Shown one piece after another: positions 1 through 60,252 of a stretch of 60,252 nt of DNA. The stretch lies in assembly GCA_964577175.1 (NCBI GenBank), contig CAZNYC010000005.1, positions 1-60,252 on the forward strand, read 5' to 3'. Source of the DNA: an uncultured Anaerolineales bacterium (lineage in GTDB: Bacteria > Planctomycetota > Phycisphaerae > FEN-1346). The number at the start of each line of letters is the position of its first letter. The first letter of the stretch is position 1. A program made the translations under genes and the position numbers. Under the pieces are notes generated by a model, which saw only the letters and a list, made by a program, of their open reading frames with translations, was not told where the DNA came from and did not search any database.

Positions 1-143
1 CGCGACCGTGCAGGGCCTGGGGCCCGTCAGAATCCTTATCTTAATGCCATTGGTGCGTGTCACCGGAACTCCGGAACTCCAATCAGGGGCATCCGGCCCA
101 TCGGCACGGCCGGAGAAGGGCGGCCTGGCACATGGCGCATCCT

Positions 144-166
144 CCCGGCCGGGCAAGCCGGCCGGG
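144..166. repeat. Perfect GC hairpin CCCGGCCGG-GCAAG-CCGGCCGGG, a reverse-orientation member of the CTTGYC-loop palindrome family. Possible terminator 3' of the dehydrogenase gene.
   Basis: 9-bp perfect inverted repeat read directly. The loop GCAAG is the complement of the CTTGC loop of related hairpins at 2504, 5189, 5230, 7576, 30906 and 30953. Confidence 0.5.
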
Positions 167-221
167 CCACACACGAACGTCGAACCTTGAGCGTTGAACC
201 TTGCGCTTTGAGATCGGGGGC

Positions 222-1328
222 TCACCCGCGCATGGCGAGGCCGGCCCATTTGCTCATCAGTTCCACGAGGGCCCCGCAATCGGCGTTGCCCATGCCGAGG
301 TTCTCGGCGGCCGAGAGGATCTGCCGGGTCGTCGCGGTGAGCGGGACGGGCAGGTCCATGTGCTGGGCGAGTTCCATGGCCAGGTTCAGGTCGTTGTGCA
401 TGTGGCGGAGGTAGAAGTTGGGACGGCCGCCGGGATTGACGACGATCTGTTCGGCGTCGCGCAGGGCCTGGGAATCGAGCGGCCCGGCGTGCAGGACCTC
501 CATCATCGTCTCGAAGGGGACGCCGTTCTTGCGGGCCAGGACGAAGTACTCGGCGAACGCCTGCGTCAGGCATGCCAGGAGGACGTTGCAGGCCACCTTG
601 AGGGTGGCGGCCTTGCCGACGTCGCCCACGTGATGGATATCGGAGCCGAGGCTTTCGAGGACCTTCCGCGCCTTGCCGAGGTCGTCCTCGTGGCCGCCGA
701 CGAGGATCTGGAGTTTCCCCTCGCGGGCGGCGTAAACGGACCGCATGACGGGGGCCTCGAGGTAGCGGACGGAGAGGCTGCGGAGGGCGGTGGCCGCCCG
801 GAACGCGATCGTGGGGCTCGTCGTCGAACAGTTGACGACGACGGCGCCGCGTTTCAGGCCGCGGCTGGCCCCTTTTTCGCCGAACAGGACGGTATCGAGG
901 GCGGCGTCGTCGGAGACCATGAGGATGACGACGTCGGCGCCCTTGGCGGCGTCGGCGGGGGTCTCGGTGAGGGTGGCGCCGGCGTCGACGGCCTCCTTGG
1001 CCTTCTCGGCGGTGCGGTTCCAGACCTGCAGGGAGAAGCCGGCCTGAAGCAGCCTGGCGGCCATGGGGACACCCATCAGCCCCTGTCCGATGAAGGCGAC
1101 CTTGGTCCGGCGGCGTTTGGAGCGGGACCGCCGGCGTTTGGACGTCGAGCCGCCGCTCTTCTTCTTCTTGGCGGCCTCCTTCTTCTTTGCGGTGTCCTTG
1201 GCCTTGGTCTTGGAGGCGGCGCCCTTGCTCGCCTTTTTCTTGGGCGACGACTTCCGGGCCGACGTCGACTTGGCTTTGCTGGACTTGGATTTGGCCATGG
1301 GCGAATCCTTATCGAAGAAGCGCGTCAT
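222..1328 (-). CDS. NAD(P)-dependent beta-hydroxyacid dehydrogenase (3-hydroxyisobutyrate / 6-phosphogluconate dehydrogenase NAD-binding family) with a lysine-rich N-terminal tail of about 75 aa
   Basis: ORF 222..1592 trimmed to the ATG at 1326-1328, which overlaps the TGA of the upstream gene (ATGA). Rossmann motif VAFIGQGLMGVPMAARLL followed by NRT, and core GDVGKAATLKVACN. The N-terminus is KSKSSKAKSTSARKSSPKKKASKGAASKTKAKDTAKKKEAAKKKK...RRRSRSKRRR. An alternative ATG lies at 1298. Confidence 0.8.
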   Translation of the reverse strand: MTRFFDKDSPMAKSKSSKAKSTSARKSSPKKKASKGAASKTKAKDTAKKKEAAKKKKSGGSTSKRRRSRSKRRRTKVAFIGQGLMGVPMAARLLQAGFSLQVWNRTAEKAKEAVDAGATLTETPADAAKGADVVILMVSDDAALDTVLFGEKGASRGLKRGAVVVNCSTTSPTIAFRAATALRSLSVRYLEAPVMRSVYAAREGKLQILVGGHEDDLGKARKVLESLGSDIHHVGDVGKAATLKVACNVLLACLTQAFAEYFVLARKNGVPFETMMEVLHAGPLDSQALRDAEQIVVNPGGRPNFYLRHMHNDLNLAMELAQHMDLPVPLTATTRQILSAAENLGMGNADCGALVELMSKWAGLAMRG

Positions 1329-2401
1329 TCCACGATGATCGGCAGGTCGGCTCCACACGCCTCGCAGGCGCTCCCCCGGAGCCGCATGCTGCTTACGCCC
1401 ATCCCGCGCCGCTGGATGACCGTGGCCCCGCACGCGGGGCACGCGGTGTCCTGCATGCCGGCGATGTTGCCGGCGTACACGTACCGCACTCCGGCTTGGC
1501 GTCCGGCGTCGATCGCCTGCCGGATCGTCTCCACAGGCGTCGCCGGCGTCTCCTGATCCTGGAAATCCGGGTGGAACCGCGTCACGTGCCACACCAGGTC
1601 CGGCGAGACGGAGGCGATGAAGCCGGCGATGCCCTTCAGGTCGTCCTCGGCGTCGTTCTGGCCGGGCACGAGCAGCGTTGTGACCTCCACGTGGACACCC
1701 GCCTCGTGCAGGCCGCCGATCGTCTCCTTCACGGGCTCCAGCCGCCCTTTGCAGACCTTGCGGTAGAACGCGTCGCTCCAGGCCTTGAGGTCGACGTTGG
1801 CGGCATCGAGCCAGTCGGCGGCCTGCCCGACGGCCTCGGGCGTCATGTAACCGTTCGTGACGAAGGTGTTCCTCATGCCCTCGTTACGGGCCAGGACGGC
1901 CGTATCCCGGGCGTATTCGAAGAAAACGGTCGGCTCCGTGTACGTGTACGACATGGATTGGCAGCCGCTGTCGATGGCGTCGCGGACGGCTCCCTCGGGC
2001 GACAGGGGCTGGCCGGGCATCTCGCCGGCGGACGACCGCGGCCACTGGGAGATCTGCCAGTTCTGGCAGAACCCGCACTGGAAGTTGCATCCGACGGTGG
2101 CGAGGGAGTACGCCCGCGACCCCGGCAGGAAATGGAACAGGGGTTTCTTCTCGATCGGGTCGACGTGGTTGGCGATGACGCGGCCGTAGACGAGCGTGAC
2201 GAGGGTGCCGCCGCGGTTCTCGCGGACCCGGCAGACGCCCCGGCGGCCGGGGGCGATGTGGCACCGGTGGGCGCACAGGAAGCAGTCGACGTTGTCGTCG
2301 GCGGCGGTCGTCCACAGGTCGGCCGTGTGGCCTTCGGGCTGCATGGTGTTGCCTTTGCAGGACTTAGGGCGTTCGGGGCCCCGGCCATTCGCTTCGCTCA
2401 T
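1325..2401 (-). CDS. amrS: AmmeMemoRadiSam-system-type radical SAM enzyme (pyruvate formate-lyase activase-like)
   Basis: CX3CX2C motif CNFQCGFCQNW, N-terminal CFLCAHRCHI and C-terminal CPACG...CEACG cysteine clusters. Length of 358 aa and overall pattern fit the AmrS family. Confidence 0.75.
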   Translation of the reverse strand: MSEANGRGPERPKSCKGNTMQPEGHTADLWTTAADDNVDCFLCAHRCHIAPGRRGVCRVRENRGGTLVTLVYGRVIANHVDPIEKKPLFHFLPGSRAYSLATVGCNFQCGFCQNWQISQWPRSSAGEMPGQPLSPEGAVRDAIDSGCQSMSYTYTEPTVFFEYARDTAVLARNEGMRNTFVTNGYMTPEAVGQAADWLDAANVDLKAWSDAFYRKVCKGRLEPVKETIGGLHEAGVHVEVTTLLVPGQNDAEDDLKGIAGFIASVSPDLVWHVTRFHPDFQDQETPATPVETIRQAIDAGRQAGVRYVYAGNIAGMQDTACPACGATVIQRRGMGVSSMRLRGSACEACGADLPIIVE

Positions 2402-2425
2402 GACCGGGCGTTGTTGCGTATTCCT

Positions 2426-2532
2426 GCGCGGCGGCCCTCGCGGCCCACCGCGCCGAAGCGTGTTTTTGCGCGGGGGGCCAAGGGCCCCGCCGCCTCACGT
2501 TCTCGCGGCCGGACAAGACCGGCCGTGGCACG
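2426..2532. repeat. Intergenic palindromes: a REP-type hairpin GCGCGGCGG..CCACCGCGC (2426-2453) and a CTTGYC-loop hairpin (2504-2532, reverse orientation)
   Basis: Inverted repeats read directly. Both match families repeated elsewhere in the window. Confidence 0.6.
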
Positions 2533-2553
2533 TTTTCTCTTGCGAAACAGCCC

Positions 2554-3816
2554 TCAGCCGCCCTCGCCGAGTTCGGTCCTTATCTGAAGCAGGTTCATCA
2601 GGTCGTGTCGGGTGACGACGCCGGCCAAACTGCCGTCGTCGGCGACGACGGGCAGGTAGGCCCCGTCGGCCTGTGTGAGTTTGCGGAAGACGTCGCCAAG
2701 GTCCTCGTCGGGGCGGGTGGTCGTGGCCTCGTCCACCGGCTGCATGGCCTCGCGGACGGTGCGGACGTCCCACTGGCTCTTCGGCAGGGAGCGGACGGCG
2801 CCCAGACGAACGCTGCCCTGCACCTGCCCGCCGTCGCTTACCACCGGGAAACTCTGCCGGCGGTACTTGTAGAAGTACTCCGGGACGAGGCGGTCGAGGG
2901 TCAGGTCCGGCCCGACGGCGGTGGCGTCCTCAGAGAGGACGTCGCGGGCCGTCAGGCCCTTCAGGGCCTCGCGCAGACGGACCTGCTCGTAACTTCCCTT
3001 GGCGGCGTGCCAGAGGAACATGCCGATGACGACGAGCCAGAACCCGCCGAGCATGCCGCCGAAGAGCAGGCTCATGGCGCCGAGGCCGATCAGGCCAGCC
3101 GCCACGCCGCGCCCGCACCACGACGCCACGCGGGTGGCCTGGCGAAAATTGCCGAGCACCTTCCACAGGACGGCCCGCAGCAGCCGGCCGCCGTCCAGCG
3201 GGAAACCCGGCACGAGGTTGAAGGTCATGAGCAGCAGGTTGATGAAGGCGAAGTAGAACAGCAGGGCCCGGGCCTGAGGCGGCAGGAAACCGCGTCCCAC
3301 GAGGTACAGGATGCCGCACGCCACCCCGATGGCCAGGCTCATCAACGGACCCGCCGCCGCCACCTTGAACTCGATATCGGGGGTGCGCGCCTCGCCGCCG
3401 ATGCGGGCCATGCCGCCGAAGATGAAGAGCGTAATGCCCTCGACGGGAATCCCCGCGTCCTTCGCCACCAGGCTGTGCGAGAGTTCGTGCGCCAGGACGC
3501 ACACAAAGAGGCCCAGGGCCCCGATGAACCCGAGAACCCAGTACTGCCACCACGGCCACCGCTGGACGCCGAAGCGTTTGTCGATGGCCTCCTCGGGCAT
3601 GCCGGGGTGGTCCTGGGCGTACCGCTCCATGCGGGCCTCGATTTCGGCGCCCTTGCCCCACCATCCGCCCTCGGCCAGGCTGCTCAGGGGCAGCACGACC
3701 ACCGCCAGGCTGTAGGTGAGCAGGGCCACGATGATCAGCCACGTCACGTGGACGCGGACCGTGATGCCGAAGATGCGGGCAACGGGTAAGCCCGATGCGA
3801 GCGCCTGCTTGGCCAT
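2554..3816 (-). CDS. Site-2 protease family (M50) zinc metalloprotease with a C-terminal CBS pair
   Basis: HELSHSLVA (HExxH) and FNLVPGFPLDGGRLL (NxxPxxxLDG) motifs, multiple TM segments, two CBS-like repeats at the C-terminus. Start set to the ATG at 3814-3816, preceded by GGAAGGG. The ORF track start at 3843 is also possible. Confidence 0.85.
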   Translation of the reverse strand: MAKQALASGLPVARIFGITVRVHVTWLIIVALLTYSLAVVVLPLSSLAEGGWWGKGAEIEARMERYAQDHPGMPEEAIDKRFGVQRWPWWQYWVLGFIGALGLFVCVLAHELSHSLVAKDAGIPVEGITLFIFGGMARIGGEARTPDIEFKVAAAGPLMSLAIGVACGILYLVGRGFLPPQARALLFYFAFINLLLMTFNLVPGFPLDGGRLLRAVLWKVLGNFRQATRVASWCGRGVAAGLIGLGAMSLLFGGMLGGFWLVVIGMFLWHAAKGSYEQVRLREALKGLTARDVLSEDATAVGPDLTLDRLVPEYFYKYRRQSFPVVSDGGQVQGSVRLGAVRSLPKSQWDVRTVREAMQPVDEATTTRPDEDLGDVFRKLTQADGAYLPVVADDGSLAGVVTRHDLMNLLQIRTELGEGG

Positions 3817-3975
3817 GACTGCCCTTCCGTGAGGTGCCGCCACTGAACGTCCATTATAGCGTCGTGGCGCGGGAGTTCATCCAAAAATCGAAAGATATGC
3901 CGCGGGACCCCCATATGTTGGGGGGCCTGCCGGGTTTTTCCGCTACGGCGCCCCGGCCCGCGGCCGTCCGCGGAC

Positions 3976-5016
3976 TCAGGACCCGTCGTTTCCTCCCGTG
4001 CCGACCACGACATTCTGTGGCTGGCCCGAGAGGAACCCCGCTATGTTGTGAACCGTCGTGTTCAGGATCTTGTGAACCGCCTCCTCGCTGTTGAAGCCGA
4101 TGTGCGGCGTGACGATGACGTTGTCCATCCTCAGCAGGATCGTGTTCTGGACCAGCGTCTGGAGTTGCTCGGTGTCGTACCGGCGGGAGAGCATCTCGCC
4201 CTCCTCCCGGATGGCCGTCTCCTCCTCCAGGACGTCCAGCCCCGCCCCCGCCAGTTGGCCGCCGCGAAGCGCCTGGACGAGGGCGTCGGTGTCCACCAGC
4301 CCGCCGCGGGCCGTGTTGATGAGGATGGCGCCGTCCTTCATGCGGTCGATGGCACCGGAGTCGATCATGTGCTCGTTCTCGTCCGTCAGCGGGCAGTGCA
4401 GCGTCACGATGTCCGACTCGGCCAGCAGCGTGTCGAGGTCCACGTAGCGGAAGCCGAGGGCGTCGGCCATTGCGGCCACGGGGGCCACGTCGAACGCCAG
4501 GACCCGCATCTGAAACCCCAGCGCGATGCGGATGACGTGCGTGCCGATGGACCCCGTGCCGACGACGCCGAGCGTGCGGTCCCGCAGGTCGATGCCGCGG
4601 AGCCCCTCGATGCTGAACCGTCCGCGGATCGTCTGCTCGTACGCCTTGTGGACCCGCCGCGTCAGGGCCAGCAGCAGGGCGAAGGTGTGCTCGGCCACCG
4701 TGTTCGCCCCGTAGGTGGGCACGTTGCAGACGGTGATGCCGCGCTCGCGGCAGGCGTCGACCGCGATGTGGTCCACGCCCGTCGAGCGCGTCGTGATGAG
4801 CCGCAGGTTCGGAAGCGCCTCCAGCACCTCCTCGGTGACCTGGCTGTGGATGAACGGGGAGAGGCAGGCGACGTCCTCGTAGCGGTCCAGGGAGAGGTCC
4901 TGGACGGTGTCGCCGGTGGTCTCGAAGGCGCAATGCTCCTGGCAGTGGGAGCGGAGGTAGTCGGACTCCCAGTCCTGGACCTCGACGAAGAGGGTCTTGA
5001 AATCGTCCTGGGGCAT
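3976..5016 (-). CDS. D-isomer-specific 2-hydroxyacid dehydrogenase (D-lactate / phosphoglycerate dehydrogenase family)
   Basis: GVVGTGSIGTHV NAD-binding motif. Catalytic-region motifs INTARGGLVD, LDVLEEE and TPHIGFNSEEA. Start set to MPQDDFKTLF inside ORF 3976..5094. Confidence 0.8.
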   Translation of the reverse strand: MPQDDFKTLFVEVQDWESDYLRSHCQEHCAFETTGDTVQDLSLDRYEDVACLSPFIHSQVTEEVLEALPNLRLITTRSTGVDHIAVDACRERGITVCNVPTYGANTVAEHTFALLLALTRRVHKAYEQTIRGRFSIEGLRGIDLRDRTLGVVGTGSIGTHVIRIALGFQMRVLAFDVAPVAAMADALGFRYVDLDTLLAESDIVTLHCPLTDENEHMIDSGAIDRMKDGAILINTARGGLVDTDALVQALRGGQLAGAGLDVLEEETAIREEGEMLSRRYDTEQLQTLVQNTILLRMDNVIVTPHIGFNSEEAVHKILNTTVHNIAGFLSGQPQNVVVGTGGNDGS

Positions 5017-5148
5017 GGTGGCTCTCCCCTGCTGGGTTTGCATGCGCCGTGTTGAGCCGGCGACCGAAGGTCGCCGGTCGTTTGGTATCGTCACGGGCCC
5101 AGGCGCTCGCGGCGACGTGCCGTCGCCGGCTCAACGGCGTGTCCCGCA

Positions 5149-5258
5149 CGGCGGGGCTCCCGGCCCGCCGCGCTCACCCATCGCGCACGTGCCACGGTTT
5201 GCTTGTCAAACCGTGTTCTTTACTCTTCAGGCACGGATTGGCAGGCAATCCGTGGCAC
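5149..5258. repeat. Cluster of three intergenic hairpins: a REP-type CGGCGGG..CCCGCCGCGC (5149-5173) and two CTTGYC-loop hairpins (5189-5215 and 5230-5258, in opposite orientations)
   Basis: GTGCCACGGTTTG-CTTGT-CAAACCGTG and CACGGATTG-GCAGG-CAATCCGTGGCAC read directly. Located 3' of ligA. Confidence 0.6.
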
Positions 5259-5316
5259 CTGCCCGCGCGCGGTGCCTCAGGAGAGATACACCGCGCGGAA
5301 CCCGTATCCCGCCGCC

Positions 5317-7371
<2,055 letters not shown>

Positions 7372-7401
7372 TCATTCGATGAGAAACGCGCCGCGCCAGA
7401 C

Positions 7402-7530
7402 TGTCATTCTGAGGCTCCGCTTGCGGAGCCGAAGAATCTCGCCGTGCGAACGGCATCAAGGCAAGATTCTTCGTCGGCCTTGCGGCCTCCTCAGAATGAC
7501 AACCATGAAAACTCCCTTTACCGGACTCAA
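7402..7530. mobile_element. MITE-like element, family A, short copy: core bounded by GTCATTCTGAGG / CCTCAGAATGAC, with one outer arm ending TTACCGGACTCAA
   Basis: 12-bp perfect inverted repeats at 7403-7414 and 7489-7500. The core is the reverse complement of the cores at 43.6 kb and 52.2 kb. No coding capacity. Confidence 0.7.
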
Positions 7531-7575
7531 TAGCCGTCCTGCTCGCAGGGCGCGGCTCCCGCGGCGCGCGGCCCC

Positions 7576-7603
7576 GTGCCACGGCCGCTCTTGCCCGGCC
7601 GTG
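7576..7603. repeat. CTTGYC-loop hairpin GTGCCACGGCCG-CTCTTGCC-CGGCCGTG
   Basis: Read directly. Same family as 30906-30933. Confidence 0.55.
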
Positions 7604-7742
7604 CGCTGCAAAACGGCGCGCGGCCCGCTCGTGCCGGCGGCGCAGCACCTTGCATCGTGTCCAGTAGCGCACAGCGGGGGTTCGAATGCAAGCGCACACC
7701 GACTTTTCAGGCCGTGAAAGCCCCTGTCGGTCCACAAGGCAT

Positions 7743-7770
7743 TTGACTTCCGCCCGTTTGAGCGTATGTA
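7743..7770 (+). promoter_or_regulatory. Candidate sigma70-type promoter (TTGACT, 16-nt spacer, TATGTA) about 200 nt upstream of the PEP-CTERM gene
   Basis: TTGACTTCCGCCCGTTTGAGCGTATGTA. Closely resembles the candidate promoter of the giant PEP-CTERM gene at 17965. Confidence 0.4.
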
Positions 7771-7970
7771 TTAGGTAGCCGCCGGCGGGGCTCCGGGAGT
7801 GGTCTGCCGTCGTCGGCCGCCTCAGAGCCCGTCCGGAGAGGCGCTTCGGGACGGGATGGGACTCACACGACACCCGAATTCGGTGCGCACCAAAGTGCGT
7901 CGCAACGGGGGACGCCGGCCGAGAGGCCGCGTCGCCCGTTTTCTATTGGGGGGAGCACGGGGCACCCACG

Positions 7971-9410
7971 ATGCCCGACCCGTCCGCCCGTCCCCGGCCC
8001 GCCGCCGGTACCGTCCGGGCCCCCGTTGCGGCCGCCGCGGCCGCCGCCCTGCTCTTCCTGACCGCCACCGCCGGCGTCCGTGCGGGGGATTTCGTCTATC
8101 TCAACGGTCTCCTGCGCGACGGGTGGTACGGCGGCACGATTCACCTGGGCGGGGAATCGGCCACCATCTCCGGCTCGTGCGACCCCACGCCCCCCGGCGA
8201 CATCGACCGTGTCTGGTACGACTCGGCCGAGATCGACGAATGGCCCGATCCCGGCACCGCCACCGCCCAGTTCTACAACAAGGGGTGGGCTTCCGAGATG
8301 CCCGGCAACAGCAACCCCATGCTCGGCTGGGTGTACGAAGGGACGGCCGAGTTCGAGATGGAGGCTTACGTCACCACGTGTCCCCAGACGGGCGCCGGCA
8401 GCGCGTGGTTCTCCGCCGGGTACGCCGGCGGGCCCATGCACATCACCTCGACCACCGACGACGCCGGCCTCGAATGGGACCTCGTCGAGGATCCCGGGTT
8501 CGACCAGGGGTTCGGCGACTACGTCCGCGTCCACCTGCTGTTGAACCTCACGTTCAATATGTGGGACGACGGGGTCGAGCACGCCGTGCCGTACAGCGAC
8601 TTCTACACGGACCTCTCCGGCGGGACGTCGGGGCCCGGCGGCGCGGGCGACTTCGAGGTCCTCCGCAACGGCGAGACCGTCTGGACGGCGGGCCTGGACG
8701 CGCCCCTCGACGCCTTCGACCCGACCGCTTCCGTCTCGTTCGTGGCCCGTTACGGCGACGTGGTGGGCATCCGGGGCGGGGTCGGCGCGGGCGTCCGGGT
8801 GGACGACGTGTCCGTCGCGCCGCTCGAACCGGGGGAGTCGCTTCACCACTGGAGCAGCACGGCCACCCTGCACGGGAACCTGACGGTGCAGGACGTGCCC
8901 GGCACGAAGCCGTCGAAACCGCTCATGCCGCTGAACCTGTGGGAGCCGTTCCCGCACGAATTCGATTTCGTGGACGTCGGCGAGGACGAACTCGGCGTGG
9001 ACGACCCGCTGTGGTTCGCCACCCGAAACAAGCCGGAATACGTGATTGAGACCATCGATCCGTTCGGCCCGAACGAGACCATCGAGGCCGTCCGCCTGCC
9101 GGAACTCGGCGACGGCCTGTTCGAGGTCTGGGTCCTCGACCCCGTTACGGGCGAGGAAGTGCTGTTAGTGGACGAGGCCTGGGCCGACGAATTCATCGGG
9201 TTTCCGTGGGCGGTGGAGAAGGTCATCATCAAGGGCTTCGAGGACGACCCCGCGTGGCCGACGATTACCCCCGTGGGCCTGTACTTCACGCCGTGGAGCG
9301 AACCGGGGGTCTATATGACCGGGACGCCGGAGCCGGCCACGCTGGCGCTGCTGGCGGCGGGGGGTGCCGCCCTGCGCCTGCGGCGGCGCTCCGCTTCGCG
9401 TCGCGGCTAA
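7971..9410 (+). CDS. Secreted hypothetical protein with a PEP-CTERM sorting signal
   Basis: N-terminal signal-like segment APVAAAAAAALLFLTATAGVRA. C-terminal TPEPATLALLAAGGAALRLRRRSASRRG, i.e. PEP motif + TM + basic tail. The central 400 aa match no family I recognise. Confidence 0.75.
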   Translation: MPDPSARPRPAAGTVRAPVAAAAAAALLFLTATAGVRAGDFVYLNGLLRDGWYGGTIHLGGESATISGSCDPTPPGDIDRVWYDSAEIDEWPDPGTATAQFYNKGWASEMPGNSNPMLGWVYEGTAEFEMEAYVTTCPQTGAGSAWFSAGYAGGPMHITSTTDDAGLEWDLVEDPGFDQGFGDYVRVHLLLNLTFNMWDDGVEHAVPYSDFYTDLSGGTSGPGGAGDFEVLRNGETVWTAGLDAPLDAFDPTASVSFVARYGDVVGIRGGVGAGVRVDDVSVAPLEPGESLHHWSSTATLHGNLTVQDVPGTKPSKPLMPLNLWEPFPHEFDFVDVGEDELGVDDPLWFATRNKPEYVIETIDPFGPNETIEAVRLPELGDGLFEVWVLDPVTGEEVLLVDEAWADEFIGFPWAVEKVIIKGFEDDPAWPTITPVGLYFTPWSEPGVYMTGTPEPATLALLAAGGAALRLRRRSASRRG

Positions 9411-9542
9411 ACGGGCACACCGGCCGCCATTGTGAATGCGGGTCGGCATCGCCGTGGCCGTGGCCTGTTGCCCGCCTATCCGCTTGCACCCCCCTCCCCC
9501 ATATGCTACCGTCTGCCGACGCCTCAGACGGAGCCCGGCACC

Positions 9543-10514
9543 ATGCGCGTCACACGTCTTCAGCGCATCCTGAAACTCCTGACGCTCCTGGAGACCGGCC
9601 GGCCGTACAACGCCGCCCAGTTGGCCGAGGCGTGCGGGGTATCGCGGCGGACCGTCTACCGCGACCTCAATACGCTGGAGGCCGCCGGCATTCCCGTCTT
9701 CTTCGACCAGGGGTCCGGCCGGTACCAGGTGCACGAGACCGGCCTGATGCCGGCGGTGAACCTGCGGCTGGAGGAGGCGCTGGCGGTGGTCCTGCTGGCG
9801 GGGGAACTCGGGCGGCAGGGCGGCCTGCCCCTGCTGGAGCCCGCCCGCGACGCCGCCGCCAAGATCGAGGCCTCCCTGCCGCTGGGCATGCGGGCCCTCG
9901 TCGAGCGCCTCGCCCGGACCACCGTCGTCCGGACGCCGCCGACCGCCCGGCACCGCGGCCTGCACCCCACGTACCGCCTCGTCCAGGACGCCATCCGCAA
10001 GGGCCGGCCCCTGGAGGCCGTCTACATCTCGTTCCACGACGCGGGGCAGATCCATACCCGCCTGGAGCCGTACTGGCTCCTCTTCAACGACCGGGCGTGG
10101 TACGTCATCGGGCGGTCGTCGCGGCACAAGGAGGTCCGCACGTTCAAACTCGGCCGGTTCAAGGAATTGGAACCGACCGACGGGCGGTTCACGCGCCCGA
10201 AGGACCTGACGCTGGAGAAGCACCTCGGCAACGCCTGGCGGCTGATGCGCGGCGACACGGCCCATGCGGTCCATCTGAAGTTCAGCCCGCTCGTGAGCCC
10301 GAACGTGGCGGAGGTCACCTGGCACCGCACCCAGCAGGTGGCGTGGGACGAGGACGGGTGCGTCCACTTCCGCGCCACGGTGGACGGCCTCTCGGAGATC
10401 GTCTGGTGGGTCCTGGGCTACGGCGACCAGGTGGAGGTGCTGGCGCCGGCGGCGCTGCGGCGGCGCGTCGCCGACACCGCCCGCCGCATGCTGGCGATGT
10501 ACGAGGGGGCGTAG
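9543..10514 (+). CDS. HTH + WYL domain transcriptional regulator (YafY/PafBC/BrxR-like architecture)
   Basis: N-terminal MRVTRLQRILKLLTLLETGRPYNAAQLAEACGVSRRTVYRDLNTLEAAGIPV (DeoR-type HTH). Central region YWLLFNDRAWYVIG is WYL-like. ATG at 9543 preceded by GGAG. Confidence 0.75.
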   Translation: MRVTRLQRILKLLTLLETGRPYNAAQLAEACGVSRRTVYRDLNTLEAAGIPVFFDQGSGRYQVHETGLMPAVNLRLEEALAVVLLAGELGRQGGLPLLEPARDAAAKIEASLPLGMRALVERLARTTVVRTPPTARHRGLHPTYRLVQDAIRKGRPLEAVYISFHDAGQIHTRLEPYWLLFNDRAWYVIGRSSRHKEVRTFKLGRFKELEPTDGRFTRPKDLTLEKHLGNAWRLMRGDTAHAVHLKFSPLVSPNVAEVTWHRTQQVAWDEDGCVHFRATVDGLSEIVWWVLGYGDQVEVLAPAALRRRVADTARRMLAMYEGA

Positions 10515-10604
10515 GAGTACGACGCGACACGTCCCCCGCCGCCCCCGGCCGTGCAAGGGGGGTACGATGTCTGGGGCACTTCCCCCACGGGCCCGGCCAT
10601 TCTG

Positions 10605-10632
10605 TTGATTTCCTCCACCGAATAGTTATAAG
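10605..10632 (+). promoter_or_regulatory. Candidate promoter (TTGATT, 16-nt spacer, TATAAG) upstream of the TolC-like gene
   Basis: TTGATTTCCTCCACCGAATAGTTATAAG in a local AT-richer patch 75 nt upstream of the ATG at 10707. Confidence 0.4.
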
Positions 10633-10706
10633 ATGTCAACCATCCGGCGCGGGCCGCGCGGCGGCCACGGGGGCGCGCGCTCCGACTTCTGCACGAGACG
10701 GGCAAC

Positions 10707-12557
10707 ATGATTTATCGCCGCCCACGGCAACCGTCCAGAACCGCCGCCCTGCGCGTCGCCCTTGCGGCCGTCGTGCTGACGGGGGCCCTGCTCGGCGGCT
10801 GCGGCCGCGGCCACGGCACGGGCGTGGAGGAGGCCGGCGAGTCCGTCCTGGACGCCTGGCCGATCGAGGCCCCCGCCCTGCCGTCGGAGGGGGCGGCACC
10901 CGCCCTCGCCGGGCACCGTGGCCCGCCGCCGGCCGACTCGCGCCCCCTGGCCGCCTCCGAGGCCGGTCCCGGCCAGTCGGAAGCCCCACGCCCCACCCGC
11001 ACCGGCTCGCATCCGCCCGCCGCCGCGCCGGACGGCTTCGTCGATCCCATCACACGCGACGCCGACCGCCTGCCGATGACCCTGGAGGCGTGCCTGCGGC
11101 GGGCGCTGGCAAACAACCTGAAGATTCAGATCGCCCGCTTCGGCCCGGCCATCGCCGAGACTCACGTCTCTGAGGCCGAGGCCCTCTTCGACCCGGCGTG
11201 GTACATGAACAACGCCCTCGGCCGGGTGCGGCAGGACGCGGGCACGTTCCTCGCCGGCGCCACCACGCTCGTCACCAAGCAGTGGGACTTCGACACGGGG
11301 GTCGAGACGCTCCTGCCCACGGGGGCCACGGTCGCCCTCAGCCAGGACTGGACGTATATCGATTCCAGCAGCACCTTTTTCATGCCGAACCCGCAGTACG
11401 ACTCGGACCTGAACCTGGTGGTCCGCCAGCCGCTGCTCCGCGGGGCGGGGCTACAGGTGACGAAGAGCCCCATCGTCCTGGCGCGCCTCGACCACCGCGT
11501 CAGCCTGGCCGACTTCAAGGCCCGCATCATGGACACGCTGCTGGAGGTCGAGCGGACGTACTGGAACCTGGCGGTGGCCGAGGTCCGCGTCCGGGCGCTC
11601 ACCGAGGCGCTGGAGGCCGCCCGCGAGAACCGCCGCATCGCCCGCCGCCGCTTCGAGGAGGGCAAGGCCCGCCGCGTCGTCGTCAGCCTGGCCGAGAGCG
11701 CCGTCACGCGTCGGCAGGCGGACCTGGTGGCCGCCCGCCTCGTCCTGGCCCAGACGAGCGACCGGCTGAAGCGGCTCCTGAACGATCCGGCGTTGCCGCT
11801 GGAGGAACCCGCCCTCCTGACGGCCTCCGACCGGCCGCCGACCGAGCCCGTGCCCATCACCCGCCGCATGTACCAGGACAGCCTGCTGGCCGCCATGAAG
11901 CATCGGCCGGAGATGGACACCGCCTCGGCCGCCGTCGACCAGGCCAACGTCCTGGAACGCGTGGCCCGCAACGAGCGGCTGCCGCAGTTGGACCTGGCGG
12001 CCGGGTACACCCTGAACGGGCTGGACAGCGACCTGAGCCCGGCGATGCAGGAGGCGTTCACGACGACGTTCTTCGATTGGCAGGCGGGGCTGGAGTTCCG
12101 GATTCCCATCGGGAACCGGGCCCGCACCGCCGCCCACGAGCGGAGCCGCCTGGAGCAGGCCGTCGCCGTCCGCCGGCGGGAGGACACGCGGCAGCAGATT
12201 CTTCTGGAGGTCAGCCAGACGGTCCGCGACGTGGCCGCCGCCGAGGAGAGCATCCTGGCCACCCGGGCCGCGCGCGAGGCGGCCGAGCAGACCCTCCGCG
12301 ACCAGCGGGCGAACGTGGCGGCGGGGGCGGCCCTGCAGAAAGACCTCCTGGAGGCCCAGCGCGACCTGGCCGACGCCAAGGTCGACGAAATCCGCGCCAT
12401 GGCCGACTACATGATCGCCCTGGCGCTGCTGGAACGGGCCAAGGGTACGCTGCTCGCCTACAATAATATAGAGGTCATGGGGGAGCCGGCCCGCCCGGGC
12501 GGCATGCCGCCGGACCCTGCCGCCGGCGCGCCGGCGAACCAGGGAGACCATCGCTGA
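10707..12557 (+). CDS. TolC-family outer membrane efflux lipoprotein with a Pro/Ala-rich N-terminal linker of about 100 aa
   Basis: Lipobox ALLGGC. Outer membrane efflux protein pattern (LEACLRRALANNLKIQ, a repeated two-fold alpha-helical/beta structure, and RDLADAKVDEIRAMADYMIALALLERAKG at the C-terminus). No adjacent membrane fusion or inner membrane pump gene. Confidence 0.8.
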   Translation: MIYRRPRQPSRTAALRVALAAVVLTGALLGGCGRGHGTGVEEAGESVLDAWPIEAPALPSEGAAPALAGHRGPPPADSRPLAASEAGPGQSEAPRPTRTGSHPPAAAPDGFVDPITRDADRLPMTLEACLRRALANNLKIQIARFGPAIAETHVSEAEALFDPAWYMNNALGRVRQDAGTFLAGATTLVTKQWDFDTGVETLLPTGATVALSQDWTYIDSSSTFFMPNPQYDSDLNLVVRQPLLRGAGLQVTKSPIVLARLDHRVSLADFKARIMDTLLEVERTYWNLAVAEVRVRALTEALEAARENRRIARRRFEEGKARRVVVSLAESAVTRRQADLVAARLVLAQTSDRLKRLLNDPALPLEEPALLTASDRPPTEPVPITRRMYQDSLLAAMKHRPEMDTASAAVDQANVLERVARNERLPQLDLAAGYTLNGLDSDLSPAMQEAFTTTFFDWQAGLEFRIPIGNRARTAAHERSRLEQAVAVRRREDTRQQILLEVSQTVRDVAAAEESILATRAAREAAEQTLRDQRANVAAGAALQKDLLEAQRDLADAKVDEIRAMADYMIALALLERAKGTLLAYNNIEVMGEPARPGGMPPDPAAGAPANQGDHR

Positions 12558-12904
12558 CCCGCCCCAGCCCTCTCGCCGTCACCGTCGCTTTCTTCCACGA
12601 GCATCTACCGTTCCGGGAGATGGCGCCGGACGACGGCGGGCCCGACCGGGCCGCCCTCGTTTGCCGCACGGACGACCGCTAACCCACCCACGCCGGCGCA
12701 TTCCGAGTTTCCGTGGCAGGGCGGTGGGCGCGGCACGAAAATCCATCTTCACGGAAATTAAACAGCGCATCGAGCCTTACACCGCGTATAATAGTTGCGG
12801 GCGAGAAATGAAATGCCTGCAGATCGGCCGACCAGACGGCCGACACCAATAGCAGTGCCTCAGACATAGCCTGCCACGAGGGGTAGTTTCGGTCGGAGCC
12901 TTCC

Positions 12905-14740
12905 TTGACGACGCACGACGTGCATCCTCAGACTGTGACGGGAAGTCTCTGTCGGGTGCTGGCGACGGGAACCCTGGCCGCTCTTCTGCTGAGTGCCACC
13001 CTGCCGGCCGCAGAGACGCCACCCACCACGAACGCCGGCGACGCGTCCGGCCTGGGCGCGGTCTGGACGGACGCCGCCCACTTGTACGGCCCTGCCTCCG
13101 TCCGGAGCCGGGGCTTGCTCCTCGGGGCGCGGAACCCGAACGGCCCGAGTTGCGTCCGGGTCCGCGACGGGGCGCCGCTGTTCAGTGCCGCCGACGGCGG
13201 CGTGGGCACCCGCATGTGCCACTTCCTGGGCCACGCGGCTTCGGATCGCGGCAACCCGCGCGCCGAGTACATCTGGCAGCAGTCCACGCTCCGGGCCGCC
13301 TGCGAGCGACTGAAGCGCGAGAACCATACCGCCTACGCCCGGGCGGCGCGGCTGGCGCAAGGGGCCGGCCGCCTCGCCGACGGGCTGGCCGAGGCGTCCG
13401 CCCTTCCGGCCGACCTGAAACCGCTGGAGGTCAACGACGGCGGAACGCTTCTGGGCTGCACCGCCCGCCGGCTGGACGAGGCCATCGCCGGGCGCGACCT
13501 GGCGTCGGCCCGCGTCTGGGCCCGTGAGTTCCGCGCTGCGGCCGACCGCCTGGTCGATCTCCATCGCTGGGTCCATCTCATCATCGAGAACGAACTGGCG
13601 TCGCTGGCGTTCCAGAAGCAGTGCCGCCCGGTGTACATGAGCGTGGACCGCCCGTTCGAGATGACGGGGATGCTGGCGGACGAATCCGCCGCCTGTTTCC
13701 CCGGGCTCCAGAACGCGGTCTGCATGGTCTACAACCTGATGGAAGTGGAGCACCAGGCGGAGTGGCTGTTCGCGCGTCCGCCGGAGCCCTGGCGGCCGGC
13801 AGCCGAATCCCCGGCACCCACCGCCCCGCATCGCCTGCCGGCGGTCGCCTCGGCGGTCGGCATGCCCCCGCACCTCAGGGAGGCGTTCGCCGTCCTCCGC
13901 AGCCACCTCACGCCCGAGACCCAGGCCCTCTGGGACGAGGCCGCCGCCGCCCCCTACCACCGGACGTACCTCGCCAACGTCATTCATCGGTACCGGGCGG
14001 TCGGCGTGCTGGACGAGGTCGGCGACCTGCTGGAACGTTTCGACCGGGTCCAGGACGAGGCGACGGTCAATGCCCTGATGGACGTCCTGTTCTACCGCGG
14101 CGGTACGCCGAACGCCAACGCCTCGCCGGCCGAACGGTTCGATCCCCGGCTGATGCAGGCCTCCCGGACGCTCGCCGGCACGCGGGAACAGGTCCTCCTC
14201 GGCGCCCAGCACTTCACGCGGGCGTGGTTCGGGTCCTGGGACAACTACGAGGGCGGCAGCGACTCCCTCAGCCAGGCCCTCGACGACGGAAAACTCGACT
14301 GCATCGACGCCGCCAACATGATCGGGACGCTTTACCGCAACGCCGGCCGCGGCGGCTACTACGCCGTCCGCTGGGGCGCGGGCGTCGTCGGCCATTCCGT
14401 CTCCGGCGCCCTGCTCGACCGCGACGGGCAGCCCCTCATCGGCATCGTCGACGGTCTCGACCAACCGCAGACCGCCGCCGACCTCTGGCCCCACGCCTAC
14501 CGCAAGGGCAGCGAGTGGCCGAAGGGATACGTCGGCCTGCGGGCCCCCGTGTACGCGGTGGAAGTCCTCGGCCGCGGCCTCGACAGTTATCTGTGGTGCC
14601 AAGGTTTTATCATTCGAGGCAAGCATGCGGGCACGCTCGTGCGTTCGACGATTCCGTACCTGCCCGCCTGGACGCCGACGGCCTTCGCACAGCGGGAGCC
14701 GTCGCCCCCGCGGCCGAGTGCGCCCGTCCCGGCGCCGTAA
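12905..14740 (+). CDS. Secreted hypothetical protein, paralogue 1 of a tandem pair, with a putative C-terminal transglutaminase/papain-like Cys-His-Asp core
   Basis: TTG start preceded by GGAG. Signal-like LATGTLAALLLSATLPAAE. Colinear with 15048..16928. Conserved KLDCIDAANMIGTLYRNAGR...GHS...VDGLD. A perfect TATAAT at 12787-12792 lies upstream in an AT-richer patch. Confidence 0.7.
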   Translation: MTTHDVHPQTVTGSLCRVLATGTLAALLLSATLPAAETPPTTNAGDASGLGAVWTDAAHLYGPASVRSRGLLLGARNPNGPSCVRVRDGAPLFSAADGGVGTRMCHFLGHAASDRGNPRAEYIWQQSTLRAACERLKRENHTAYARAARLAQGAGRLADGLAEASALPADLKPLEVNDGGTLLGCTARRLDEAIAGRDLASARVWAREFRAAADRLVDLHRWVHLIIENELASLAFQKQCRPVYMSVDRPFEMTGMLADESAACFPGLQNAVCMVYNLMEVEHQAEWLFARPPEPWRPAAESPAPTAPHRLPAVASAVGMPPHLREAFAVLRSHLTPETQALWDEAAAAPYHRTYLANVIHRYRAVGVLDEVGDLLERFDRVQDEATVNALMDVLFYRGGTPNANASPAERFDPRLMQASRTLAGTREQVLLGAQHFTRAWFGSWDNYEGGSDSLSQALDDGKLDCIDAANMIGTLYRNAGRGGYYAVRWGAGVVGHSVSGALLDRDGQPLIGIVDGLDQPQTAADLWPHAYRKGSEWPKGYVGLRAPVYAVEVLGRGLDSYLWCQGFIIRGKHAGTLVRSTIPYLPAWTPTAFAQREPSPPRPSAPVPAP

Positions 14741-14755
14741 CAGCCTGTCCGAATA

Positions 14756-14833
14756 AGAGCCTATCCGAATAACCCCTCGTCGGCCCGAGGCCGCCACAGC
14801 CGGCCGAAGCCAGAGGGTGATTCGCATAGGCCC
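14756..14833. mobile_element. MITE-like element, family B, short copy (AGAGCCTATCCGAATAACCCCTC ... GAGGGTGATTCGCATAGGCCCT)
   Basis: Terminal inverted repeats and internal GTCGGCCCGAGGCCG / GCCGGCCGAAGCCAGAGGGTGATTCG are shared with the 161-bp copy at 37064-37224. Confidence 0.7.
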
Positions 14834-15047
14834 TGAGTACCCCGCGGCGGGGCCCCGCCGGCCGGTCGCTCCGAGGGGACGCCCCCCGGAGGCAATAATC
14901 GGGCGTGGGCGGCGCTGAACCCGATGAAACGCGCACGCACCGGCCGCGGCGCCTCCCCCCACGCCGCGAACCGTTCGGCTACGCGCGGCCGGCCCGGAGC
15001 ACCTGTCCGGACAGGCGCGAAGAGGGGCAGCGTTTCAGGAGCCGCCT

Positions 15048-16928
15048 TTGCCCACCTGGCGCGTATCTCGGCACCGGCGAGGGCCGTGGTGCGGCGCGAT
15101 CGCCGTCGCGATGGCCGTCCTGCTCGGTGGCTTGCACCAGGGCCCGGGGCCGCTCGCGGCCGCGCTGGCGTCCGAAACGCCCTCCCCTTTCACGCCTGCT
15201 TCCGCCGACGCCTCCCTGGCCGAGCGCTGGGCCGACATCGTTGACCTCCTCGGTGGGACCCGGCCCGCGAGCCGGCGGGTGCTGCTCGGCGCGCGCGACC
15301 CGGACGGCCCGAGTTGCGTCGAAGACCGCGCCGCCTTCGCCTTCCACATGCACCCGGACGGCGGTCCGGGCACCCGGCTGGCCTACCTGTATGGCCAGAG
15401 CGAACCCCGGCGCGGGTCGCCGCTCGCCGACTTCCGGTGGTACCAGGACGTGCTCCGCCGCTACAGCGAGACCGTCCACCGGCGGAACCGGGCCGTGTAT
15501 CCCCGTGCGCTGCGGTTGGCGGACGAAACGGCTGACCTGGCCCGCGCGCTGGCGGAGGCGCCCGCCTGGCCGGACGGTCTTCAGCCGGCGGAGGTGGCGA
15601 CGGCGGCAGACCGCCTTGGGCGGTGGTCCGCCCGGTTGGACGAAGCCATCGCGTCCCGCCGCCTGTCGGACGCCCGCCGCGCCGCCGCCGAACTGGCCTC
15701 GGCCGCCGCCTCCCTGGCGGACCTGCACCGGTGGCTCGACCTGCTGACGGCGAACCTGCTGGCGCAACTGGAGTTCCAGGCGCGGTGCCGGCCCGTCTTC
15801 ACGGCCTGGAACGATCGCCTCGATGTCCCCTACCGGCCGCAGCAGCACATCTCCGGGTTCCCCGGCGGGCGCGCGTGGGTGACGGTCAACCAGAACCTGC
15901 TGGAAGTGGAACACCAGGCGGAGTGGCTGTTCGCGTCGGCCCCACCGGTGCCTGCGGGGGCGGACACGGAAGCGGCCTCCGCCGGCGCGGCCGGGGCCGG
16001 CGTCGCTGCCGGCGTCGAGCCGCTCGCGGCCGTGCCGGCCGCCGTCTGGCTGCCGCCGGCGCTGCGGCCGACGTTCCTCCGCCTGCGCGAGGGGCTGGGC
16101 CCCGACGCCCGCCGCGCCTGGGACCACGCCGCCCGCGCCCCGTACCATCACGCGTACCTGGCGAACATGCTGTTCCATATCCGGCGCAGCGACGGCGAGG
16201 ACGTCGTGGCGGAGGTCCTGGCCCGGTACCAGGCCGCCCACCCGGAGCCCGCCACCGCCGATCTGATGGACGTCCTCTTCTACCGGGGCGGCGACCCGGA
16301 CGGCGGCGAGGCGTGGCGCGACCGGTTCCACCCGCAACTCCTGGCCGCCGCCGCCACACTCGCCGGCACGCGCGAGCAGGTGCTCCTGGGCGCCCAGCAT
16401 TACACGCGGGCGGTCTTCGGCGGCTGGCGCCGGTACGGGAAAACCGGCAGCGTCGAGGTCGCCCTCACCGAGGGCCGCTTCGACTGCATCGGCGCCACGG
16501 ACATCATCGGGTCGCTGTACCGCAACGCGGGGCGGCCGCGATTCTACAACGTGCACCTGGCGGCCGGGGGCGGCTCGCACACCCTGGCCGCCGCCGCCGT
16601 CGATACGGCGGGCGGCCCCGCCGTCGCCGTCGTCGACGGCCTCGACGCCGCCGGCCTCGAGGCGGCTCGATGGCCGGACGCGTTCTTCCACGACGGTGCG
16701 GGCTGGCCCGCCGGGTACACCGGTCCCGCGCCGCCGGTCCAGGCGGCGGAACTGTACACGCGCGGCATCGACAGTTACCTGTGGCTCGAAGGATACATCC
16801 TTCGCGGGCCGCGGGCCGGCTACTTCCGCGCCGCGACGGTGCCGTACCTGGCGTCGCATCCGCGGCCGACGGCGGCGCGCCTGCGCCGCGCGGTGTCCGA
16901 CCGGAGGGGCGCGGCGTCCGGGCCGTGA
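15048..16928 (+). CDS. Secreted hypothetical protein, paralogue 2 of the tandem pair
   Basis: TTG start. Signal-like RHRRGPWCGAIAVAMAVLLGGL..AAALA. Blocks shared with paralogue 1: LLGARDPDGPSCV, DLHRW, LLEVEHQAEWLFA, APYHHAYLAN, LMDVLFYRGG, LAGTREQVLLGAQH, FDCIGATDIIGSLYRNAGR, SHT and VVDGLD. Confidence 0.7.
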   Translation: MPTWRVSRHRRGPWCGAIAVAMAVLLGGLHQGPGPLAAALASETPSPFTPASADASLAERWADIVDLLGGTRPASRRVLLGARDPDGPSCVEDRAAFAFHMHPDGGPGTRLAYLYGQSEPRRGSPLADFRWYQDVLRRYSETVHRRNRAVYPRALRLADETADLARALAEAPAWPDGLQPAEVATAADRLGRWSARLDEAIASRRLSDARRAAAELASAAASLADLHRWLDLLTANLLAQLEFQARCRPVFTAWNDRLDVPYRPQQHISGFPGGRAWVTVNQNLLEVEHQAEWLFASAPPVPAGADTEAASAGAAGAGVAAGVEPLAAVPAAVWLPPALRPTFLRLREGLGPDARRAWDHAARAPYHHAYLANMLFHIRRSDGEDVVAEVLARYQAAHPEPATADLMDVLFYRGGDPDGGEAWRDRFHPQLLAAAATLAGTREQVLLGAQHYTRAVFGGWRRYGKTGSVEVALTEGRFDCIGATDIIGSLYRNAGRPRFYNVHLAAGGGSHTLAAAAVDTAGGPAVAVVDGLDAAGLEAARWPDAFFHDGAGWPAGYTGPAPPVQAAELYTRGIDSYLWLEGYILRGPRAGYFRAATVPYLASHPRPTAARLRRAVSDRRGAASGP

Positions 16929-17090
16929 GGCGCGCGGCCGTCTCGTCCCGCAACGCTCCCGCCGTCTGCTTTCCGCGCCGGTCCCCGGCACGTCCTTTTC
17001 CTGTGCGATGATTTGCGTTACGCTATGCGCCGGCGCGGCGGCGCCCGGCCCGCCGCGCCCGCCGCGCCCGATCCGTTCGAGGCCGCCGCC

Positions 17091-17888
17091 ATGACCGACC
17101 CCCGACTGCCGCGCTTCTTCGTCCCGCCCGACGTCGCCGGCGCCGGCGCGCCGGCGTCCGGGCGGCGCCTCGCCCTCCCGCCGTCCGAAGCGCACCATGC
17201 GGCCCACGTGCTGCGCCTCGCCGCGGGCGACGCCGTCGAGGTCTTCGACGGGCGCGGCGGGTCGGCGGCGGGGCGCATCGCCGGGGTGTTGCGCGGCGAG
17301 GTGACCGTGGCGATCGAGACCGTCCGCGCGCCGGCCCCGGCGCCGAAGCCCGCGCTCCGCCTGGTCTTCGCCGTGCCGAAGGGCAAGCGGCTCGACTGGC
17401 TCCTGGAGAAGGCGACGGAACTCGGCGCCGCGCGGCTGGCGCCGGTCCGTTTTGCGCGGAGCGTGGCGGGCGGCGAGGCGCTGTCCCCGGCGGCGCGGCG
17501 GCGATGGGACGCGCGGTGCATCTCGGCGGCGAAGCAGAGCCGCCGGACGCACCTGCCCGCGATCGAGCCGCCCGCCCCCCTGGACGAGGCGCTCGCCGGC
17601 GACGGCGCCGCAGGGGCGGGCATCTTCGGCGACACGGGGGCGGGCGCGGCGCCCGTCCTCGGCGCGCTCACCGCCCGGCCGCCGGCGTCCCAGATTGAAA
17701 TGTTCCATATATATGTAGGCCCGGAAGGCGGGGTGACCGAGGCGGAGCGCCGCCGGCTTACGGCGGCCGGGCTCGTACCGGTCCGCCTGGGCCCCACGGT
17801 GCTGCGGACGGAGACGGCGGCGGCGGCGCTGCTGGCGGTGGCGACGGCGTGGCGCGATGCGGGATCGGGCGCGCCGACGGCCCAATAA
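17091..17888 (+). CDS. rsmE: 16S rRNA (uracil1498-N3)-methyltransferase
   Basis: PRFFVPP N-terminus, HHAAHVLRL, VFDGRGG, LLEKATELGA, and IYVGPEGGVTEAE...GPTVLRTETAA at the C-terminus. ATG at 17091 inside ORF 17013..17888. Confidence 0.85.
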   Translation: MTDPRLPRFFVPPDVAGAGAPASGRRLALPPSEAHHAAHVLRLAAGDAVEVFDGRGGSAAGRIAGVLRGEVTVAIETVRAPAPAPKPALRLVFAVPKGKRLDWLLEKATELGAARLAPVRFARSVAGGEALSPAARRRWDARCISAAKQSRRTHLPAIEPPAPLDEALAGDGAAGAGIFGDTGAGAAPVLGALTARPPASQIEMFHIYVGPEGGVTEAERRRLTAAGLVPVRLGPTVLRTETAAAALLAVATAWRDAGSGAPTAQ

Positions 17889-17964
17889 TGGTAAACTGGG
17901 CAATCTGCGGGGGGTCGGGTGGCAAGTTTTCCTACAACCGGCCCGGAAAAAATCCCTCCTCAAT

Positions 17965-17992
17965 TTGACTTTCCGCCTGTATGGGCTATATT
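17965..17992 (+). promoter_or_regulatory. Candidate sigma70-type promoter (TTGACT, 16-nt spacer, TATATT) about 230 nt upstream of the giant gene
   Basis: TTGACTTTCCGCCTGTATGGGCTATATT in the AT-richest part of the 335-bp intergenic region. Confidence 0.45.
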
Positions 17993-18223
17993 CTCTTAGC
18001 ACGTCCCGCTGGTAAACCGGTCGTAAAACGCGGCTGAGCGCTCTACAGGGCCACGCCGGCGGGTGGCAAACAGGACCAGGGAAGTGCAGGACACATCCTC
18101 ATCGTACACGACGACCGCATATCGCGAGAAAGGCAACCGGCCGCGGGGCCGGAGGCTGCGCATGGATACAGAAAGTCTGCACAACGGACACGTACCGTCA
18201 CGTCTCATTCGAGGGAGAAAGTC

Positions 18224-21200
18224 ATGACTAGCCGAAGCCATTGGAAACTGCTTGGCGCCGCGGTGGTTGCGCTGGCTGTGGTGACAGCGTTTGGCGCGAT
18301 GCGGGCCCCGGCCGCCACGTACACGTGGCAGGGCGGGGATTTCGACGAGCCCACCTCGTGGACCGTCGCGGACAACTGGTTTGAGGCCGGCGGACCGCCC
18401 TCCCTGGGCGACACCGCGGTCTTCACCACGAACCCGTTCGAATTCTCCGTCGACCTCGGCACGGCGATGCAAGCCGTCGATGCGCTGGAGTTCACGGGCC
18501 TCGGCTTCGGCGAAGACTACACGATCGCGAACGGCACCCTGGGGCTCGGCTTCCCCGGCGCGAACGCCGCCCTCACGCAGGACGCCACCGTGGACGCCGA
18601 CACCGTCACCACCATCAGCGCCGGCGTGGTCGAGAACACGATGGTGCCCGGCCTGGAATTGAGCGTCGAGGCCGGCACCCTGCGCCTGACGGGGCAACTC
18701 GGCGCGTCGACCGAGAAGTTGACGGCGATCGTTCCGGCGGGCGGCACGAGCGTGGCCTCCGGCGCCACCCTCGCCATCACCAACGCCACCACCGAGGCGG
18801 CCACGAAGAACTATGTCGACGGCACCATCGCCGTCGCCGGCCGCCTGGAGGGTGTCGGCAACGCCCTCGATGCCGCCACCGTCGAACTCCAGGACGGCGG
18901 CGCCCTGCACATGACCGGCACGGTGGAGACGCTCGTGCCCGGCCTGCTCCGCAAGCGCTATGAAGGCGGCGTGGCCGGTGGCTCCGGATGGGATCCCTGG
19001 GACACCCTCGCCGCCCAGACCCCCGTCGAAGTCGTGGCCGATACCAACGGCATCAACGACGGCTCCGACGGCGACGCCGGCACCGTCCCGTTCCTTGATC
19101 CGCCGTCCGACCTGGGCAACTACGCCATGACGTGGGAAGGCTTCATCTACCTCGAAGCCGGCCAGGACGGGGTCTTCCAACTCCGGTCCCGCGCCGACGA
19201 CCACCACCGCGTCTGGGTTAACGATCTCGCCGAAGGCAACCCCGTCCTCTCCCACAGCGGCGCCAACAACACGCAGAACACCACGTATGACTTCAGCGGC
19301 ATGGCCGAGATGTACATTCCCTTCCGCGCCGGCTTCACCGAAGGCGGCGGCGGCGACTACATGTGGTTCGCCTGGGACGGCGGCACCGGCACCATCACCG
19401 ACGACACGATCGCCGACGGCCCCGGCGACCCCCTCGCCGGTAACCAGTTCTGGCACCTCGACGAGGTGACCCGCCCCGCGGCGACCGACACGAACCTGGC
19501 CCTCGTCGCCGGCGCCACGGGCACCCTCGAGCCCACCGGCGACGTGGCCCTCGGCTCGCTGACCTTCAACGACGGCAGCACCCTGAACGTCGCGCCCACC
19601 GGCAACGTGGCCGACGCCCTCTCCTTCACCGACACGACGATGGCCAGCGGCACCGATCCGGTCAGCGGCACCCTCAACACGCCGATGGACGTTCCCGCCG
19701 GCCCACTGACCCTGGGCGATCTGGACGGTGTGTCGAACAGCGATTCCACCGTCAACCAACTCACCAAGGACGGCGCCGGCAAGGTCACCTTTACCGACGT
19801 CAAGAGCGCCGACGACTGGAACGCCACCCTTGAAGTGACCGTCAATGCGGGCGAACTGGCGATGACCGGCCAGGTCGGGAACCCGATCCCGGCCGAGGAA
19901 GACATCATCACCTTCCAGAACTCGAACGTGAACGCGGGCGGCACCCTGTCGGTCACCAACTACAAGGACGGCGACGCACGGAACAAGGTGGCCGGCTCGG
20001 TCAACGTCAACCCGGGCGGCACGCTGGTCTTCGGCGGCAAGTCGGGCGCCTCGTCGCTCGGCTCGGCCGACGTCGTCCTGGACGGCGGCAAGGTCGTCGT
20101 CGAAGGCCTCGGCGGCGCGGTCTTCCAGGAAATCGCCATCGACAACGACACACCGTCCGACAACGAAGGCAGTTACACCTTCGACGGTACCACCCATCGC
20201 GTCGAGGGCAGCGGCGACGACATCTGGAACAACGCCGACGACTTCTACTACGTGTACCAGGAGGTGCCGGAAGGCGCCGCCATCGACGTCTCGGCCCACG
20301 TGCTCGGTTTCGACGGCGGCACGAACGGGTGGCGGAAGGCGTTCCTGATGATCCGCGACGACCTGACCGCCCCGTCGGCCTTCAACGGCATCATGCAGTC
20401 GGCCAACGACAACGTGGGCGGCCAGTGGCGCGACTCCGCCGGCGCGGGGGCCGCCAGCGGGTACCACGGCGGCGACCCCGAGCCGACCTGGATACGCATC
20501 GTCCGCGAGGCCGGCGCCGATACCGCGTCCTACTACTTCAAGCAGAACGAGGCCGATCCCTGGCAACTGGAGGGCACCCACGCCGTCTCCATGACCGACG
20601 TCGACTACATCGGCATGGGCGTCACCTCGCACAACGAGGGTGAGTTGACCACCGGCCTGTACCAGAACGTCGAGGGCTTCATCTACGACATGCAGTTGGC
20701 GGACCTCGGCAACGACGTCACCATCAGCGGCACGAGCGAGATCGAGACCCTGGGGCCGGTGCTTCTCGGCGACGCCACCGTGGCGGACGCCACGGCCCTG
20801 ACCGTGACGAGCCCGGCCGACGGCCTCGTGGCCTTCGCCACCAGCACGTTCGGCGACGGTGCCTCGGCCGCCGGCGCCACCCTGAATCCGACGACCGGCG
20901 ACCTGTACCTCGGCGAGGTGAACGACCAGGGCCAGGCCCTGACCCTGACCAAGACGGGCGCGGGCGCCCTGGTCTTCGACCAGACCGATGTCGCCAACAC
21001 CACCGCCAACACCACCGTCGACCTGCAGGAAGGCACCGTGGGCGCGGGCGGCACGGCGGGCGGCGTCAATCCGCTCGGCGGCGCCGTCGTCCAGATGACC
21101 GGCGCCGACACGGCCGTCGTCCTCACGTCCAAGGGCGGCGACTATGCCCTTGACAACGCCTTCGACTTCGACGCCAGCGGCCGGCTGGAAGCCCATACGT

Positions 21201-24200
21201 TCGGCTTCAGCGGCGTGGCGGAGAACGCCACCATCACCCTCGATAACCCCACCGCCGGCGGCTTCGATATCGCCACCGGCGAGACCCTGACCGTCTCCAC
21301 CGCCGACGGCTACACGCTGAACCTGGACAACGAGGTCAGCGGCGGCGGCACATTGCTCGTGGAGAGCGGGAAAGTGACCGTGGCCAACGACGGGGTGCTC
21401 GACGGCGGCACGCCGCTCGAGATCGGCCCGTTCGGCTTCGTGCACTTCATCGTGCCGCCCGCCGTCCAGCCCCCCATCGGGGTCGGCGGCGGCGGCGCCA
21501 TCGGCGGCGACCTGGGCGGCGTCGACATGGGCAACGTCGACTTCGGGCCCGGCGGCATCGTGGTCCAGGACCCCGCCACGGGGAACCATCCCACGTTCGC
21601 CCAGCAGGGGGCCTGCGACCTCTACCTCGGCGTCACGGACGTGGCCGGCACGTATGACGGCATCGGCTGTAACGAGGGCGGGGGCGACATCAGCGGCGAC
21701 GGGCCGGCCTACGAAGGCACGTACCGCGGTGTGGCCCTGGACCCGATGTTCGCCACCGGCGACTTCACCGGCACGATCGGCGAGGCCGAGCAGGATCCGC
21801 CGACGTACCATTCGAGCGGCTACGAGGTGCTCATCCGCGACGACTGGACGTTCGACGGCGCCACCTTCGACGCCGAGGCCGGCCACCCGGTCACCGTCAT
21901 CGGCGAACCCGGGAAACTGGCCACGTTCACGACGGCCATCAACGGCACGGCCGACACCTTCATCCGCGAGGGCATCGCGCCGGTCGACGGCGGCAGCGCC
22001 GGCGACATGAGCAGCGACATCCTCGCCTTCGCGGGCGCCGACGTCCTCGCCGGCGACCGCATCATGACGCTCAAGAACGGCGTCGCGACCTTCGCCACGG
22101 GCGGCAACAACGGCGTGGCGGCCGACGCCACGCTCGAGATCGACCAGAACGCCACCCTCTTCCTTACCAGCGCCCCGGCCAACGGGACGCTCCTCATCAA
22201 GGAGGGCGGCTACCTGCGCTTCAGCGACCAGGCCCAACTCGCCGGCGGCGCCACCTTCGAGTACGAGGACGTGACCCCGGACGCCAATCCCTGGGTCATC
22301 AACGACCAGGACATCTTCGACTGGGTCGCCGAGGGGTTCCCGACCGACAAGGCCGTCAACATCGTCGCCAGCGCCGGCCGCTTCGACCTGGGCCTGTTCG
22401 TCGGCCAGAACTCCGTCATCACCCTGCCGTACAGCGAGAGCCGCGACCTGCGCCAGCACGGCGCCAGCGATCCGTGGAGCATCCAGATTCACGACGACCT
22501 GAAGGACGGCAGCGCCGACACGGTCCGCATGGCCGTCGCCGAGGGGCAGACCATGCAGGTCCACAGCAACACGGACCTGTCCAACGACCTGGGCGACGCC
22601 GACAGCCGCGCCACCCTCGTGGTCGGCTACGGGCCGGGCGAGACCCTGCCCTGGCTGCCTTCCGGCGGCGGCTCGCTGAATTACCAGCAGGTGCCGATGA
22701 CCGGCTCGACGTACTTCCGCCTCGGCGAAGGGGAGGACGGCCACCTTCTGGGCGGCCTGGACGTCCGCTCCGGCGAGGCCCGCTTCGGCGATAACGACCC
22801 CAACAACGGCCAGCAGGCGGTCCTGGTGGACATCAACGGCCCGGTCACCGTCCGCGAGGGCGCCAGCCTGGTCCTCCGCGCCACGCAGAACACCGACTAC
22901 ACGCCGCAACTCGAGGCCGGCACCTGGGGCACCACCCAGACCTGGGAGAAGGACTCCTACGTCGAGTGGATGGTCAAGAACGACACCGGCGACGTCCGCG
23001 AACTGACCCAGGCCGTCATCGTCGGCGGCGGGGCCGCCGACGCCTCCGAGGCCACCCACTTCAACCTCGACCACTACGAGCAGCAGGGCGGCTCGGACCA
23101 GGGCCCGGACGAAGGCTACCTGCTGACCGACGTCACGATGCAGGACGGCGCGTACCTGGAACTGGAACAGCATAATTTCAGCGACAAAGGCGCCCGCCGG
23201 CTCCACCTGAAACTTGAAGGCACCGCGACCGCCGCCGGCAACGACTTCTCCATCAGCGGTGAGGCGGCCGTGCCCGGCACGCCCGTCACGCTGCTCGTCG
23301 GCGACGCGGCGCATCCCGACCCGACCTTCACCCTGGGCATCACCGGCCCGCTGAGCGAGGACGTCACCCTCCTCGACAACCAGGCCGAGAACACGGACCA
23401 CTGGCTCTACGACCTGTATTACGGCAAGTACGCCAACGGCGTGGACGAGGACGGCGACGGCGATCCGCTCCGCGAGGAATGGGGCGCCGGCAGCACGCTC
23501 GAGATCGGCGGCCAGCACATCATCAACGTCCGCGTCGATGAGGACGGCGACGGCGCCAACCCGCTCAACACCAACGTCTTCGCCGGCACCGTCCGCGTCA
23601 TGAACAACGTCGAGCCCGGCACCCTGCCCCAGTGGGACGAGGTCGAGAAAAACCTGGGCGCCGTCTGGGACGCCCGGATCCGCTCCGACCGCGATGCCAA
23701 CCGCGGCCGGCCGCGCCAGTTGGTCGAGTTCAAGGACCTCGTCCTGGCCGACGGCGCCCTGGTTACCACCGGCGACGACGACGCCAACTCCATCTCGGAC
23801 ATCACCCTGGAAGGCCCGACCGGCTACTACTGGAACAACGCCGGCCGCGACCACTTCGTCCGCGACGTGACCGGCACCCCGGGCAGCGTCCTGGTACTCT
23901 ACCCGGATAACGACCTCGACATGCTGGGCACCATCACCGACACCGACCTCATGGCCGTCGGCGACGACGACATCTGGCTCCAGCCCGGCTTCGACCTCGG
24001 CGGCAACACGTTCACCTACCAGTTGAGCGACCAGTTCAACGTCATGACCGACCCCGGCGCCGGCACGATCAACATCGGGCCGAACATGCAGGGCGAGAAT
24101 AACTTCGACGGCGACCATAACGGCCTCGAGATCTTCCACGGGGCCAACAACGACGACACCATCGGCGAGACCGGCTGGGGCGACGACCTGGTCATCACCC

Positions 24201-27200
24201 ATGCCGGCCAGGTGCGCATCAACATGCGGTCCGACAAGGCCCTGACGGCCGGCGACCAGAACATCAACGTCCTGAACGCCGAGATCCGCGTGGCGGACAA
24301 CAGCGAGGGTTGGGACCTCGACCTGTACGCCGACAGCGACGTCAACGCACCGCCCGGCCTCTCGGTGAACCATTTCGCGAACGTCCACATCCTGCCGGAC
24401 GATCCGGAACTGAACGATGCCATGCCGGAACTCCGTTTCCGTCAGTTCGACGGGTCCCACAACCGCGTCAGCCTCGTGCTCGAGAACGACGTGCAACTGC
24501 GGGCCGGTCCCGGCGGCGGCGGCCAACTGTACTACATCGGCGACCTGACCGACGCCGTCCCGGACGACGGCACCGAGCACACCGTCTACGCCGTCACGAA
24601 CGGCGCGGGCGAGGACGCACCGCTCGACGGCACGATCGGCGACGAGGTCGTCCTGCAACTCGACGCCAACGGCGGCGGCCAGTTCCGCATCACCGAACCG
24701 CTCAACGAGACCGCCTTCGGCAGCCTCGACCTGAACGGCCGGACCGTCCAGGTCGCCCGCAGCACGAACGGCGGGGGACGCTTCGGCGCCCTCGTCGTCA
24801 TGGATGACGCCCCGGCCGGCATCGGCACCGGCACCATCCTGGTCGACGGCGGCCTGCACGGCGACAACACCCGCCTGGCCTTCGATGCCGACCACGACGG
24901 CAGCGGTAATGAAGTCAACTGGGGCGAGGACGTCGACATCATCATCCAGAACACCACCGACAACGACGCCGAGGTCGAAGGCTGGGTCGATACCGGTAAC
25001 GTCGGCCCCGTCCAGACGATCGCCCAGAAGGTGCAGATCGTCGACGCCAACACCGATTGGGGCGCCCACGACGCCCGCGTCGACGCCGAGCACCGCAGCG
25101 ACGACGGCTTCTCGCCCGGCCGGGTCGAGTTCGAGAACCTCGAATTCCACCTCGACGCCCGCGCCGAACTGCGGGCCTCCGGCAACGGCAACATGCCGCG
25201 CCTGCTCGTCAACCCGACCATCAACGGCCGCGCCGGCCTCGTCAACAACAGCAGCGAGAGCCGCATCTTCGTCGGCGACGTCGATTACGCCGACGGCGTG
25301 GTGCCGGCCGGCGACCACGACATGCGGCTGGAGTCGATGGGCGGCCAGCAGACCCGCTTCGTCGGCAACGTCGACGCCAACGTCGTCAACTGGAACTGGG
25401 CCTCGCTCGAGGACGGCTTCGTCGTCACCGACAGCGCAACCGGTGACACCGACGGCCACTTCGACGTGGACGGCCTGACGTTCCTGCGGACCGACATCGA
25501 GGCCGACGCCATCACCGTCTTCGACGGCGGCGACAACGTCCTCTACATCGATACCCTGGGCGCCACCAAGTTCGACCCCGCCGACCTCGACCTCGCCAAT
25601 GGCGCCCGTCTCGGCCTGACCGTCGACCGCGACCTCGCCGACGACGCGTGGGACACCGTGGACGACCGGCAGGCCCGCATCTACATCGGCAAGAACGCCT
25701 ACGCCGGTACCCTGACGCTGAACGACAACGACACCGAGATCGGCTCCGACCTCCGCGACAACGCCAGCATGACCGCACCGCTCGCCGGTGCCGCCACCCA
25801 GGTAACGTTCGAGGGCGGCGATAACATGCTGACCCTCGAGGCCGGCGTCATCGACGAGGCCGGCCTCGGCGGCGGGTCGCCCGTCAGCGTCAACTACGCC
25901 AACAACGTCCGCATCGCGGGCGCCCAGAGCCACACCGGCGACGCCATGGTCAGCGCCGACCGCACCTACATGCTCGACACCGGCGCCTTCGGCAGCGGGG
26001 CCGTCATCTCGGCGGGCGGCACGCTCGACCTCCAGGTCGACCTGGCCAACCCGCTGGTCCTCGCCGGCGGCGGCATCTACGCCACCGGCACCCCGCGCGC
26101 CGTCACCGGCGCCCTGACCGACGCCGGCAACGCCGATCCCGGCACCGTCACCCTCGGCGCCGACGACACGCTGACCTTCACCCAGGACCTGCAGGTCAAG
26201 GGCCCGCGGACGGTCGACGTGACCGACGGTACCGCCGTCTTCGCCGGCAACCTCACCAGCGACGCCGGCACCTGGACCGTCACCAAGGCCGGCACCGGCA
26301 GCCTGCAACTCGACGGCGACGCCTCCGGCGTCAACCTGCAACTCGGCACGAGCCCCGGCGGCACGACCCTGGTCGGCGCCTCCGGCACGCCGCCCGCCGC
26401 GGTCACCATCGGCCACGACAGTGCGTACGGCGTGGAGCAGGTCGATCATGACTACGCCGAGGTCGATATGGCCGCCTCCACCGGCGCCATCGCCCTCGGG
26501 GCCGACACCAACGTCAACCTCACCATGCAGACCGAGATGAAACTCGGCGCCGCCAACGACAGCCGCTACACCGGCTCCCTGTCGCCCAACGCCGGCACCT
26601 ACGAGTTGGGCGGCGGCGACGGCACCCTGACCGTGGCGGCCGGCAGCATGACCGGCGCCAACGACCTCAACATCGGGCCGCGGGCCCCCGTCGTGACCGA
26701 CACCACGGGCCTGACCGGCACCTACATTGACCTCAGCGACGGCGGCCCGGAGCCGCAGACCACCGACGACATCGACTTCGCCCAGACGCCCATCCTGACG
26801 CGCATCGACCCGGTCGTTGACTGGACCGGCTGGGAGGCCCCGGGCAGCGGCGACGACGCCGACAACTGGCCGCAGGGCGACAACCTCGCCATCATCTGGG
26901 AGGGCGGCATCGAGATCACCCCCGCCGAGGCCGGCCAGGAAATCCAGTTCGGCGTCAACAGCGACGACGGCGTCGAACTGCTCATCGACGGCCAACTCGC
27001 CTCCAACCCCGGCCGCAACAAGCCGCAGGGGATGACCGGCAATTGGAATGAGGTCGCCGGCGCCCCCATGACCCTGAGCGAAGGCTACCACTCCCTGCAA
27101 CTGAAGTACTGGGAGTGGGCGGGCGGCGAAGGCGCGCGTCTCCTCTGGGACGTCGGCCTCACCGGCACCGGCACCCTCATCCCGGCTGACAACCTCCTCA

Positions 27201-30200
27201 GCGGCACGTTCGACGAACTGCCCTACGACGGCATGGTCGTCCTGGAGGGCGCCGACGCCACCGACAGCGTGACCGGCGTCATCGACATCAACATGGCGGC
27301 CGGCATCAAGGCCGCCGGCACCGGCGACGATCCGTTCTCCGCCATCGACGACGCCACCGAGATCAACATCGGGCCGGACGGCTCCCTCGACATCGGCGAC
27401 GCCGATCTCACGACCGCGACCGCCACGACGGCCCTCGGCAAACTGACCCTCGCGGGCGGCTTCACCCGCAACGGCGCGACCATCACCTTGAACGACATGC
27501 TGGACATGGATACCGGCGATTGGCCCCTCGGCGTGTTCCGGATCGGCGGCGGTGGCGGCGAAGGCGCCGTGACCACCCTCCAGGCCGGCACCGCCCTTGC
27601 TTCCGGCGAGATCCTCAACAAGGTCGGCAGCAACACCCTGCACCTCGTCGCCGGCGACGTCAACTGGATCGACCACCACGTCATCGACGGCGGCAAAGTC
27701 ATCGCCGATGACCAGAATGCCCTCGGCCAGTCCCTCCGCGTCGAGATCAACAACGATGCCGAACTCGAGATGGGCGCCGAGAACCTCGCCCTCCAGACCC
27801 GATTCGTCCTCAACGACCAGGCGGTCCTCGACCTCCAGGGGCACACGTACGTGGCCGCGGCCAGCAATACCGATCCGGCCGTGGACGAGACCGCGCTGAC
27901 GCTCGGCGCGGGAGCCGATGCCCTGCTGACCGGTGGGGTCGGCACCGTCCTGGACCTGGCTCAGAACAGCGATCCGGCCGACAAGATCGCGGCCGGCAGC
28001 GGCAGCCTCACCCTGGACAACGACACCACGCTCATCACCGCCGTCGGCGGGTCGGCCAACTTCAACCTCCGCAACGACGCCACCCTGCGGTACACCGACG
28101 CCGCCGGCGCATCCTCCGCCGGCATCGGCAGCATGCAGCCCGGCGCCCTTGTGACCGTGGATGACGGCGTGTCCGGCACCATCAACGGCGGCGCCGCCAT
28201 CACCTTCGACGTCGATCCGGACGCCGGCCCCGCCGGGTGGTCCAGCGACACCAACACCTACGAGATCAACGTCGGCACCGACAGCACCCTCACCTTCGAC
28301 AGCAACGCCTGGCCCGGCGACAGCACGTTCCACAGCGCCTCCTACACCGATGAGACCGGCATGGTCCGCGAACCCGTCGCCTACGTCGAGAAGACCGGTG
28401 CCGGCACCATGGCCATCGAGGACGCCAATTACGACGACGGCATGAACCAGCCCAACAAGATCTACTGGATCGTCAGCGAGGGGACCCTGAACGCGGGCGG
28501 CGACACCACGTGGGGCCGCGGCCTCAACGCCACCGCCGGCGGATGGGTCGGCAACGACTCCCGGACGCTGCCCATCAGCCGCAATCACCTCGAGGGCGTC
28601 GAAATCGGCGAAAACGCCACCCTCATCTGGGAAGGCCTCCAGGGCGCGCTCCCGGCGGCGGACTGGTACCCCGGCCTGCTGCCGGAGGACGGCTCCGAGG
28701 GTGACGGCCTCCTCGCCGACGAACTCATCATGAACCACAACGCCACCCTCCAGGGCGAGGGCCTCGTCCTCGGCTTCTATCACGAGTACCAGAAGCCGGC
28801 GACCGACAGCACCGACCTCATGATCGATGCCTACCCACTCTATCCGACCGTCGTCACCAATAGCCCGACCACCGTCAACCTCGGCGGTCAGATCGAACTG
28901 CGAAGCGGCATCAAACTCACCGATACCGGCCCGCTCACCGTCAACGTCAACGGCGACGTCCACTTCGGCAACACCGACCTCATCGACAGGGTCAACGCCG
29001 ACGGCGGCAGCCTCGGCACCGACGTCATCGACACCCTGAACGTCCAGGGCGGCTCGGCCAACATCTACCGCAGCCAGACCGCCATGAGCGCCACCAACGT
29101 GGACGCCGGCGCTGCTCTCAACATCGATCCCGACGGCGCCGCCGGCGACCCCGTCACCTACGCCGGCACCGTCAACAACGACGGCACCGTCAGCGTCCAG
29201 AGCGGCGAGGTCACCATGGAAGGCAACCTCCTGAACAACGGCACCGCCACCTTCAGCGGCGACACCGTCAACATCAACGGCGCCACCGTCACGAACGACG
29301 GCGTCATGAAGGTGACCGCGGGCACGACCAACGTGCAGAACCAGATCACCTCGTCCGCTGCCCCCGGCGAGCTGTTCACGTCGGGCCTGGTCGCCGGCAA
29401 GACCGCCGGAAACAACCGCTTCAACGACCTGCCGACCAATCCGGACGCCCTCGTCGTTCTGCCCGACCTCCAGGATATGAACTGGAGCGGCAACGGCGCC
29501 GGCCCGGACACGTTTGCCAACGGCGACGAGATTCCGACCGTTCCCGGCACGGAACTCGACGGCAACCTCTGGAATAACAACCACACCTGGGTCTACGAGG
29601 GCGAGTTCTTCCACCAGGGCGGCACGGCCAACTTCGGCGAGAACTTCGACGACGGCGTCCTCCTGGTCATCGACGGCCAGACCCTCCTCGACGACGGCGG
29701 CTGGAACACCCAGACCGCCGGCACCTTCGACTTGGCGCCCGGCTGGTACGACTTCCACGCCGCATTCGCCCAGGGCGGCGGCGGCGCCGGGCCGGTCCAA
29801 GGCTTCCCGTACGGCCTCGGCTACGACCCGGCGGGCGGCACCAGCTGGGAGCAGATCCCGAGCAGCAGCTTCCGCACCCCGGGCGACGCCCTCGGCATCC
29901 TCAGCGTTTCCGGCGGCGCCGTCGCCAACGTCAACGGTGGCTTCACCGGCTTCAATGCCGTCGAGATCCACGGCACCCTGAACGTCGGCGCCTCGAGCGA
30001 CACCCGCGCGGCTTACAACAACGGCACTCTCAACGTCCAGGACGGCGTCACCCTCAATGTGACCGGCGAGCCCGGCCTCATTGACGGCAACCTGTCCAAC
30101 AGCGGAAACGTCAGCGTCGGGACCGGCAGCCTGGTCAACGTTGCCGGCGCCGTGAGCAACGACGGCAACATCACCGTCGGCGACGGCAGCACGGTCGCCT

Positions 30201-30817
30201 CGAACGGCCTCACCATGACGACCAACGGCACGATCGACCTCACGGGCGGCAACGTGATCGTCGGCTACGAGGCCGGCTCCAGCCCGTTCGACCAGGTCGA
30301 GGCCTGGGTCGTCTCCGGCTACAACGGTGGCACCTGGGACGGCGACGGTATCGCCTCCAGCCTGGCGGCCACCGACGGCAAGCCCACGGCGCTCGCCGTC
30401 GCAGACAACACGGATCCGCTCCTCGGTATCGCCGACCTCGAAGGCGAACTGCTCGACGCCGACGGCTCCGATGTGCTTGTCAAGTTCACCTGGTTCGGCG
30501 ATGCCAACTTCGACGGTGTCATCGACGCGGCCGACTACGCCCTCATCGACCAGTCCTGGAACGGCGGCAACCAGTCGCCGGCCGGTGGCGGCGATTGGCG
30601 ATGGGCCGCCGGGGACTTCAACTACGACGGCATCGTGGACGCCGCCGACTACGCCCTCATCGACCAGGTCTGGAACAACTTCCAGGGTCAGACGCTGGGC
30701 GAGAAGCCGGCCCTGCTCGGCACGGGCGGCGGGACCCCGACGCCCGAACCGGCGACGCTGGCCCTGCTGGCCCTCGGCGCCGGTGCCATGCTGGCCCGCC
30801 GCCGGCGAAACCGGTAA
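18224..30817 (+). CDS. Giant (4197 aa) secreted surface protein: signal peptide, multiple autotransporter-associated beta-strand (PATR)-like repeats, three PA14-like modules, one ConA/DUF1349-like module, two dockerin-like Ca-binding repeats, PEP-CTERM anchor
   Basis: RBS GGGAGAAAG then ATG. Signal LLGAAVVALAVVTAFGAMRAPAA. PATR-like LTKTGAGALVFDQ, VTKAGTGSLQLDG, VEKTGAGTMAIED. PA14-like at about 18.9-19.4 kb, 26.7-27.15 kb (WEGGIEITPAEAGQEIQFGVNSDDGVELLIDGQL) and 29.4-29.8 kb. GSGDDIWNNADDFYYVYQ module at about 20.2-20.7 kb. GDANFDGVIDAADYALIDQ and GDFNYDGIVDAADYALIDQ at about 30.5-30.7 kb. C-terminal TPEPATLALLALGAGAMLARRRRNR. Confidence 0.9.
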   Translation: MTSRSHWKLLGAAVVALAVVTAFGAMRAPAATYTWQGGDFDEPTSWTVADNWFEAGGPPSLGDTAVFTTNPFEFSVDLGTAMQAVDALEFTGLGFGEDYTIANGTLGLGFPGANAALTQDATVDADTVTTISAGVVENTMVPGLELSVEAGTLRLTGQLGASTEKLTAIVPAGGTSVASGATLAITNATTEAATKNYVDGTIAVAGRLEGVGNALDAATVELQDGGALHMTGTVETLVPGLLRKRYEGGVAGGSGWDPWDTLAAQTPVEVVADTNGINDGSDGDAGTVPFLDPPSDLGNYAMTWEGFIYLEAGQDGVFQLRSRADDHHRVWVNDLAEGNPVLSHSGANNTQNTTYDFSGMAEMYIPFRAGFTEGGGGDYMWFAWDGGTGTITDDTIADGPGDPLAGNQFWHLDEVTRPAATDTNLALVAGATGTLEPTGDVALGSLTFNDGSTLNVAPTGNVADALSFTDTTMASGTDPVSGTLNTPMDVPAGPLTLGDLDGVSNSDSTVNQLTKDGAGKVTFTDVKSADDWNATLEVTVNAGELAMTGQVGNPIPAEEDIITFQNSNVNAGGTLSVTNYKDGDARNKVAGSVNVNPGGTLVFGGKSGASSLGSADVVLDGGKVVVEGLGGAVFQEIAIDNDTPSDNEGSYTFDGTTHRVEGSGDDIWNNADDFYYVYQEVPEGAAIDVSAHVLGFDGGTNGWRKAFLMIRDDLTAPSAFNGIMQSANDNVGGQWRDSAGAGAASGYHGGDPEPTWIRIVREAGADTASYYFKQNEADPWQLEGTHAVSMTDVDYIGMGVTSHNEGELTTGLYQNVEGFIYDMQLADLGNDVTISGTSEIETLGPVLLGDATVADATALTVTSPADGLVAFATSTFGDGASAAGATLNPTTGDLYLGEVNDQGQALTLTKTGAGALVFDQTDVANTTANTTVDLQEGTVGAGGTAGGVNPLGGAVVQMTGADTAVVLTSKGGDYALDNAFDFDASGRLEAHTFGFSGVAENATITLDNPTAGGFDIATGETLTVSTADGYTLNLDNEVSGGGTLLVESGKVTVANDGVLDGGTPLEIGPFGFVHFIVPPAVQPPIGVGGGGAIGGDLGGVDMGNVDFGPGGIVVQDPATGNHPTFAQQGACDLYLGVTDVAGTYDGIGCNEGGGDISGDGPAYEGTYRGVALDPMFATGDFTGTIGEAEQDPPTYHSSGYEVLIRDDWTFDGATFDAEAGHPVTVIGEPGKLATFTTAINGTADTFIREGIAPVDGGSAGDMSSDILAFAGADVLAGDRIMTLKNGVATFATGGNNGVAADATLEIDQNATLFLTSAPANGTLLIKEGGYLRFSDQAQLAGGATFEYEDVTPDANPWVINDQDIFDWVAEGFPTDKAVNIVASAGRFDLGLFVGQNSVITLPYSESRDLRQHGASDPWSIQIHDDLKDGSADTVRMAVAEGQTMQVHSNTDLSNDLGDADSRATLVVGYGPGETLPWLPSGGGSLNYQQVPMTGSTYFRLGEGEDGHLLGGLDVRSGEARFGDNDPNNGQQAVLVDINGPVTVREGASLVLRATQNTDYTPQLEAGTWGTTQTWEKDSYVEWMVKNDTGDVRELTQAVIVGGGAADASEATHFNLDHYEQQGGSDQGPDEGYLLTDVTMQDGAYLELEQHNFSDKGARRLHLKLEGTATAAGNDFSISGEAAVPGTPVTLLVGDAAHPDPTFTLGITGPLSEDVTLLDNQAENTDHWLYDLYYGKYANGVDEDGDGDPLREEWGAGSTLEIGGQHIINVRVDEDGDGANPLNTNVFAGTVRVMNNVEPGTLPQWDEVEKNLGAVWDARIRSDRDANRGRPRQLVEFKDLVLADGALVTTGDDDANSISDITLEGPTGYYWNNAGRDHFVRDVTGTPGSVLVLYPDNDLDMLGTITDTDLMAVGDDDIWLQPGFDLGGNTFTYQLSDQFNVMTDPGAGTINIGPNMQGENNFDGDHNGLEIFHGANNDDTIGETGWGDDLVITHAGQVRINMRSDKALTAGDQNINVLNAEIRVADNSEGWDLDLYADSDVNAPPGLSVNHFANVHILPDDPELNDAMPELRFRQFDGSHNRVSLVLENDVQLRAGPGGGGQLYYIGDLTDAVPDDGTEHTVYAVTNGAGEDAPLDGTIGDEVVLQLDANGGGQFRITEPLNETAFGSLDLNGRTVQVARSTNGGGRFGALVVMDDAPAGIGTGTILVDGGLHGDNTRLAFDADHDGSGNEVNWGEDVDIIIQNTTDNDAEVEGWVDTGNVGPVQTIAQKVQIVDANTDWGAHDARVDAEHRSDDGFSPGRVEFENLEFHLDARAELRASGNGNMPRLLVNPTINGRAGLVNNSSESRIFVGDVDYADGVVPAGDHDMRLESMGGQQTRFVGNVDANVVNWNWASLEDGFVVTDSATGDTDGHFDVDGLTFLRTDIEADAITVFDGGDNVLYIDTLGATKFDPADLDLANGARLGLTVDRDLADDAWDTVDDRQARIYIGKNAYAGTLTLNDNDTEIGSDLRDNASMTAPLAGAATQVTFEGGDNMLTLEAGVIDEAGLGGGSPVSVNYANNVRIAGAQSHTGDAMVSADRTYMLDTGAFGSGAVISAGGTLDLQVDLANPLVLAGGGIYATGTPRAVTGALTDAGNADPGTVTLGADDTLTFTQDLQVKGPRTVDVTDGTAVFAGNLTSDAGTWTVTKAGTGSLQLDGDASGVNLQLGTSPGGTTLVGASGTPPAAVTIGHDSAYGVEQVDHDYAEVDMAASTGAIALGADTNVNLTMQTEMKLGAANDSRYTGSLSPNAGTYELGGGDGTLTVAAGSMTGANDLNIGPRAPVVTDTTGLTGTYIDLSDGGPEPQTTDDIDFAQTPILTRIDPVVDWTGWEAPGSGDDADNWPQGDNLAIIWEGGIEITPAEAGQEIQFGVNSDDGVELLIDGQLASNPGRNKPQGMTGNWNEVAGAPMTLSEGYHSLQLKYWEWAGGEGARLLWDVGLTGTGTLIPADNLLSGTFDELPYDGMVVLEGADATDSVTGVIDINMAAGIKAAGTGDDPFSAIDDATEINIGPDGSLDIGDADLTTATATTALGKLTLAGGFTRNGATITLNDMLDMDTGDWPLGVFRIGGGGGEGAVTTLQAGTALASGEILNKVGSNTLHLVAGDVNWIDHHVIDGGKVIADDQNALGQSLRVEINNDAELEMGAENLALQTRFVLNDQAVLDLQGHTYVAAASNTDPAVDETALTLGAGADALLTGGVGTVLDLAQNSDPADKIAAGSGSLTLDNDTTLITAVGGSANFNLRNDATLRYTDAAGASSAGIGSMQPGALVTVDDGVSGTINGGAAITFDVDPDAGPAGWSSDTNTYEINVGTDSTLTFDSNAWPGDSTFHSASYTDETGMVREPVAYVEKTGAGTMAIEDANYDDGMNQPNKIYWIVSEGTLNAGGDTTWGRGLNATAGGWVGNDSRTLPISRNHLEGVEIGENATLIWEGLQGALPAADWYPGLLPEDGSEGDGLLADELIMNHNATLQGEGLVLGFYHEYQKPATDSTDLMIDAYPLYPTVVTNSPTTVNLGGQIELRSGIKLTDTGPLTVNVNGDVHFGNTDLIDRVNADGGSLGTDVIDTLNVQGGSANIYRSQTAMSATNVDAGAALNIDPDGAAGDPVTYAGTVNNDGTVSVQSGEVTMEGNLLNNGTATFSGDTVNINGATVTNDGVMKVTAGTTNVQNQITSSAAPGELFTSGLVAGKTAGNNRFNDLPTNPDALVVLPDLQDMNWSGNGAGPDTFANGDEIPTVPGTELDGNLWNNNHTWVYEGEFFHQGGTANFGENFDDGVLLVIDGQTLLDDGGWNTQTAGTFDLAPGWYDFHAAFAQGGGGAGPVQGFPYGLGYDPAGGTSWEQIPSSSFRTPGDALGILSVSGGAVANVNGGFTGFNAVEIHGTLNVGASSDTRAAYNNGTLNVQDGVTLNVTGEPGLIDGNLSNSGNVSVGTGSLVNVAGAVSNDGNITVGDGSTVASNGLTMTTNGTIDLTGGNVIVGYEAGSSPFDQVEAWVVSGYNGGTWDGDGIASSLAATDGKPTALAVADNTDPLLGIADLEGELLDADGSDVLVKFTWFGDANFDGVIDAADYALIDQSWNGGNQSPAGGGDWRWAAGDFNYDGIVDAADYALIDQVWNNFQGQTLGEKPALLGTGGGTPTPEPATLALLALGAGAMLARRRRNR

Positions 30818-30861
30818 AACGACTCCCGGGCCGGTCTCCGGCCCGGTGCCAACCCACAACG

Positions 30862-30898
30862 AAGAGGCCGCTCCGTGCGGAGCGGCCTCTTCTCTTTC
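30862..30898 (+). terminator. Rho-independent terminator of the giant gene
   Basis: AAGAGGCCGCTCC-GTGC-GGAGCGGCCTCTT stem followed by the pyrimidine/T-rich CTCTTTCC, 45 nt after the stop codon. Confidence 0.7.
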
Positions 30899-30905
30899 CA
30901 GCCCC

Positions 30906-30979
30906 GTGCCACGGCCGGCCTTGTCCGGCCGTGCATCCCGCAGGCCCTCATCGCGGCGGGGCAAGACCCGCTGTGGCAC
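30906..30979. repeat. Two CTTGYC-loop hairpins (30906-30933 forward, 30953-30979 reverse)
   Basis: GTGCCACGGCCGG-CCTTGT-CCGGCCGTG and GCGGCGGG-GCAAGA-CCCGCTGTGGCAC read directly. Confidence 0.55.
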
Positions 30980-31081
30980 ATCCGTTTCGAGAGTGCCGGC
31001 ACCCGTTCGTGCGCGGCGGGTCGGGAGAGGGCCGGAGGGATGCACGCCCGAGCGGGAAGGAAACGTCCACAGCAAAAAACG

Positions 31082-31158
<77 letters not shown>

Positions 31159-31288
31159 GACCGGGCGGCACACGGGGCGGGGCGCCCTGCCCTCGGCGCC
31201 GCGACACCACTATAGTCACCCCTTAAGGGAATCGGTCAAGGCGCGGGCGGCACGTGAGCCGTCCCGCCTGCGGCGAAACGCCCAGGTC

Positions 31289-32014
31289 CTAGAACGGCTT
31301 GCTGGACCACCGGCGGAGGTACACCTGGTCCACCGCCGCACGGTCCGAGAGCGACAGCAGGTACATTACCGTCTGCGCCACGTCGTCCGGGGCGAGCAGG
31401 ATCGACGGGTCCAGGTCCGGCCGCGCCTGACGCACCAGGTCCGTGTCTACCCCTCCCGGCAGGACGGCACTGACGCGGATGCCGTGCGGCTGGGCCTCGA
31501 CCGCCAGCGACTTCGTGAGGCCCATGACCGCGTGTTTCGTGGCTGTGTACGCCGCCTGGTTCGGGTATCCCTTGAACCCCACCACGCTGGAGATGTTGAT
31601 GATCGTGCCGCGGCGTGCGGGCGCCATCATGCGGACGGCCTCCTGGCAGCACAGAAATGTGCCGCGCACGTTCACCCCGATGACGTGATCCAGGTCCTCG
31701 ACGGGGAACTCCGCCACGGGCCCGTACCGTCCGACACCGGCGTTGTTGACGAGGACGTCGAGGCGGTCCCAGCGGTCGCGGACGGCCGCGAACAGCCCCC
31801 GGACGGACGCCTCGTCCGCCAGGTCCGTCGGGACGGCGAGGGCCTCGCCTCCGGCGTCGGCGATCTCGTCGGCGACGGCCCGGATCTCGGGTTCCGTCCG
31901 GGCGGCGACGACGACGCGGGCGCCGGCGTCGGCCAGCGACCGGGCAATGGCGCGGCCGATGCCGCGGCCGGCGCCCGTCACGACGGCCACGTGGTCCGAG
32001 AGGTCGGGCGGCAC
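31289..32014 (-). CDS. Short-chain dehydrogenase/reductase (SDR) family oxidoreductase
   Basis: TGAGRGIGRAIA, NNAG and YTATK (YxxxK) motifs. Start set to the GTG at 32012-32014, preceded by GAAGGAG. The longer ORF track N-terminus overlaps the upstream gene and is Arg/Pro-rich junk. Confidence 0.8.
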   Translation of the reverse strand: MPPDLSDHVAVVTGAGRGIGRAIARSLADAGARVVVAARTEPEIRAVADEIADAGGEALAVPTDLADEASVRGLFAAVRDRWDRLDVLVNNAGVGRYGPVAEFPVEDLDHVIGVNVRGTFLCCQEAVRMMAPARRGTIINISSVVGFKGYPNQAAYTATKHAVMGLTKSLAVEAQPHGIRVSAVLPGGVDTDLVRQARPDLDPSILLAPDDVAQTVMYLLSLSDRAAVDQVYLRRWSSKPF

Positions 32015-32076
32015 GTCGGTCTCCTTCGATGCCGGTGGCTGGGAGGCGCGGGGGCGGCCTGGCGCACGGCCCCGCG

Positions 32077-33447
32077 TCAGGAGGAGGGTACCGTCTGGGG
32101 ATCGGTTTGACAACCGTATTCGGCCGGCCCGGCATCGTCGGCCGGCTGCCGCTCGGTCGGCCGGTCCCGGAGCCCGCCCGTCCACACCTCGAACTCGTGC
32201 CGGCCCCGCGACTCTGCCGGGTCGTACAGGACGACGTACGCCATTTCTTTCCAGGAGGCGAAGTGGGGCTCGGCGCCGCCGGTCTCGGCCATCTGCCAGA
32301 CGGTCCGCCACGTGCCCGTGTTCAGGTAGAAACGGTCCGGGCCCTCGGGCGAGACGGGGCCGAGGGGCACGCTCTCGGAACGATGGCTGTGCCCGTAGAC
32401 GACGAACCGTGGGTGCCGGCCGTCCGGCCCGCATTCGTCCAAGGCGCGAGCGGCGTATTTCGAGACCGGCAGGTTCCACAACAGCCGCCACCCGCGGACC
32501 GCGCGGTCGGCGAGGCGCGGCCAGGAATCCAGGACGTTGACCTTCCGGCGGCGTACGTCGCCGAGCAGGGCCTTCAGGTACCACCGTTGGATCCAGGACA
32601 ACTGGTCCGCCACAAGTGTCCGGACGGCGGGGTTGCGGCGGAAGTCGTCGACCACGCGTTCCATCGCCCGGTCGACCGCCGCCAGCACCTGCGGGGCGTT
32701 CTTGCCGAGTTCGGCGACCGTTTCGAGCACCCAGGTGGCCAGGTGCGTCATGGGGCGGACGTTGTCGATTTCGCGGAGCCGGCGGACGGCCTCGTCGGCG
32801 GCTGCGCCGGGACCAAGTTCCTTGCCCACCTCCAGGGGAAACCGGTTCAGCAACTCGACGATGATGGCGTCGCCCAGGCTGGAGGCCCCCTGCCCCTCCC
32901 TGTCCGCACCGTTGATCCGATCATGCACGTCGCCGTGCCGCGCCACGACGTCGTACGCGTCCGGAGGCGAGCGGAAAACGAACGGGAAGCCGTCCCGGAC
33001 GTAGGCGGCGTCGAGGCGCAGGCGGTCCGCCACGAGCCGGCGGGCCGACGCGTACCGGTTGATGAGCCAGTCGTGGTTGCCGAGGACGTACTCGAGACGG
33101 ATGGGTCCCTGCGGCAGGTGGCCGGCCAGCGCGATGCGGGCGGGGATATCGAGCAGGTGGTCAATGGCCCACCGGTTCACACGGAGGGTGCGGCGGAGGA
33201 TGTCGAGGACCACGCGTTCCTGGGCGGGGCCCGGCTCGCTCCAGGGGCGGACACCGGCCGCGTTCAGCCACAGGTTGCTGCGCACGAGGTCCAGCCCGTC
33301 GCCGAGAAGGACGAGGCGCAGTTCGTTCGGGCTCCGCCGGCGGACGAGGTCGACGACCTGGTCCGCGAACCGATCGAATGCCTCTTCATTGATCGTGTCG
33401 CTGCTGGAGCCGTCGGTCAAGTGCACGTCGCTAAAGAAAACAAGCAT
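32077..33447 (-). CDS. Calcineurin-like metallophosphoesterase
   Basis: FSDVHLTD (DxH), LLGDGLD (GDxxD), LGNHDW (GNHD) and YGHSHR (GHxH). ATG at 33445-33447, 36 nt after the phoR stop. Confidence 0.75.
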   Translation of the reverse strand: MLVFFSDVHLTDGSSSDTINEEAFDRFADQVVDLVRRRSPNELRLVLLGDGLDLVRSNLWLNAAGVRPWSEPGPAQERVVLDILRRTLRVNRWAIDHLLDIPARIALAGHLPQGPIRLEYVLGNHDWLINRYASARRLVADRLRLDAAYVRDGFPFVFRSPPDAYDVVARHGDVHDRINGADREGQGASSLGDAIIVELLNRFPLEVGKELGPGAAADEAVRRLREIDNVRPMTHLATWVLETVAELGKNAPQVLAAVDRAMERVVDDFRRNPAVRTLVADQLSWIQRWYLKALLGDVRRRKVNVLDSWPRLADRAVRGWRLLWNLPVSKYAARALDECGPDGRHPRFVVYGHSHRSESVPLGPVSPEGPDRFYLNTGTWRTVWQMAETGGAEPHFASWKEMAYVVLYDPAESRGRHEFEVWTGGLRDRPTERQPADDAGPAEYGCQTDPQTVPSS

Positions 33448-33483
33448 GCGTGGGCAAGCAGCCTCCGCGGAGATGGTGCGACG

Positions 33484-35349
33484 TCACGCCTCTCTCTCCT
33501 TCGGCCGGTCGGCCACGAAGGCGGAGACGGTGGTTCCTTTGCCGGGCTCGCTCCGAAGGGACACGCGCCCGCCGAGGCGTTCCACGGCGTGTTTGACGAT
33601 GGCCAGCCCCAGCCCCGTGCCGCGCGCCTTCGTGTCGCCGCTACGGGACAGGTCGGCCTGGTAAAAACGTTCGAAGATGCGTCCCTGTTCGCCGCGCGTG
33701 ATGCCGCAGCCCGTGTCGGCGACGCGGAGCAGGACGCCTTCGTCCTCGTACTCGGCGGAGAGGGTCACGCGTCCGCCCTCGGGGGTGAACTTGATGGCGT
33801 TGTCGAGGAGGTTCTGAAGGACGAGTTCCACGAGTTTGCGGTCGGCGACGAAGGTACGATCCGGTTCGGCGGTGTCGGCTTCGAGCGTGACGCCCTTGGA
33901 GGCGGCGGCGTCGGCGAACTGGCCTTCGGCCCAGGCGGCGAGGTCGCCGAGCGCCATCTCGTCCTCGCGTCCGCCCCGCTTGGCGGTCTCGACGGCGTGG
34001 AGGTCCAGAAGGTCGAGCGTCAGGCTTTCGAGCCGATCCACGTTCCGCCGGAGGATGCCGAGCATCCGGCGGAAGGCCTCGGCGTCGGGGGGCGTGCTTT
34101 CCTGTTCCTCCTCGATGGCGTCGACGGCGGCCCGGAGGGTGGCCAGCGGGGTCCGCAACTCGTGCGACGCGTTGGCGACGAACTCGGCCTTCATGGCGGC
34201 GGTCCGGACCAGGTCCGTCACGTCGCGGACGACGACGAGGCCGCCGATATCGCCGGCGGGTGTGGGCTCCAGCCGCGAGGCCCGCACGTCCAGGTGCCGG
34301 CGTTGGTGGCCGATGTCCGCCTCCACCTCGCACCGGACGGTGCGGCCGGTGCGGCCGGCGTCGTTGTAGGCCTCGACGATGTCGGCGATGCGGACGACGT
34401 TCTGGATGTGCGTGCCGAGGACGTCGTCGCCCTCGCGGGCGAGGAGGTCGCGGGCGGCGCGGTTCATCAGGACGATGTGGCCGGTCTCGTCGGTGGCAAT
34501 GACCCCCTCCCGCAGGTTGGCTACCACCTGTTCCAGATTGCCGCGCTGGGCGGACACGGTGGCGATCTGCCGGGCCAGGCTGTCGCGCATGACGTTCAGG
34601 GCCTGGCCGAGTTCGACGAGTTCCGCCGACCCGCGGACGGTGACGCGCCCGGAGAGTTCGCCGGAGGCGATCTGGTGGGCCGCCCGGGTAATGTCACGCA
34701 GCGGCCGATACCAGAGCCAGTTGATGAGGAGGCCGATAAGGGCGAACGCCCCGATCGCAACGAGCGACCCCCACAGGATGCCCTCGCGGAGGACGGCCCG
34801 GCTCACGAGGACCGCAAGGACGGGCGTGGCGATGCGGGCCACGCCTGCCACCTCCCCCTCATGATGAATGGGACGGGCCACGTAACGGAACCGCGTGCCG
34901 AGGGTCTCGCTGCGGCGCACGTGGCTTCCCGGACGGTCGGCGAGGGCGGCCATGATCTCCGGCCGGTCGTCCGTCCGGTGATTCTCCATGCGATCCGGGT
35001 TGCCCCGGCTGTCGCCGAGGACGCGGCCGTCGCGTGCGATGATGGTGAGACGGGCGGGGATGTCGTGGCCCAGGGTGGGCGCGGCCGCGGCCGGCGCTTC
35101 GTCCGCCGGCTGGAGAAACGCCTTGCACAGGCGGTCGACCTGGGGTTGGGGCACCGGCCAGATGTCCTCGAGATACTGGGCGGCGGCCAGGCAGAGGTTG
35201 TCCTGGTAGGCGTTGCTGATGCGGCGATGCTGCGCGTTGACGGCCCGGTAAGACACCGCCGCCGCCACCACGACGGCGACGACGACGATGATGAGATTCC
35301 CGACGAAGAGCCGGACGAAAAAACTATGCGTCTTCATTGGCTTCCGCAT
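33484..35349 (-). CDS. phoR: Phosphate-regulon-type sensor histidine kinase (TM-periplasmic-TM, HAMP, PAS, HisKA, HATPase)
   Basis: H-box ASHELRTPLATL, N box LLDNAIKFTPEGG, G boxes ADTGCGI and GTGLGLAIVKH. Immediately downstream of, and overlapping, the OmpR-family regulator. An alternative ATG lies at 35337. Confidence 0.75.
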   Translation of the reverse strand: MRKPMKTHSFFVRLFVGNLIIVVVAVVVAAAVSYRAVNAQHRRISNAYQDNLCLAAAQYLEDIWPVPQPQVDRLCKAFLQPADEAPAAAAPTLGHDIPARLTIIARDGRVLGDSRGNPDRMENHRTDDRPEIMAALADRPGSHVRRSETLGTRFRYVARPIHHEGEVAGVARIATPVLAVLVSRAVLREGILWGSLVAIGAFALIGLLINWLWYRPLRDITRAAHQIASGELSGRVTVRGSAELVELGQALNVMRDSLARQIATVSAQRGNLEQVVANLREGVIATDETGHIVLMNRAARDLLAREGDDVLGTHIQNVVRIADIVEAYNDAGRTGRTVRCEVEADIGHQRRHLDVRASRLEPTPAGDIGGLVVVRDVTDLVRTAAMKAEFVANASHELRTPLATLRAAVDAIEEEQESTPPDAEAFRRMLGILRRNVDRLESLTLDLLDLHAVETAKRGGREDEMALGDLAAWAEGQFADAAASKGVTLEADTAEPDRTFVADRKLVELVLQNLLDNAIKFTPEGGRVTLSAEYEDEGVLLRVADTGCGITRGEQGRIFERFYQADLSRSGDTKARGTGLGLAIVKHAVERLGGRVSLRSEPGKGTTVSAFVADRPKEREA

Positions 35350-36034
35350 CCTCAGCCGTCATCCGGTACCCCACGCCCCGGACCGTCTGGATGCAGGCCC
35401 GCGCATCGCCGAGTTTGCGGCGAAGGGCCGTGAGATGGACGTCGATCGTGCGATCCGTGACGATGGCGTTGATGCCCATCGCCTGGTCGATGAGTTGGTT
35501 CCGCGAGAGGACGCGTCCCCGGGCGGCCACGAGGGCGACCAGGAGCCGGAACTCCGTCAGGGTCAGGCTGACCGTTTCGCCGTTGACTTCGACCACGTGG
35601 CGGTCGGGGTCGATCGTGACGGGCCCGCACGTGAGCGGCCCCTTTCCGCCGTTCATCGCGGCGGCGCGACGGAGCACCGCGCCCATCCTCGCCACGAGCA
35701 CGGACATGCTGAACGGCTTCGTGACGTAGTCGTCTGCGCCCAGTTGGAGGCCGACCACGACGTCGCTGTCCTCGCCCTTGGCCGTCATCATGATGATGGG
35801 GACACCGGCGGTCCGGGGGTCCTGGCGCATCTCCGTGACCAGGTCGGTGCCGCTGAGGCGGGGCAGCATGATGTCCACGATGGCGAGGTCCGGCGGCTTG
35901 GACCGGACCTTTTCAAGGCCCTCCTGGCCATCGTAGGCCACCTCCACCAGGTAACCCTCCCGCTTGAGGCGCATGGAGACCAGGTCGGCCATGTCCCGTT
36001 CATCTTCGACCACAATGATTCGTTTCTTTGACAT
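35324..36034 (-). CDS. phoB: OmpR/PhoB-family response regulator
   Basis: MSKKRIIVVEDE, phospho-acceptor context DLAIVDIMLP, YVTKP, winged-helix LTLTEFRLL..VRGVGYRM. ATG at 36032-36034. The longer ORF track N-terminus was rejected. Divergent from pstS. Confidence 0.8.
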   Translation of the reverse strand: MSKKRIIVVEDERDMADLVSMRLKREGYLVEVAYDGQEGLEKVRSKPPDLAIVDIMLPRLSGTDLVTEMRQDPRTAGVPIIMMTAKGEDSDVVVGLQLGADDYVTKPFSMSVLVARMGAVLRRAAAMNGGKGPLTCGPVTIDPDRHVVEVNGETVSLTLTEFRLLVALVAARGRVLSRNQLIDQAMGINAIVTDRTIDVHLTALRRKLGDARACIQTVRGVGYRMTAEDAEANEDA

Positions 36035-36086
36035 AGCGCCATCATGATACAGCGCCCAGCCGGCGCCGACAATAGACTTCAAGCGG

Positions 36087-36143
36087 TTTAGCCGAACCTT
36101 AATCCGACCACAGCGCAGCCTTAAACACGATTGCCAATAATAT
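36087..36143 (+). promoter_or_regulatory. Candidate Pho boxes: 7-mers TTTAGCC, CTTAATC and CTTAAAC at 36087, 36098 and 36120, followed by a candidate -10 TAATAT at 36138-36143
   Basis: Direct repeats phased at 11 and 22 bp. The last box ends 11 nt before the -10 and occupies the -35 position, as in PhoB-activated promoters. The same arrangement occurs upstream of the porin gene. Confidence 0.4.
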
Positions 36144-36218
36144 GAGTAGCCGTAGGGCGCGCAGGGCGCGAGTCTTGCGCTGAGAATTGCGGATTCGCAT
36201 GAGAAAGGAGACGCATCA

Positions 36219-37064
36219 ATGAGCATCAAGGCCCGATGGATCGCCGTCTGCCTGGTCGGTGCCGTTCTGGCCGCCGGGTCCCATGCCCCCGCCGAAGGGG
36301 CCGAGAAGCAGTCGCTTCTCGTCCAGGGGTCCACCACGGTCGGCCCGATTGGCGACGCCTTCGCCGAGGCGTTTATGCGCAAGTTCGCCGACGTCTCGGT
36401 CACCGTCAAGAAGACGGGGTCCGGCGACGGGGCCAAGGCGCTGCTGGACGGCCAGTGCGACGTGGCCAACATGAGCCGCTTCATGAAGGAGAAGGAGTAC
36501 GCCGCCGCCGTCGAGAAAGGGTTCCTGCCCGTGGCACACGTGGTGGCGATGGACGGCGTATGCGTGGTGGTGCACCCGTCGAACCCCGTCAAGGAACTGA
36601 CGACCGACCAGGTCCGCGCCATGTTCCAGGGCAAGGTCACGAACTGGAAGGACGTGGGCGGCGCAGACATGGAAATCGTCCTCTACAGCCGCGACACCTC
36701 CTCCGGCACTTACGAGACGTTTCACAACCTCGTGATGGCCAAAGAGAAGATGGGCTCCGGCGTCGAATACGTCGCCAGCAACCCCGACATGCACAAGCAC
36801 GTCTCGACGACGCAGGCGGCGGTCGGATACGTCGGGCTCGGCTTCGTGGACGAGAAGATCAAGGCGCTCAAGGTGAACGGCGTCCTGCCCACGAGCCGGA
36901 CGATCGCCTCCGGCACGTACCCCATCGCCCGGCCGCTGTTCATGTGGACGCGCGGCTTTCCGGTCCTGGGTTCGCTGACGCACGCCTTCGTGACGTTCCA
37001 CCTCAGCGAAGAGGGCCAGGAGATCATCGAGTCGAAGGGCTTCATCCCGGTCACGAGTTACTAA
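36219..37064 (+). CDS. pstS: Phosphate ABC transporter substrate-binding protein
   Basis: RBS GAAAGGAG. Signal peptide. LVQGSTTVGP, KKTGSGDGAKALLDGQCDVANMSR, YSRDTSSGTYETF. Confidence 0.85.
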   Translation: MSIKARWIAVCLVGAVLAAGSHAPAEGAEKQSLLVQGSTTVGPIGDAFAEAFMRKFADVSVTVKKTGSGDGAKALLDGQCDVANMSRFMKEKEYAAAVEKGFLPVAHVVAMDGVCVVVHPSNPVKELTTDQVRAMFQGKVTNWKDVGGADMEIVLYSRDTSSGTYETFHNLVMAKEKMGSGVEYVASNPDMHKHVSTTQAAVGYVGLGFVDEKIKALKVNGVLPTSRTIASGTYPIARPLFMWTRGFPVLGSLTHAFVTFHLSEEGQEIIESKGFIPVTSY

Positions 37065-37224
37065 GAGCCTATCCGAATACCCCCTCGTCGGCCCGAGGCC
37101 GAGCGAGGCGGCCGCAGGCAAGGAGGGCGAAGCAGGCAACCCGTCTCCGGGTTGGCGATGCAGCCCGACGCCGTCTGCGGTCGCCGCAGCCGGCCGAAGC
37201 CAGAGGGTGATTCGGATAGGCTCT
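37064..37224. mobile_element. MITE-like element, family B, long copy (161 bp) with 15-bp perfect terminal inverted repeats AGAGCCTATCCGAAT
   Basis: AGAGCCTATCCGAATACCCCCTC ... GAGGGTGATTCGGATAGGCTCT. Its first base is the last A of the pstS TAA stop codon. It carries about 83 bp of internal sequence absent from the copy at 14756. Confidence 0.75.
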
Positions 37225-37265
37225 AAGGCTGTTTTGTCAACTCTTGCCAACCGACAACGACTCGA

Positions 37266-37450
37266 GCGCGGTGGGCAGTCTTGCCCACCGCGCGGTGCCC
37301 ACGACTGGGCACCGCGCCACGGCCCTTGTGGATGATGGCGACGTTGACAACGTAGCCCTAAGCGGTCCGACAAGCGTTTTGCGCGGTGGTTCTCCGTAAC
37401 CACCGCGCAACAAGCGGGTGAACCGCGGCGGGTACGGAGACCCGCCGCGC
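37266..37450. repeat. Array of four REP-type hairpins: two 12-bp perfect stems (37266-37293, 37290-37317) and an inverted REP doublet (37381-37408, 37424-37450)
   Basis: GCGCGGTGGGCA-GTCT-TGCCCACCGCGC; GCGCGGTGCCCA-CGAC-TGGGCACCGCGC; GCGCGGTGG-TTCTCCGTAA-CCACCGCGC; CGCGGCGGG-TACGGAGA-CCCGCCGCG. Confidence 0.7.
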
Positions 37451-37509
37451 AAACACGTTTCAGGACTCATGTGGGACCTCGCAGGCCGGGTCCCGAGGAA
37501 CCGCAGCCC

Positions 37510-38532
37510 ATGAGCCGGACACCGGGCACCACAAGGCGACGCGAATCGGCGGCAGCGGTCGGGTTCGACCGGCCGCTTCTGCTGACCGCGCGCGAGGACC
37601 TGGTCGGCTACGCCAGCAGCCTGGCCGGCCGGTCGCTCCTGTTCCTCGTAGCCGCCTCCAGCGTGCTCGCGGTCTTTTTGATCTTCATCTTCATCACGCG
37701 CGAGGCGTTTCTGTTCTTCGTTCAGGGTGAGACGATCGGCGAGGCGTTCCGTTTCTTCCTGGAGCGCGCCGGCGAGGTCTTCGGCAGCGCGGCCTGGCAC
37801 CCGGAACACGAAGCGGAGCCGGAATTCGGCATGCTGGCGCTCATCGCCGGCTCGTTCTACGTCACGTTCGGGTCGGTCCTCATCGCCGTCCCGCTCGGCC
37901 TTCTGACGGCCGTGTGCCTGAGCGACATCTTTCCGTTCACGCTGCGGCAGGTGACGAAGCCGGTGGTGGAAGTTTTGGCGGCCATTCCGTCGGTGGCGTA
38001 CGGCTTCTTCGCGGTGATGGTCGTGAAGCCGTGGATGCAGCAGTACCTGGGTGTGCCGAGCGGGGCGAACGTGCTGAACGCTTCCATGATTCTGGCCGTC
38101 ATGGCCGTGCCCACCATCGTGAGCGTGTCGGAGGACGCCCTGACGGCCGTGGGGCGCCCGCTGCGCGAGGCCTCCTACGCCCTCGGCGCCACGCGGGCCG
38201 AAACGATGGTCCGCGTGGTCATCCCGGCGGCGCATAACGGCATCATCGCCGCCGTCATCCTGGGCATGATGCGGGCGGTGGGCGAAACGATGGTCGTGTG
38301 GATGGCGGCCGGCAACGCCACGCAGATTCCGCACCCGTGGTGGGACCTGACGGAGTCGGTCCGGACGATGACGGCGACCATCGCCCAGGAGATGGGGGAA
38401 ACGGCGCACGGGTCGGTGCACTACCATTCGCTCTTCACCATCGGGCTCATCCTGCTGGTCTTCACGTTCGTGCTGAACACGCTGACGGAGTTCCTCCTCA
38501 GCCGCATGCAATTCCGGGGGGCGAAGTCATGA
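37510..38532 (+). CDS. pstC: Phosphate ABC transporter permease PstC
   Basis: Multi-TM protein. EAA-type loop [25 protein letters not shown] at 37510 preceded by GAGGAA. A GTG at 37471 is an alternative start. Confidence 0.85.
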
Positions 38533-40178
38533 ACGTCCGCCTCCGCCGCCTGCTCAACCGCGGATTCAGCGGGGTCTCCGTCCTCTCGGTCCTCCTGCTG
38601 ACGGCTGCGCTGGTGGTGATTCTCGGGCCGATGCTTCTGGAGGGTGCGACCGCCGTCTTCTTCGACGGCACGGTCGAGTTCCGCCAGGTGCAACTGCAGC
38701 GGTTCGGGCGGGGCAACCCGGCGGCGGTAAAGCGCGAGACGGCCGCCACGGAGAAGGCACGCGAGCCCGTGTACCGTATTCTGGACCGGTTCGAGCAGGG
38801 CATCGACACCGCCCGGCTCGAAGACGACGCCCGCACCGTCTATCGGGAACTCGGCAAGCAGTTGAAACACCGCGACGACGTGACGCCGGAAGAGCGGCTC
38901 GAGATCCGCCGCTTCTTCCGCGGGCTCCGCAACACGCTCATCGACGCCTACGAGTCGGCGGACAAGGCCGACGCGCGGCGGCTGATCGGAGAAGTGCTCG
39001 CGCACGAGTCGGATCCGCGCCTCGCCGACACGGTGGCCGAACGCCTCTTCCGCATGGCGCGCGACTACCGCCGGCTGCTGGAGACGTTCGACCTCTCGCA
39101 GCGCGAGGAGTACGCCGCCGCCCTGGAGGAAGTGCAGGCAGCCGTCCGCAAGTTGCTGGGACCCCGTCCCGGAGAGCCGCTGCCGAAACTGGCCATGAAC
39201 CGCTACGGCGCCCACCGGATGGACCTGGTGGCGCGGTGGTCGGACGACCTCTTCTATGCGGAGAAGTGGGTACAGGAGGAGGAAGGCCGGCCGCTCGTCA
39301 AGAAACGGATTCCGCGGGAGGAGCAGTTCGCGGGAACGGAACTGGCCCCTCTCTTCCCGCTGTTCCGGGAGAACATCGACGAGATGTTCCTGCCGCGCTC
39401 TACCGTGTACTGGCAGTACTTTCTGGACGACAGCGTCCCGGGGCACTATTTCGGCGGTGTGGGCGAGGAGATTCTCGGCACGCTCACCATCACGGTGCTG
39501 GCGATTTTGTTCGCGTTTCCCCTGGGGCTGGTCTCGGCGGCGTACCTGGTCGAGGTGGCGGGCGACCACGTCGTCGTCCGGTTCATCCGGATGTGCATCA
39601 ACACGCTGGCCGGTGTGCCGAGCATCGTGTTCGGCCTGTTCGGCCTGGCGTTCTTCGTCATGGTGATCCAGGAGGCGAGCGACGGGGCGCTCAAGGGCCC
39701 CAGCGTCCTGGCGTGCGCGCTGACCGGGTCGGTACTCATTCTGCCGGTCGTCATCCGGGCGAGCGAGGAGGCGATCCGGGCGGTGCCGACCTCCTACAAG
39801 GAGGCGGCGCTGGCGCTGGGCGCGAGCCGGCTGCGGTGTTTCCTGACGGTCCAGTTGCCCGCCGCCCTCCCCGGCGTCCTGACGGGCGTCATCCTCAGCC
39901 TGAGCCGCGCCGCCGGCGAGACCGCGCCGTACCTGTTCGTCGGAGCCGCCGCCACGACGGATCCGCTGTGGCAATCCGCCGCCTGGGATTGGCCGTGGCA
40001 GCAGACCCAGATGCTCTCCTACGGCGCGTACGACCTGGCGATGAACGACCGCATCGCCGCCATGGTGCCCCATCAGCAGTGGGGCATGGTCATGACGCTG
40101 ATCCTCCTGACGCTGACCCTGAACATCCTCGCCATCGTGGTGAGGTGGCGCATCAGCCGAAAACTGCGCGGCACGTGA
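38529..40178 (+). CDS. pstA: Phosphate ABC transporter permease PstA (long form with a large insertion after TM1)
   Basis: The ATG at 38529 overlaps the pstC TGA (ATGA). [33 protein letters not shown] loop [22 protein letters not shown]. Confidence 0.85.
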
Positions 40179-40231
40179 GATTCGCCTTGAGTCCGAGCCG
40201 CGACTTGCTTAAAAACACACGAGGTTCCGAG

Positions 40232-41113
40232 ATGAGCGATATGCCGGAAACCACCGCCTCGACGCCGGAGACGATCGGCGGGACGACCGGGCGGCCCAGG
40301 GAGTCATCCATGCCGGCGATAGCCATTGATCACCCCCGGCGGAGGCCCCTCGAAGCCGGTGACCCCGTCGTCTGTTCCCGCGACTTCTGCCTCTATTACG
40401 GGCGCAAGACCGGCGTCAAGAACATCACGATGGACATCTACCCGAAGTCGGTCACCGCCATCATCGGGCCGAGCGGGTGCGGCAAGAGCACGTTCCTGCG
40501 AAGCATCAACCGCATGAACGACCTCATCCCGACCGCCCGGGCCGAAGGGGCCCTGTTCGTCGGGGGGACCAACATCTACGACAAGGCGGTCAACCTCGTC
40601 AACCTGCGGCAGCAGGTGGGGATGGTGTTTCAGCAGCCGAATCCCTTCCCGAAGAGCATCTACGACAACATTGCGTACGGCCCGCGGCTTCAGGGACATC
40701 GGAGCCGGGCGAACCTCGACGCCCTGGTCGAGCAGTGCCTCCGCAGCGCCGCCCTGTGGGACGAGGTGAAGGACGACCTCCGGAAGAGCGCCCTGGGCCT
40801 CTCCGGGGGGCAGCAGCAGCGGCTGTGCATCGCGCGGGCGCTGGCCACCGAACCGAAAGTGCTGCTCATGGACGAGCCCTGCTCGGCGCTCGACCCGATC
40901 GCCACCGGCCGCATCGAGGACCTCATCGGCCAACTCAAGGACACCTACACGATCGTCATCGTCACGCATAACATGCAGCAGGCCGCCCGCGTCAGCGAGC
41001 GGACGGCGTTTTTCTGCCTCGGCGACCTCATCGAGTACGGACCGACGGAGGAACTCTTCACCAAGCCCGGGGAGAAGCAGACCGAGGATTACATCACCGG
41101 CCGATTCGGGTAA
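40232..41113 (+). CDS. pstB: Phosphate ABC transporter ATP-binding protein
   Basis: Walker [10 protein letters not shown], signature [14 protein letters not shown], Walker [13 protein letters not shown], PstB-typical C-terminus [17 protein letters not shown] 7 nt upstream of the ATG. Confidence 0.9.
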
Positions 41114-41161
41114 GCGACGCCCCGGCCCCACCTCGCACGCGGCAGACGAAGGATCCATATC

Positions 41162-41833
41162 ATGTCCGAACTCCAACGGAACGTCGATGCGCTGATGCAG
41201 CAATTGGACCGGATGGGCCTCCGCGTGCAGCAGAGCGTACGCGACGCCCTCGACGCCGTCGAGGCCCGCGACGTCGAGGCCGGCCTGGCCGTCAGCCGGC
41301 GCGACAACGCCATCGACGCCGAAGAGGTGGCCATCGAAAAGGAGTGCGTCCGCCTGCTGGCCCTGTACCAGCCCACCGCGGTGGACCTGCGGAGCCTCTG
41401 CTTCGTCATCAAGGCCAACAACGACCTGGAACGCATCGCCGACAAGGCCGCCAGCATCGGCCGGCGCATCCGGCACCTCGTGGACGACGGCGTGAATCTG
41501 GCCACCTACCCCGAGTGGCGTGACCTCGTGGACCTCGTGACGGAGCGCCTGGACGAGACGCTGCGGACCATCAGTACGCGGGACTGCGCCTCGGCCGAAT
41601 CGCTCGTCACCTCTGACGTCGATGCCGAGGAGGCCTATCGCCGCATCGCCCGCCACATCATCGCGCGGGCACGCGAGGCGCCCGGCGGCGTCGACATGGC
41701 CGTCACCCTGGTGCTCCTCGTGCGGGCGGTCCACCGCATCGGCGAACTGTGCACCAACATCGCCGAGGACATCGTCTTCGTCTGCACGGGCGACATCGTC
41801 CGCCATGCCGACGCGCAGGAATCGGACGGTTAA
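41162..41833 (+). CDS. phoU: Phosphate signalling complex protein PhoU
   Basis: Two PhoU repeats (ANNDLERIADKA and HRIGELCTNIAEDI), 223 aa, directly downstream of pstB. Confidence 0.85.
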   Translation: MSELQRNVDALMQQLDRMGLRVQQSVRDALDAVEARDVEAGLAVSRRDNAIDAEEVAIEKECVRLLALYQPTAVDLRSLCFVIKANNDLERIADKAASIGRRIRHLVDDGVNLATYPEWRDLVDLVTERLDETLRTISTRDCASAESLVTSDVDAEEAYRRIARHIIARAREAPGGVDMAVTLVLLVRAVHRIGELCTNIAEDIVFVCTGDIVRHADAQESDG

Positions 41834-41968
41834 GACCCCGTTCGCATTGCTTTCCTCCGGGGCACACATACCTTGTAGTGCGCGTTCCCGGGGCGCCCTT
41901 TTCCACGTCCGCTTTCCCTCCGAGTCCCCCCGGCGCCGGACAAACGAAGAGTTAGCGCAAAAGCAATC

Positions 41969-42041
41969 GTTAACGGCCCCTTCAAACTTAACCGCCCGTT
42001 AATGCGGCGCGTATAAGGGCTTAACGGGCCCTTGCCAGAAT
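41969..42041 (+). promoter_or_regulatory. Candidate Pho boxes: GTTAACG at 41969, then CTTAACC, GTTAATG and CTTAACG at 41987, 41998 and 42020, followed by a candidate -10 CAGAAT at 42036-42041
   Basis: Same 7-mer type and same 11/22-bp phasing as upstream of pstS. Located 80-150 nt upstream of the porin ATG. Confidence 0.4.
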
Positions 42042-42121
42042 TCTAACGTGCTGCGGTCGCCGGCGCAAGCGAGCGGCGCTTGCCCCGACCCCGAATCGCC
42101 ACTCGTCCGAAAGGAACTGTC

Positions 42122-43570
42122 ATGGCAAGAATCAGGGGTGTCGTGGCCGTATTTGTGGGGGCCCTGCTCCTGGGGCCGGCGGCAGCGTGGGCGGCGGAGC
42201 CCTCGATGGCCGACCTCGAACGCACCGTCACGGCCCTGAAGACGCGCCTCCGAGACCAGGAACGCCGCATCGCCGAACTCGAGGACAACCAGGGCGACCA
42301 GGCCCACCGCCAGGAGATCCGCAAGATGGTCGACGAGGCGGTCGGCGATATCGGGCCCGACGACTTCCGCCTTTACTGGGATAACGGGATGCGGGCCAAG
42401 ACGGGCGACGGCCGCCTCAGTATGAAATTCGGCGGCCGGCTCATGTACGACTGGACGTGGATCGATGGCAACGACATCGAGAACGACTTCGCCGGCAGCG
42501 GCACCGACTTCGAGAACCTCGAAGACGGCAAGGAAATCCGCCGCGCCCGCCTGTACTGGCAAGGCGAGTGGAACAAGAAGATCAAGTTCAAGTGGCAGTA
42601 CGACTGGGCCGACAGCCCCGTCGTCAAGGACCTCTACCTCGAACTCAAGAAGTTGCCCATCGTCGGGAACCTCCGGATGGGCCATTTCAAGGAACCGTTC
42701 GGCCTCGAGGAACTCACCTCCTCCAAGTACGACACGTTCATCGAGCAGGCCTCGCCCAACGTCTTCGCGCCCAGCCGGAACGCCGGCTTCATGCTCCACG
42801 ACGCCGTCCTGGGCGACCGCGTGACGTGGGCCGCCGGCCTCTTCCAGGACACCTCCGACGACCCGGCGAACGACCAGTACGACGAGGGCCAGGCCATCCG
42901 CGACGGCGACGAGCAGTTCACGATGCGCCTCACGGCCCTGCCCTGGTACGCCCAGGAAGGCAAGCGGCTCATCCACACGGGCTTCGCGTACAGTTACCGC
43001 TCGCGCGAGCAGAACCTGCGGTTCCGCCAGCGGCCGGAGGTGCATCTCTCGCCGCGGTTCGTCAACACGGGCCGTCTCGGCATGGTCGACCACGAGAACC
43101 GCATCGGGGCGGAACTCGCCGGCGTGTTCGGACCGCTGCACTTCGCCGGCGAGTACATGACGTCCATCGTCCGGATGTCCGAGGACCTGAACCAGGACGA
43201 CCCCGCCTTCGACGGCTGGTACGTCCAGGTCGGCTACTTCCTGACCGGCGAGCACCGGCCCTACAAGAAGTCCAGCGGCCAGTTCGACCGCGTCAAGCCC
43301 AAGTCGAACTGGGACGAGGGCGGCACGGGCGCCTGGGAAATCGCCGGCCGCTACTCCCAACTCGACCTCACGGACAGCGGCCTGAACGGCGGCGTGATGG
43401 AAAACTACACCCTCGGCCTCAACTGGTACCTGAACCCGAACGTCCGCATCATGTGGAACTACATCCACACGCAGGTTGAGGACCTGGGCGGCCTGGGGGT
43501 CCCGGTGGCCTGGCGGGGCATCGATGACGACGCCGACCTGTTCCTCATGCGCCTCCAGGTCGACTTCTAA
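42122..43570 (+). CDS. Phosphate-selective porin O/P family outer membrane protein
   Basis: Signal peptide VVAVFVGALLLGPAAAWA. N-terminal coiled coil LERTVTALKTRLRDQERRIAELE. Beta-barrel-like alternating pattern ending LFLMRLQVDF. Sits next to the pst operon. RBS AAAGGAAC. Confidence 0.75.
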   Translation: MARIRGVVAVFVGALLLGPAAAWAAEPSMADLERTVTALKTRLRDQERRIAELEDNQGDQAHRQEIRKMVDEAVGDIGPDDFRLYWDNGMRAKTGDGRLSMKFGGRLMYDWTWIDGNDIENDFAGSGTDFENLEDGKEIRRARLYWQGEWNKKIKFKWQYDWADSPVVKDLYLELKKLPIVGNLRMGHFKEPFGLEELTSSKYDTFIEQASPNVFAPSRNAGFMLHDAVLGDRVTWAAGLFQDTSDDPANDQYDEGQAIRDGDEQFTMRLTALPWYAQEGKRLIHTGFAYSYRSREQNLRFRQRPEVHLSPRFVNTGRLGMVDHENRIGAELAGVFGPLHFAGEYMTSIVRMSEDLNQDDPAFDGWYVQVGYFLTGEHRPYKKSSGQFDRVKPKSNWDEGGTGAWEIAGRYSQLDLTDSGLNGGVMENYTLGLNWYLNPNVRIMWNYIHTQVEDLGGLGVPVAWRGIDDDADLFLMRLQVDF

Positions 43571-43583
43571 CACGACAACGCTG

Positions 43584-43870
43584 TTGAGGCCGGTAATTGT
43601 CATGTCGCCGGTTGTCATTCTGAGGCGCGGCGCAGCCGCGACGAAGAATCTCGCCTTGGTCTTTGTCGTTTGGGCCTATTCCGTTCACGCCACCAAGCCC
43701 ACGGGGTTGATTGGCGCCCTCGGACAGTGCCCCACGGGTTGCGGTTGGTGGTGTCAGGTACATAGGCCCATTGTCGTTTCGCGTTGGCACGGAGAGATTC
43801 TTCGGCCCCGCGAGCGGGGCCTCAGAATGACAACCGGCGAGCCGCGTCACATTTGATTTACCGGCCTCAA
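43584..43870. mobile_element. MITE-like element, family A, full copy with 13-bp perfect outer inverted repeats TTGAGGCCGGTAA / TTACCGGCCTCAA and inner inverted repeats GTCATTCTGAGG / CCTCAGAATGAC
   Basis: Read directly. Non-coding. The long internal palindromes (GACGAAGAATCTCGCC .. GGAGAGATTCTTCGG and GGCCCCGC-GA-GCGGGGCC) predict a long hairpin. Confidence 0.75.
43671..43770. mobile_element. 100-bp MITE-like insertion nested inside the family A element, with inverted repeats TGGGCCTAT / ATAGGCCCA, flanked by an 8-bp direct duplication TTGTCGTT
   Basis: The uninterrupted copy at 52.2 kb reads CTTTGTCGTTTCGCGTTGG. Here TTGTCGTT occurs at both 43663-43670 and 43771-43778, on either side of the extra 100 bp. 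Confidence 0.7.
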
Positions 43871-43961
43871 TAAGTCGGCACATTGTACGCGGCGGGTCGG
43901 AGCCTGTCCCGAAGGAAGTGGAGGGGCACCCGCCGCGCACCGGCCACCTCGTAAACCGGTT

Positions 43962-45350
43962 CTACTCCCGCCGGCCGCAGCACCGCTTGTACTTCTTCCC
44001 CGACCCGCAGGGGCACGGATCGTTCCGCCCGACCTTGCCCCCCGCCGCCGCGCCCGGCGCGGGCGCACGAGGAGCGGTTCGCCTCAGCATCGCACGGCCC
44101 TCCGCCGACGGGACCGGGGCGCCCCTGCCCTGCGGCCCGGCGGCCGACGCCCGGCGATGGGCTGCCGCGCCCGCGTCGGCCCGCGTCGGCGGCACGTCAC
44201 CCCGCCGGATGTACTCCGCAATGCGCCGCAGTTCCGGCAGCGCCTCGGCGAAGAACATCTTGTACGCCTCGCAGAAGTGGTTGACGCGCTGCGGGTCCCG
44301 CCCGATGGGCCGGTGATGCTTCGGGCACCCCGCCTGGCAGAACTCCAGGAACTCGCACTCCCGGCACGCCTCCGGCCGGTCCGTCTTGAGGCGAGCGAAC
44401 TCCTCCAGCAGCGGGTTCTTCAGCACCTCGACCAGCGGCGTCTCCACCAGGTTCCCCAGGTACCACTCCTTGAAGACGAAGTGGTCGCACGCGTACACGT
44501 CGCCGTTCCATTCCACGATGTGGGCGGCCGCGCACCGCTCCGAGTGCACGCACGTCGACGCCTTCCCGTACAGGATGACGTGCAGCGCGTCGTCGATGAA
44601 CCGGACGGAGACGCGGCCCACGTCGCGCTCGGCCCATTGCTCGAAGACCTCCAGCATCCACCGGCCGTATTGCTCCGCCGAGGGCGAGAAGTCCGTCGGC
44701 TCGTCCGTCCCCGGCACCCGTTCCAGGATGGGGATGAACTGCAGATAGGTGATGCCCCGGTTGACGAAGTACCGGTAGATGTTCCCGGCATGCGGGACGT
44801 TCGTGCGGTTGACCGTGACGAGAACGTTGAACTCGGCCTGGTGCCTCCGCAGCAGGTCCACGCCCCGCCACACGCGCTGCGACGTGGGCCGGCCCTGCCG
44901 GTCCAGGCGGTTCGCGTCGTGCACCTGCGGGGGGCCGTCGATGCTGACGCCCACGAGGAACTTGTGCTCCGCCAAAAACTGGGCCCACTCGTCGTCGAGC
45001 AGCGTGGCGTTCGTCTGGAGGCCGTTCGAGATCGTCTGCCCGTCCCGCCCGAACTCCTTCTGGTACGCCACGGCCCGGCGGAAGAAGTCCTTGCCGGCCA
45101 TCAGCGGTTCGCCGCCCTGCCACCCGAACTCGCACCGGACGGGCATCGCCTCCAGGTACTGGCGGGTGTACTGGCGGAGGACCTCGTCGGACATCTGAAA
45201 GCGCTGGACGCCCTCATATAGCGTCTCCGGCTTCATGGTATAGTAGCAGTAGCGGCAGTCGAGGTTGCACACCCCGCACACCGGCTTGCACATGATGTGG
45301 AACGGGCGGACGGCGTCGCCGACCGGTTTGTCCTCACTGACGTCGCTCAC
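43962..45350 (-). CDS. Radical SAM/SPASM maturase (anaerobic sulfatase-maturating-enzyme-like) with a C-terminal SEC-C metal-binding motif
   Basis: CNLDCRYCYY (CX3CX2C). SPASM cysteines CVHSERC..ACDHF..CRECEFLEFCQAGCPKH. C-terminal NDPCPCGSGKKYKRCCG. The GTG start at 45348-45350 overlaps the upstream TGA (GTGA). Confidence 0.8.
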   Translation of the reverse strand: MSDVSEDKPVGDAVRPFHIMCKPVCGVCNLDCRYCYYTMKPETLYEGVQRFQMSDEVLRQYTRQYLEAMPVRCEFGWQGGEPLMAGKDFFRRAVAYQKEFGRDGQTISNGLQTNATLLDDEWAQFLAEHKFLVGVSIDGPPQVHDANRLDRQGRPTSQRVWRGVDLLRRHQAEFNVLVTVNRTNVPHAGNIYRYFVNRGITYLQFIPILERVPGTDEPTDFSPSAEQYGRWMLEVFEQWAERDVGRVSVRFIDDALHVILYGKASTCVHSERCAAAHIVEWNGDVYACDHFVFKEWYLGNLVETPLVEVLKNPLLEEFARLKTDRPEACRECEFLEFCQAGCPKHHRPIGRDPQRVNHFCEAYKMFFAEALPELRRIAEYIRRGDVPPTRADAGAAAHRRASAAGPQGRGAPVPSAEGRAMLRRTAPRAPAPGAAAGGKVGRNDPCPCGSGKKYKRCCGRRE

Positions 45351-46219
45351 GACCGTACCTTCGGACGGATGGCGCTTTCGCGGATGACCAGGCTCCCCAC
45401 GTCGCACCCCAGGTGGCCGGCGATGACCGGGCACTTCGCCATCAGGATGAACCACACCGGCCGGGGGGCCTCGCTCAGCGTCTCGTAATTGCCCTGCCCC
45501 TTGGCGATCACGAGGTCCGCCGCCATGAACCGCTCGCGGAACGCCGCCGAGCACGTCTCCAGCAGCGTGCCGGGGGCGTCGGAGCCGTTCTCGACGATCT
45601 CCCACCGGCCCGCCAGGCCCGCCGCCGCGGCGTCCTCGGCCGTCGCGTCGTTGATGACCGGCACGCTCTTGACGCCGACGACCAGGTTCGCCGCGTCCAG
45701 GGTCTCGATGAGGACCCGGTCGAAGACGATCTCGCCGGCGTTATCCGCCAGGTACAGGACCTCGCCGGCGTCGGCGACCGCCTGCCGGAAGCCGTCCACG
45801 CCGCCGACGAGCGGGTCGCGGAGGGCCCGGTCGATGGTCTCCTGCACCGCCTCCTCGTTGACGGTGGCGCTGACGCCGAAGTCGATGATGTTGCCGGCGA
45901 TGGCGAGGCGCACGGCCGCCTCCAGCGGGTCGTCGGCCGCCTCCACGCGCCGCACCAGGTCCGGGTACAGGCCCATCGCGAGGCGGTTGAAGCGCTGCTT
46001 GACCTCGCGGTACGGGTCGGCGTTGCCGGTGGCCTCGCGGATGAGGCGGTGAATGTGCTGCCCCATCGCCGGCGGGGCCATGGCCATATCCATTTCGCTC
46101 GCGGCTCGCAGCACGTGACGAAGCACGTCGGCATGCACCGCCTCGTCGTCGGTGACGAAGCGCGCGGCCTCCAGCGTCTGGCGGACGAAGCACGGCACGC
46201 AGTCGAGGTACGTTCGCAT
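45347..46219 (-). CDS. DUF89 family protein (ARMT1-like damage-control phosphatase fold)
   Basis: MRTYLDCVPCFVRQTLEAARF N-terminus, NADPYREVKQRFN, AIAGNIIDFG, YLADNAGEIVFD, and AKGQGNYETL near the C-terminus. Confidence 0.7.
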   Translation of the reverse strand: MRTYLDCVPCFVRQTLEAARFVTDDEAVHADVLRHVLRAASEMDMAMAPPAMGQHIHRLIREATGNADPYREVKQRFNRLAMGLYPDLVRRVEAADDPLEAAVRLAIAGNIIDFGVSATVNEEAVQETIDRALRDPLVGGVDGFRQAVADAGEVLYLADNAGEIVFDRVLIETLDAANLVVGVKSVPVINDATAEDAAAAGLAGRWEIVENGSDAPGTLLETCSAAFRERFMAADLVIAKGQGNYETLSEAPRPVWFILMAKCPVIAGHLGCDVGSLVIRESAIRPKVRS

Positions 46220-46312
46220 GGTTTTCCTCTACGGGGTCGCGATGAACCCCGTAGTGTACCACAGGCGGGCGGCGGGAAACAGGATGAAGGCAACGTTTGG
46301 GCCAACATGGGA

Positions 46313-46374
46313 GCGCGGCGGTTCTCCGTAACCACCGCGCGTCGCAGCGCGGCGGGTGCGGAGACCCGCCGCGC
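46313..46374. repeat. Inverted REP doublet (REPIN-like): GCGCGGCGG-TTCTCCGTAA-CCACCGCGC plus GCGCGGCGGG-TGCGGAGA-CCCGCCGCGC
   Basis: The two hairpins are 6 nt apart and their loops are mutually complementary (TCTCCG / CGGAGA). The same doublet occurs at 37381-37450. Confidence 0.7.
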
Positions 46375-46393
46375 ACGAGTTAGCGTTGTAGTG

Positions 46394-47053
46394 CTAGGCG
46401 TCGACGAGTTTCCCGTCGGCCATGTGGACGATGCGGCCGGCGTAGTCGGCGGCCCGCACGTCGTGGGTGACGAGCAGGACCGCCCCGCCGCCGTCCGTGA
46501 AGTCCGCCAGGTACTTCAGCACCGTGTCGCCGCTCGCGGGGTCGAGGTTGCCGGTGGGTTCGTCGGCGAGGAGGACGCGCGGCTCGTTGAGCATGGCCCG
46601 CGCCAGGGCCACCCGCTGCCGCTCGCCCGTACTGAGTTCGGCCGGCACGTGGTCGAGGCGGGGCGCCAGGCCCACGTGCTCGAGCAGCGCCATGGCCCGG
46701 TCCCGCGCGCCGTCCGACGGCCGCGCCAGCGACGCCGACAGCACGTTGTCCAGCACCGTGAGGTACGGCATGAGGTGGAACCGCTGGAAGACGAATCCGA
46801 TGGCATCGGCCCGCATGCGGGCCCGCTCCTCGGGCGCGAGGGCGTACGGGTCGTGACCGTCGAGCGTTACGCTGCCCGTGTCCGGCCGGAGCAGGCCGCC
46901 GGCCACGAGAAGCAGCGTCGTCTTGCCGCACCCGCTCGGGCCCTGGACGGACACGAATTCGCCGGGCTCGACGGTGAGGGTAACGTCGTCGACGGCGGGA
47001 ACGGCCTCGGTCTTGCCGCGGTAGGTCTTGGAGACGTTCTGGAGACGGACCAC
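46394..47053 (-). CDS. ABC transporter ATP-binding protein (MacB/LolD/FtsE-like)
   Basis: Walker [10 protein letters not shown], signature LSTGERQRV, Walker [13 protein letters not shown]-loop VTHD. Start set to the GTG at 47051-47053, 10 nt after GAGGAG. The ORF track start at 47071 (GTG) would overlap the permease stop. Confidence 0.85.
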
Positions 47054-47060
47054 GCTGGGG

Positions 47061-48395
47061 TTACTCCTCACTGAGGATCAGGGCGGGGTCTTCCTGGGCG
47101 GCCAAAAGCGCCGGCACGAGGCTCGCCGCCGCCGACAGCAGCGGCGCCAGCAGCAGCGCCCCGGCGAGGAGGCCCGGTCCGAACAGGGCGGCCGCCCCGG
47201 CGGGGCCGCTCGCCAGCAGGTCGCCGCCCATCTCGCGCGTGTCCCACGCCACCGCCAGGACAAATCCCAAGAGGTAGCCGGCGACGGCGCCCAGGAGGCC
47301 GACCATGACGGCCCGTCCGAGGAAGATGCCGACGACCTGCCTGCCGCGGACGCCCATCGCGCGCAGGATGCCGATCTCGGTGCGCCGGGCTCGCACGTTC
47401 CCGAGGGCCATCAGCCCCACCCACACGATGCAGCCGACGACCACGAGCGGGACGACCCAGGTGGCGAGGGCCTCGCGTTCGGACCGCAGGCTGTCGCGGC
47501 CGGCCTGGTCGACGGCGAGAAACTGCTGGGCACGATTGCCGGCCGCGGCGCGCGTGGCGCGCCGGATGGCGGCTTCACGTTCCATCGTGAGCACCTGCAC
47601 GTTCGGCAGGATTTCCCGAACCAGGTTCTCGAGTTCTTCCGCCGAGTAGAGTTCGCGCACCCCGAACCGCCCGTCGGGCAGGTGTTGCACGCACAGGCAG
47701 CCCAAGGCCAGGATGGCATGGATCTTGCCCGGACACTCGAGCAACTGCTGCGCCTCGGCCAAGGGGATCCAGACCGTGATGTCGTCGTCGCTTCCCCGCA
47801 ACTCGTGAATCCGGCTGACGGTGAACTCCCGGCCGAGAAGCGTCGCTTTCTGGCCGACCTTCAAGCCGGCCTGCTCGGCCACCACCGCGCCGACAATCAT
47901 GCTGCCCTCCGGCAGGGTGTCGATCATCGGCTTCTTGGGGTTGAAGTGCGACAGGGGCACCTCGCCGCGGGTACCCATAAGGACAATCGGCAGGTCTTTC
48001 TCGGGCCAGCGCATTCGCTGCTGGACGACGGGCAGCAGGTGCCGCACGACCAGTTTCTGTGACTGGGCCAGTTTTTCGACCACCTCTTCGTCCATCATGT
48101 GGGCCGGCTGCTGCGTGCTCAGGAACTCCGCCCGGTCTTCCTTCTCGTCGAGGATCAACACGTTGTATCCGAGTTCCAGCATGATGCGTCGGGCGTCATC
48201 CGTCAGATGGAAACCCACCTCGCCGACCTTCTCGGACCGCGCCTCTTCAATGCGTGCCGCCCGCAGGTCGTAGCCCCTGAGCAAAGTCAGGACGGCCACG
48301 ACGGACCCGACGGCCACCAGGACCGCCACGGCCGCCAGGGCGAAGTTCAGCCGACGGTACGTGATTTCACGGGCAATCAGACGCCAGATGCTCAT
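47061..48395 (-). CDS. ABC transporter permease, FtsX/MacB type: TM1, extracytoplasmic domain of about 300 aa, then three C-terminal TMs
   Basis: MSIWRLIAREITYRRLNFALAAVAVLVAV. FtsX-domain motif RTEIGILRAMGVRGRQV. ATG at 48393-48395, 1 nt after the upstream stop. Confidence 0.8.
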   Translation of the reverse strand: MSIWRLIAREITYRRLNFALAAVAVLVAVGSVVAVLTLLRGYDLRAARIEEARSEKVGEVGFHLTDDARRIMLELGYNVLILDEKEDRAEFLSTQQPAHMMDEEVVEKLAQSQKLVVRHLLPVVQQRMRWPEKDLPIVLMGTRGEVPLSHFNPKKPMIDTLPEGSMIVGAVVAEQAGLKVGQKATLLGREFTVSRIHELRGSDDDITVWIPLAEAQQLLECPGKIHAILALGCLCVQHLPDGRFGVRELYSAEELENLVREILPNVQVLTMEREAAIRRATRAAAGNRAQQFLAVDQAGRDSLRSEREALATWVVPLVVVGCIVWVGLMALGNVRARRTEIGILRAMGVRGRQVVGIFLGRAVMVGLLGAVAGYLLGFVLAVAWDTREMGGDLLASGPAGAAALFGPGLLAGALLLAPLLSAAASLVPALLAAQEDPALILSEE

Positions 48396-48396
48396 C

Positions 48397-49617
48397 TCAG
48401 CCCTCGGCTCGCTTCCCACGTTTCCAGATGACCAGGGAGGCGACGGCCACGACGGCCAACGCCCCCAGTACCGTCACACCCAGAAGCATCATCCAACTCA
48501 GGTTGAACGTCTGCGTCCCGAGCGTTCCGGCCTTCCGGACGTCGTGTGGCGCTTGCTCTGCAGCCTCTTCCGGCCCCGGCTCTGCCTTCTTGCCCTCGGT
48601 TTCGCCCTCGCCCGACTGCTCCGCCTCGGCCGCCTGGGCAAACTTCGCCAGGCCCGTCAGCGGCGGGGGCTCGACCTCCGGAATGGCGGACTCCTCGCCC
48701 ATCAGCGCGGCGTCCCACTGCACGTCCATCAGCATGTCCACGCCGGGGTTCTGGTACTTGACGGTGCACGAACACGGGCCGGAGACGAACCCGCACACCT
48801 CCTCGATGTTCAGTTTGCTGATGCCCTCGCCCACCAGGGCACACAGGACGCGGCCGCGGCCGAAGATGGGGAACGCCATCGGCCCCGTCTCCTCCTTGAG
48901 GCCGGGCTCGCAGCCGAGGAGCATCTCGCGGAACGCCGCCTCCTCCGGGTCGTCGCGCGAGAGCGGCACGATGGAGAAGGCGATCTTCAGGTCCGGCGCG
49001 CCCTCCGTGTCGTAGACGGGGTCGCCCCACACGCCGCCGGGCGGCGCGGGCGGCTCGATGAGTTCCTCCATCCGCGCCAGGTGCTTCTCCAGGCGCTGGC
49101 GGGCCGCCTGGTCCTGCTCGGCGTCGCCGCTCTCGAGGAAGACGAAGACGGTCGTCTCGCCCTCCAGGAGGCGCTTGGCCACCTTCCGCCGCGTCGGAGA
49201 ATCCAGCAGGTTGTCCGCCGCCTCCGGACCGAGCGGCCCCGACCACGTGTCGATCGGAATGCCGAACATCCGCGGGTACCGGACCACCAGCCACGGGGTC
49301 TCGGCCTTCTCGGCGTGGGCCTCCCAGACCTTGGCGGCCTGGCCCTCGGGCTCGCCCTGCGACAGGTCCGTCATCCAGAGGTCCAGGACGCCGTCGCGGC
49401 GTTCCTCCAGCGACGCCTCGCGCAGCGGCTGGAGCGCCTCCTTCTGGGCCTCCGTCAGATCCCCGCGATGGAACACGTGGATCTCGTACGGGTCCACCAT
49501 CCATCGTTCGAGCGCATAGCGATACACCGGGACGCTACACGCCTCTGCGACGCCGGCGGCGAGCATGAGCACCGCCGCCAATACGCATCCAACCAGCACG
49601 TTATGGCCAAGACGCAT
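48397..49617 (-). CDS. Hypothetical exported protein anchored by a C-terminal TM, with conserved-looking mature N-terminus CSVPVYRYALERW and a Cys cluster
   Basis: Signal VLVGCVLAAVLMLAAGVAEA then CSVPVYRYALERW. Cluster C-x15-C-x6-C-x-C (CALVGEGISKLNIEEVCGFVSGPCSC). Acidic linker, TM WMMLLGVTVLGALAVVAVASLVIW, then KRGKR. ATG at 49615-49617 preceded by GGGGAG. First gene of the ABC operon. Confidence 0.65.
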   Translation of the reverse strand: MRLGHNVLVGCVLAAVLMLAAGVAEACSVPVYRYALERWMVDPYEIHVFHRGDLTEAQKEALQPLREASLEERRDGVLDLWMTDLSQGEPEGQAAKVWEAHAEKAETPWLVVRYPRMFGIPIDTWSGPLGPEAADNLLDSPTRRKVAKRLLEGETTVFVFLESGDAEQDQAARQRLEKHLARMEELIEPPAPPGGVWGDPVYDTEGAPDLKIAFSIVPLSRDDPEEAAFREMLLGCEPGLKEETGPMAFPIFGRGRVLCALVGEGISKLNIEEVCGFVSGPCSCTVKYQNPGVDMLMDVQWDAALMGEESAIPEVEPPPLTGLAKFAQAAEAEQSGEGETEGKKAEPGPEEAAEQAPHDVRKAGTLGTQTFNLSWMMLLGVTVLGALAVVAVASLVIWKRGKRAEG

Positions 49618-49804
49618 GATCTGTGTCACTCCCCTGTGCGGAACTCCCGCAATCTAATCAGGCGATTATACGCGCCGTTTGGGGGAATTTAAACCGCTTT
49701 TCCCCCAGCGGGGGCCGCGCGAATCCGTGGCCTGCCGCGATCCCCGGAAGGTCGTCGCGCCGACCGCCGCGCCCAGCCAAACGCCGCTTGACGCGGAGGC
49801 GAAA

Positions 49805-50770
49805 ATGAGACATAGTAACGGTATGCTCAGACGGACCGCCCGCGAGGATCGCCGTACCGTGAACGCGCACGGGACCGCAACGCTGCTGGTCGCCCAACCC
49901 GGCTCGGAGATGGCCGACGCCCTGGCCGAGGGGCTCCGCGCCGCCGGCCGACCGGTCACCGTCGTCACGAATCCGCTCGATTCGGTGGCGGAGGCGGTGC
50001 GCGCCGACCCGCCCCTTAACTGCCTGGTGGTGGGGGTGGATTTCTTCGACGACGAGGCCTTCCGCCTCCTGCCCCTCTTCCGGCGCGAGTGGCCCGACAC
50101 GACGATCGTGGCGTACCACGGGCGAGGCTTCGAGCACAAGGGCCGCATCGCCGGCCTCGTCGGGGCGGACGTGGTCCTGTCGCGCCCGGCCCACCTGCTG
50201 GAGTTCCTGGGCGGGCGGAAGGCCGCCGGCCGGACGGTGCCGCAGAACGGTCCGTCGCAGCCGACGACGCAGGAGGCGCCGGCGCCCGCACGCGTCACCG
50301 AACGGTCCGCCCGGACGCCGGCGTCGCCCGTTGCGGCGCCCGAACCTCCTTCGGCGGCCCCCGCGCCGTCGGCGGCGCAGGAAACGACGCCGCCACCCGC
50401 CCCCCCGGCAGCGCCGGAGCCTCAGCCGTCCGCGCCTGCGCCCGAACCTCCGCCGTCGGCCGAAGCGGCGCTATCGGGCCCCCCGTCGCGGGAGACCGCC
50501 GACGGGGGCTCGCCCGCCGCGCCGACCCGTCAGGCAAGGCCCGCGCGGAAAGGGCCGCCCGCACCCCCGCCCGCCCCTGCACCGGAGGCGCCTGATGGAG
50601 AGGCCTCCGCGGCGTCCGACCCCGACGCCACCCCCTTCGCACCGCCGCCGGCGGGAGAGACCGATCCCCCCGACGACGACCAGGCCCTGACCGGCGGGCA
50701 AGTCATCGGCACCGTGGAACTGACCGACGAGGAACTGCGCATCCTGCTCGGCGAGGACGACGATACGTGA
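49805..50770 (+). CDS. Pseudo-receiver (REC-like) protein with a long Pro/Ala-rich region and an acidic C-terminus
   Basis: RBS GGAGG 5 nt upstream of the ATG. REC-like fold pattern TLLVAQPG.., NCLVVGVDFFDDE, TIVAYHG, GADVVLSRP, with the conserved Asp pair and Lys replaced. About 150 aa of PAPEPPPSA-type low complexity. Confidence 0.6.
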   Translation: MRHSNGMLRRTAREDRRTVNAHGTATLLVAQPGSEMADALAEGLRAAGRPVTVVTNPLDSVAEAVRADPPLNCLVVGVDFFDDEAFRLLPLFRREWPDTTIVAYHGRGFEHKGRIAGLVGADVVLSRPAHLLEFLGGRKAAGRTVPQNGPSQPTTQEAPAPARVTERSARTPASPVAAPEPPSAAPAPSAAQETTPPPAPPAAPEPQPSAPAPEPPPSAEAALSGPPSRETADGGSPAAPTRQARPARKGPPAPPPAPAPEAPDGEASAASDPDATPFAPPPAGETDPPDDDQALTGGQVIGTVELTDEELRILLGEDDDT

Positions 50771-52134
50771 CACACGCGACCACCCATCCCGATGTCGCCG
50801 TCCGACCCGGCGTGGTCTGCGTGTGCAGGGACGCCGGCGTCTCGGCCCTGCTCGAGCCGCTCGCCGCCGGCGGCCGGGTGTATCGTTCCGCGGCGGACGC
50901 CCTCCTGGCCGCGACGCGAGAGCCGCCGGCCGCCGTCGTCCTGGCGCTGGATCCGACCGAGGCGTCCATCGGCCCGGCGGTCGATGCGTTCCGGGGCCTG
51001 GCCCTCGGCGCCCCCGTATATGCCCTGGTGGAGGCGGCGGAAGAGCCCCTCGCCCGTTCGCTTCGCGGGGCCGGGCTGTCGGACTATTTCGTCCTGCCGG
51101 GCGGCATCCACCGGCTGGCGCGGGCCCTGTCGCCGGAACCGGCGGAACCCGAGCCCCCTCCGCCGCCTTCGGCCGAGGCCGCCGAGCCGCCTGAGGCGGA
51201 ACCGGCGGCGCCGGCCTCCGCCGGCCACCTGTTCGACGCCGCATGCCGCCTGGGGGACCTTGCGATGGCGGCGCCCGCCACGCTCTTCCGGAAGGGCACG
51301 CGCGTCATCCTCAAGACCGTGCGAGCGGAGCGCGGCTGCGCATTCCTCTGGTCCGAGAAGGACGAGCGGATGGACCTGTCGCTGACCATCGGCGGCAACG
51401 AGACCCTCGGGGCCGCCCACCCGGACCCCGTCCGTGCCGCCGCCACCCGGTGCTTTCGGACCGGTGAGCCGCTCCGGCTTCCACCCGGCACCGCCGACAC
51501 ACCGCCCGGCGGGCTGGTCGCCGTGCCGGTCGGCGACGACGAGGCGGCCGTCGGCGTCATCTGCCTGTCGCCGTCGTCGGCCCCGGAGGCCCAGGGCGTT
51601 GGGGATGACGCGCTCGGGGCATTGGCCCGTACGCTGGCCCGGCTGTATCGCGCCGCCGCCCGGCGTGAGGAATACGCCCGCCTGGCGCACCGCGACGTCG
51701 AGACCGGCCTCCTGAAGGCAAACCCGTTCCTGGCGTACGTGGACGGTCGCATCGCCGAGGCCCGGGACCGCCGGACGGAGTTGGCCCTGGTGCTCCTGGA
51801 ACCGGAGGCAAGCGTGGCCGCCCGAACCGCGGACAGCCCGGCCCGCCTGGGTCTGGCCGTCCGGGGCGCGCTGGCGCGCGGCTGGGAGGGGGGCCGGCTG
51901 GAGACCGCCCGCTACGCCGTGGCCCTGCCGGCCGAGACGCCGGCGGCTGCCTCCGGTGATGCTGACCCCGCCGAAGCCGCCGCACAGCGGCTCGCCGGCG
52001 CGGGGCCCCGGACCCATCCGGACCTTTCCCTGCGGACGGCGGTGGCACGGTTCCCGCACGACGGCACCAGCGCGCAGTCGCTCGTGTCGGCGGCCGAGGC
52101 GCGGCTTCAGGCGGCCACCGGTGACGCGCGGTAG
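50767..52134 (+). CDS. REC-like + GAF + degenerate GGDEF domain protein
   Basis: The GTG start overlaps the upstream TGA (GTGA). REC-like VVLALDPTE..GLSDYFVLP. GAF-like AFLWSEKDERMDLSL..GLVAVPVGDDEAAVGVICLS. GGDEF-like AHRDVETGLLKANPF..ELALVLLEPE..GGRLETARYAVAL..LSLRTAVARFPHDG..AAEARLQAA, without a GG(D/E)EF signature. Confidence 0.6.
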   Translation: MTHATTHPDVAVRPGVVCVCRDAGVSALLEPLAAGGRVYRSAADALLAATREPPAAVVLALDPTEASIGPAVDAFRGLALGAPVYALVEAAEEPLARSLRGAGLSDYFVLPGGIHRLARALSPEPAEPEPPPPPSAEAAEPPEAEPAAPASAGHLFDAACRLGDLAMAAPATLFRKGTRVILKTVRAERGCAFLWSEKDERMDLSLTIGGNETLGAAHPDPVRAAATRCFRTGEPLRLPPGTADTPPGGLVAVPVGDDEAAVGVICLSPSSAPEAQGVGDDALGALARTLARLYRAAARREEYARLAHRDVETGLLKANPFLAYVDGRIAEARDRRTELALVLLEPEASVAARTADSPARLGLAVRGALARGWEGGRLETARYAVALPAETPAAASGDADPAEAAAQRLAGAGPRTHPDLSLRTAVARFPHDGTSAQSLVSAAEARLQAATGDAR

Positions 52135-52148
52135 CACTACTACGCCAT

Positions 52149-52345
52149 GGAGGCCGGTAAATCAAATGTGACACGGCTCGCCGGTTGTCATTCTGAGGAG
52201 CGGCGCAGTTTACCCGCCGAAGGCGGGCCGCGACGAAGAATCTCGCCTTGGTCTTTGTCGTTTCGCGTTGGCACGGCGAGATGCTTCGGCCCCGCGAGCG
52301 GGGCCTCAGAATGACATCCTGCGACATGACAATTACCGGCCTCAA
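52149..52345. mobile_element. MITE-like element, family A, 197-bp copy without the nested insertion
   Basis: GGAGGCCGGTAA...GTCATTCTGAGG...CCTCAGAATGAC...TTACCGGCCTCAA. The two subterminal arm types are swapped relative to the core when compared with the copy at 43584. Confidence 0.75.
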
Positions 52346-52505
52346 TAACTTGTGCGCGGCGGGTCGCCGCGGGCGCCGCGCAGTCCTGAAAAGGCCGGTT
52401 TGAGCGCGGTGGGTACTCCTGACCCACCTCGCAAACGGCGGACGTAGCGCTGTCGTGCCAGCCGGCAGGCCCTGTCCGTCAGACCTCCTTCGGAGATGCC
52501 AAGCC

Positions 52506-54602
52506 ATGCCCCGCGACGTGCCCGTCGGCAACGGCAATCTGCTGGTGGCCTTCGACCGCTCGTATCATATCCGCGAGTTGTGCTACCCGCACGTCGGCCA
52601 GGAGAATCATAACGAGGGGAGCGTCTCGCGATTCGGCCTGTCCTGCGACGGCCGGTTCTCGTGGATGGGCGACGACGACTGGGACATCCGCCTGGACTAC
52701 GAACCCGAAACGCTCGTCACGCACGTCGTGTGCGACAGCGACCGCCTCGCCCTCCGCGTCGAGTGCGCCGACTGCGTCGACGTCGACGAGAACGTGTTCC
52801 TGCGTCGCATCACCGTCACCAACCGGGCGAAGAAAAGGCGTACGGTTCGCCTGTTCTTCAACCACGACTTCAACCTGTACGCCACCAAGGTGGGCGATAC
52901 GGCGTTCTACGATCCCGGGACGCAAAGCGTCATTCACTACAAGGCTCGCCGATATCTGCTTGCGAACTACGCCGTGCCCGACGGCAGCGGCGTGCAGGCG
53001 TATACGTGCGGCGCGAAGGAGGTGCGCGGCCTGGAGGGGACGTACCGCGACGCCGAGGACGGGCGCCTGGAGGGCGCCCCCATCGCCCAGGGCACCGTCG
53101 ACTCGACCGTCGCCGCCGACCTGGACCTCGAGGCCTCCGGGCGCGGCGTCGTCACCTACTGGATCGTGGCCGGCAAGGTGTACCAGGAGGTCCGGAAGAT
53201 CAACCGCCTGGTCCTCGACGAGGGGCCGGAGACGCTCATCCAGCGGACCCGCAACTACTGGCGCCTGTGGGTGAACAAGGAGGAGTTCAACTTCGAGGGC
53301 GTGCCGGAGGCGTTCGTCCGGCTGTTCAAGCGGAGCCAGTTGATCCTCCGGACGCAGATCGACAACGGCGGGGCGATCCTGGCCGCCAACGACAGCGACA
53401 TCATCGACGTCAATCGCGACACGTACGCCTACTGCTGGCCCCGCGACGGCGCCCTGGCCGCCTACGCCCTCATCAAGGCGGGGCACAGCGGCATCTCGCG
53501 GCGGTTCTTCCAGTACTGCGCCGACATTATTCACAAGGACGGGTACTTTCTGCATAAGTACAACTCGGACGGGTCGCTGGCCTCGTCCTGGCACCCGTGG
53601 CTGACCGACCACACCCCCCGGCTGCCCATCCAGGAGGACGAGACCGCCCTCGTCCTGTGGTCGATGTGGCGGCACTTCCAGAAGTTCCGCGACATCGAGT
53701 TCGCGGCCCCCTATTACCGGCCGATGATCGTGAAGGCGGCGGACTTCCTCCTCCGGCACACGGACGAGGAGACCGGCCTGCCCAAACCGTCGTACGACCT
53801 CTGGGAGGAACGGTGGGGCGTCCACACCTGGACCGTGGCCGCCGTCATTGCCGGCCTGCGGGCGGCGTCACGCTTCGCCGCCGCCTTCGGCGAACGCGAC
53901 CTCCACGACCGCTACGCCGAGGCGGCCGACCGCATGCACCAGGCCCTGCTCCACCACCTGTGGGACGAGGCGGCCGGCCGCTTCGCGCGCACCGCCACCC
54001 GGACCGCGGACGGCTACGACCGCGACGTGACCGTCGACGCCAGCCTGGCGGGGCCCGTCCTGTTCAGCGTCTTCAACCCGCACGACGACCGCGTCCAGGC
54101 GACGCTCGAGGCCATCCGCGAGCACCTCGCCGTCCACACCGACGTGGGCGGCCTGGCCCGCTACGCCGGCGACGACTGGCACCGAGTCGTGGACGACATG
54201 CAGCGCGTGCCGGGCAACCCGTGGTTCATCCCGTCGCTGTGGATGATGCGGTGCGACATCCTCCGCGCCCGGACGGAGGAGGAACTGGAGGCCGCGTTGG
54301 CGTGGATGAAGTGGGTCGTCCGCTGGGCACGGCCGTCCGGCGCCCTGGCCGAGCAACTCCACCCGGAGACGGGCGAGCCGATGGGCGTCTCGCCGCTGGC
54401 ATGGAGCCACGCCGAGGTCGTGGCCGCCCTGGTGGAGTACCTCGAGAAGCGGTGCCGCCTCGCCGAGGAGCGGGGCGAGATTCAGCACATCCATCAGCGC
54501 GGGCGATACGCCGACCGATACATGGCCCCGCACTGCTGGGAGAAGGCTCGCCCGGGCGCCGACCCGCCCTGCGGCGCTTCCGGCGAAGATGACGGCGCGT
54601 GA
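52506..54602 (+). CDS. Glycoside hydrolase family 15 protein (glucoamylase / glucodextranase / trehalase-like)
   Basis: N-terminal VGNGNLLVAFD, GAILAANDSD, YAYCWPRDGA, and DLWEERWGVHTWT (catalytic Glu context). ATG at 52506 inside ORF 52455..54602. Confidence 0.8.
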   Translation: MPRDVPVGNGNLLVAFDRSYHIRELCYPHVGQENHNEGSVSRFGLSCDGRFSWMGDDDWDIRLDYEPETLVTHVVCDSDRLALRVECADCVDVDENVFLRRITVTNRAKKRRTVRLFFNHDFNLYATKVGDTAFYDPGTQSVIHYKARRYLLANYAVPDGSGVQAYTCGAKEVRGLEGTYRDAEDGRLEGAPIAQGTVDSTVAADLDLEASGRGVVTYWIVAGKVYQEVRKINRLVLDEGPETLIQRTRNYWRLWVNKEEFNFEGVPEAFVRLFKRSQLILRTQIDNGGAILAANDSDIIDVNRDTYAYCWPRDGALAAYALIKAGHSGISRRFFQYCADIIHKDGYFLHKYNSDGSLASSWHPWLTDHTPRLPIQEDETALVLWSMWRHFQKFRDIEFAAPYYRPMIVKAADFLLRHTDEETGLPKPSYDLWEERWGVHTWTVAAVIAGLRAASRFAAAFGERDLHDRYAEAADRMHQALLHHLWDEAAGRFARTATRTADGYDRDVTVDASLAGPVLFSVFNPHDDRVQATLEAIREHLAVHTDVGGLARYAGDDWHRVVDDMQRVPGNPWFIPSLWMMRCDILRARTEEELEAALAWMKWVVRWARPSGALAEQLHPETGEPMGVSPLAWSHAEVVAALVEYLEKRCRLAEERGEIQHIHQRGRYADRYMAPHCWEKARPGADPPCGASGEDDGA

Positions 54603-54683
54603 CCGGCGTCCGCCTCACGCCCGGCGCCAAAGCGCGGCGGCCTGGAAAGACCGCCGCGAGGCAACCCCGCCAGGCAGGCACGC

Positions 54684-55250
54684 CTATTGCGGCTTCGTGT
54701 GGTGTCGCTCCACGAGTCCCTTGACGGCCTTGCCGACGCCGTCGGCCAGTTCGTCCGTGCCCGTCCGCACGACGCTCTTGACCGTACCCGTGACCATCGA
54801 CACCCCGAGCACCTGGTTGGAACCGGTGTCGATCAGTTCAATCTGCGCCGTCAGGAACGGATCGACGCCGCCCACGCCGATGGCCCGGAGGGCGGAGCCG
54901 CCCGGGTCGAAGTCCATGAACTTGCCGCGGATGAGCAGGCCGCCGGCGGCCGGCGCCCCCGCCTTCACGGACGTGAACATCCTCGTCTCGGTCAGGTGCC
55001 TGACGACGGCCTGCTGGACCTTGGCGGGCGCCGGGGCCGGAATGACGCCGCGCATGGGCGCCGTATCGAACGGCTCGACGCCGACGGTCTGGAACCGGTC
55101 CAGGGCCGTCTGGCCGCCCGCACTCTTGACTTCGTAGTACCGGGCACTGGCCCCCGTTACGCCGGAGATGGCCTGCTTCGCCGCCGTGCCGACGCAGCCC
55201 GTGCCAGCCACCAGTAACGCCAGCACGCTCACCAGAACGATGCGCTTCAT
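54684..55250 (-). CDS. Small lipoprotein of unknown function
   Basis: RBS AAAGGAG. MKRIVLVSVLALLVAGTGC lipobox. 188 aa. The longer ORF track N-terminus was rejected. Confidence 0.65.
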   Translation of the reverse strand: MKRIVLVSVLALLVAGTGCVGTAAKQAISGVTGASARYYEVKSAGGQTALDRFQTVGVEPFDTAPMRGVIPAPAPAKVQQAVVRHLTETRMFTSVKAGAPAAGGLLIRGKFMDFDPGGSALRAIGVGGVDPFLTAQIELIDTGSNQVLGVSMVTGTVKSVVRTGTDELADGVGKAVKGLVERHHTKPQ

Positions 55251-55372
55251 CGGAGTCTCCTTTAGGGATTCGCAAGGGCGGCAACGCCGGCCGCCGGGCG
55301 GCATTCTACCCGGCCGGCCGCGCCCGTGCAACGGCCTGTCGCCGTCTGGATGTCGGCTCGAAGGCGTCTATA

Positions 55373-55966
55373 ATGGCTCCGGGTTCCAACCGGAACGCTG
55401 TCATGCCGGACGACCAGACCCGCTACGTGACCCGGGCGGGGCTGAAACTCGACCACGCCCTCCGCACCTTCGGCCTGCAGGTGCGCGGGGCCGTCTGCGC
55501 CGACCTGGGAAGCCACCAGGGCGGATTCGTCGACTGTCTCCTCGCCCACGGCGCCACGCGCGTCTACGCGGTCGACACCTCCTACGGCACGCTGGCGTGG
55601 ACACTCCGCAAGGACCAGCGAGTCGTCGTCCTCGAGCGCACCAACGCCATGCACCTGTCGCTCGACGAGCCGGTGGACCTCGTGACGGTGGATGTGGGGT
55701 GGACGCGGCAGCGTCACATTCTGCCGGCTGCACGCGGGCTGCTGAAGGCCGGCGGCCGCATCGTAGCGCTCGTCAAACCGCAGTACGAGGCGCAGGAGGA
55801 CGAACGCGACGCGGGCGTCGTGCCGGAGGCAAACCTCGCGCCCGTTCTCGCGCGGGTGCGGGACGATGTGGCCGCGTGCGGGCTGGCCATCCGGGCGGAG
55901 ACGCGGTCGCCCCTGCGCGGCGGGGGCGGCAATGCCGAGTTCCTCTTCCTCCTTGCGCCGGCCTGA
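55373..55966 (+). CDS. TlyA/FtsJ-like SAM-dependent RNA 2'-O-methyltransferase lacking the N-terminal S4 domain
   Basis: YVTRAGLKLDHAL, CADLGSHQGGFVDCLLAHGATRVYAVDTSYG, ALVKPQYE, GNAEFLFLL. An alternative ATG lies at 55403. A TATAAT hexamer overlaps the ATG at 55373. Confidence 0.65.
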   Translation: MAPGSNRNAVMPDDQTRYVTRAGLKLDHALRTFGLQVRGAVCADLGSHQGGFVDCLLAHGATRVYAVDTSYGTLAWTLRKDQRVVVLERTNAMHLSLDEPVDLVTVDVGWTRQRHILPAARGLLKAGGRIVALVKPQYEAQEDERDAGVVPEANLAPVLARVRDDVAACGLAIRAETRSPLRGGGGNAEFLFLLAPA

Positions 55967-56009
55967 GCGCCGCGCCTCGAAGAGCAGAGCATTTTAACTG
56001 TGCATGGTA

Positions 56010-56037
56010 GCGCGGCGGGTCTCCGCACCCACCGCGC
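56010..56037. repeat. Single REP-type hairpin GCGCGGCGGG-TCTCCGCA-CCCACCGCGC between convergent genes
   Basis: Read directly. One mismatch in the stem. Followed by AAAC, as in other copies. Confidence 0.6.
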
Positions 56038-56064
56038 AAACCGCCCACTTAGAGCCTTGTCGTG

Positions 56065-56670
56065 CTAATCCGCCGTCGGGTCGCCCGGCAGGGGCACGTA
56101 CGGCTCGGCGAGGAGGCGTTCGATGCGGTCGGCGAGCACCTGCTCGTAGCCGGGCGGGAGCCCGCGGAAAACGGTCCGCACCACCCCCTGCCGATCCATC
56201 AGGACGAGCGTCGGCAGCCGCCGCGCCACCTCCGCCGAGTCCCGCAACTCCCGCCACACGGCCTCTTTCCCAAGGGCCAGGGGAAACGAAATCTTGAACC
56301 CCTCGCGGAAGACGCGGACGGATTCGCGCGCCTGCGTCGCATCCGACGTCCGCTCATACGCCAGGCCCACGAGTTCGAACCGCCGCGACCGGTACCGCTC
56401 GTAGACGCTGACCATCAGCGGCACGGTCCGCCGGCAGTCCTCCGACCACGTGCCGAACAGGTAGAAGACGACGACGCGGCCGCGGAGGTCGGCGAGGGTC
56501 ACCTCGCCCCCCTCCACCGCCGGGGCGGAACGGAACGTATCGAAACGGAACAGCGTGGAGTAAACGGGACCCCTCGGGCGGTGAGGTTCCTCCTCGTCGC
56601 CGCATCCGGCGGCCGCGACGGCACACCCGAGGGCGACGGCCAGGCGGAGGGCTCCTGCGGGCCCGGTCAT
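56065..56670 (-). CDS. TlpA/redoxin-like thioredoxin-fold lipoprotein with SxxC in place of CxxC
   Basis: The ATG at 56668-56670 overlaps the thiC TGA (ATGA). Lipobox AVAAAGC. VVVFYLFGTWSEDCRRTVP where FWATWCxPC is expected. The upstream part of ORF 56065..57414 was rejected. Confidence 0.65.
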   Translation of the reverse strand: MTGPAGALRLAVALGCAVAAAGCGDEEEPHRPRGPVYSTLFRFDTFRSAPAVEGGEVTLADLRGRVVVFYLFGTWSEDCRRTVPLMVSVYERYRSRRFELVGLAYERTSDATQARESVRVFREGFKISFPLALGKEAVWRELRDSAEVARRLPTLVLMDRQGVVRTVFRGLPPGYEQVLADRIERLLAEPYVPLPGDPTAD

Positions 56671-57953
56671 GAGCGGGCGTCCTTGCCGGACCGCACCTTG
56701 AACACGCAGTAGTCGCCGCACATGGAACACACGTCGCCGTGCGCCGGCCGGCGCGCCTCGCGGAGGCTGCGGGCCCGCTCCGGGTCCAGGGCCTCGGCGA
56801 GTTGGGTGTCCCAGTCCTGCCGCCCGCGGGCCTGGCTGATGCGGCGGTCCCACGCGACGGCATCCGCCCGGCCGCGGGCCACGTCTGCCGCATGCGCCGC
56901 GATGCGCGAGGCGATGACGCCCTCGCGCACGTCCTCCGGGCGCGGCAGGCCGAGGTGCTCGGTCGGCGTCACGTAGCAGAGGAAGTCGGCGCCGCACATG
57001 GCGGCCAAGGCCCCGCCGATCGCCCCCGTGATGTGGTCGTACCCCGGGGCCACGTCCGTCACGATCGGGCCGAGAACGTAAAACGGCAGCCCGCCCGTCA
57101 TCTCCTTCTGGAGGCGAATCTGGGCCTCGACCTGGTCGAGCGGCACGTGGCCGGGGCCTTCCAGCATGACCTGGACGCCGGCGTCGATCGCCCGCCGCGA
57201 CAGGTCCGCCAGGACCACCAGTTCTTCCACCTGGGGCGCGTCCATGGCGTCGGCGATCGCGCCGGGACGCAGGCCGTCGCCCAGGCTGAGGGTGACGTCG
57301 TGCTCGCGGCAGATGTCGAGAAGTTCGTCGAACCGTTCGAACAGCGGGTTTTCCTGCCCGTGGCGGCCGATCCAGTGGGCGAGGAACGTGCCGCCCCGGC
57401 TCACGATGCCGCACACGCGGCGCCCGATGGCCTCGGATTCCACGATGCGGCGCGTGACGCCGCAGTGCACCGTCACGAAATCGACGCCGTCCTCGGCGTG
57501 GCGGCGGACGGCGGCGAGCATGTCATCGGCCGCCATGCGCCCGACGTCGCCGTGGGCGCGGGCGGCGCCGGCGGCCGCCTCGTAAATCGGGACCGTGCCG
57601 ACCGTCACGGCGCAGGCGTCCATCAACCGCCGACGGATGGCCGGCACGTCGCCCCCGGTCGAGAGGTCCATGACGGTGTCGGCGTCCGCCTCGACGGCGG
57701 CGCGGACCTTCGCGAGTTCCATCTCGACGTCGGCATAGTCCGGGCTCGTGCCGAGATTCGCATTGACCTTGACGCGAAGTCCCTGCCCGATGCCGGTAAC
57801 CTGCGTGGCCACACGGTGCTTATTGTGGGGGATGACGACGCGGCCGTCCGCGACGCGGCTGCGAACGGTTTCCGGATCCGCGGCTTCGGTCTCGGCGACC
57901 GTCCGGACGGCGTCGCTGATCTTGCCCTGTCTTGCCAGTTCCATCTGAGTCAT
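56667..57953 (-). CDS. thiC: Phosphomethylpyrimidine synthase
   Basis: MTQMELARQGKISD, NANLGTSPD, VMDLSTGGD, TVHCGV, IVSRGG, GPGHVPL, and the C-terminal CSMCGDYC cluster. A GTG at 57983 is an alternative start. Confidence 0.92.
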   Translation of the reverse strand: MTQMELARQGKISDAVRTVAETEAADPETVRSRVADGRVVIPHNKHRVATQVTGIGQGLRVKVNANLGTSPDYADVEMELAKVRAAVEADADTVMDLSTGGDVPAIRRRLMDACAVTVGTVPIYEAAAGAARAHGDVGRMAADDMLAAVRRHAEDGVDFVTVHCGVTRRIVESEAIGRRVCGIVSRGGTFLAHWIGRHGQENPLFERFDELLDICREHDVTLSLGDGLRPGAIADAMDAPQVEELVVLADLSRRAIDAGVQVMLEGPGHVPLDQVEAQIRLQKEMTGGLPFYVLGPIVTDVAPGYDHITGAIGGALAAMCGADFLCYVTPTEHLGLPRPEDVREGVIASRIAAHAADVARGRADAVAWDRRISQARGRQDWDTQLAEALDPERARSLREARRPAHGDVCSMCGDYCVFKVRSGKDARS

Positions 57954-58839
57954 TCGCGTGGGCGCTCCGTTTCGACGATTCACGGCGTGTCGACCCGCGG
58001 CGTTTGGGGTTGGACGTCTTGCCGCCGCGCGCCTGTTTCTTCGAGGCGGAGCGGCGTCCCGGGGGCTTGCTCCGCTTCGTGCGTTTGCCGCCCCGCGCCT
58101 GCTCGTCGGCGCCGGGGTCGGTATCGGGCAGTTCCTTGAGGTATTCTATCTCCTGGCGGGTCAGGCGTCGAGCCTTGCCGGCGCCGAGGCCGCGGATGCT
58201 GAGCCGTCCGATCCGCGTCCGCACGAGGTCCCGCACGGGATGGCCGAGCCGGGCGAGCATCCGCCGGACCTGGCGGTTGCGTCCCTCGCGGAGGGTGATG
58301 ATCAGGACGGACCGTGAGCGAGTCCGCTTGACGACCTTGACGCGCGGCGGGGCGGTCTTGCCCTCCGCCAAATGTACGCCCTTCAGGAGCCGCTGCACCT
58401 CCTTGCCGGTCACGCGGCCGTCGACGGTGGCCTGGTACGTCTTCGGCACCTCGTATCGCGGGTGCGTCAGGCGGTTGGCAAGCGTGCCGTCGTTCGTCAG
58501 AAGCAGCAGGCCCTGCGAGTCGGCGTCGAGCCGGCCGACCGGAAAAAGCCGCGCGTCCGACTGCGGGACCAGGTCCACGGGCCGGGTCCGTCCGGCGGGG
58601 TCGTCGTTCGTGCAGACGACGCCCTTCGGCTTGTTGAGGATCCAGTATTCGAGCGGTTCACGGCGGAGGCGGCGCCCGTCGAGGCGCACGTCCTGCGTCT
58701 CGAGGTCCGCCTTGGCCCCGAGTTCGGAGACGACCTCGCCGTCGACCGTCACGCGGCCGGCGGTGACGATGTCTTCCGAGGCGCGGCGCGAGGCCACGCC
58801 CGCCCGTGCCAGGATTTTCTGAAGCCGTTCGAGGGCCAT
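57820..58839 (-). CDS. rluB: 23S rRNA pseudouridine synthase (RluB/RsuA family) with a long Arg/Lys-rich C-terminal tail
   Basis: S4 domain LERLQKILARAGVASRRASEDIV. Catalytic motif GRLDADSQGLLLLTNDG. PKTYQATVDG. ATG at 58837-58839. The tail reading frame runs 134 nt into thiC. Confidence 0.85.
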   Translation of the reverse strand: MALERLQKILARAGVASRRASEDIVTAGRVTVDGEVVSELGAKADLETQDVRLDGRRLRREPLEYWILNKPKGVVCTNDDPAGRTRPVDLVPQSDARLFPVGRLDADSQGLLLLTNDGTLANRLTHPRYEVPKTYQATVDGRVTGKEVQRLLKGVHLAEGKTAPPRVKVVKRTRSRSVLIITLREGRNRQVRRMLARLGHPVRDLVRTRIGRLSIRGLGAGKARRLTRQEIEYLKELPDTDPGADEQARGGKRTKRSKPPGRRSASKKQARGGKTSNPKRRGSTRRESSKRSAHANDSDGTGKTGQDQRRRPDGRRDRSRGSGNRSQPRRGRPRRHPPQ

Positions 58840-58873
58840 GCCGACCTGCCGTTTCACAGCCGTCTATCGAGCC

Positions 58874-58898
58874 CGGCGGGTGCGGAGACCCGCCGCGC
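58874..58898. repeat. Single REP-type hairpin CGGCGGG-TGCGGAGA-CCCGCCGCGC
   Basis: Same sequence as the second half of the doublet at 46347-46374. Followed by AAAC. Confidence 0.6.
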
Positions 58899-59091
58899 AA
58901 ACGTGCCTGGCGGGGGGCATGGCGTATCCTGAAACCCGCCGCGGAGGCGTTCTTGTACGTCGCGCGCCAATCGAATCAGTGTATCACACGGCGCGGGGGT
59001 CCGGCAACGCGGAAACCGCGTTCCCTTGCGGGCCGCGGCCGGGTTTGAGAAGATAACGGCCTTGCGTGCCCCGTCACGAGGGGAGACTGCC

Positions 59092-60081
59092 ATGCGCTGC
59101 TGCGTCGCCATCGGATGTGCCGTGCTCGTTTCGACGATCGTGCCGTTGCAAACCGCCGCGGCAGCCGACCCGCCGGGCGGGGCCCTTGCCGGCGAGAAGC
59201 CCCGCGTCATCGTCTCGACCGACGTCGGCGGGTCCGACCCGGACGATTTCCAGTCCATGGTCCACCTGCTTGTCTATGCCGACGTGCTGGACCTGGAAGG
59301 GCTCGTCTCTTCGCCCCCCAAGGGCGGTCGGACGAAGCATCTGCATGAGGTCATCGACGCATACGCAGAAGACTACGCGAACCTGAAGGCCCACGCCCCC
59401 GCCTATCCCTCGCCCGAGGCCCTCCGCGCGGTCGTGAAACAGGGGGCGGTGGACCCTGCCCCGACGGAGGGTTTCAGCCGGCCGACGGAGGGGTCGCGGT
59501 GGATCCTCCAGCGGGCCCGGGCCGACGCCGGCCGGCCCCTGTGGGTGCTCGTGTGGGGTGCCATCACCGACGTGGCCCAGGCCGTCCACGATGCGCCGGA
59601 CATCAAGAAGCGCCTGCGGGTCTACAGCATCGGCTCGTGGAACACGCGGCAGGACCCGGCGGCACGGACGTACCTCTTCGATCGCCACAACGACCTCTGG
59701 TGGATCGAGAGCGACACCACCTTTCGCGGCATGTACATGGGCGGCACGCAGGACGGCGACCTGGGGAACCGCACGTTCGTCGAGCGGCACGTCAAGGGGC
59801 ACGGCGCGCTCGGCCGTCTCTTCGTCGCCAAGAAACGTGACATCAAGATGGGCGACACGCCGTCCGTCCTCTACCTCTTCCGCGGCGACCCGGACGACCC
59901 GGCGGCGCCGCACTGGGGCGGCTCGTACCGCCAGACCGGTCACGGTCCCCACACCTGGACCGACCGGACGGACCCCGACCTGAAGGACCGCGGCAAACCC
60001 GGCGCCAAGACCGTCAACCGGTGGCGGGAGGATTACCTGCGCGACTGGCAGCGGCGGATGGACCGGGCGCGGGCGAAGTGA
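59092..60081 (+). CDS. Secreted DUF1593 protein (nucleoside hydrolase-like domain of Sde182-type proteins)
   Basis: RBS AGGGGAG. Signal MRCCVAIGCAVLVSTIVPLQTAAA. RVIVSTDVGGSDPDDFQSMVHLLVYAD, typical of DUF1593. Confidence 0.7.
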   Translation: MRCCVAIGCAVLVSTIVPLQTAAAADPPGGALAGEKPRVIVSTDVGGSDPDDFQSMVHLLVYADVLDLEGLVSSPPKGGRTKHLHEVIDAYAEDYANLKAHAPAYPSPEALRAVVKQGAVDPAPTEGFSRPTEGSRWILQRARADAGRPLWVLVWGAITDVAQAVHDAPDIKKRLRVYSIGSWNTRQDPAARTYLFDRHNDLWWIESDTTFRGMYMGGTQDGDLGNRTFVERHVKGHGALGRLFVAKKRDIKMGDTPSVLYLFRGDPDDPAAPHWGGSYRQTGHGPHTWTDRTDPDLKDRGKPGAKTVNRWREDYLRDWQRRMDRARAK

Positions 60082-60103
60082 CGGCGGCGACCCCCGCCGA
60101 CGG

Positions 60104-60252
60104 TCAGGCCGACTCCTCGGTCATCGGCGGGAGGTGTTTGTCCGACAGGCCGATCTCGTGGGCGATATCCCGAAACTCTTTCTTCGAGATATCATTGAGG
60201 CTCTTGCCGCGGTCGCGGAGTTTCTCGTTGAACTTGACGGCCGTCTCCTGCA
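60104..60252 (-). CDS. 3' end of an unidentified gene (partial, runs off the window)
   Basis: Manual translation gives an open frame ...QETAVKFNEKLRDRGKSLNDISKKEFRDIAHEIGLSDKHLPPMTEESA, with the stop at 60104-60106. Composition looks like real coding sequence, but no family was recognised. Confidence 0.35.
   Translation of the reverse strand, partial: QETAVKFNEKLRDRGKSLNDISKKEFRDIAHEIGLSDKHLPPMTEESA

What the first reader, a model, noticed from the sequence alone, without database searches (positions are those of the whole stretch)
12905..16928. Tandem paralogous secreted proteins of unknown family with a putative transglutaminase/papain-like Cys-His-Asp core
Two same-strand genes of 611 and 626 aa each begin with a signal-like hydrophobic segment. 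They align colinearly end to end by eye, with near-identical blocks:
- LLGAR(N/D)P(N/D)GPSCV
- DLHRW
- N-L-(M/L)-EVEHQAEWLFA
- APYH..YLAN
- LMDVLFYRGG
- LAGTREQVLLGAQH

I recognise no characterised family. In the C-terminal region of about 130 aa, both proteins keep an invariant Cys in the context (L/F)DCI.A..IIG.LYRNAGR. A His follows 31 residues later (GHS / SHT), and an Asp 19 residues after that lies in (I/V)VDGLD. The order, the spacing and the Cys context resemble the catalytic core of transglutaminase-like cysteine peptidases. In P1 the codons are Cys 14300-14302, His 14393-14395 and Asp 14450-14452. In P2 the Cys codon is 16485-16487.

The genes are separated by a 307-bp spacer containing a MITE. 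They lie downstream of an orphan TolC-like gene and a WYL regulator. The pair could be a duplicated secreted protein-modifying or protein-cleaving enzyme.
Basis: partly seen in the sequence, partly recalled or inferred. Interest (0 to 1): 0.7.

Follow-up and report, generated by a model that had tools for sequence, protein, structure and literature searches.

The report
Exported transglutaminase-fold cysteine enzymes, tandem pair
Two neighbouring genes encode exported proteins of an unannotated, Planctomycetota-restricted family: a large new helical domain joined to a small Cys-His-Asp domain whose predicted fold matches the periplasmic protease LapG, so they are most likely envelope or surface proteases with unknown targets.

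Summary
P1 (12905-14740) and P2 (15048-16928) are colinear paralogues, 44% identical over 580 residues (E 1e-133). All quoted motifs and codon positions are correct.

No Pfam, NCBIfam, PADLOC, PHROGs or PDB sequence match exists. The family is small, about 200 clusters at 50% identity among 1.84 billion proteins. Every named member is a Planctomycetota hypothetical protein.

Cys is invariant in 47 of 47 homologues, His in 45 and Asp in 46. The triad persists in relatives only 16-24% identical.

AlphaFold (pLDDT 89.5, pTM 0.90) gives a roughly 400-residue all-helical domain plus a roughly 135-residue alpha+beta domain. Cys opens a helix, and His and Asp sit on the next two strands.

Foldseek with the C-terminal domain alone hits LapG first (probability 1.00, TM 0.40-0.44). 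After it come 3isr, CPR-C4, vasohibins, transglutaminases, menin and XPC, all transglutaminase-like folds.

The proteins are exported transglutaminase-fold cysteine enzymes, most likely proteases.

Gene context is not conserved across the family. TolC/WYL adjacency is confined to one subclade, so the substrate remains unknown.

This is a new family with a new architecture inside a known superfamily. Interest is moderate.

The parts
12905..14740 (+). P1 coding sequence, 611 aa, TTG start, stop included
   Evidence: ORF list. GGAG at 12895-12898 lies 6 nt upstream of the TTG. The N-terminal extension is conserved in homologues P0003, P0007 and P0008. High GC3 coding signature.
12905..13012 (+). 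P1 export signal, residues 1-36: basic residue R17, hydrophobic core VLATGTLAALLLSATL, then PAA|E. Cleavage site approximate.
   Evidence: Hydropathy heuristic. An N-terminal hydrophobic segment is present in 68 of 95 full-length family members. No SignalP was available.
13043..14245 (+). P1 all-alpha domain of about 400 residues, family-specific, with no convincing structural match
   Evidence: AlphaFold model: helices span residues 33-425 of P0001 with pLDDT mostly above 90. The full-length Foldseek search gives only weak helical-bundle hits for this part. Conserved blocks are LLGxRDPNGPSC, DLHRW, EVE(H/R)QAE, R308 and FYRGG.
14267..14671 (+). P1 transglutaminase-like alpha+beta catalytic domain, residues 455-589
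   Evidence: AlphaFold secondary structure. Foldseek with the domain alone hits LapG at E 3.5e-3, probability 1.00, TM 0.40-0.44, followed by 3isr, CPR-C4, VASH1/2, TGase, menin and XPC.
14300..14302 (+). P1 Cys466 codon (TGC), predicted nucleophile, in the invariant D-C motif
   Evidence: Conserved in 47 of 47 homologues and invariant in distant relatives. It is the first residue of helix 449-462 in P0001 numbering.
14393..14395 (+). P1 His497 codon, predicted general base
   Evidence: Conserved in 45 of 47 homologues; one of the two exceptions, P0040, diverges from the family right after the Cys motif. Invariant in alignment A3. It lies at the start of strand 479-489.
14450..14452 (+). P1 Asp516 codon, predicted third triad member
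   Evidence: Conserved in 46 of 47 homologues and in at least 90% of alignment A3. It lies directly after strand 492-498.
14755..14834 (.). Short copy of a MITE/REP-like palindromic repeat in the P1-P2 spacer
   Evidence: blastn matches 37062-37101 at 97.5% and 37182-37221 at 95%. The terminal inverted repeat AGAGCCTATCCGAATA / ATTCG(G/C)ATAGGC(T/C)CT was read.
15048..16928 (+). P2 coding sequence, 626 aa, TTG start, stop included
   Evidence: ORF list. AGGAG at 15037-15041 lies 6 nt upstream of the TTG. 44% identical to P1.
15048..15170 (+). P2 export signal, residues 1-41: basic RVSRHRR, hydrophobic core, then ALA|SE. Cleavage site approximate; Sec versus Tat unresolved.
   Evidence: Hydropathy heuristic. 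Sequence read.
16485..16487 (+). P2 Cys480 codon, predicted nucleophile
   Evidence: aligned with P1 Cys466.
16578..16580 (+). P2 His511 codon
   Evidence: aligned with P1 His497.
16635..16637 (+). P2 Asp530 codon
   Evidence: aligned with P1 Asp516.

Best explanation
P1 and P2 are exported two-domain enzymes, located in the periplasm or at the cell surface. They belong to an unannotated family found only in Planctomycetota. A C-terminal domain of about 135 residues has the transglutaminase-like (papain-related) fold. It carries a Cys-His-Asp triad: C466/H497/D516 in P1 and C480/H511/D530 in P2. By analogy with its closest structural neighbours (LapG, CPR-C4 and the vasohibins, all proteases), the thiolate of the Cys attacks a peptide or isopeptide bond. 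The His acts as general base and the Asp orients it. The N-terminal helical domain of about 400 residues packs against the catalytic domain as one globule. It probably forms the substrate-binding cleft or gates access to it. The likely substrates are envelope or surface proteins. The tandem pair comes from an old duplication, and both copies keep the triad, so both are probably active with diverged specificity. Shown here: paralogy, conservation of the triad, the predicted fold, and the N-terminal export features. Inferred: catalysis, protease rather than transferase chemistry, the role of the helical domain, and the substrate class.
For: - **Paralogy:** 44% identity, E 1e-133.
- **Triad conservation:** Cys 47/47, His 45/47, Asp 46/47. 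D-C, the Gly at Cys+15 and His are invariant, and Asp is at least 90% conserved, in relatives at 16-24% identity.
- **Full-length model:** pLDDT 89.5, pTM 0.90, with Cys at the helix N-terminus and His and Asp on the next two strands.
- **Domain-only model:** pLDDT 82. Foldseek puts LapG first (E 3.5e-3 to 5e-3, probability 1.00, TM 0.40-0.44, 17-19% identity). Next come 3isr, CPR-C4, VASH1/2, MOA, TGase 4xz7, menin and XPC. The full-length search already had 3isr and the vasohibins on top.
- **What LapG is:** a periplasmic BTLCP with a C-H-D triad whose C135A mutant is inactive (PMC3032545). It has a transglutaminase fold (PMC4359373).
- **Shared spacing with factor XIIIa:** the family-invariant Arg at Cys+12 and Gly at Cys+15 match C314, R326 and G329 of factor XIIIa.
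- **Export:** 68 of 95 full-length members have an N-terminal hydrophobic signal-like segment. Another 13 of 95 instead carry a multi-pass membrane anchor with about 4-6 predicted hydrophobic segments.
- **One globule:** the last 40 residues or so of the catalytic domain lose confidence when modelled without the helical domain.
- **Old duplication:** L005 carries one P1-type gene (54% to P1, 43% to P2) and one P2-type gene (42% and 49%) in the same order.
Against: - No sequence or profile method links the family to any transglutaminase-like family. Pfam, NCBIfam and PDB searches and hhalign against factor XIIIa are all negative.
- Foldseek E-values are modest (about 4e-3) and TM-scores are below 0.5.
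- Triad geometry could not be measured.
- The same fold supports other chemistries: transglutaminase, deamidase, amidase and N-acetyltransferase.
- It also occurs in non-catalytic scaffolds such as menin and XPC.
- No conserved gene neighbour points to a substrate.
- Signal peptides were judged by a hydropathy heuristic only.
Confidence: 0.6

Rival explanations
1. The domain is a true transglutaminase or protein deamidase. It would cross-link or modify Gln residues of envelope or surface proteins rather than cleave them.
For: Same fold and triad. Transglutaminases (4xz7, TglA 9crn) are among the Foldseek hits. The Cys+12 Arg and Cys+15 Gly spacing is shared with factor XIIIa.
Against: The best-scoring structural neighbours are all hydrolases: LapG, 3isr, CPR-C4 and the vasohibins. 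Transglutaminases rank lower, at E 0.12 or worse. Nothing else discriminates between the two chemistries.
Confidence: 0.15
2. P1 and P2 are functional analogues of LapG. In this reading they release or process a giant surface adhesin, the 4197-aa PA14/PEP-CTERM protein at 18224-30817. That adhesin would be held at the TolC-like outer-membrane protein encoded just upstream.
For: LapG is the top structural hit. In the Lap system a periplasmic BTLCP cleaves the N-terminus of a giant adhesin (PMC3032545). The order WYL, OEP, one to three family genes is kept in the window, L001, L005/L006, L011, L012 (no WYL on its short contig), L014, L022, L025 and L029. RsmE and the giant protein follow where the contig reaches that far: the window, L001, L005/L006 and L011, and RsmE alone in L012.
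Against: The block sits among housekeeping genes (LigA, RsmE), so the synteny may only reflect relatedness of these genomes. L010 keeps WYL and two family genes but has no OEP. More than 30 loci have no OEP, WYL or giant gene within the available flanks. No ABC transporter, membrane-fusion protein or LapD-like gene is adjacent. The giant protein has an N-terminal signal and a PEP-CTERM anchor rather than a type I secretion architecture.
Confidence: 0.1
3. The transglutaminase-like domain is a non-catalytic binding scaffold, as in menin or XPC/Rad4. Alternatively it acts on a non-protein substrate, for example as a peptidoglycan amidase or an acyltransferase.
For: Menin, XPC, Tse1 and a viral acetyltransferase-like protein appear among the weaker fold hits.
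Against: Inactive scaffolds normally lose the triad. Here Cys, His and Asp are the most conserved positions of the whole superfamily, down to 16% identity. Acetyl-CoA-dependent chemistry is implausible outside the cytoplasm (inference).
Confidence: 0.1

Closest known systems
LapG / BTLCP family (bacterial transglutaminase-like cysteine proteinases, DUF920/PF06035; PDB 4FGO, 4FGP, 4FGQ, 4U65)
   Same: Best structural match of the catalytic domain: probability 1.00, TM 0.40-0.44, 17-19% identity. Same Cys-His-Asp order. Both are exported to the periplasm. An acidic residue immediately precedes the nucleophile; for LapG this detail is from my memory and was not verified here.
   Different: No HMM match. 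LapG is a single domain of about 180-190 residues in the solved chains, whereas P1 and P2 add a helical domain of about 400 residues. No LapD partner, LapA-type substrate or type I secretion ABC/MFP genes lie nearby. The calcium site could not be assessed.
Transglutaminase-like cysteine peptidases of the PF01841 type (for example 3ISR from Cytophaga hutchinsonii) and animal transglutaminases (factor XIIIa)
   Same: Second-best fold hits. The pattern Cys, 11 residues, Arg, 2 residues, Gly, followed by His and Asp on strands, is identical to factor XIIIa C314/R326/G329.
   Different: Not detected by the Pfam models or by hhalign. The Cys-to-His spacing is 31 residues against 59 in factor XIIIa (C314 to H373; residue numbers from established knowledge, sequence confirmed). 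The surrounding domains are different.
Vasohibins (VASH1/2 with SVBP) and CPR-C4
   Same: Transglutaminase-like cysteine proteases in which helical elements flank the catalytic core. They recur in both fold searches.
   Different: Weak scores (E 0.05-1). The vasohibins are eukaryotic cytosolic tubulin carboxypeptidases that need the SVBP chaperone. No sequence similarity.

Membership tests
Transglutaminase-like / papain-like cysteine peptidase superfamily | Nucleophilic Cys at the N-terminus of an alpha-helix, followed by His and Asp on successive beta-strands of an antiparallel sheet | tested here: met
   AlphaFold full-length model (pLDDT 89.5): C449 is the first residue of helix 449-462, H480 lies in strand 479-489, and D499 lies directly after strand 492-498, in P0001 numbering. 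The domain-only model has the same topology.
Transglutaminase-like / papain-like cysteine peptidase superfamily | Overall fold similarity to solved members | tested here: met
   Foldseek against the PDB returns LapG, 3isr, CPR-C4, VASH1/2, MOA, TGase, menin and XPC as the top hits, with the best at E 3.5e-3 and probability 1.00. TM-scores of 0.40-0.44 are borderline.
Transglutaminase-like / papain-like cysteine peptidase superfamily | Conservation of the Cys-His-Asp triad across homologues | tested here: met
   Cys 47/47, His 45/47 and Asp 46/47. Cys and His are invariant and Asp is at least 90% conserved in relatives at 16-24% identity.
Transglutaminase-like / papain-like cysteine peptidase superfamily | Triad side chains within hydrogen-bonding distance in three dimensions | not testable with these tools
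   Model coordinates are not exposed; /data holds FASTA files only.
Transglutaminase-like / papain-like cysteine peptidase superfamily | Sequence-profile match to a curated model of the clan (PF01841, PF06035, PF13369, PF13471, PF14822 and others) | tested here: not met
   No Pfam or NCBIfam hit at E up to 10 for P1 or P2. No such hit at E up to 1 for 10 distant relatives. PDB profile searches are negative. hhalign against the factor XIIIa core gives probability 0.2.
BTLCP / LapG family | Match to the family HMM (PF06035/DUF920) | tested here: not met
BTLCP / LapG family | Small single-domain periplasmic protein with an N-terminal signal peptide | tested here: not met
   Signal-like N-termini are present. 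However, the proteins are 611 and 626 aa and carry an extra helical domain of about 400 residues.
BTLCP / LapG family | Genomic or functional partnership with LapD (c-di-GMP receptor), a LapA-type adhesin and a type I secretion ABC/MFP/OMP set | tested here: not met
   Of these, only an OEP/TolC-family gene is adjacent. The other neighbours are WYL, RsmE, LigA and PEP-CTERM proteins. OEP adjacency is confined to one subclade.
BTLCP / LapG family | Calcium-binding site next to the active site and calcium-dependent activity | not testable with these tools
   This needs coordinates or biochemistry. Only the invariant Asp preceding the Cys is seen.
Any cysteine peptidase | Cys-dependent hydrolysis of a peptide bond | not testable with these tools
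   Requires biochemistry.

The most novel reading that the evidence does not exclude
The family is the catalytic heart of a Planctomycetota-specific envelope-remodelling system. In this reading a LapG-like protease is fused to a new helical sensor or substrate-selection domain. It would release or mature giant PEP-CTERM/PA14 surface adhesins, and in one clade it would work together with a dedicated TolC-like outer-membrane protein. That would be a convergent counterpart of the proteobacterial Lap system, built from different parts.
Probability: 0.1. Interest if true: 0.7.

Novelty: new variant of a known kind. Interest (0 to 1): 0.45.

Why it matters
Planctomycetota have unusual envelopes and very large repertoires of giant surface proteins, yet almost nothing is known about how those proteins are processed. 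This work defines an unannotated family that only fold comparison can place in the transglutaminase-like cysteine peptidase superfamily. The family is often multi-copy or in tandem arrays. It comes in a signal-peptide form and a membrane-anchored form. It gives a concrete set of candidate extracytoplasmic proteases with named catalytic residues to mutate. It also contributes a 400-residue helical domain with no detectable relative. The finding would justify a new Pfam family or clan assignment. It does not overturn any concept.

Tried and rejected
**Sequence searches, all negative for P1 and P2**
- Pfam and NCBIfam hmmscan at E up to 10 gave nothing relevant.
- PADLOC and PHROGs gave nothing.
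- phmmer and profile searches of PDB sequences gave only coiled-coil or chance hits.
- Pfam scans of 10 distant relatives and of 10 longer members found no transglutaminase model. They returned only weak DUF4118 hits and one Laminin_G_3 fusion.
- hhalign of the C-domain profile (A4) against the factor XIIIa core found no signal.

**Attempts that failed or added nothing**
- The search for homologous proteins with the C-domain profile A4 returned nothing at all, not even family members. I treat this as a tool limitation, not as evidence.
- A regular-expression search for a classical transglutaminase core (C..FA...GIPAR) found none in 747 kb of fetched loci. I had hoped to build a bridging profile from such a hit.
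- Foldseek against the viral BFVD library was uninformative.
- The promoter and terminator scan of 12400-17100 found nothing above shuffled expectation.

**Rejected hypotheses**
- Operon or functional linkage with TolC and WYL. It is conserved only in one subclade, and OEP is absent from L010 and from more than 30 other loci.
- A defence-system reading suggested by the WYL neighbour. P1 and P2 have no PADLOC hits. The WYL gene also sits next to LigA (and PolX in some loci), which fits a PafBC-like DNA-damage regulator better.

**Literature tools**
- Literature search timed out in every attempt. Three look-ups by identifier also timed out and one paper was not held.
- Only two LapG papers could be read.
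- I could therefore not check whether this family has been described in the literature.

Full report
**1. Observation**

The + strand carries two ORFs at exactly the stated coordinates: 12905-14740 (611 aa, P1) and 15048-16928 (626 aa, P2). BLASTP aligns them colinearly over 580 residues at 44% identity, E 1e-133.

The codon positions are also exact:
- P1: Cys466 at 14300-14302, His497 at 14393-14395, Asp516 at 14450-14452.
- P2: Cys480 at 16485-16487, His511 at 16578-16580, Asp530 at 16635-16637.

The Cys-to-His and His-to-Asp spacings are 31 and 19 residues in both proteins.

Each TTG start is preceded by GGAG or AGGAG at a distance of 6 nt. The N-terminal peptide of P1 that the database gene call omits is conserved in homologues (DVHP..TG..CRLLA.GT). 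The long forms are therefore the real ones.

Both proteins begin with a basic stretch followed by a 15-20 residue hydrophobic segment.

The 307-bp spacer holds a copy of about 80 nt of a palindromic element bounded by terminal inverted repeats. A copy of about 165 nt lies at 37062-37225. The 'MITE' remark is thus also correct.

**2. The family**

No curated library recognises P1 or P2. Pfam and NCBIfam were searched at E up to 10, and PADLOC, PHROGs and PDB sequences were searched too.

The word-indexed search found 50 homologues at 34-86% identity. All come from metagenomes or MAGs. The few that carry names are 'hypothetical protein' of Planctomycetota, Phycisphaerales or Sedimentisphaerales.

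An exhaustive HMMER scan of 1.84 billion cluster representatives found only 200 clusters at E up to 1e-3.

A scan of 185,579 species genomes found 42 loci. Most records are titled Planctomycetota of various orders. Ten carry the title 'uncultured Anaerolineales' and one 'Candidatus Binatia'; I suspect these titles mislabel Planctomycetota bins, but I did not check.

Distant relatives at 16-24% identity, where named, are again Planctomycetota hypothetical proteins. They too have no Pfam match.

**3. Conservation**

In the 47-sequence alignment the counts are:

| Residue | Conserved in |
|---|---|
| Cys | 47 of 47 |
| Asp preceding the Cys | 47 of 47 |
| His | 45 of 47 |
| Asp of the triad | 46 of 47 |

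One sequence, P0040, accounts for one of the two His exceptions and for the single Asp exception. Its sequence loses similarity to the family right after the Cys motif, which suggests a frameshift.

When the distant relatives are added, the only invariant columns are R308, D448, C449, G464 and H480. W205, G383, A417, D499, P567 and Y568 are at least 90% conserved. The proposed triad is therefore the most conserved feature of the whole superfamily.

The invariant Arg at Cys+12 and Gly at Cys+15 (LYRNAG) have the same spacing as C314, R326 and G329 in the factor XIIIa core. I recalled that sequence and confirmed it as a 100% match to PDB entries. This is motif-level agreement only. hhalign sees nothing.

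**4. Structure**

AlphaFold2 with the family alignment gives a confident full-length model: pLDDT 89.5, pTM 0.90.
- Residues of about 30-430 (P0001 numbering; add 17 for the 611-aa ORF) are entirely helical and include two helices of more than 40 residues.
- Residues of about 438-565 form an alpha+beta domain.
- C449 is the first residue of helix 449-462. H480 sits in strand 479-489. D499 follows strand 492-498 directly.

This is the canonical arrangement of papain-like and transglutaminase-like enzymes (established knowledge).

Foldseek with the full model already ranked the putative cysteine protease 3ISR and the vasohibins first, although weakly (E 0.12, probability 0.89).

A model of the C-terminal domain alone (pLDDT 82) gave a clean list:
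- LapG in four entries: E 3.5e-3 to 5e-3, probability 1.00, TM 0.40-0.44, 17-19% identity.
- Then 3ISR, CPR-C4, VASH1/2, the MOA protease domain, bacterial transglutaminases, menin and XPC.

All of these have the transglutaminase-like fold. LapG is a periplasmic BTLCP with a Cys-His-Asp triad, and its C135A mutant is inactive (PMC3032545). It has a transglutaminase fold with calcium bound near the active site (PMC4359373).

The last 40 residues or so of the domain lose confidence when the helical domain is removed (one search compared). This suggests that the two domains form one globule.

The helical domain itself has no convincing structural match in the PDB.

**5. Localisation**

Among 95 full-length members:
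- 68 have an N-terminal signal-like hydrophobic segment.
- 13 belong to a longer subfamily of 700-790 aa with an N-terminal multi-pass membrane anchor of about 4-6 predicted hydrophobic segments. Two of the ten longer or partial members scanned give weak DUF4118 hits.
- 14 have neither. At least one of these, P0034, is a truncated gene call, and it is the database version of P2.

Two independent architectures thus point to an extracytoplasmic catalytic domain. This is a heuristic inference. SignalP was not available, and Sec versus Tat is unresolved for P2, whose signal contains RHRR.

**6. Gene context**

In the window the gene order is: LigA (minus strand), a PEP-CTERM protein, a WYL/WCX regulator, an OEP/TolC-family gene, P1, P2, RsmE, and a 4197-aa PEP-CTERM protein. 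In the related locus L001 the counterpart of the giant protein has PA14 domains.

The block WYL, OEP, one to three family genes recurs in L001, L005/L006, L011, L012 (which lacks WYL on its short contig), L014, L022, L025 and L029. RsmE and the giant protein follow in the loci that extend far enough.

Other loci break this pattern:
- L010 keeps WYL and two family genes without OEP.
- L003 and L013 have a tandem pair next to PolX and LigA.
- A Sedimentisphaerales-like subclade places the gene between LacI and a rhamnogalacturonan lyase.
- More than 30 loci, and the distant relatives, have unrelated neighbours.

No ABC transporter, membrane-fusion protein or LapD-like gene lies beside the OEP.

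I conclude that the TolC/WYL adjacency reflects local synteny within one lineage, not a conserved functional module. The WYL gene is more plausibly a PafBC-like regulator tied to the DNA-repair genes next to it. That last point is an inference.

**7. Duplication**

Tandem pairs occur in nine other loci or locus groups: L003/L004, L005/L006, L008, L009, L010, L013, L019, L022 and L036. Triplets occur in L011 and L029. Several MAGs also carry unlinked copies.

In L005 the first gene is P1-type (54% to P1, 43% to P2). The second is P2-type (42% to P1, 49% to P2). P2 clusters with P0040, P0033 and P0035, whereas P1 clusters with P0002 to P0010. The P1/P2 duplication therefore predates the divergence of these genomes. 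Both lineages retain the triad.

**8. Interpretation**

The best-supported reading is that P1 and P2 are exported cysteine enzymes of the transglutaminase-like fold. They are most likely proteases, because the closest structural neighbours (LapG, 3ISR, CPR-C4, the vasohibins) are proteases or putative proteases.

The new helical domain probably shapes or gates the substrate cleft. The substrates are probably envelope or surface proteins but remain unidentified.

Rival readings cannot be excluded without biochemistry:
- transglutaminase or deamidase chemistry;
- a LapG-like adhesin-release role tied to the TolC-like protein and the giant PEP-CTERM protein;
- a non-catalytic scaffold, which the extreme conservation of the triad makes unlikely.

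**9. Comparison with known families and novelty**

The proteins work like BTLCP/LapG-type and PF01841-type transglutaminase-like cysteine peptidases. They fail the sequence-model test for every such family. Their architecture also differs: a 400-residue helical domain, and signal-peptide or multi-TM variants.

This is a new family with a new architecture inside a known superfamily, so I rate it a new variant of a known kind. Interest is moderate.

I could therefore not check whether the family has been described in a paper. The libraries searched, with models dated up to 2025-2026, do not contain it.

Noticed in passing
window 14755-14834 and 37062-37225: Two copies of a small palindromic MITE/REP-like element bounded by terminal inverted repeats (AGAGCCTATCCGAATA ... 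ATTCGGATAGGCTCT). The copy in the P1-P2 spacer lacks about 80 internal bases. The long copy starts at the stop codon of the PstS-like gene (36219-37064). There is also a 16-nt direct duplication at 14738-14753 and 14754-14769.
   Followed up: partly
window 18224-30817 (+), with antisense ORF 17996-31075 (-): A giant 4197-aa protein with an N-terminal signal and a C-terminal PEP-CTERM anchor. No Pfam hit in its first 1000 residues. Its counterpart in L001 has PA14 domains. The even longer antisense ORF of 4359 aa looks like a by-product of the high G+C content: its translation is Gly/Ala/Val/Arg-rich and it did not pass the GC3 coding filter, unlike the + strand gene.
   Followed up: partly
P0059, P0069-P0074, P0078, P0081-P0089 (family members from elsewhere): A subfamily of 700-790 aa replaces the signal peptide with an N-terminal multi-pass membrane domain of about 4-6 predicted hydrophobic segments. 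Two members give weak DUF4118 hits. This subfamily is a membrane-anchored version of the same enzyme.
   Followed up: partly
P0041 (643 aa, 2-kb contig): One family member has a Laminin_G_3 (concanavalin-like lectin) domain in place of the first half of the helical domain. This could be a real fusion or an assembly chimera.
   Followed up: no
L011 8001-13437; L029 4202-9635: Three tandem copies of the family gene lie downstream of WYL and OEP. Several MAGs also carry two or three unlinked copies, for example UBA2266 (L034, L035, L039). The family is prone to expansion.
   Followed up: partly
window 9432-10514 (+) with 5317-7368 (-); L003, L005, L010, L013: The WYL/WCX regulator sits near NAD-dependent DNA ligase LigA. 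In related loci, family PolX polymerase and LigA lie close by. This resembles PafBC-type DNA-damage regulators rather than a partner of P1 and P2. PADLOC matches only generic WYL models.
   Followed up: partly
window 7971-9410 (+): A 479-aa secreted protein with a C-terminal PEP-CTERM sorting signal lies immediately upstream of the WYL gene. A PEP-CTERM protein occupies the same position in L001, L010 and L011.
   Followed up: no
L050 6586-9650: In a distant relative (P0170) the family gene overlaps the stop codon of an upstream 471-aa gene of unknown function. Both lie in a cluster with FHA-domain and beta-propeller proteins, next to an MlaDEF-like transporter. This context differs completely from the window.
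   Followed up: no
window 33484-40178: A sensor histidine kinase (sCache-HAMP-PAS-HisKA) is followed by a PstS/PstC/PstA-like phosphate ABC transporter. These are ordinary housekeeping genes.
   Followed up: no

Follow-up and report, generated by a model that had tools for sequence, protein, structure and literature searches.

Three closely spaced genes are encoded on the minus strand of the window, i.e., the whole 60,252-nucleotide stretch of DNA that was analysed. These are gene 1, a gene for an FtsX/MacB-type permease and a gene for an ABC ATPase. The features of the region are as follows:

49665..49693, minus strand: sigma-70-like promoter, TTTAAA-17-TATAAT, upstream of gene 1 (10/12 consensus match only)
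49629..49634, minus strand: Shine-Dalgarno-like site GGGGAG, 11 nt upstream of the gene 1 ATG at 49617
48397..49617, minus strand: gene 1, open reading frame from ATG 49617 for a C-tail-anchored periplasmic protein (406-aa precursor)
49540..49617, minus strand: Sec-type signal peptide, aa 1-26, hydrophobic and ending A-E-A (from the sequence)
49537..49539, minus strand: codon of Cys27, predicted mature residue 1 (314/314 ungapped sequences)
48658..49539, minus strand: periplasmic domain, aa 27-320, predicted tandem thioredoxin-like folds without CxxC (AF2 and Foldseek)
48766..48774, minus strand: C282-S-C284 (CxC) of gene 1 (318/318 sequences)
48508..48657, minus strand: flexible E/A/G/P-rich tether, about 50 residues, aa 321-370 (from composition)
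48400..48507, minus strand: C-terminal transmembrane anchor and basic tail, aa 371-406 (from hydropathy)
47061..48395, minus strand: gene 2, FtsX/MacB-type (type VII ABC) permease, 444 aa (Pfam)
47691..47699, minus strand: C233-L-C235 (CxC) in the FtsX periplasmic domain, invariant in this FtsX clade
46394..47053, minus strand: gene 3, ABC ATPase, 219 aa from GTG 47053 or 225 aa if GTG 47071 is used (Pfam)

The initial annotation had described these genes as one operon, with the FtsX start 1 nt from the gene 1 stop and the ATPase within 8 nt, and this is borne out by the junctions and by the recurrent gene order. The TGA of gene 1 (48397-48399) is followed by a single G and the FtsX ATG at 48395, and 7 nt separate the TAA of the permease gene (47061-47063) from the ATPase GTG at 47053. 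One promoter-like site precedes all three genes; the scan of the region returned three promoter-like sites compared to 0.2 expected from shuffles. FtsX lies directly after gene 1 in 61 of 73 independent loci from different species, and both FtsX and ATPase follow gene 1 in 52/67 loci, with gene 1 lacking an adjoining FtsX in 12 of these 67. Reverse look-ups starting from FtsX homologues gave the same gene order in 3/3 cases. The three genes form one conserved module.

Pfam and Foldseek uphold the earlier assignment of the permease to the type VII (MacB/FtsX) ABC transporters. It scores 55.7 bits for Pfam FtsX and 27.7 bits for MacB_PCD, possesses four transmembrane helices, the first two of which (TM1 and TM2) are separated by a ~260-aa periplasmic domain, and its AF2 model (pLDDT 82.8) matches LolE/LolC, MacB, HrtB and YbbP in Foldseek at a probability of 1.0, with YtrF and BceB also matched. 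The ATPase (Pfam ABC_tran, 114 bits) shows intact motifs, i.e., Walker A GPSGCGKT, the signature-like LSTGE and Walker B LLADEP. Like the type VII systems LolCDE-LolA, MacAB-TolC, FtsEX-EnvC, YbbAP-TesA and HrtBA, the module combines an FtsX permease of four helices, whose stalk helices are long and whose periplasmic domain is of the Porter/Sabre type, with a separate LolD/FtsE-like ATPase and a dedicated extracytoplasmic partner encoded alongside. In YbbAP-TesA this periplasmic partner is described as an enzyme (PMC12646458). Here, in contrast, the partner is an unrelated C-tail-anchored protein with a predicted tandem thioredoxin fold, and no MFP, OMF, LolA or EnvC-type gene accompanies the module. 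All NCBIfam equivalog scores of the permease are far under the cut-offs (lolCE 39.5 vs 362, MacB 20.6 vs 966, FtsX_Gpos 15.5 vs 225), and the ATPase stays under each of the LolD, DarD, FtsE and DevA-like cut-offs. The CxC of the permease is found in 42 of 44 syntenic orthologues, the remaining two being FtsX genes located 1.6 kb from gene 1. It is invariant in a 49-sequence alignment and present in 120/120 database homologues. It lies where strands 227-232 and 234-238 meet in a kink (local pLDDT ~68), probably in the membrane-proximal Porter part. To our knowledge, an invariant periplasmic CxC has not been described for the permease of a characterised type VII system.

Gene 1 had been assigned to no known family, and this holds: searches against Pfam and NCBIfam returned nothing at E<=1, and no relative was found among PDB sequences. 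Judged by sequence comparison it is a member of an unnamed, uncharacterised family, with at least 626 homologues in a database of 5.8 billion proteins and 3,912 clusters at 50% identity. The family occurs in the genomes of at least 537 species, most of which belong to the PVC group (Planctomycetota, Verrucomicrobiota, Kiritimatiellae). The signal peptide, acidic linker, single C-terminal transmembrane helix and basic tail proposed earlier were all confirmed. The helix spans aa 371-401, the tail reads WKRGKRAEG, and 314/318 homologues also have such a C-terminal helix. The length of the tether varies strongly among the homologues. Directly behind the A-E-A end of the signal peptide the protein continues with C27-SVPVYRYALERW, and in the homologue alignment this N-terminus is kept as C-[SN]-V-P-V-[FY]-R-Y-A-L-E-R-W. 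As the -3/-1 rule of signal peptidase I is satisfied in 274/277 homologues and a Tat-like motif occurs in 4/318, gene 1 is exported by Sec, and signal peptidase I most likely cleaves it immediately ahead of Cys27; the mature protein would thus start with a free-amine cysteine. A cysteine directly after the signal peptide, together with a permease closest to LolC/LolE in Foldseek, could also mean that gene 1 is a lipoprotein acylated at Cys27 and extracted as cargo by a Lol-like system of its own. This reading is extremely improbable: a lipobox is present in 14/277 homologues only, with position -2 being mostly W, R, L, Q, S, F or E, the stretch behind the cysteine is better conserved and better folded than any other part of the protein, unlike a lipoprotein tether, a C-terminal anchor already exists, and the LolC/E and LolD equivalog scores are far under their cut-offs.

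Gene 1 contains seven cysteines (11, 27, 236, 259, 275, 282 and 284). The cluster C259-x15-C275-x6-C282-x-C284 reported before is literally present, and its C282 and C284 are invariant; the C-x15-C-x6 part is not conserved, with C275 found in 67% and C259 in 15% of the homologues. Only three of the seven cysteines, Cys27, C282 and C284, are conserved, and they are invariant: 100% conservation across the 318 sequences is reached by C27, R143, E226, C282 and C284. K287 (317/318; 99.7%) and D294 (316/318), both encoded 3' of the CxC, follow closely. The AF2 model (mean pLDDT 87.2) shows the topology beta-alpha-beta-alpha-beta-beta-alpha twice, and gene 1 is predicted with high confidence to fold as two tandem thioredoxin-like domains, in agreement with the earlier view that it is not a membrane fusion protein or a carrier of the LolA type. 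The Foldseek hits at E ~1e-4 were PDI-like proteins, ERp57 bb', P. furiosus PDO and calsequestrin; individual Trx/KaiB domains matched with a probability of 0.99. As in PDI b-b', DsbA/DsbC/TlpA, P. furiosus PDO and CopG, a Trx-like copper protein with CxCC, thioredoxin folds are found, here consecutively, and each cis-Pro loop of gene 1 holds a conserved proline (P108 in 316/318, P246 in >=90%). In contrast to these proteins, gene 1 lacks CxxC at the N-terminus of helix alpha-1, the corresponding position being cysteine-free in domain 1 (H50-R-G; His50 conserved in 89% only) and domain 2 (E162-S-G-D). Its putative functional cysteines are instead at the mature N-terminus and in the CxC that follows the final helix of domain 2, and no sequence similarity to thioredoxin-superfamily proteins was detectable in Pfam or the PDB. 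Confidence is reduced at the CxC loop (pLDDT ~77) and falls to 41 in the tether; weak pLDDT at the CxC loops of both gene 1 and FtsX fits sites that require a ligand or partner.

In related genomes the module is extended. A beta-propeller/malectin (PQQ_2/malectin) protein of ~1,300 aa is encoded within 6 kb in 26/40 loci, with C1006, C1044 and C1064-x-C1066 invariant, and a ModA-like gene occurs in 15/40. It belongs to an importer in line with the module, composed of a membrane-tethered tandem ModA, a ModB/TIGR01581-type permease and a short ATPase, behind which lie genes for a MoaD-family protein with GG at its C-terminus and for a MoeB/ThiF protein. The binding protein (SBP_bac_11/modA-type) exceeds the NCBIfam modA cut-off (124 vs 62.5 bits); it differs from ModABC in being a membrane-tethered tandem duplicate with conserved cysteines (C54, C318, C337), and the ATPase lacks the C-terminal regulatory domain. 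The molybdate ligands of E. coli ModA, which we take to be Ser12 and Tyr170, are apparently Gly and Leu. The 60-kb window contains the three-gene core only, with no beta-propeller, ModABC-like importer or MoaD/MoeB genes, so that any link to molybdenum or tungsten is indirect here and holds for only ~40% of loci. The TolC-like gene noted at 10.7 kb exists as an OEP gene at 10707-12557; it lies 36 kb away and shows no link to the module. With it, the MacB-family fold of the permease could suggest that the module captures a toxic thiophilic metal or metalloid (Cu, Hg, Cd, As) in the periplasm and expels it, maybe via this TolC-like protein, as in MacAB-TolC. CxC and tri-cysteine sites do suit soft toxic metals. 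Such a role in efflux is very unlikely nevertheless: no membrane fusion protein gene adjoins the operon, no adaptor or outer-membrane factor was among the recurrent gene clusters at 86 related loci, which leaves an efflux duct unsupported, and among the neighbours scanned no MerR, ArsR, CsoR or CopRS-type metal-sensing regulator was seen. What recurs beside the module is an importer, together with sulfur-carrier genes of the cofactor type.

The main rival, if an unlikely one, is a thiol-disulfide relay, in which the CxC motifs would be redox-active disulfides, the double-thioredoxin-fold protein would exchange disulfides or electrons with the FtsX CxC and client proteins, and the ABC motor would hold, unfold or release a client such as the multi-cysteine beta-propeller, constituting a dedicated oxidative-folding, isomerisation or reduction machine. 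Redox-active CxC motifs are known from Mia40 (CPC) and the Erv2 tail (CGC). The best Foldseek matches of gene 1 are protein disulfide isomerases and oxidoreductases, and the propeller, with four or five invariant cysteines, could be a client. In MauE, a DsbB substitute, a conserved CXC in a flexible periplasmic loop of the membrane protein is reported from experiments to be the functional, redox-active thiol site (preprint 10.64898/2026.03.05.709764). MauE, however, is a DsbB/VKOR-like quinone-linked four-helix protein lacking an ABC motor and a thioredoxin-fold tri-cysteine partner with an N-terminal Cys. Against disulfide exchange stand the absence of Cys from the canonical CxxC position in both gene 1 domains and the odd number of three invariant cysteines, which is unusual for a protein that only shuttles disulfides. 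Near the module there is no recurrent source or sink of electrons (such as a DsbD/CcdA-like gene, a quinone-binding membrane protein or a cytochrome), known disulfide relays need no ATP-driven mechanotransmission, and the recurrent ModABC-like importer and MoaD/MoeB would be left unexplained. Gene 1 might also be a non-catalytic structural partner or regulator, comparable to EnvC in FtsEX or LolA in LolCDE, with its cysteines forming a structural disulfide or zinc site. The real substrate would then be a protein, lipid or glycan, and it would be handled by the periplasmic domain of FtsX together with the propeller that bears malectin. The characterised type VII systems are all described as acting via a periplasmic partner (PMC5985334, PMC12646458), the long flexible linker suits docking, and the frequent neighbour bears a malectin carbohydrate-binding domain. 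We regard this as still less probable than disulfide exchange, as an invariant CxC in three co-located extracytoplasmic proteins is hard to see as a set of independent structural features, the absolute conservation of C27, R143, E226 and K287 resembles a functional site, and both CxC loops are the least confident stretches of otherwise well-predicted domains.

The best reading, put forward tentatively and with a little less than an even chance of being right, is a putative ATP-driven cysteine-thiolate relay for a thiophilic ligand. Type VII ABC proteins perform mechanical work in the periplasm and do not carry their substrate across the membrane. ATP binding and hydrolysis would move the FtsX periplasmic domains, and the ligand would be handed, in a loading or a stripping step, from the CxC thiolates of FtsX to a putative Cys27/CxC site in gene 1 or the other way round. 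In other genomes the relay appears to extend to the beta-propeller/malectin protein with its further CxC. In ArsR and CadC the S3/S4 sites are built from a CxC and a third Cys, Cu(I) is bound by CxC in CCS, Cox11 and CopG, and an N-terminal Cys (1,2-aminothiol) is a good chelator. ABC-driven periplasmic metal hand-off has a precedent in NosDFY-NosL, where the ATP cycle is used to pass a thiophilic cofactor from one periplasmic protein to another instead of across the membrane; copper is delivered to N2O reductase, and the final client is a beta-propeller protein. The recurrent neighbour here is likewise a beta-propeller with conserved Cys and His. This likeness is one of functional analogy, as neither Pfam nor Foldseek revealed a relationship of gene 1 to NosDFY-NosL in sequence or fold, NosY is an ABC-2-type and not an FtsX-type permease, NosD is a beta-helix protein, NosL is a lipoprotein, and the present propeller, which is PQQ_2/BamB-like and carries a malectin domain, is not N2OR. 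Because the ModABC-like importer and MoaD-GG/MoeB lie in line with the module, molybdate/tungstate or another thiophilic oxyanion-forming element is the only ligand class with support from genomic context and is considered as candidate. Seen this way, the module would be part of a route for acquisition and not of an efflux pump. Against the thiolate relay it counts that molybdate at neutral pH normally does not bind thiols without reduction or sulfidation, that periplasmic cysteines are frequently just disulfide-bonded, and that thioredoxin folds and CxC are also compatible with a redox function. The idea of a metal or metalloid ligand, based on motif chemistry and gene neighbourhood, is unproven. 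The range given at the outset, i.e., metal, redox or protein handling, is still the right one and is narrowed by the FtsX CxC and the extended cluster elsewhere. The module, found in hundreds of Planctomycetota/Verrucomicrobiota-type genomes, points to a periplasmic process that is thiol-based, powered by ATP and so far uncharacterised.

The conserved module combines a type VII ABC motor with a membrane-tethered protein of double thioredoxin fold, encoded by gene 1. In the window it occupies 46394-49693 of the minus strand as three closely packed genes within sequence of ~70% G+C, with the following elements and downstream neighbours:

49693-49665, minus strand: promoter-like TTTAAA-17-TATAAT (consensus match)
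11 nt upstream of the gene 1 ATG, minus strand: GGGGAG site (sequence read)
ATG 49617 to TGA 48397-48399, minus strand: gene 1 (translated ORF)
ATG 48395 to TAA 47061-47063, minus strand: FtsX-type permease, its ATG 1 nt past the gene 1 stop
GTG 47053, end 46394, minus strand: ABC ATPase, its GTG 7 nt past the FtsX stop
43962-46219, minus strand: ARMT1-like damage-control phosphatase and radical SAM/SPASM protein with C-terminal SEC-C (anSME-like architecture), directly downstream of the operon

The initial annotation had described gene 1 as a protein of 406 aa with a signal peptide followed by CSVPVYRYALERW, a C-x15-C-x6-C-x-C string, an acidic linker, a single C-terminal TM helix and a basic tail, and it had placed junctions of 1 nt between gene 1 and FtsX and of <8 nt between FtsX and the ATPase; all of this was reproduced from the sequence. 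The real reading frames were told apart by GC3 > 0.85, and long antisense ORFs overlap almost all of them (e.g., 46380-46931 and 48361-49692), as is expected at such a G+C content. The window probably spans a whole metagenomic contig, as the longest contig given in the cluster record of the FtsX protein measures 60,252 bp. The ARMT1-like and radical SAM/SPASM/SEC-C genes were rejected as part of the system, as it is only in the nearest relatives among the Phycisphaerae (loci L005 and L007) that they accompany the operon. The ARMT1 gene is overlapped by a long ORF read from a GTG (43962-45605), and the true start of this long ORF is probably located further downstream. Upstream of gene 1, two divergent Pro/Ala-rich genes without Pfam match (49679-52134, plus strand) are by eye receiver-domain-like and GGDEF-like but degenerate, respectively; L005, L007 and L008 share this pair upstream of gene 1, and it could encode local regulators. 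The window furthermore contains a complete phosphate-uptake cluster unrelated to the module (36219-43570; PstS-like PBP_like_2, two BPD_transp_1 permeases, an ABC ATPase at ~40.4-41.0 kb, PhoU and a phosphate-selective porin O/P) and a giant plus-strand ORF of 4,197 aa (18224-30817), which shows only weak PA14 and dockerin matches and is probably a cell-surface protein.

Gene 1 had been assigned to an unknown family, and this assignment holds. It gave no match in Pfam and NCBIfam at E<=1, and the profile of an alignment of 52 homologues (A1) retrieved only a chance match from the PDB sequences (E=2.3). Homology searches revealed a large uncharacterised family: at least 626 homologues, named 'hypothetical' where named at all, were found in a word-indexed search, and 3,912 clusters at 50% identity were found in an exhaustive profile search, 2,560 of these below 1e-30. 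The family is present in at least 537 species-representative genomes, and the named carriers belong mainly to Planctomycetota, Verrucomicrobiota and Kiritimatiellae and also to Latescibacterota, Sumerlaeota, Poribacteria and Hydrogenedentes. In L008, L010, L013, L014, L037 and L066 a PVC-type cluster is found on contigs that MAG records assign to Anaerolineales, Akkermansia muciniphila or Bifidobacterium, and these assignments look like binning or labelling errors. Full-text literature searches yielded no description of the gene 1 family or of the gene cluster, returning only general papers on type VII ABC proteins and a preprint on the CXC motif of MauE.

The AlphaFold2 model of gene 1, built on the family alignment (mean pLDDT 87.2), shows the beta-alpha-beta-alpha-beta-beta-alpha topology of thioredoxin twice, at residues 44-138 and 156-279, followed by a disordered linker and the TM helix. 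In Foldseek searches against the PDB it matched PDI-like proteins, ERp57 bb', P. furiosus PDO and calsequestrin at E ~1e-4 and single thioredoxin/KaiB domains with a probability of 0.99. Judged by modelled topology and structural matches, gene 1 thus appears to carry two copies of the thioredoxin fold. A CxxC or CxxS motif at the N-terminus of helix alpha-1 is absent, with no Cys at this place in 52/52 A1 sequences; beta-1 is instead followed by H50-R-G-D-L in domain 1 and by E162-S-G-D-A in domain 2. Lacking CxxC, gene 1 fails the defining test of thiol-disulfide oxidoreductases despite its thioredoxin fold. This bears on the main rival to a thiolate-based hand-over of a ligand, namely that the module acts as a disulfide relay. 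Such a role would agree with the PDI-like fold of gene 1 and with MauE, the periplasmic CXC of which was demonstrated to be redox-active (preprint 10.64898/2026.03.05.709764). It is opposed by the missing CxxC, by the odd number of invariant cysteines and by the finding that no gene for an electron donor or acceptor recurs nearby.

Residue conservation was counted over 318 gene 1 family members (numbering of the precursor):

C27: 314/314 ungapped sequences
C282 and C284: 318/318 each
C275: 67%
C259: 15%
C236: 7%
R143 and E226: 318/318 each
K287: 317/318
P108 and D294: 316/318 each
H50: 89%

Of the cysteine cluster noted in the initial annotation, only the CxC pair C282/C284 is therefore conserved throughout, while C275 and C259 are not. 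The N-terminus it had singled out, in the family form C-[SN]-VPV-[FY]-RYALERW, is better conserved than any other motif in the family and starts with the invariant C27. A purely structural adaptor role of gene 1 is considered less likely. The -3/-1 rule of signal peptidase I is obeyed before C27 in 274/277 homologues, whereas a lipobox, [LVI][ASTVI][GAS]C, is compatible in 14/277 only, so that the mature protein is predicted to begin with Cys27 carrying a free amine; on the same lipobox statistics, the reading of Cys27 as a lipoprotein cysteine was rejected. Tat motifs are essentially absent from the gene 1 homologues. The C-terminal TM anchor is present in 314/318 homologues, and the linker length varies widely among them. 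The CxC loop is the lowest-confidence part of the domain in the AlphaFold2 model, and mean-field DCA over 318 homologues, queried for contacts of Cys27 with this loop, gave indel/gap artefacts as top pairs and was discarded. One family member, P0122 (647 aa), has the periplasmic domain duplicated in tandem, and the second copy has lost the N-terminal Cys context and the CxC together (GLGYDED instead of GPCSC).

The transporter had been described as MacB/FtsX-type, which is borne out by profiles, structural matches and the intact ATPase gene next door. Hydropathy places four TM segments in the permease (14-44, 307-336, 353-385 and 398-434) with a periplasmic domain of ~260 residues between TM1 and TM2, and in the AlphaFold2 model (pLDDT 82.8) long stalk helices, 15-72 and 272-332, surround a mixed alpha/beta domain, 79-270. 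The permease matches the Pfam families PF02687 (FtsX; 55.7 bits, cut-off 25.5) and, just above the cut-off of 27, PF12704 (MacB_PCD; 27.7 bits). Foldseek matches with probability 1.0 comprise only type VII ABC permeases, i.e., LolE/LolC, MacB, HrtB, Spr0694-0695-type, YbbP, YtrF and BceB. The ATPase (ABC_tran, 114 bits) contains an intact Walker A, LSTGE signature, Walker B with Glu and H-loop. Both its modelled fold and its profile matches place the transporter in the type VII ABC superfamily. Cysteines at aa 31 (TM1) and/or aa 322 (TM2), window ~48303-48305 and 47430-47432, occur in 40/44 syntenic FtsX orthologues, the window protein having S31 and C322; a DsbD-like electron path through these residues is unsupported, as neither position is conserved alone.

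The periplasmic domain of FtsX contains a further CxC, C233-L-C235 (47691-47699, minus strand) within the motif (I/V)xAILAL-x-C-x-C, which mirrors the CxC of gene 1 and had been overlooked before. Of the FtsX genes located behind a gene 1 homologue, 42/44 encode it; the remaining two, at a distance of 1.6 kb from gene 1, resemble another paralogue. Together with H119 it is invariant in an alignment of 49 database homologues sharing 43-73% identity, and 120/120 of the best database homologues contain it. The model places the CxC where the chain kinks between strands 227-232 and 234-238, towards the end of the periplasmic domain, with a local pLDDT of ~68 between blocks >90; we infer from this model that it belongs to the Porter subdomain next to the membrane, in the C-terminal half.

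On comparison with named systems, the module is regarded as a type VII ABC system whose partner is without precedent. For MacAB-TolC, no HlyD/MFP-type gene is located in or beside the operon or among the gene clusters that recur as neighbours in 86 loci, the permease scores 20.6 bits in the MacB model NF007826 against a cut-off of 966, and the NBD is encoded by a separate gene, whereas it is fused in MacB. [quoted passage not shown] It adjoins a WYL/WCX HTH regulator (9432-10514), and both are flanked by large ORFs without Pfam match (7971-9410, 12905-14740 and 15048-16928). Function of the module as an efflux pump is accordingly among the less likely explanations. The same grade is given to a lipoprotein/Lol-like function: for LolCDE, the transporter reaches 39.5 against 362.45 (lolCE, TIGR02212) and 192.4 against 307.75 (LolD, TIGR02211), and the carrier LolA is a half-barrel, while the partner encoded by gene 1 is thioredoxin-like. 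The statement that gene 1 is neither a membrane fusion protein nor a lipoprotein carrier agrees with this fold. For FtsEX, the scores are 179.2 against 264.85 (FtsE, TIGR02673) and 15.5 against 225 (FtsX_Gpos), and the hydrolase-activator partners are coiled-coil plus LytM/CHAP-type proteins, whereas gene 1 shows neither a coiled-coil nor a LytM match. As the defining features of MacAB-TolC, LolCDE and FtsEX are missing, the transporter stands outside these families, and with NCBIfam equivalog scores for Lol, MacB, FtsEX and DevCBA far below the cut-offs, the permease belongs to a clade of its own, separate from these named systems. The resemblance to NosDFY-NosL is a functional analogy only, as the three proteins gave no Pfam/NCBIfam match to the NosD beta-helix, NosY ABC-2 or NosL.

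Synteny was analysed in 86 loci from other organisms. Conservation of the three-gene order was confirmed: where the sequence extended far enough, gene 1 has FtsX behind it on the same strand in 61/73 loci and FtsX plus ATPase in 52/67, and a reverse look-up from three distant FtsX homologues found a gene 1 homologue directly upstream in 3/3. A third frequent partner, found within 6 kb of gene 1 in 26/40 loci, is a protein of ~1,200-1,400 aa that combines PQQ_2-type beta-propellers with a malectin domain at the C-terminus and in which C1006, C1044 and C1064-x-C1066 are invariant and C136 is conserved to 96% (L003 numbering). It directly precedes gene 1 in L003 and directly follows it in several FtsX-less loci (L028, L041, L048 and L070). 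At aa 474-570 it contains a weak Rossmann/methyltransferase-like stretch; a likeness of its propeller to tetrathionate hydrolase is confined to the level of repeats and was dismissed. In 15/40 loci a ModABC-like importer is encoded near gene 1. Its membrane-tethered binding protein comprises two ModA-like domains (NCBIfam modA, 124 bits, cut-off 62.5) with conserved C54, C318 and C337, the permease is ModB/TIGR01581-like, and the ATPase is short and WtpC-like. The conserved cysteines of the ModB-like permease were discarded as a thiophilic path: C201 belongs to the EAA coupling loop on the cytoplasmic side, and the remaining ones reach a conservation of only 82-91%. A ThiF/MoeB-family gene follows the importer in seven loci, and a 92-aa MoaD-family protein ending PISGG is also encoded in four loci. 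Representative loci (own coordinates) are:

L003:4196-7999: propeller/malectin protein, with orthologues in L001, L010, L028, L041, L087, L089 and others
L036:11277-15896, L044:7258-11741, L066:10064-13824, L003:9190-12274: module followed by tandem-ModA protein, ModB-like permease, short ATPase, MoaD(GG) and MoeB/ThiF

The latter arrangement is found in many loci of Planctomycetaceae, Pirellulales and Verrucomicrobiota; a search of the window for propeller, ModABC-like importer and MoaD/MoeB genes found them absent.

At the sequence level, FtsX, gene 1 and the propeller/malectin protein each carry an invariant CxC predicted to be extracytoplasmic, and the chemistry of the module is probably thiolate-based. 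In type VII ABC proteins, movements driven by ATP are passed on to the periplasmic domains. From this mechanotransmission we propose that ATP-driven motion of the FtsX periplasmic domains would drive the hand-over of a thiophilic ligand between the CxC of FtsX and Cys27/CxC of gene 1. The tri-cysteine pattern of gene 1 with its 1,2-aminothiol N-terminus would suit soft metals or metalloids: CxC plus further Cys is used by ArsR and CadC, and CxC serves CCS, Cox11 and CopG for Cu(I). The substrate proposals all draw on motifs and gene neighbourhood, and from the ModABC-like and MoaD/MoeB neighbours, present in other loci but not in the window, we infer that Mo/W-type oxyanions are the only candidate ligand class with genomic support. 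In a wider model, to which we give a small chance, the module would be the core of an unrecognised trace-element acquisition pathway, widespread in the PVC group and neighbouring phyla, that combines the CxC chain, the type VII motor, the tandem-ModA importer and MoaD/MoeB. The chain of propeller/malectin protein, gene 1 and FtsX CxC would capture Mo/W in a thiophilic form, or some other soft element, the ABC motor would power each hand-off, and the chain would feed the Cys-bearing tandem-ModA importer coupled to the MoaD/MoeB sulfur-carrier pair.

To our knowledge, type VII ABC proteins perform only a handful of jobs, i.e., lipoprotein release, TolC efflux, activation of cell-wall hydrolases, heme/lipid extraction and peptide sensing. 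The module would extend this list by a new class of partner and, probably, by chemistry of a new type, either hand-off via thiolates or redox. The gene 1 family is large (~3,900 clusters, at least 537 species-level genomes) yet has no relative in Pfam, NCBIfam or PDB, and its occurrence centres on Planctomycetota, Verrucomicrobiota, Kiritimatiellae, Latescibacterota, Hydrogenedentes and similar phyla, the envelope biology of which is poorly understood. For these organisms, the link to the ModABC-like importer and MoaD/MoeB provides a concrete physiological hypothesis, the supply of Mo/W or a related element. If true, the acquisition pathway would give mechanotransmission ABC proteins a further task, and its metal site, with the N-terminal cysteine of a mature protein as its basis, would be of a new kind.
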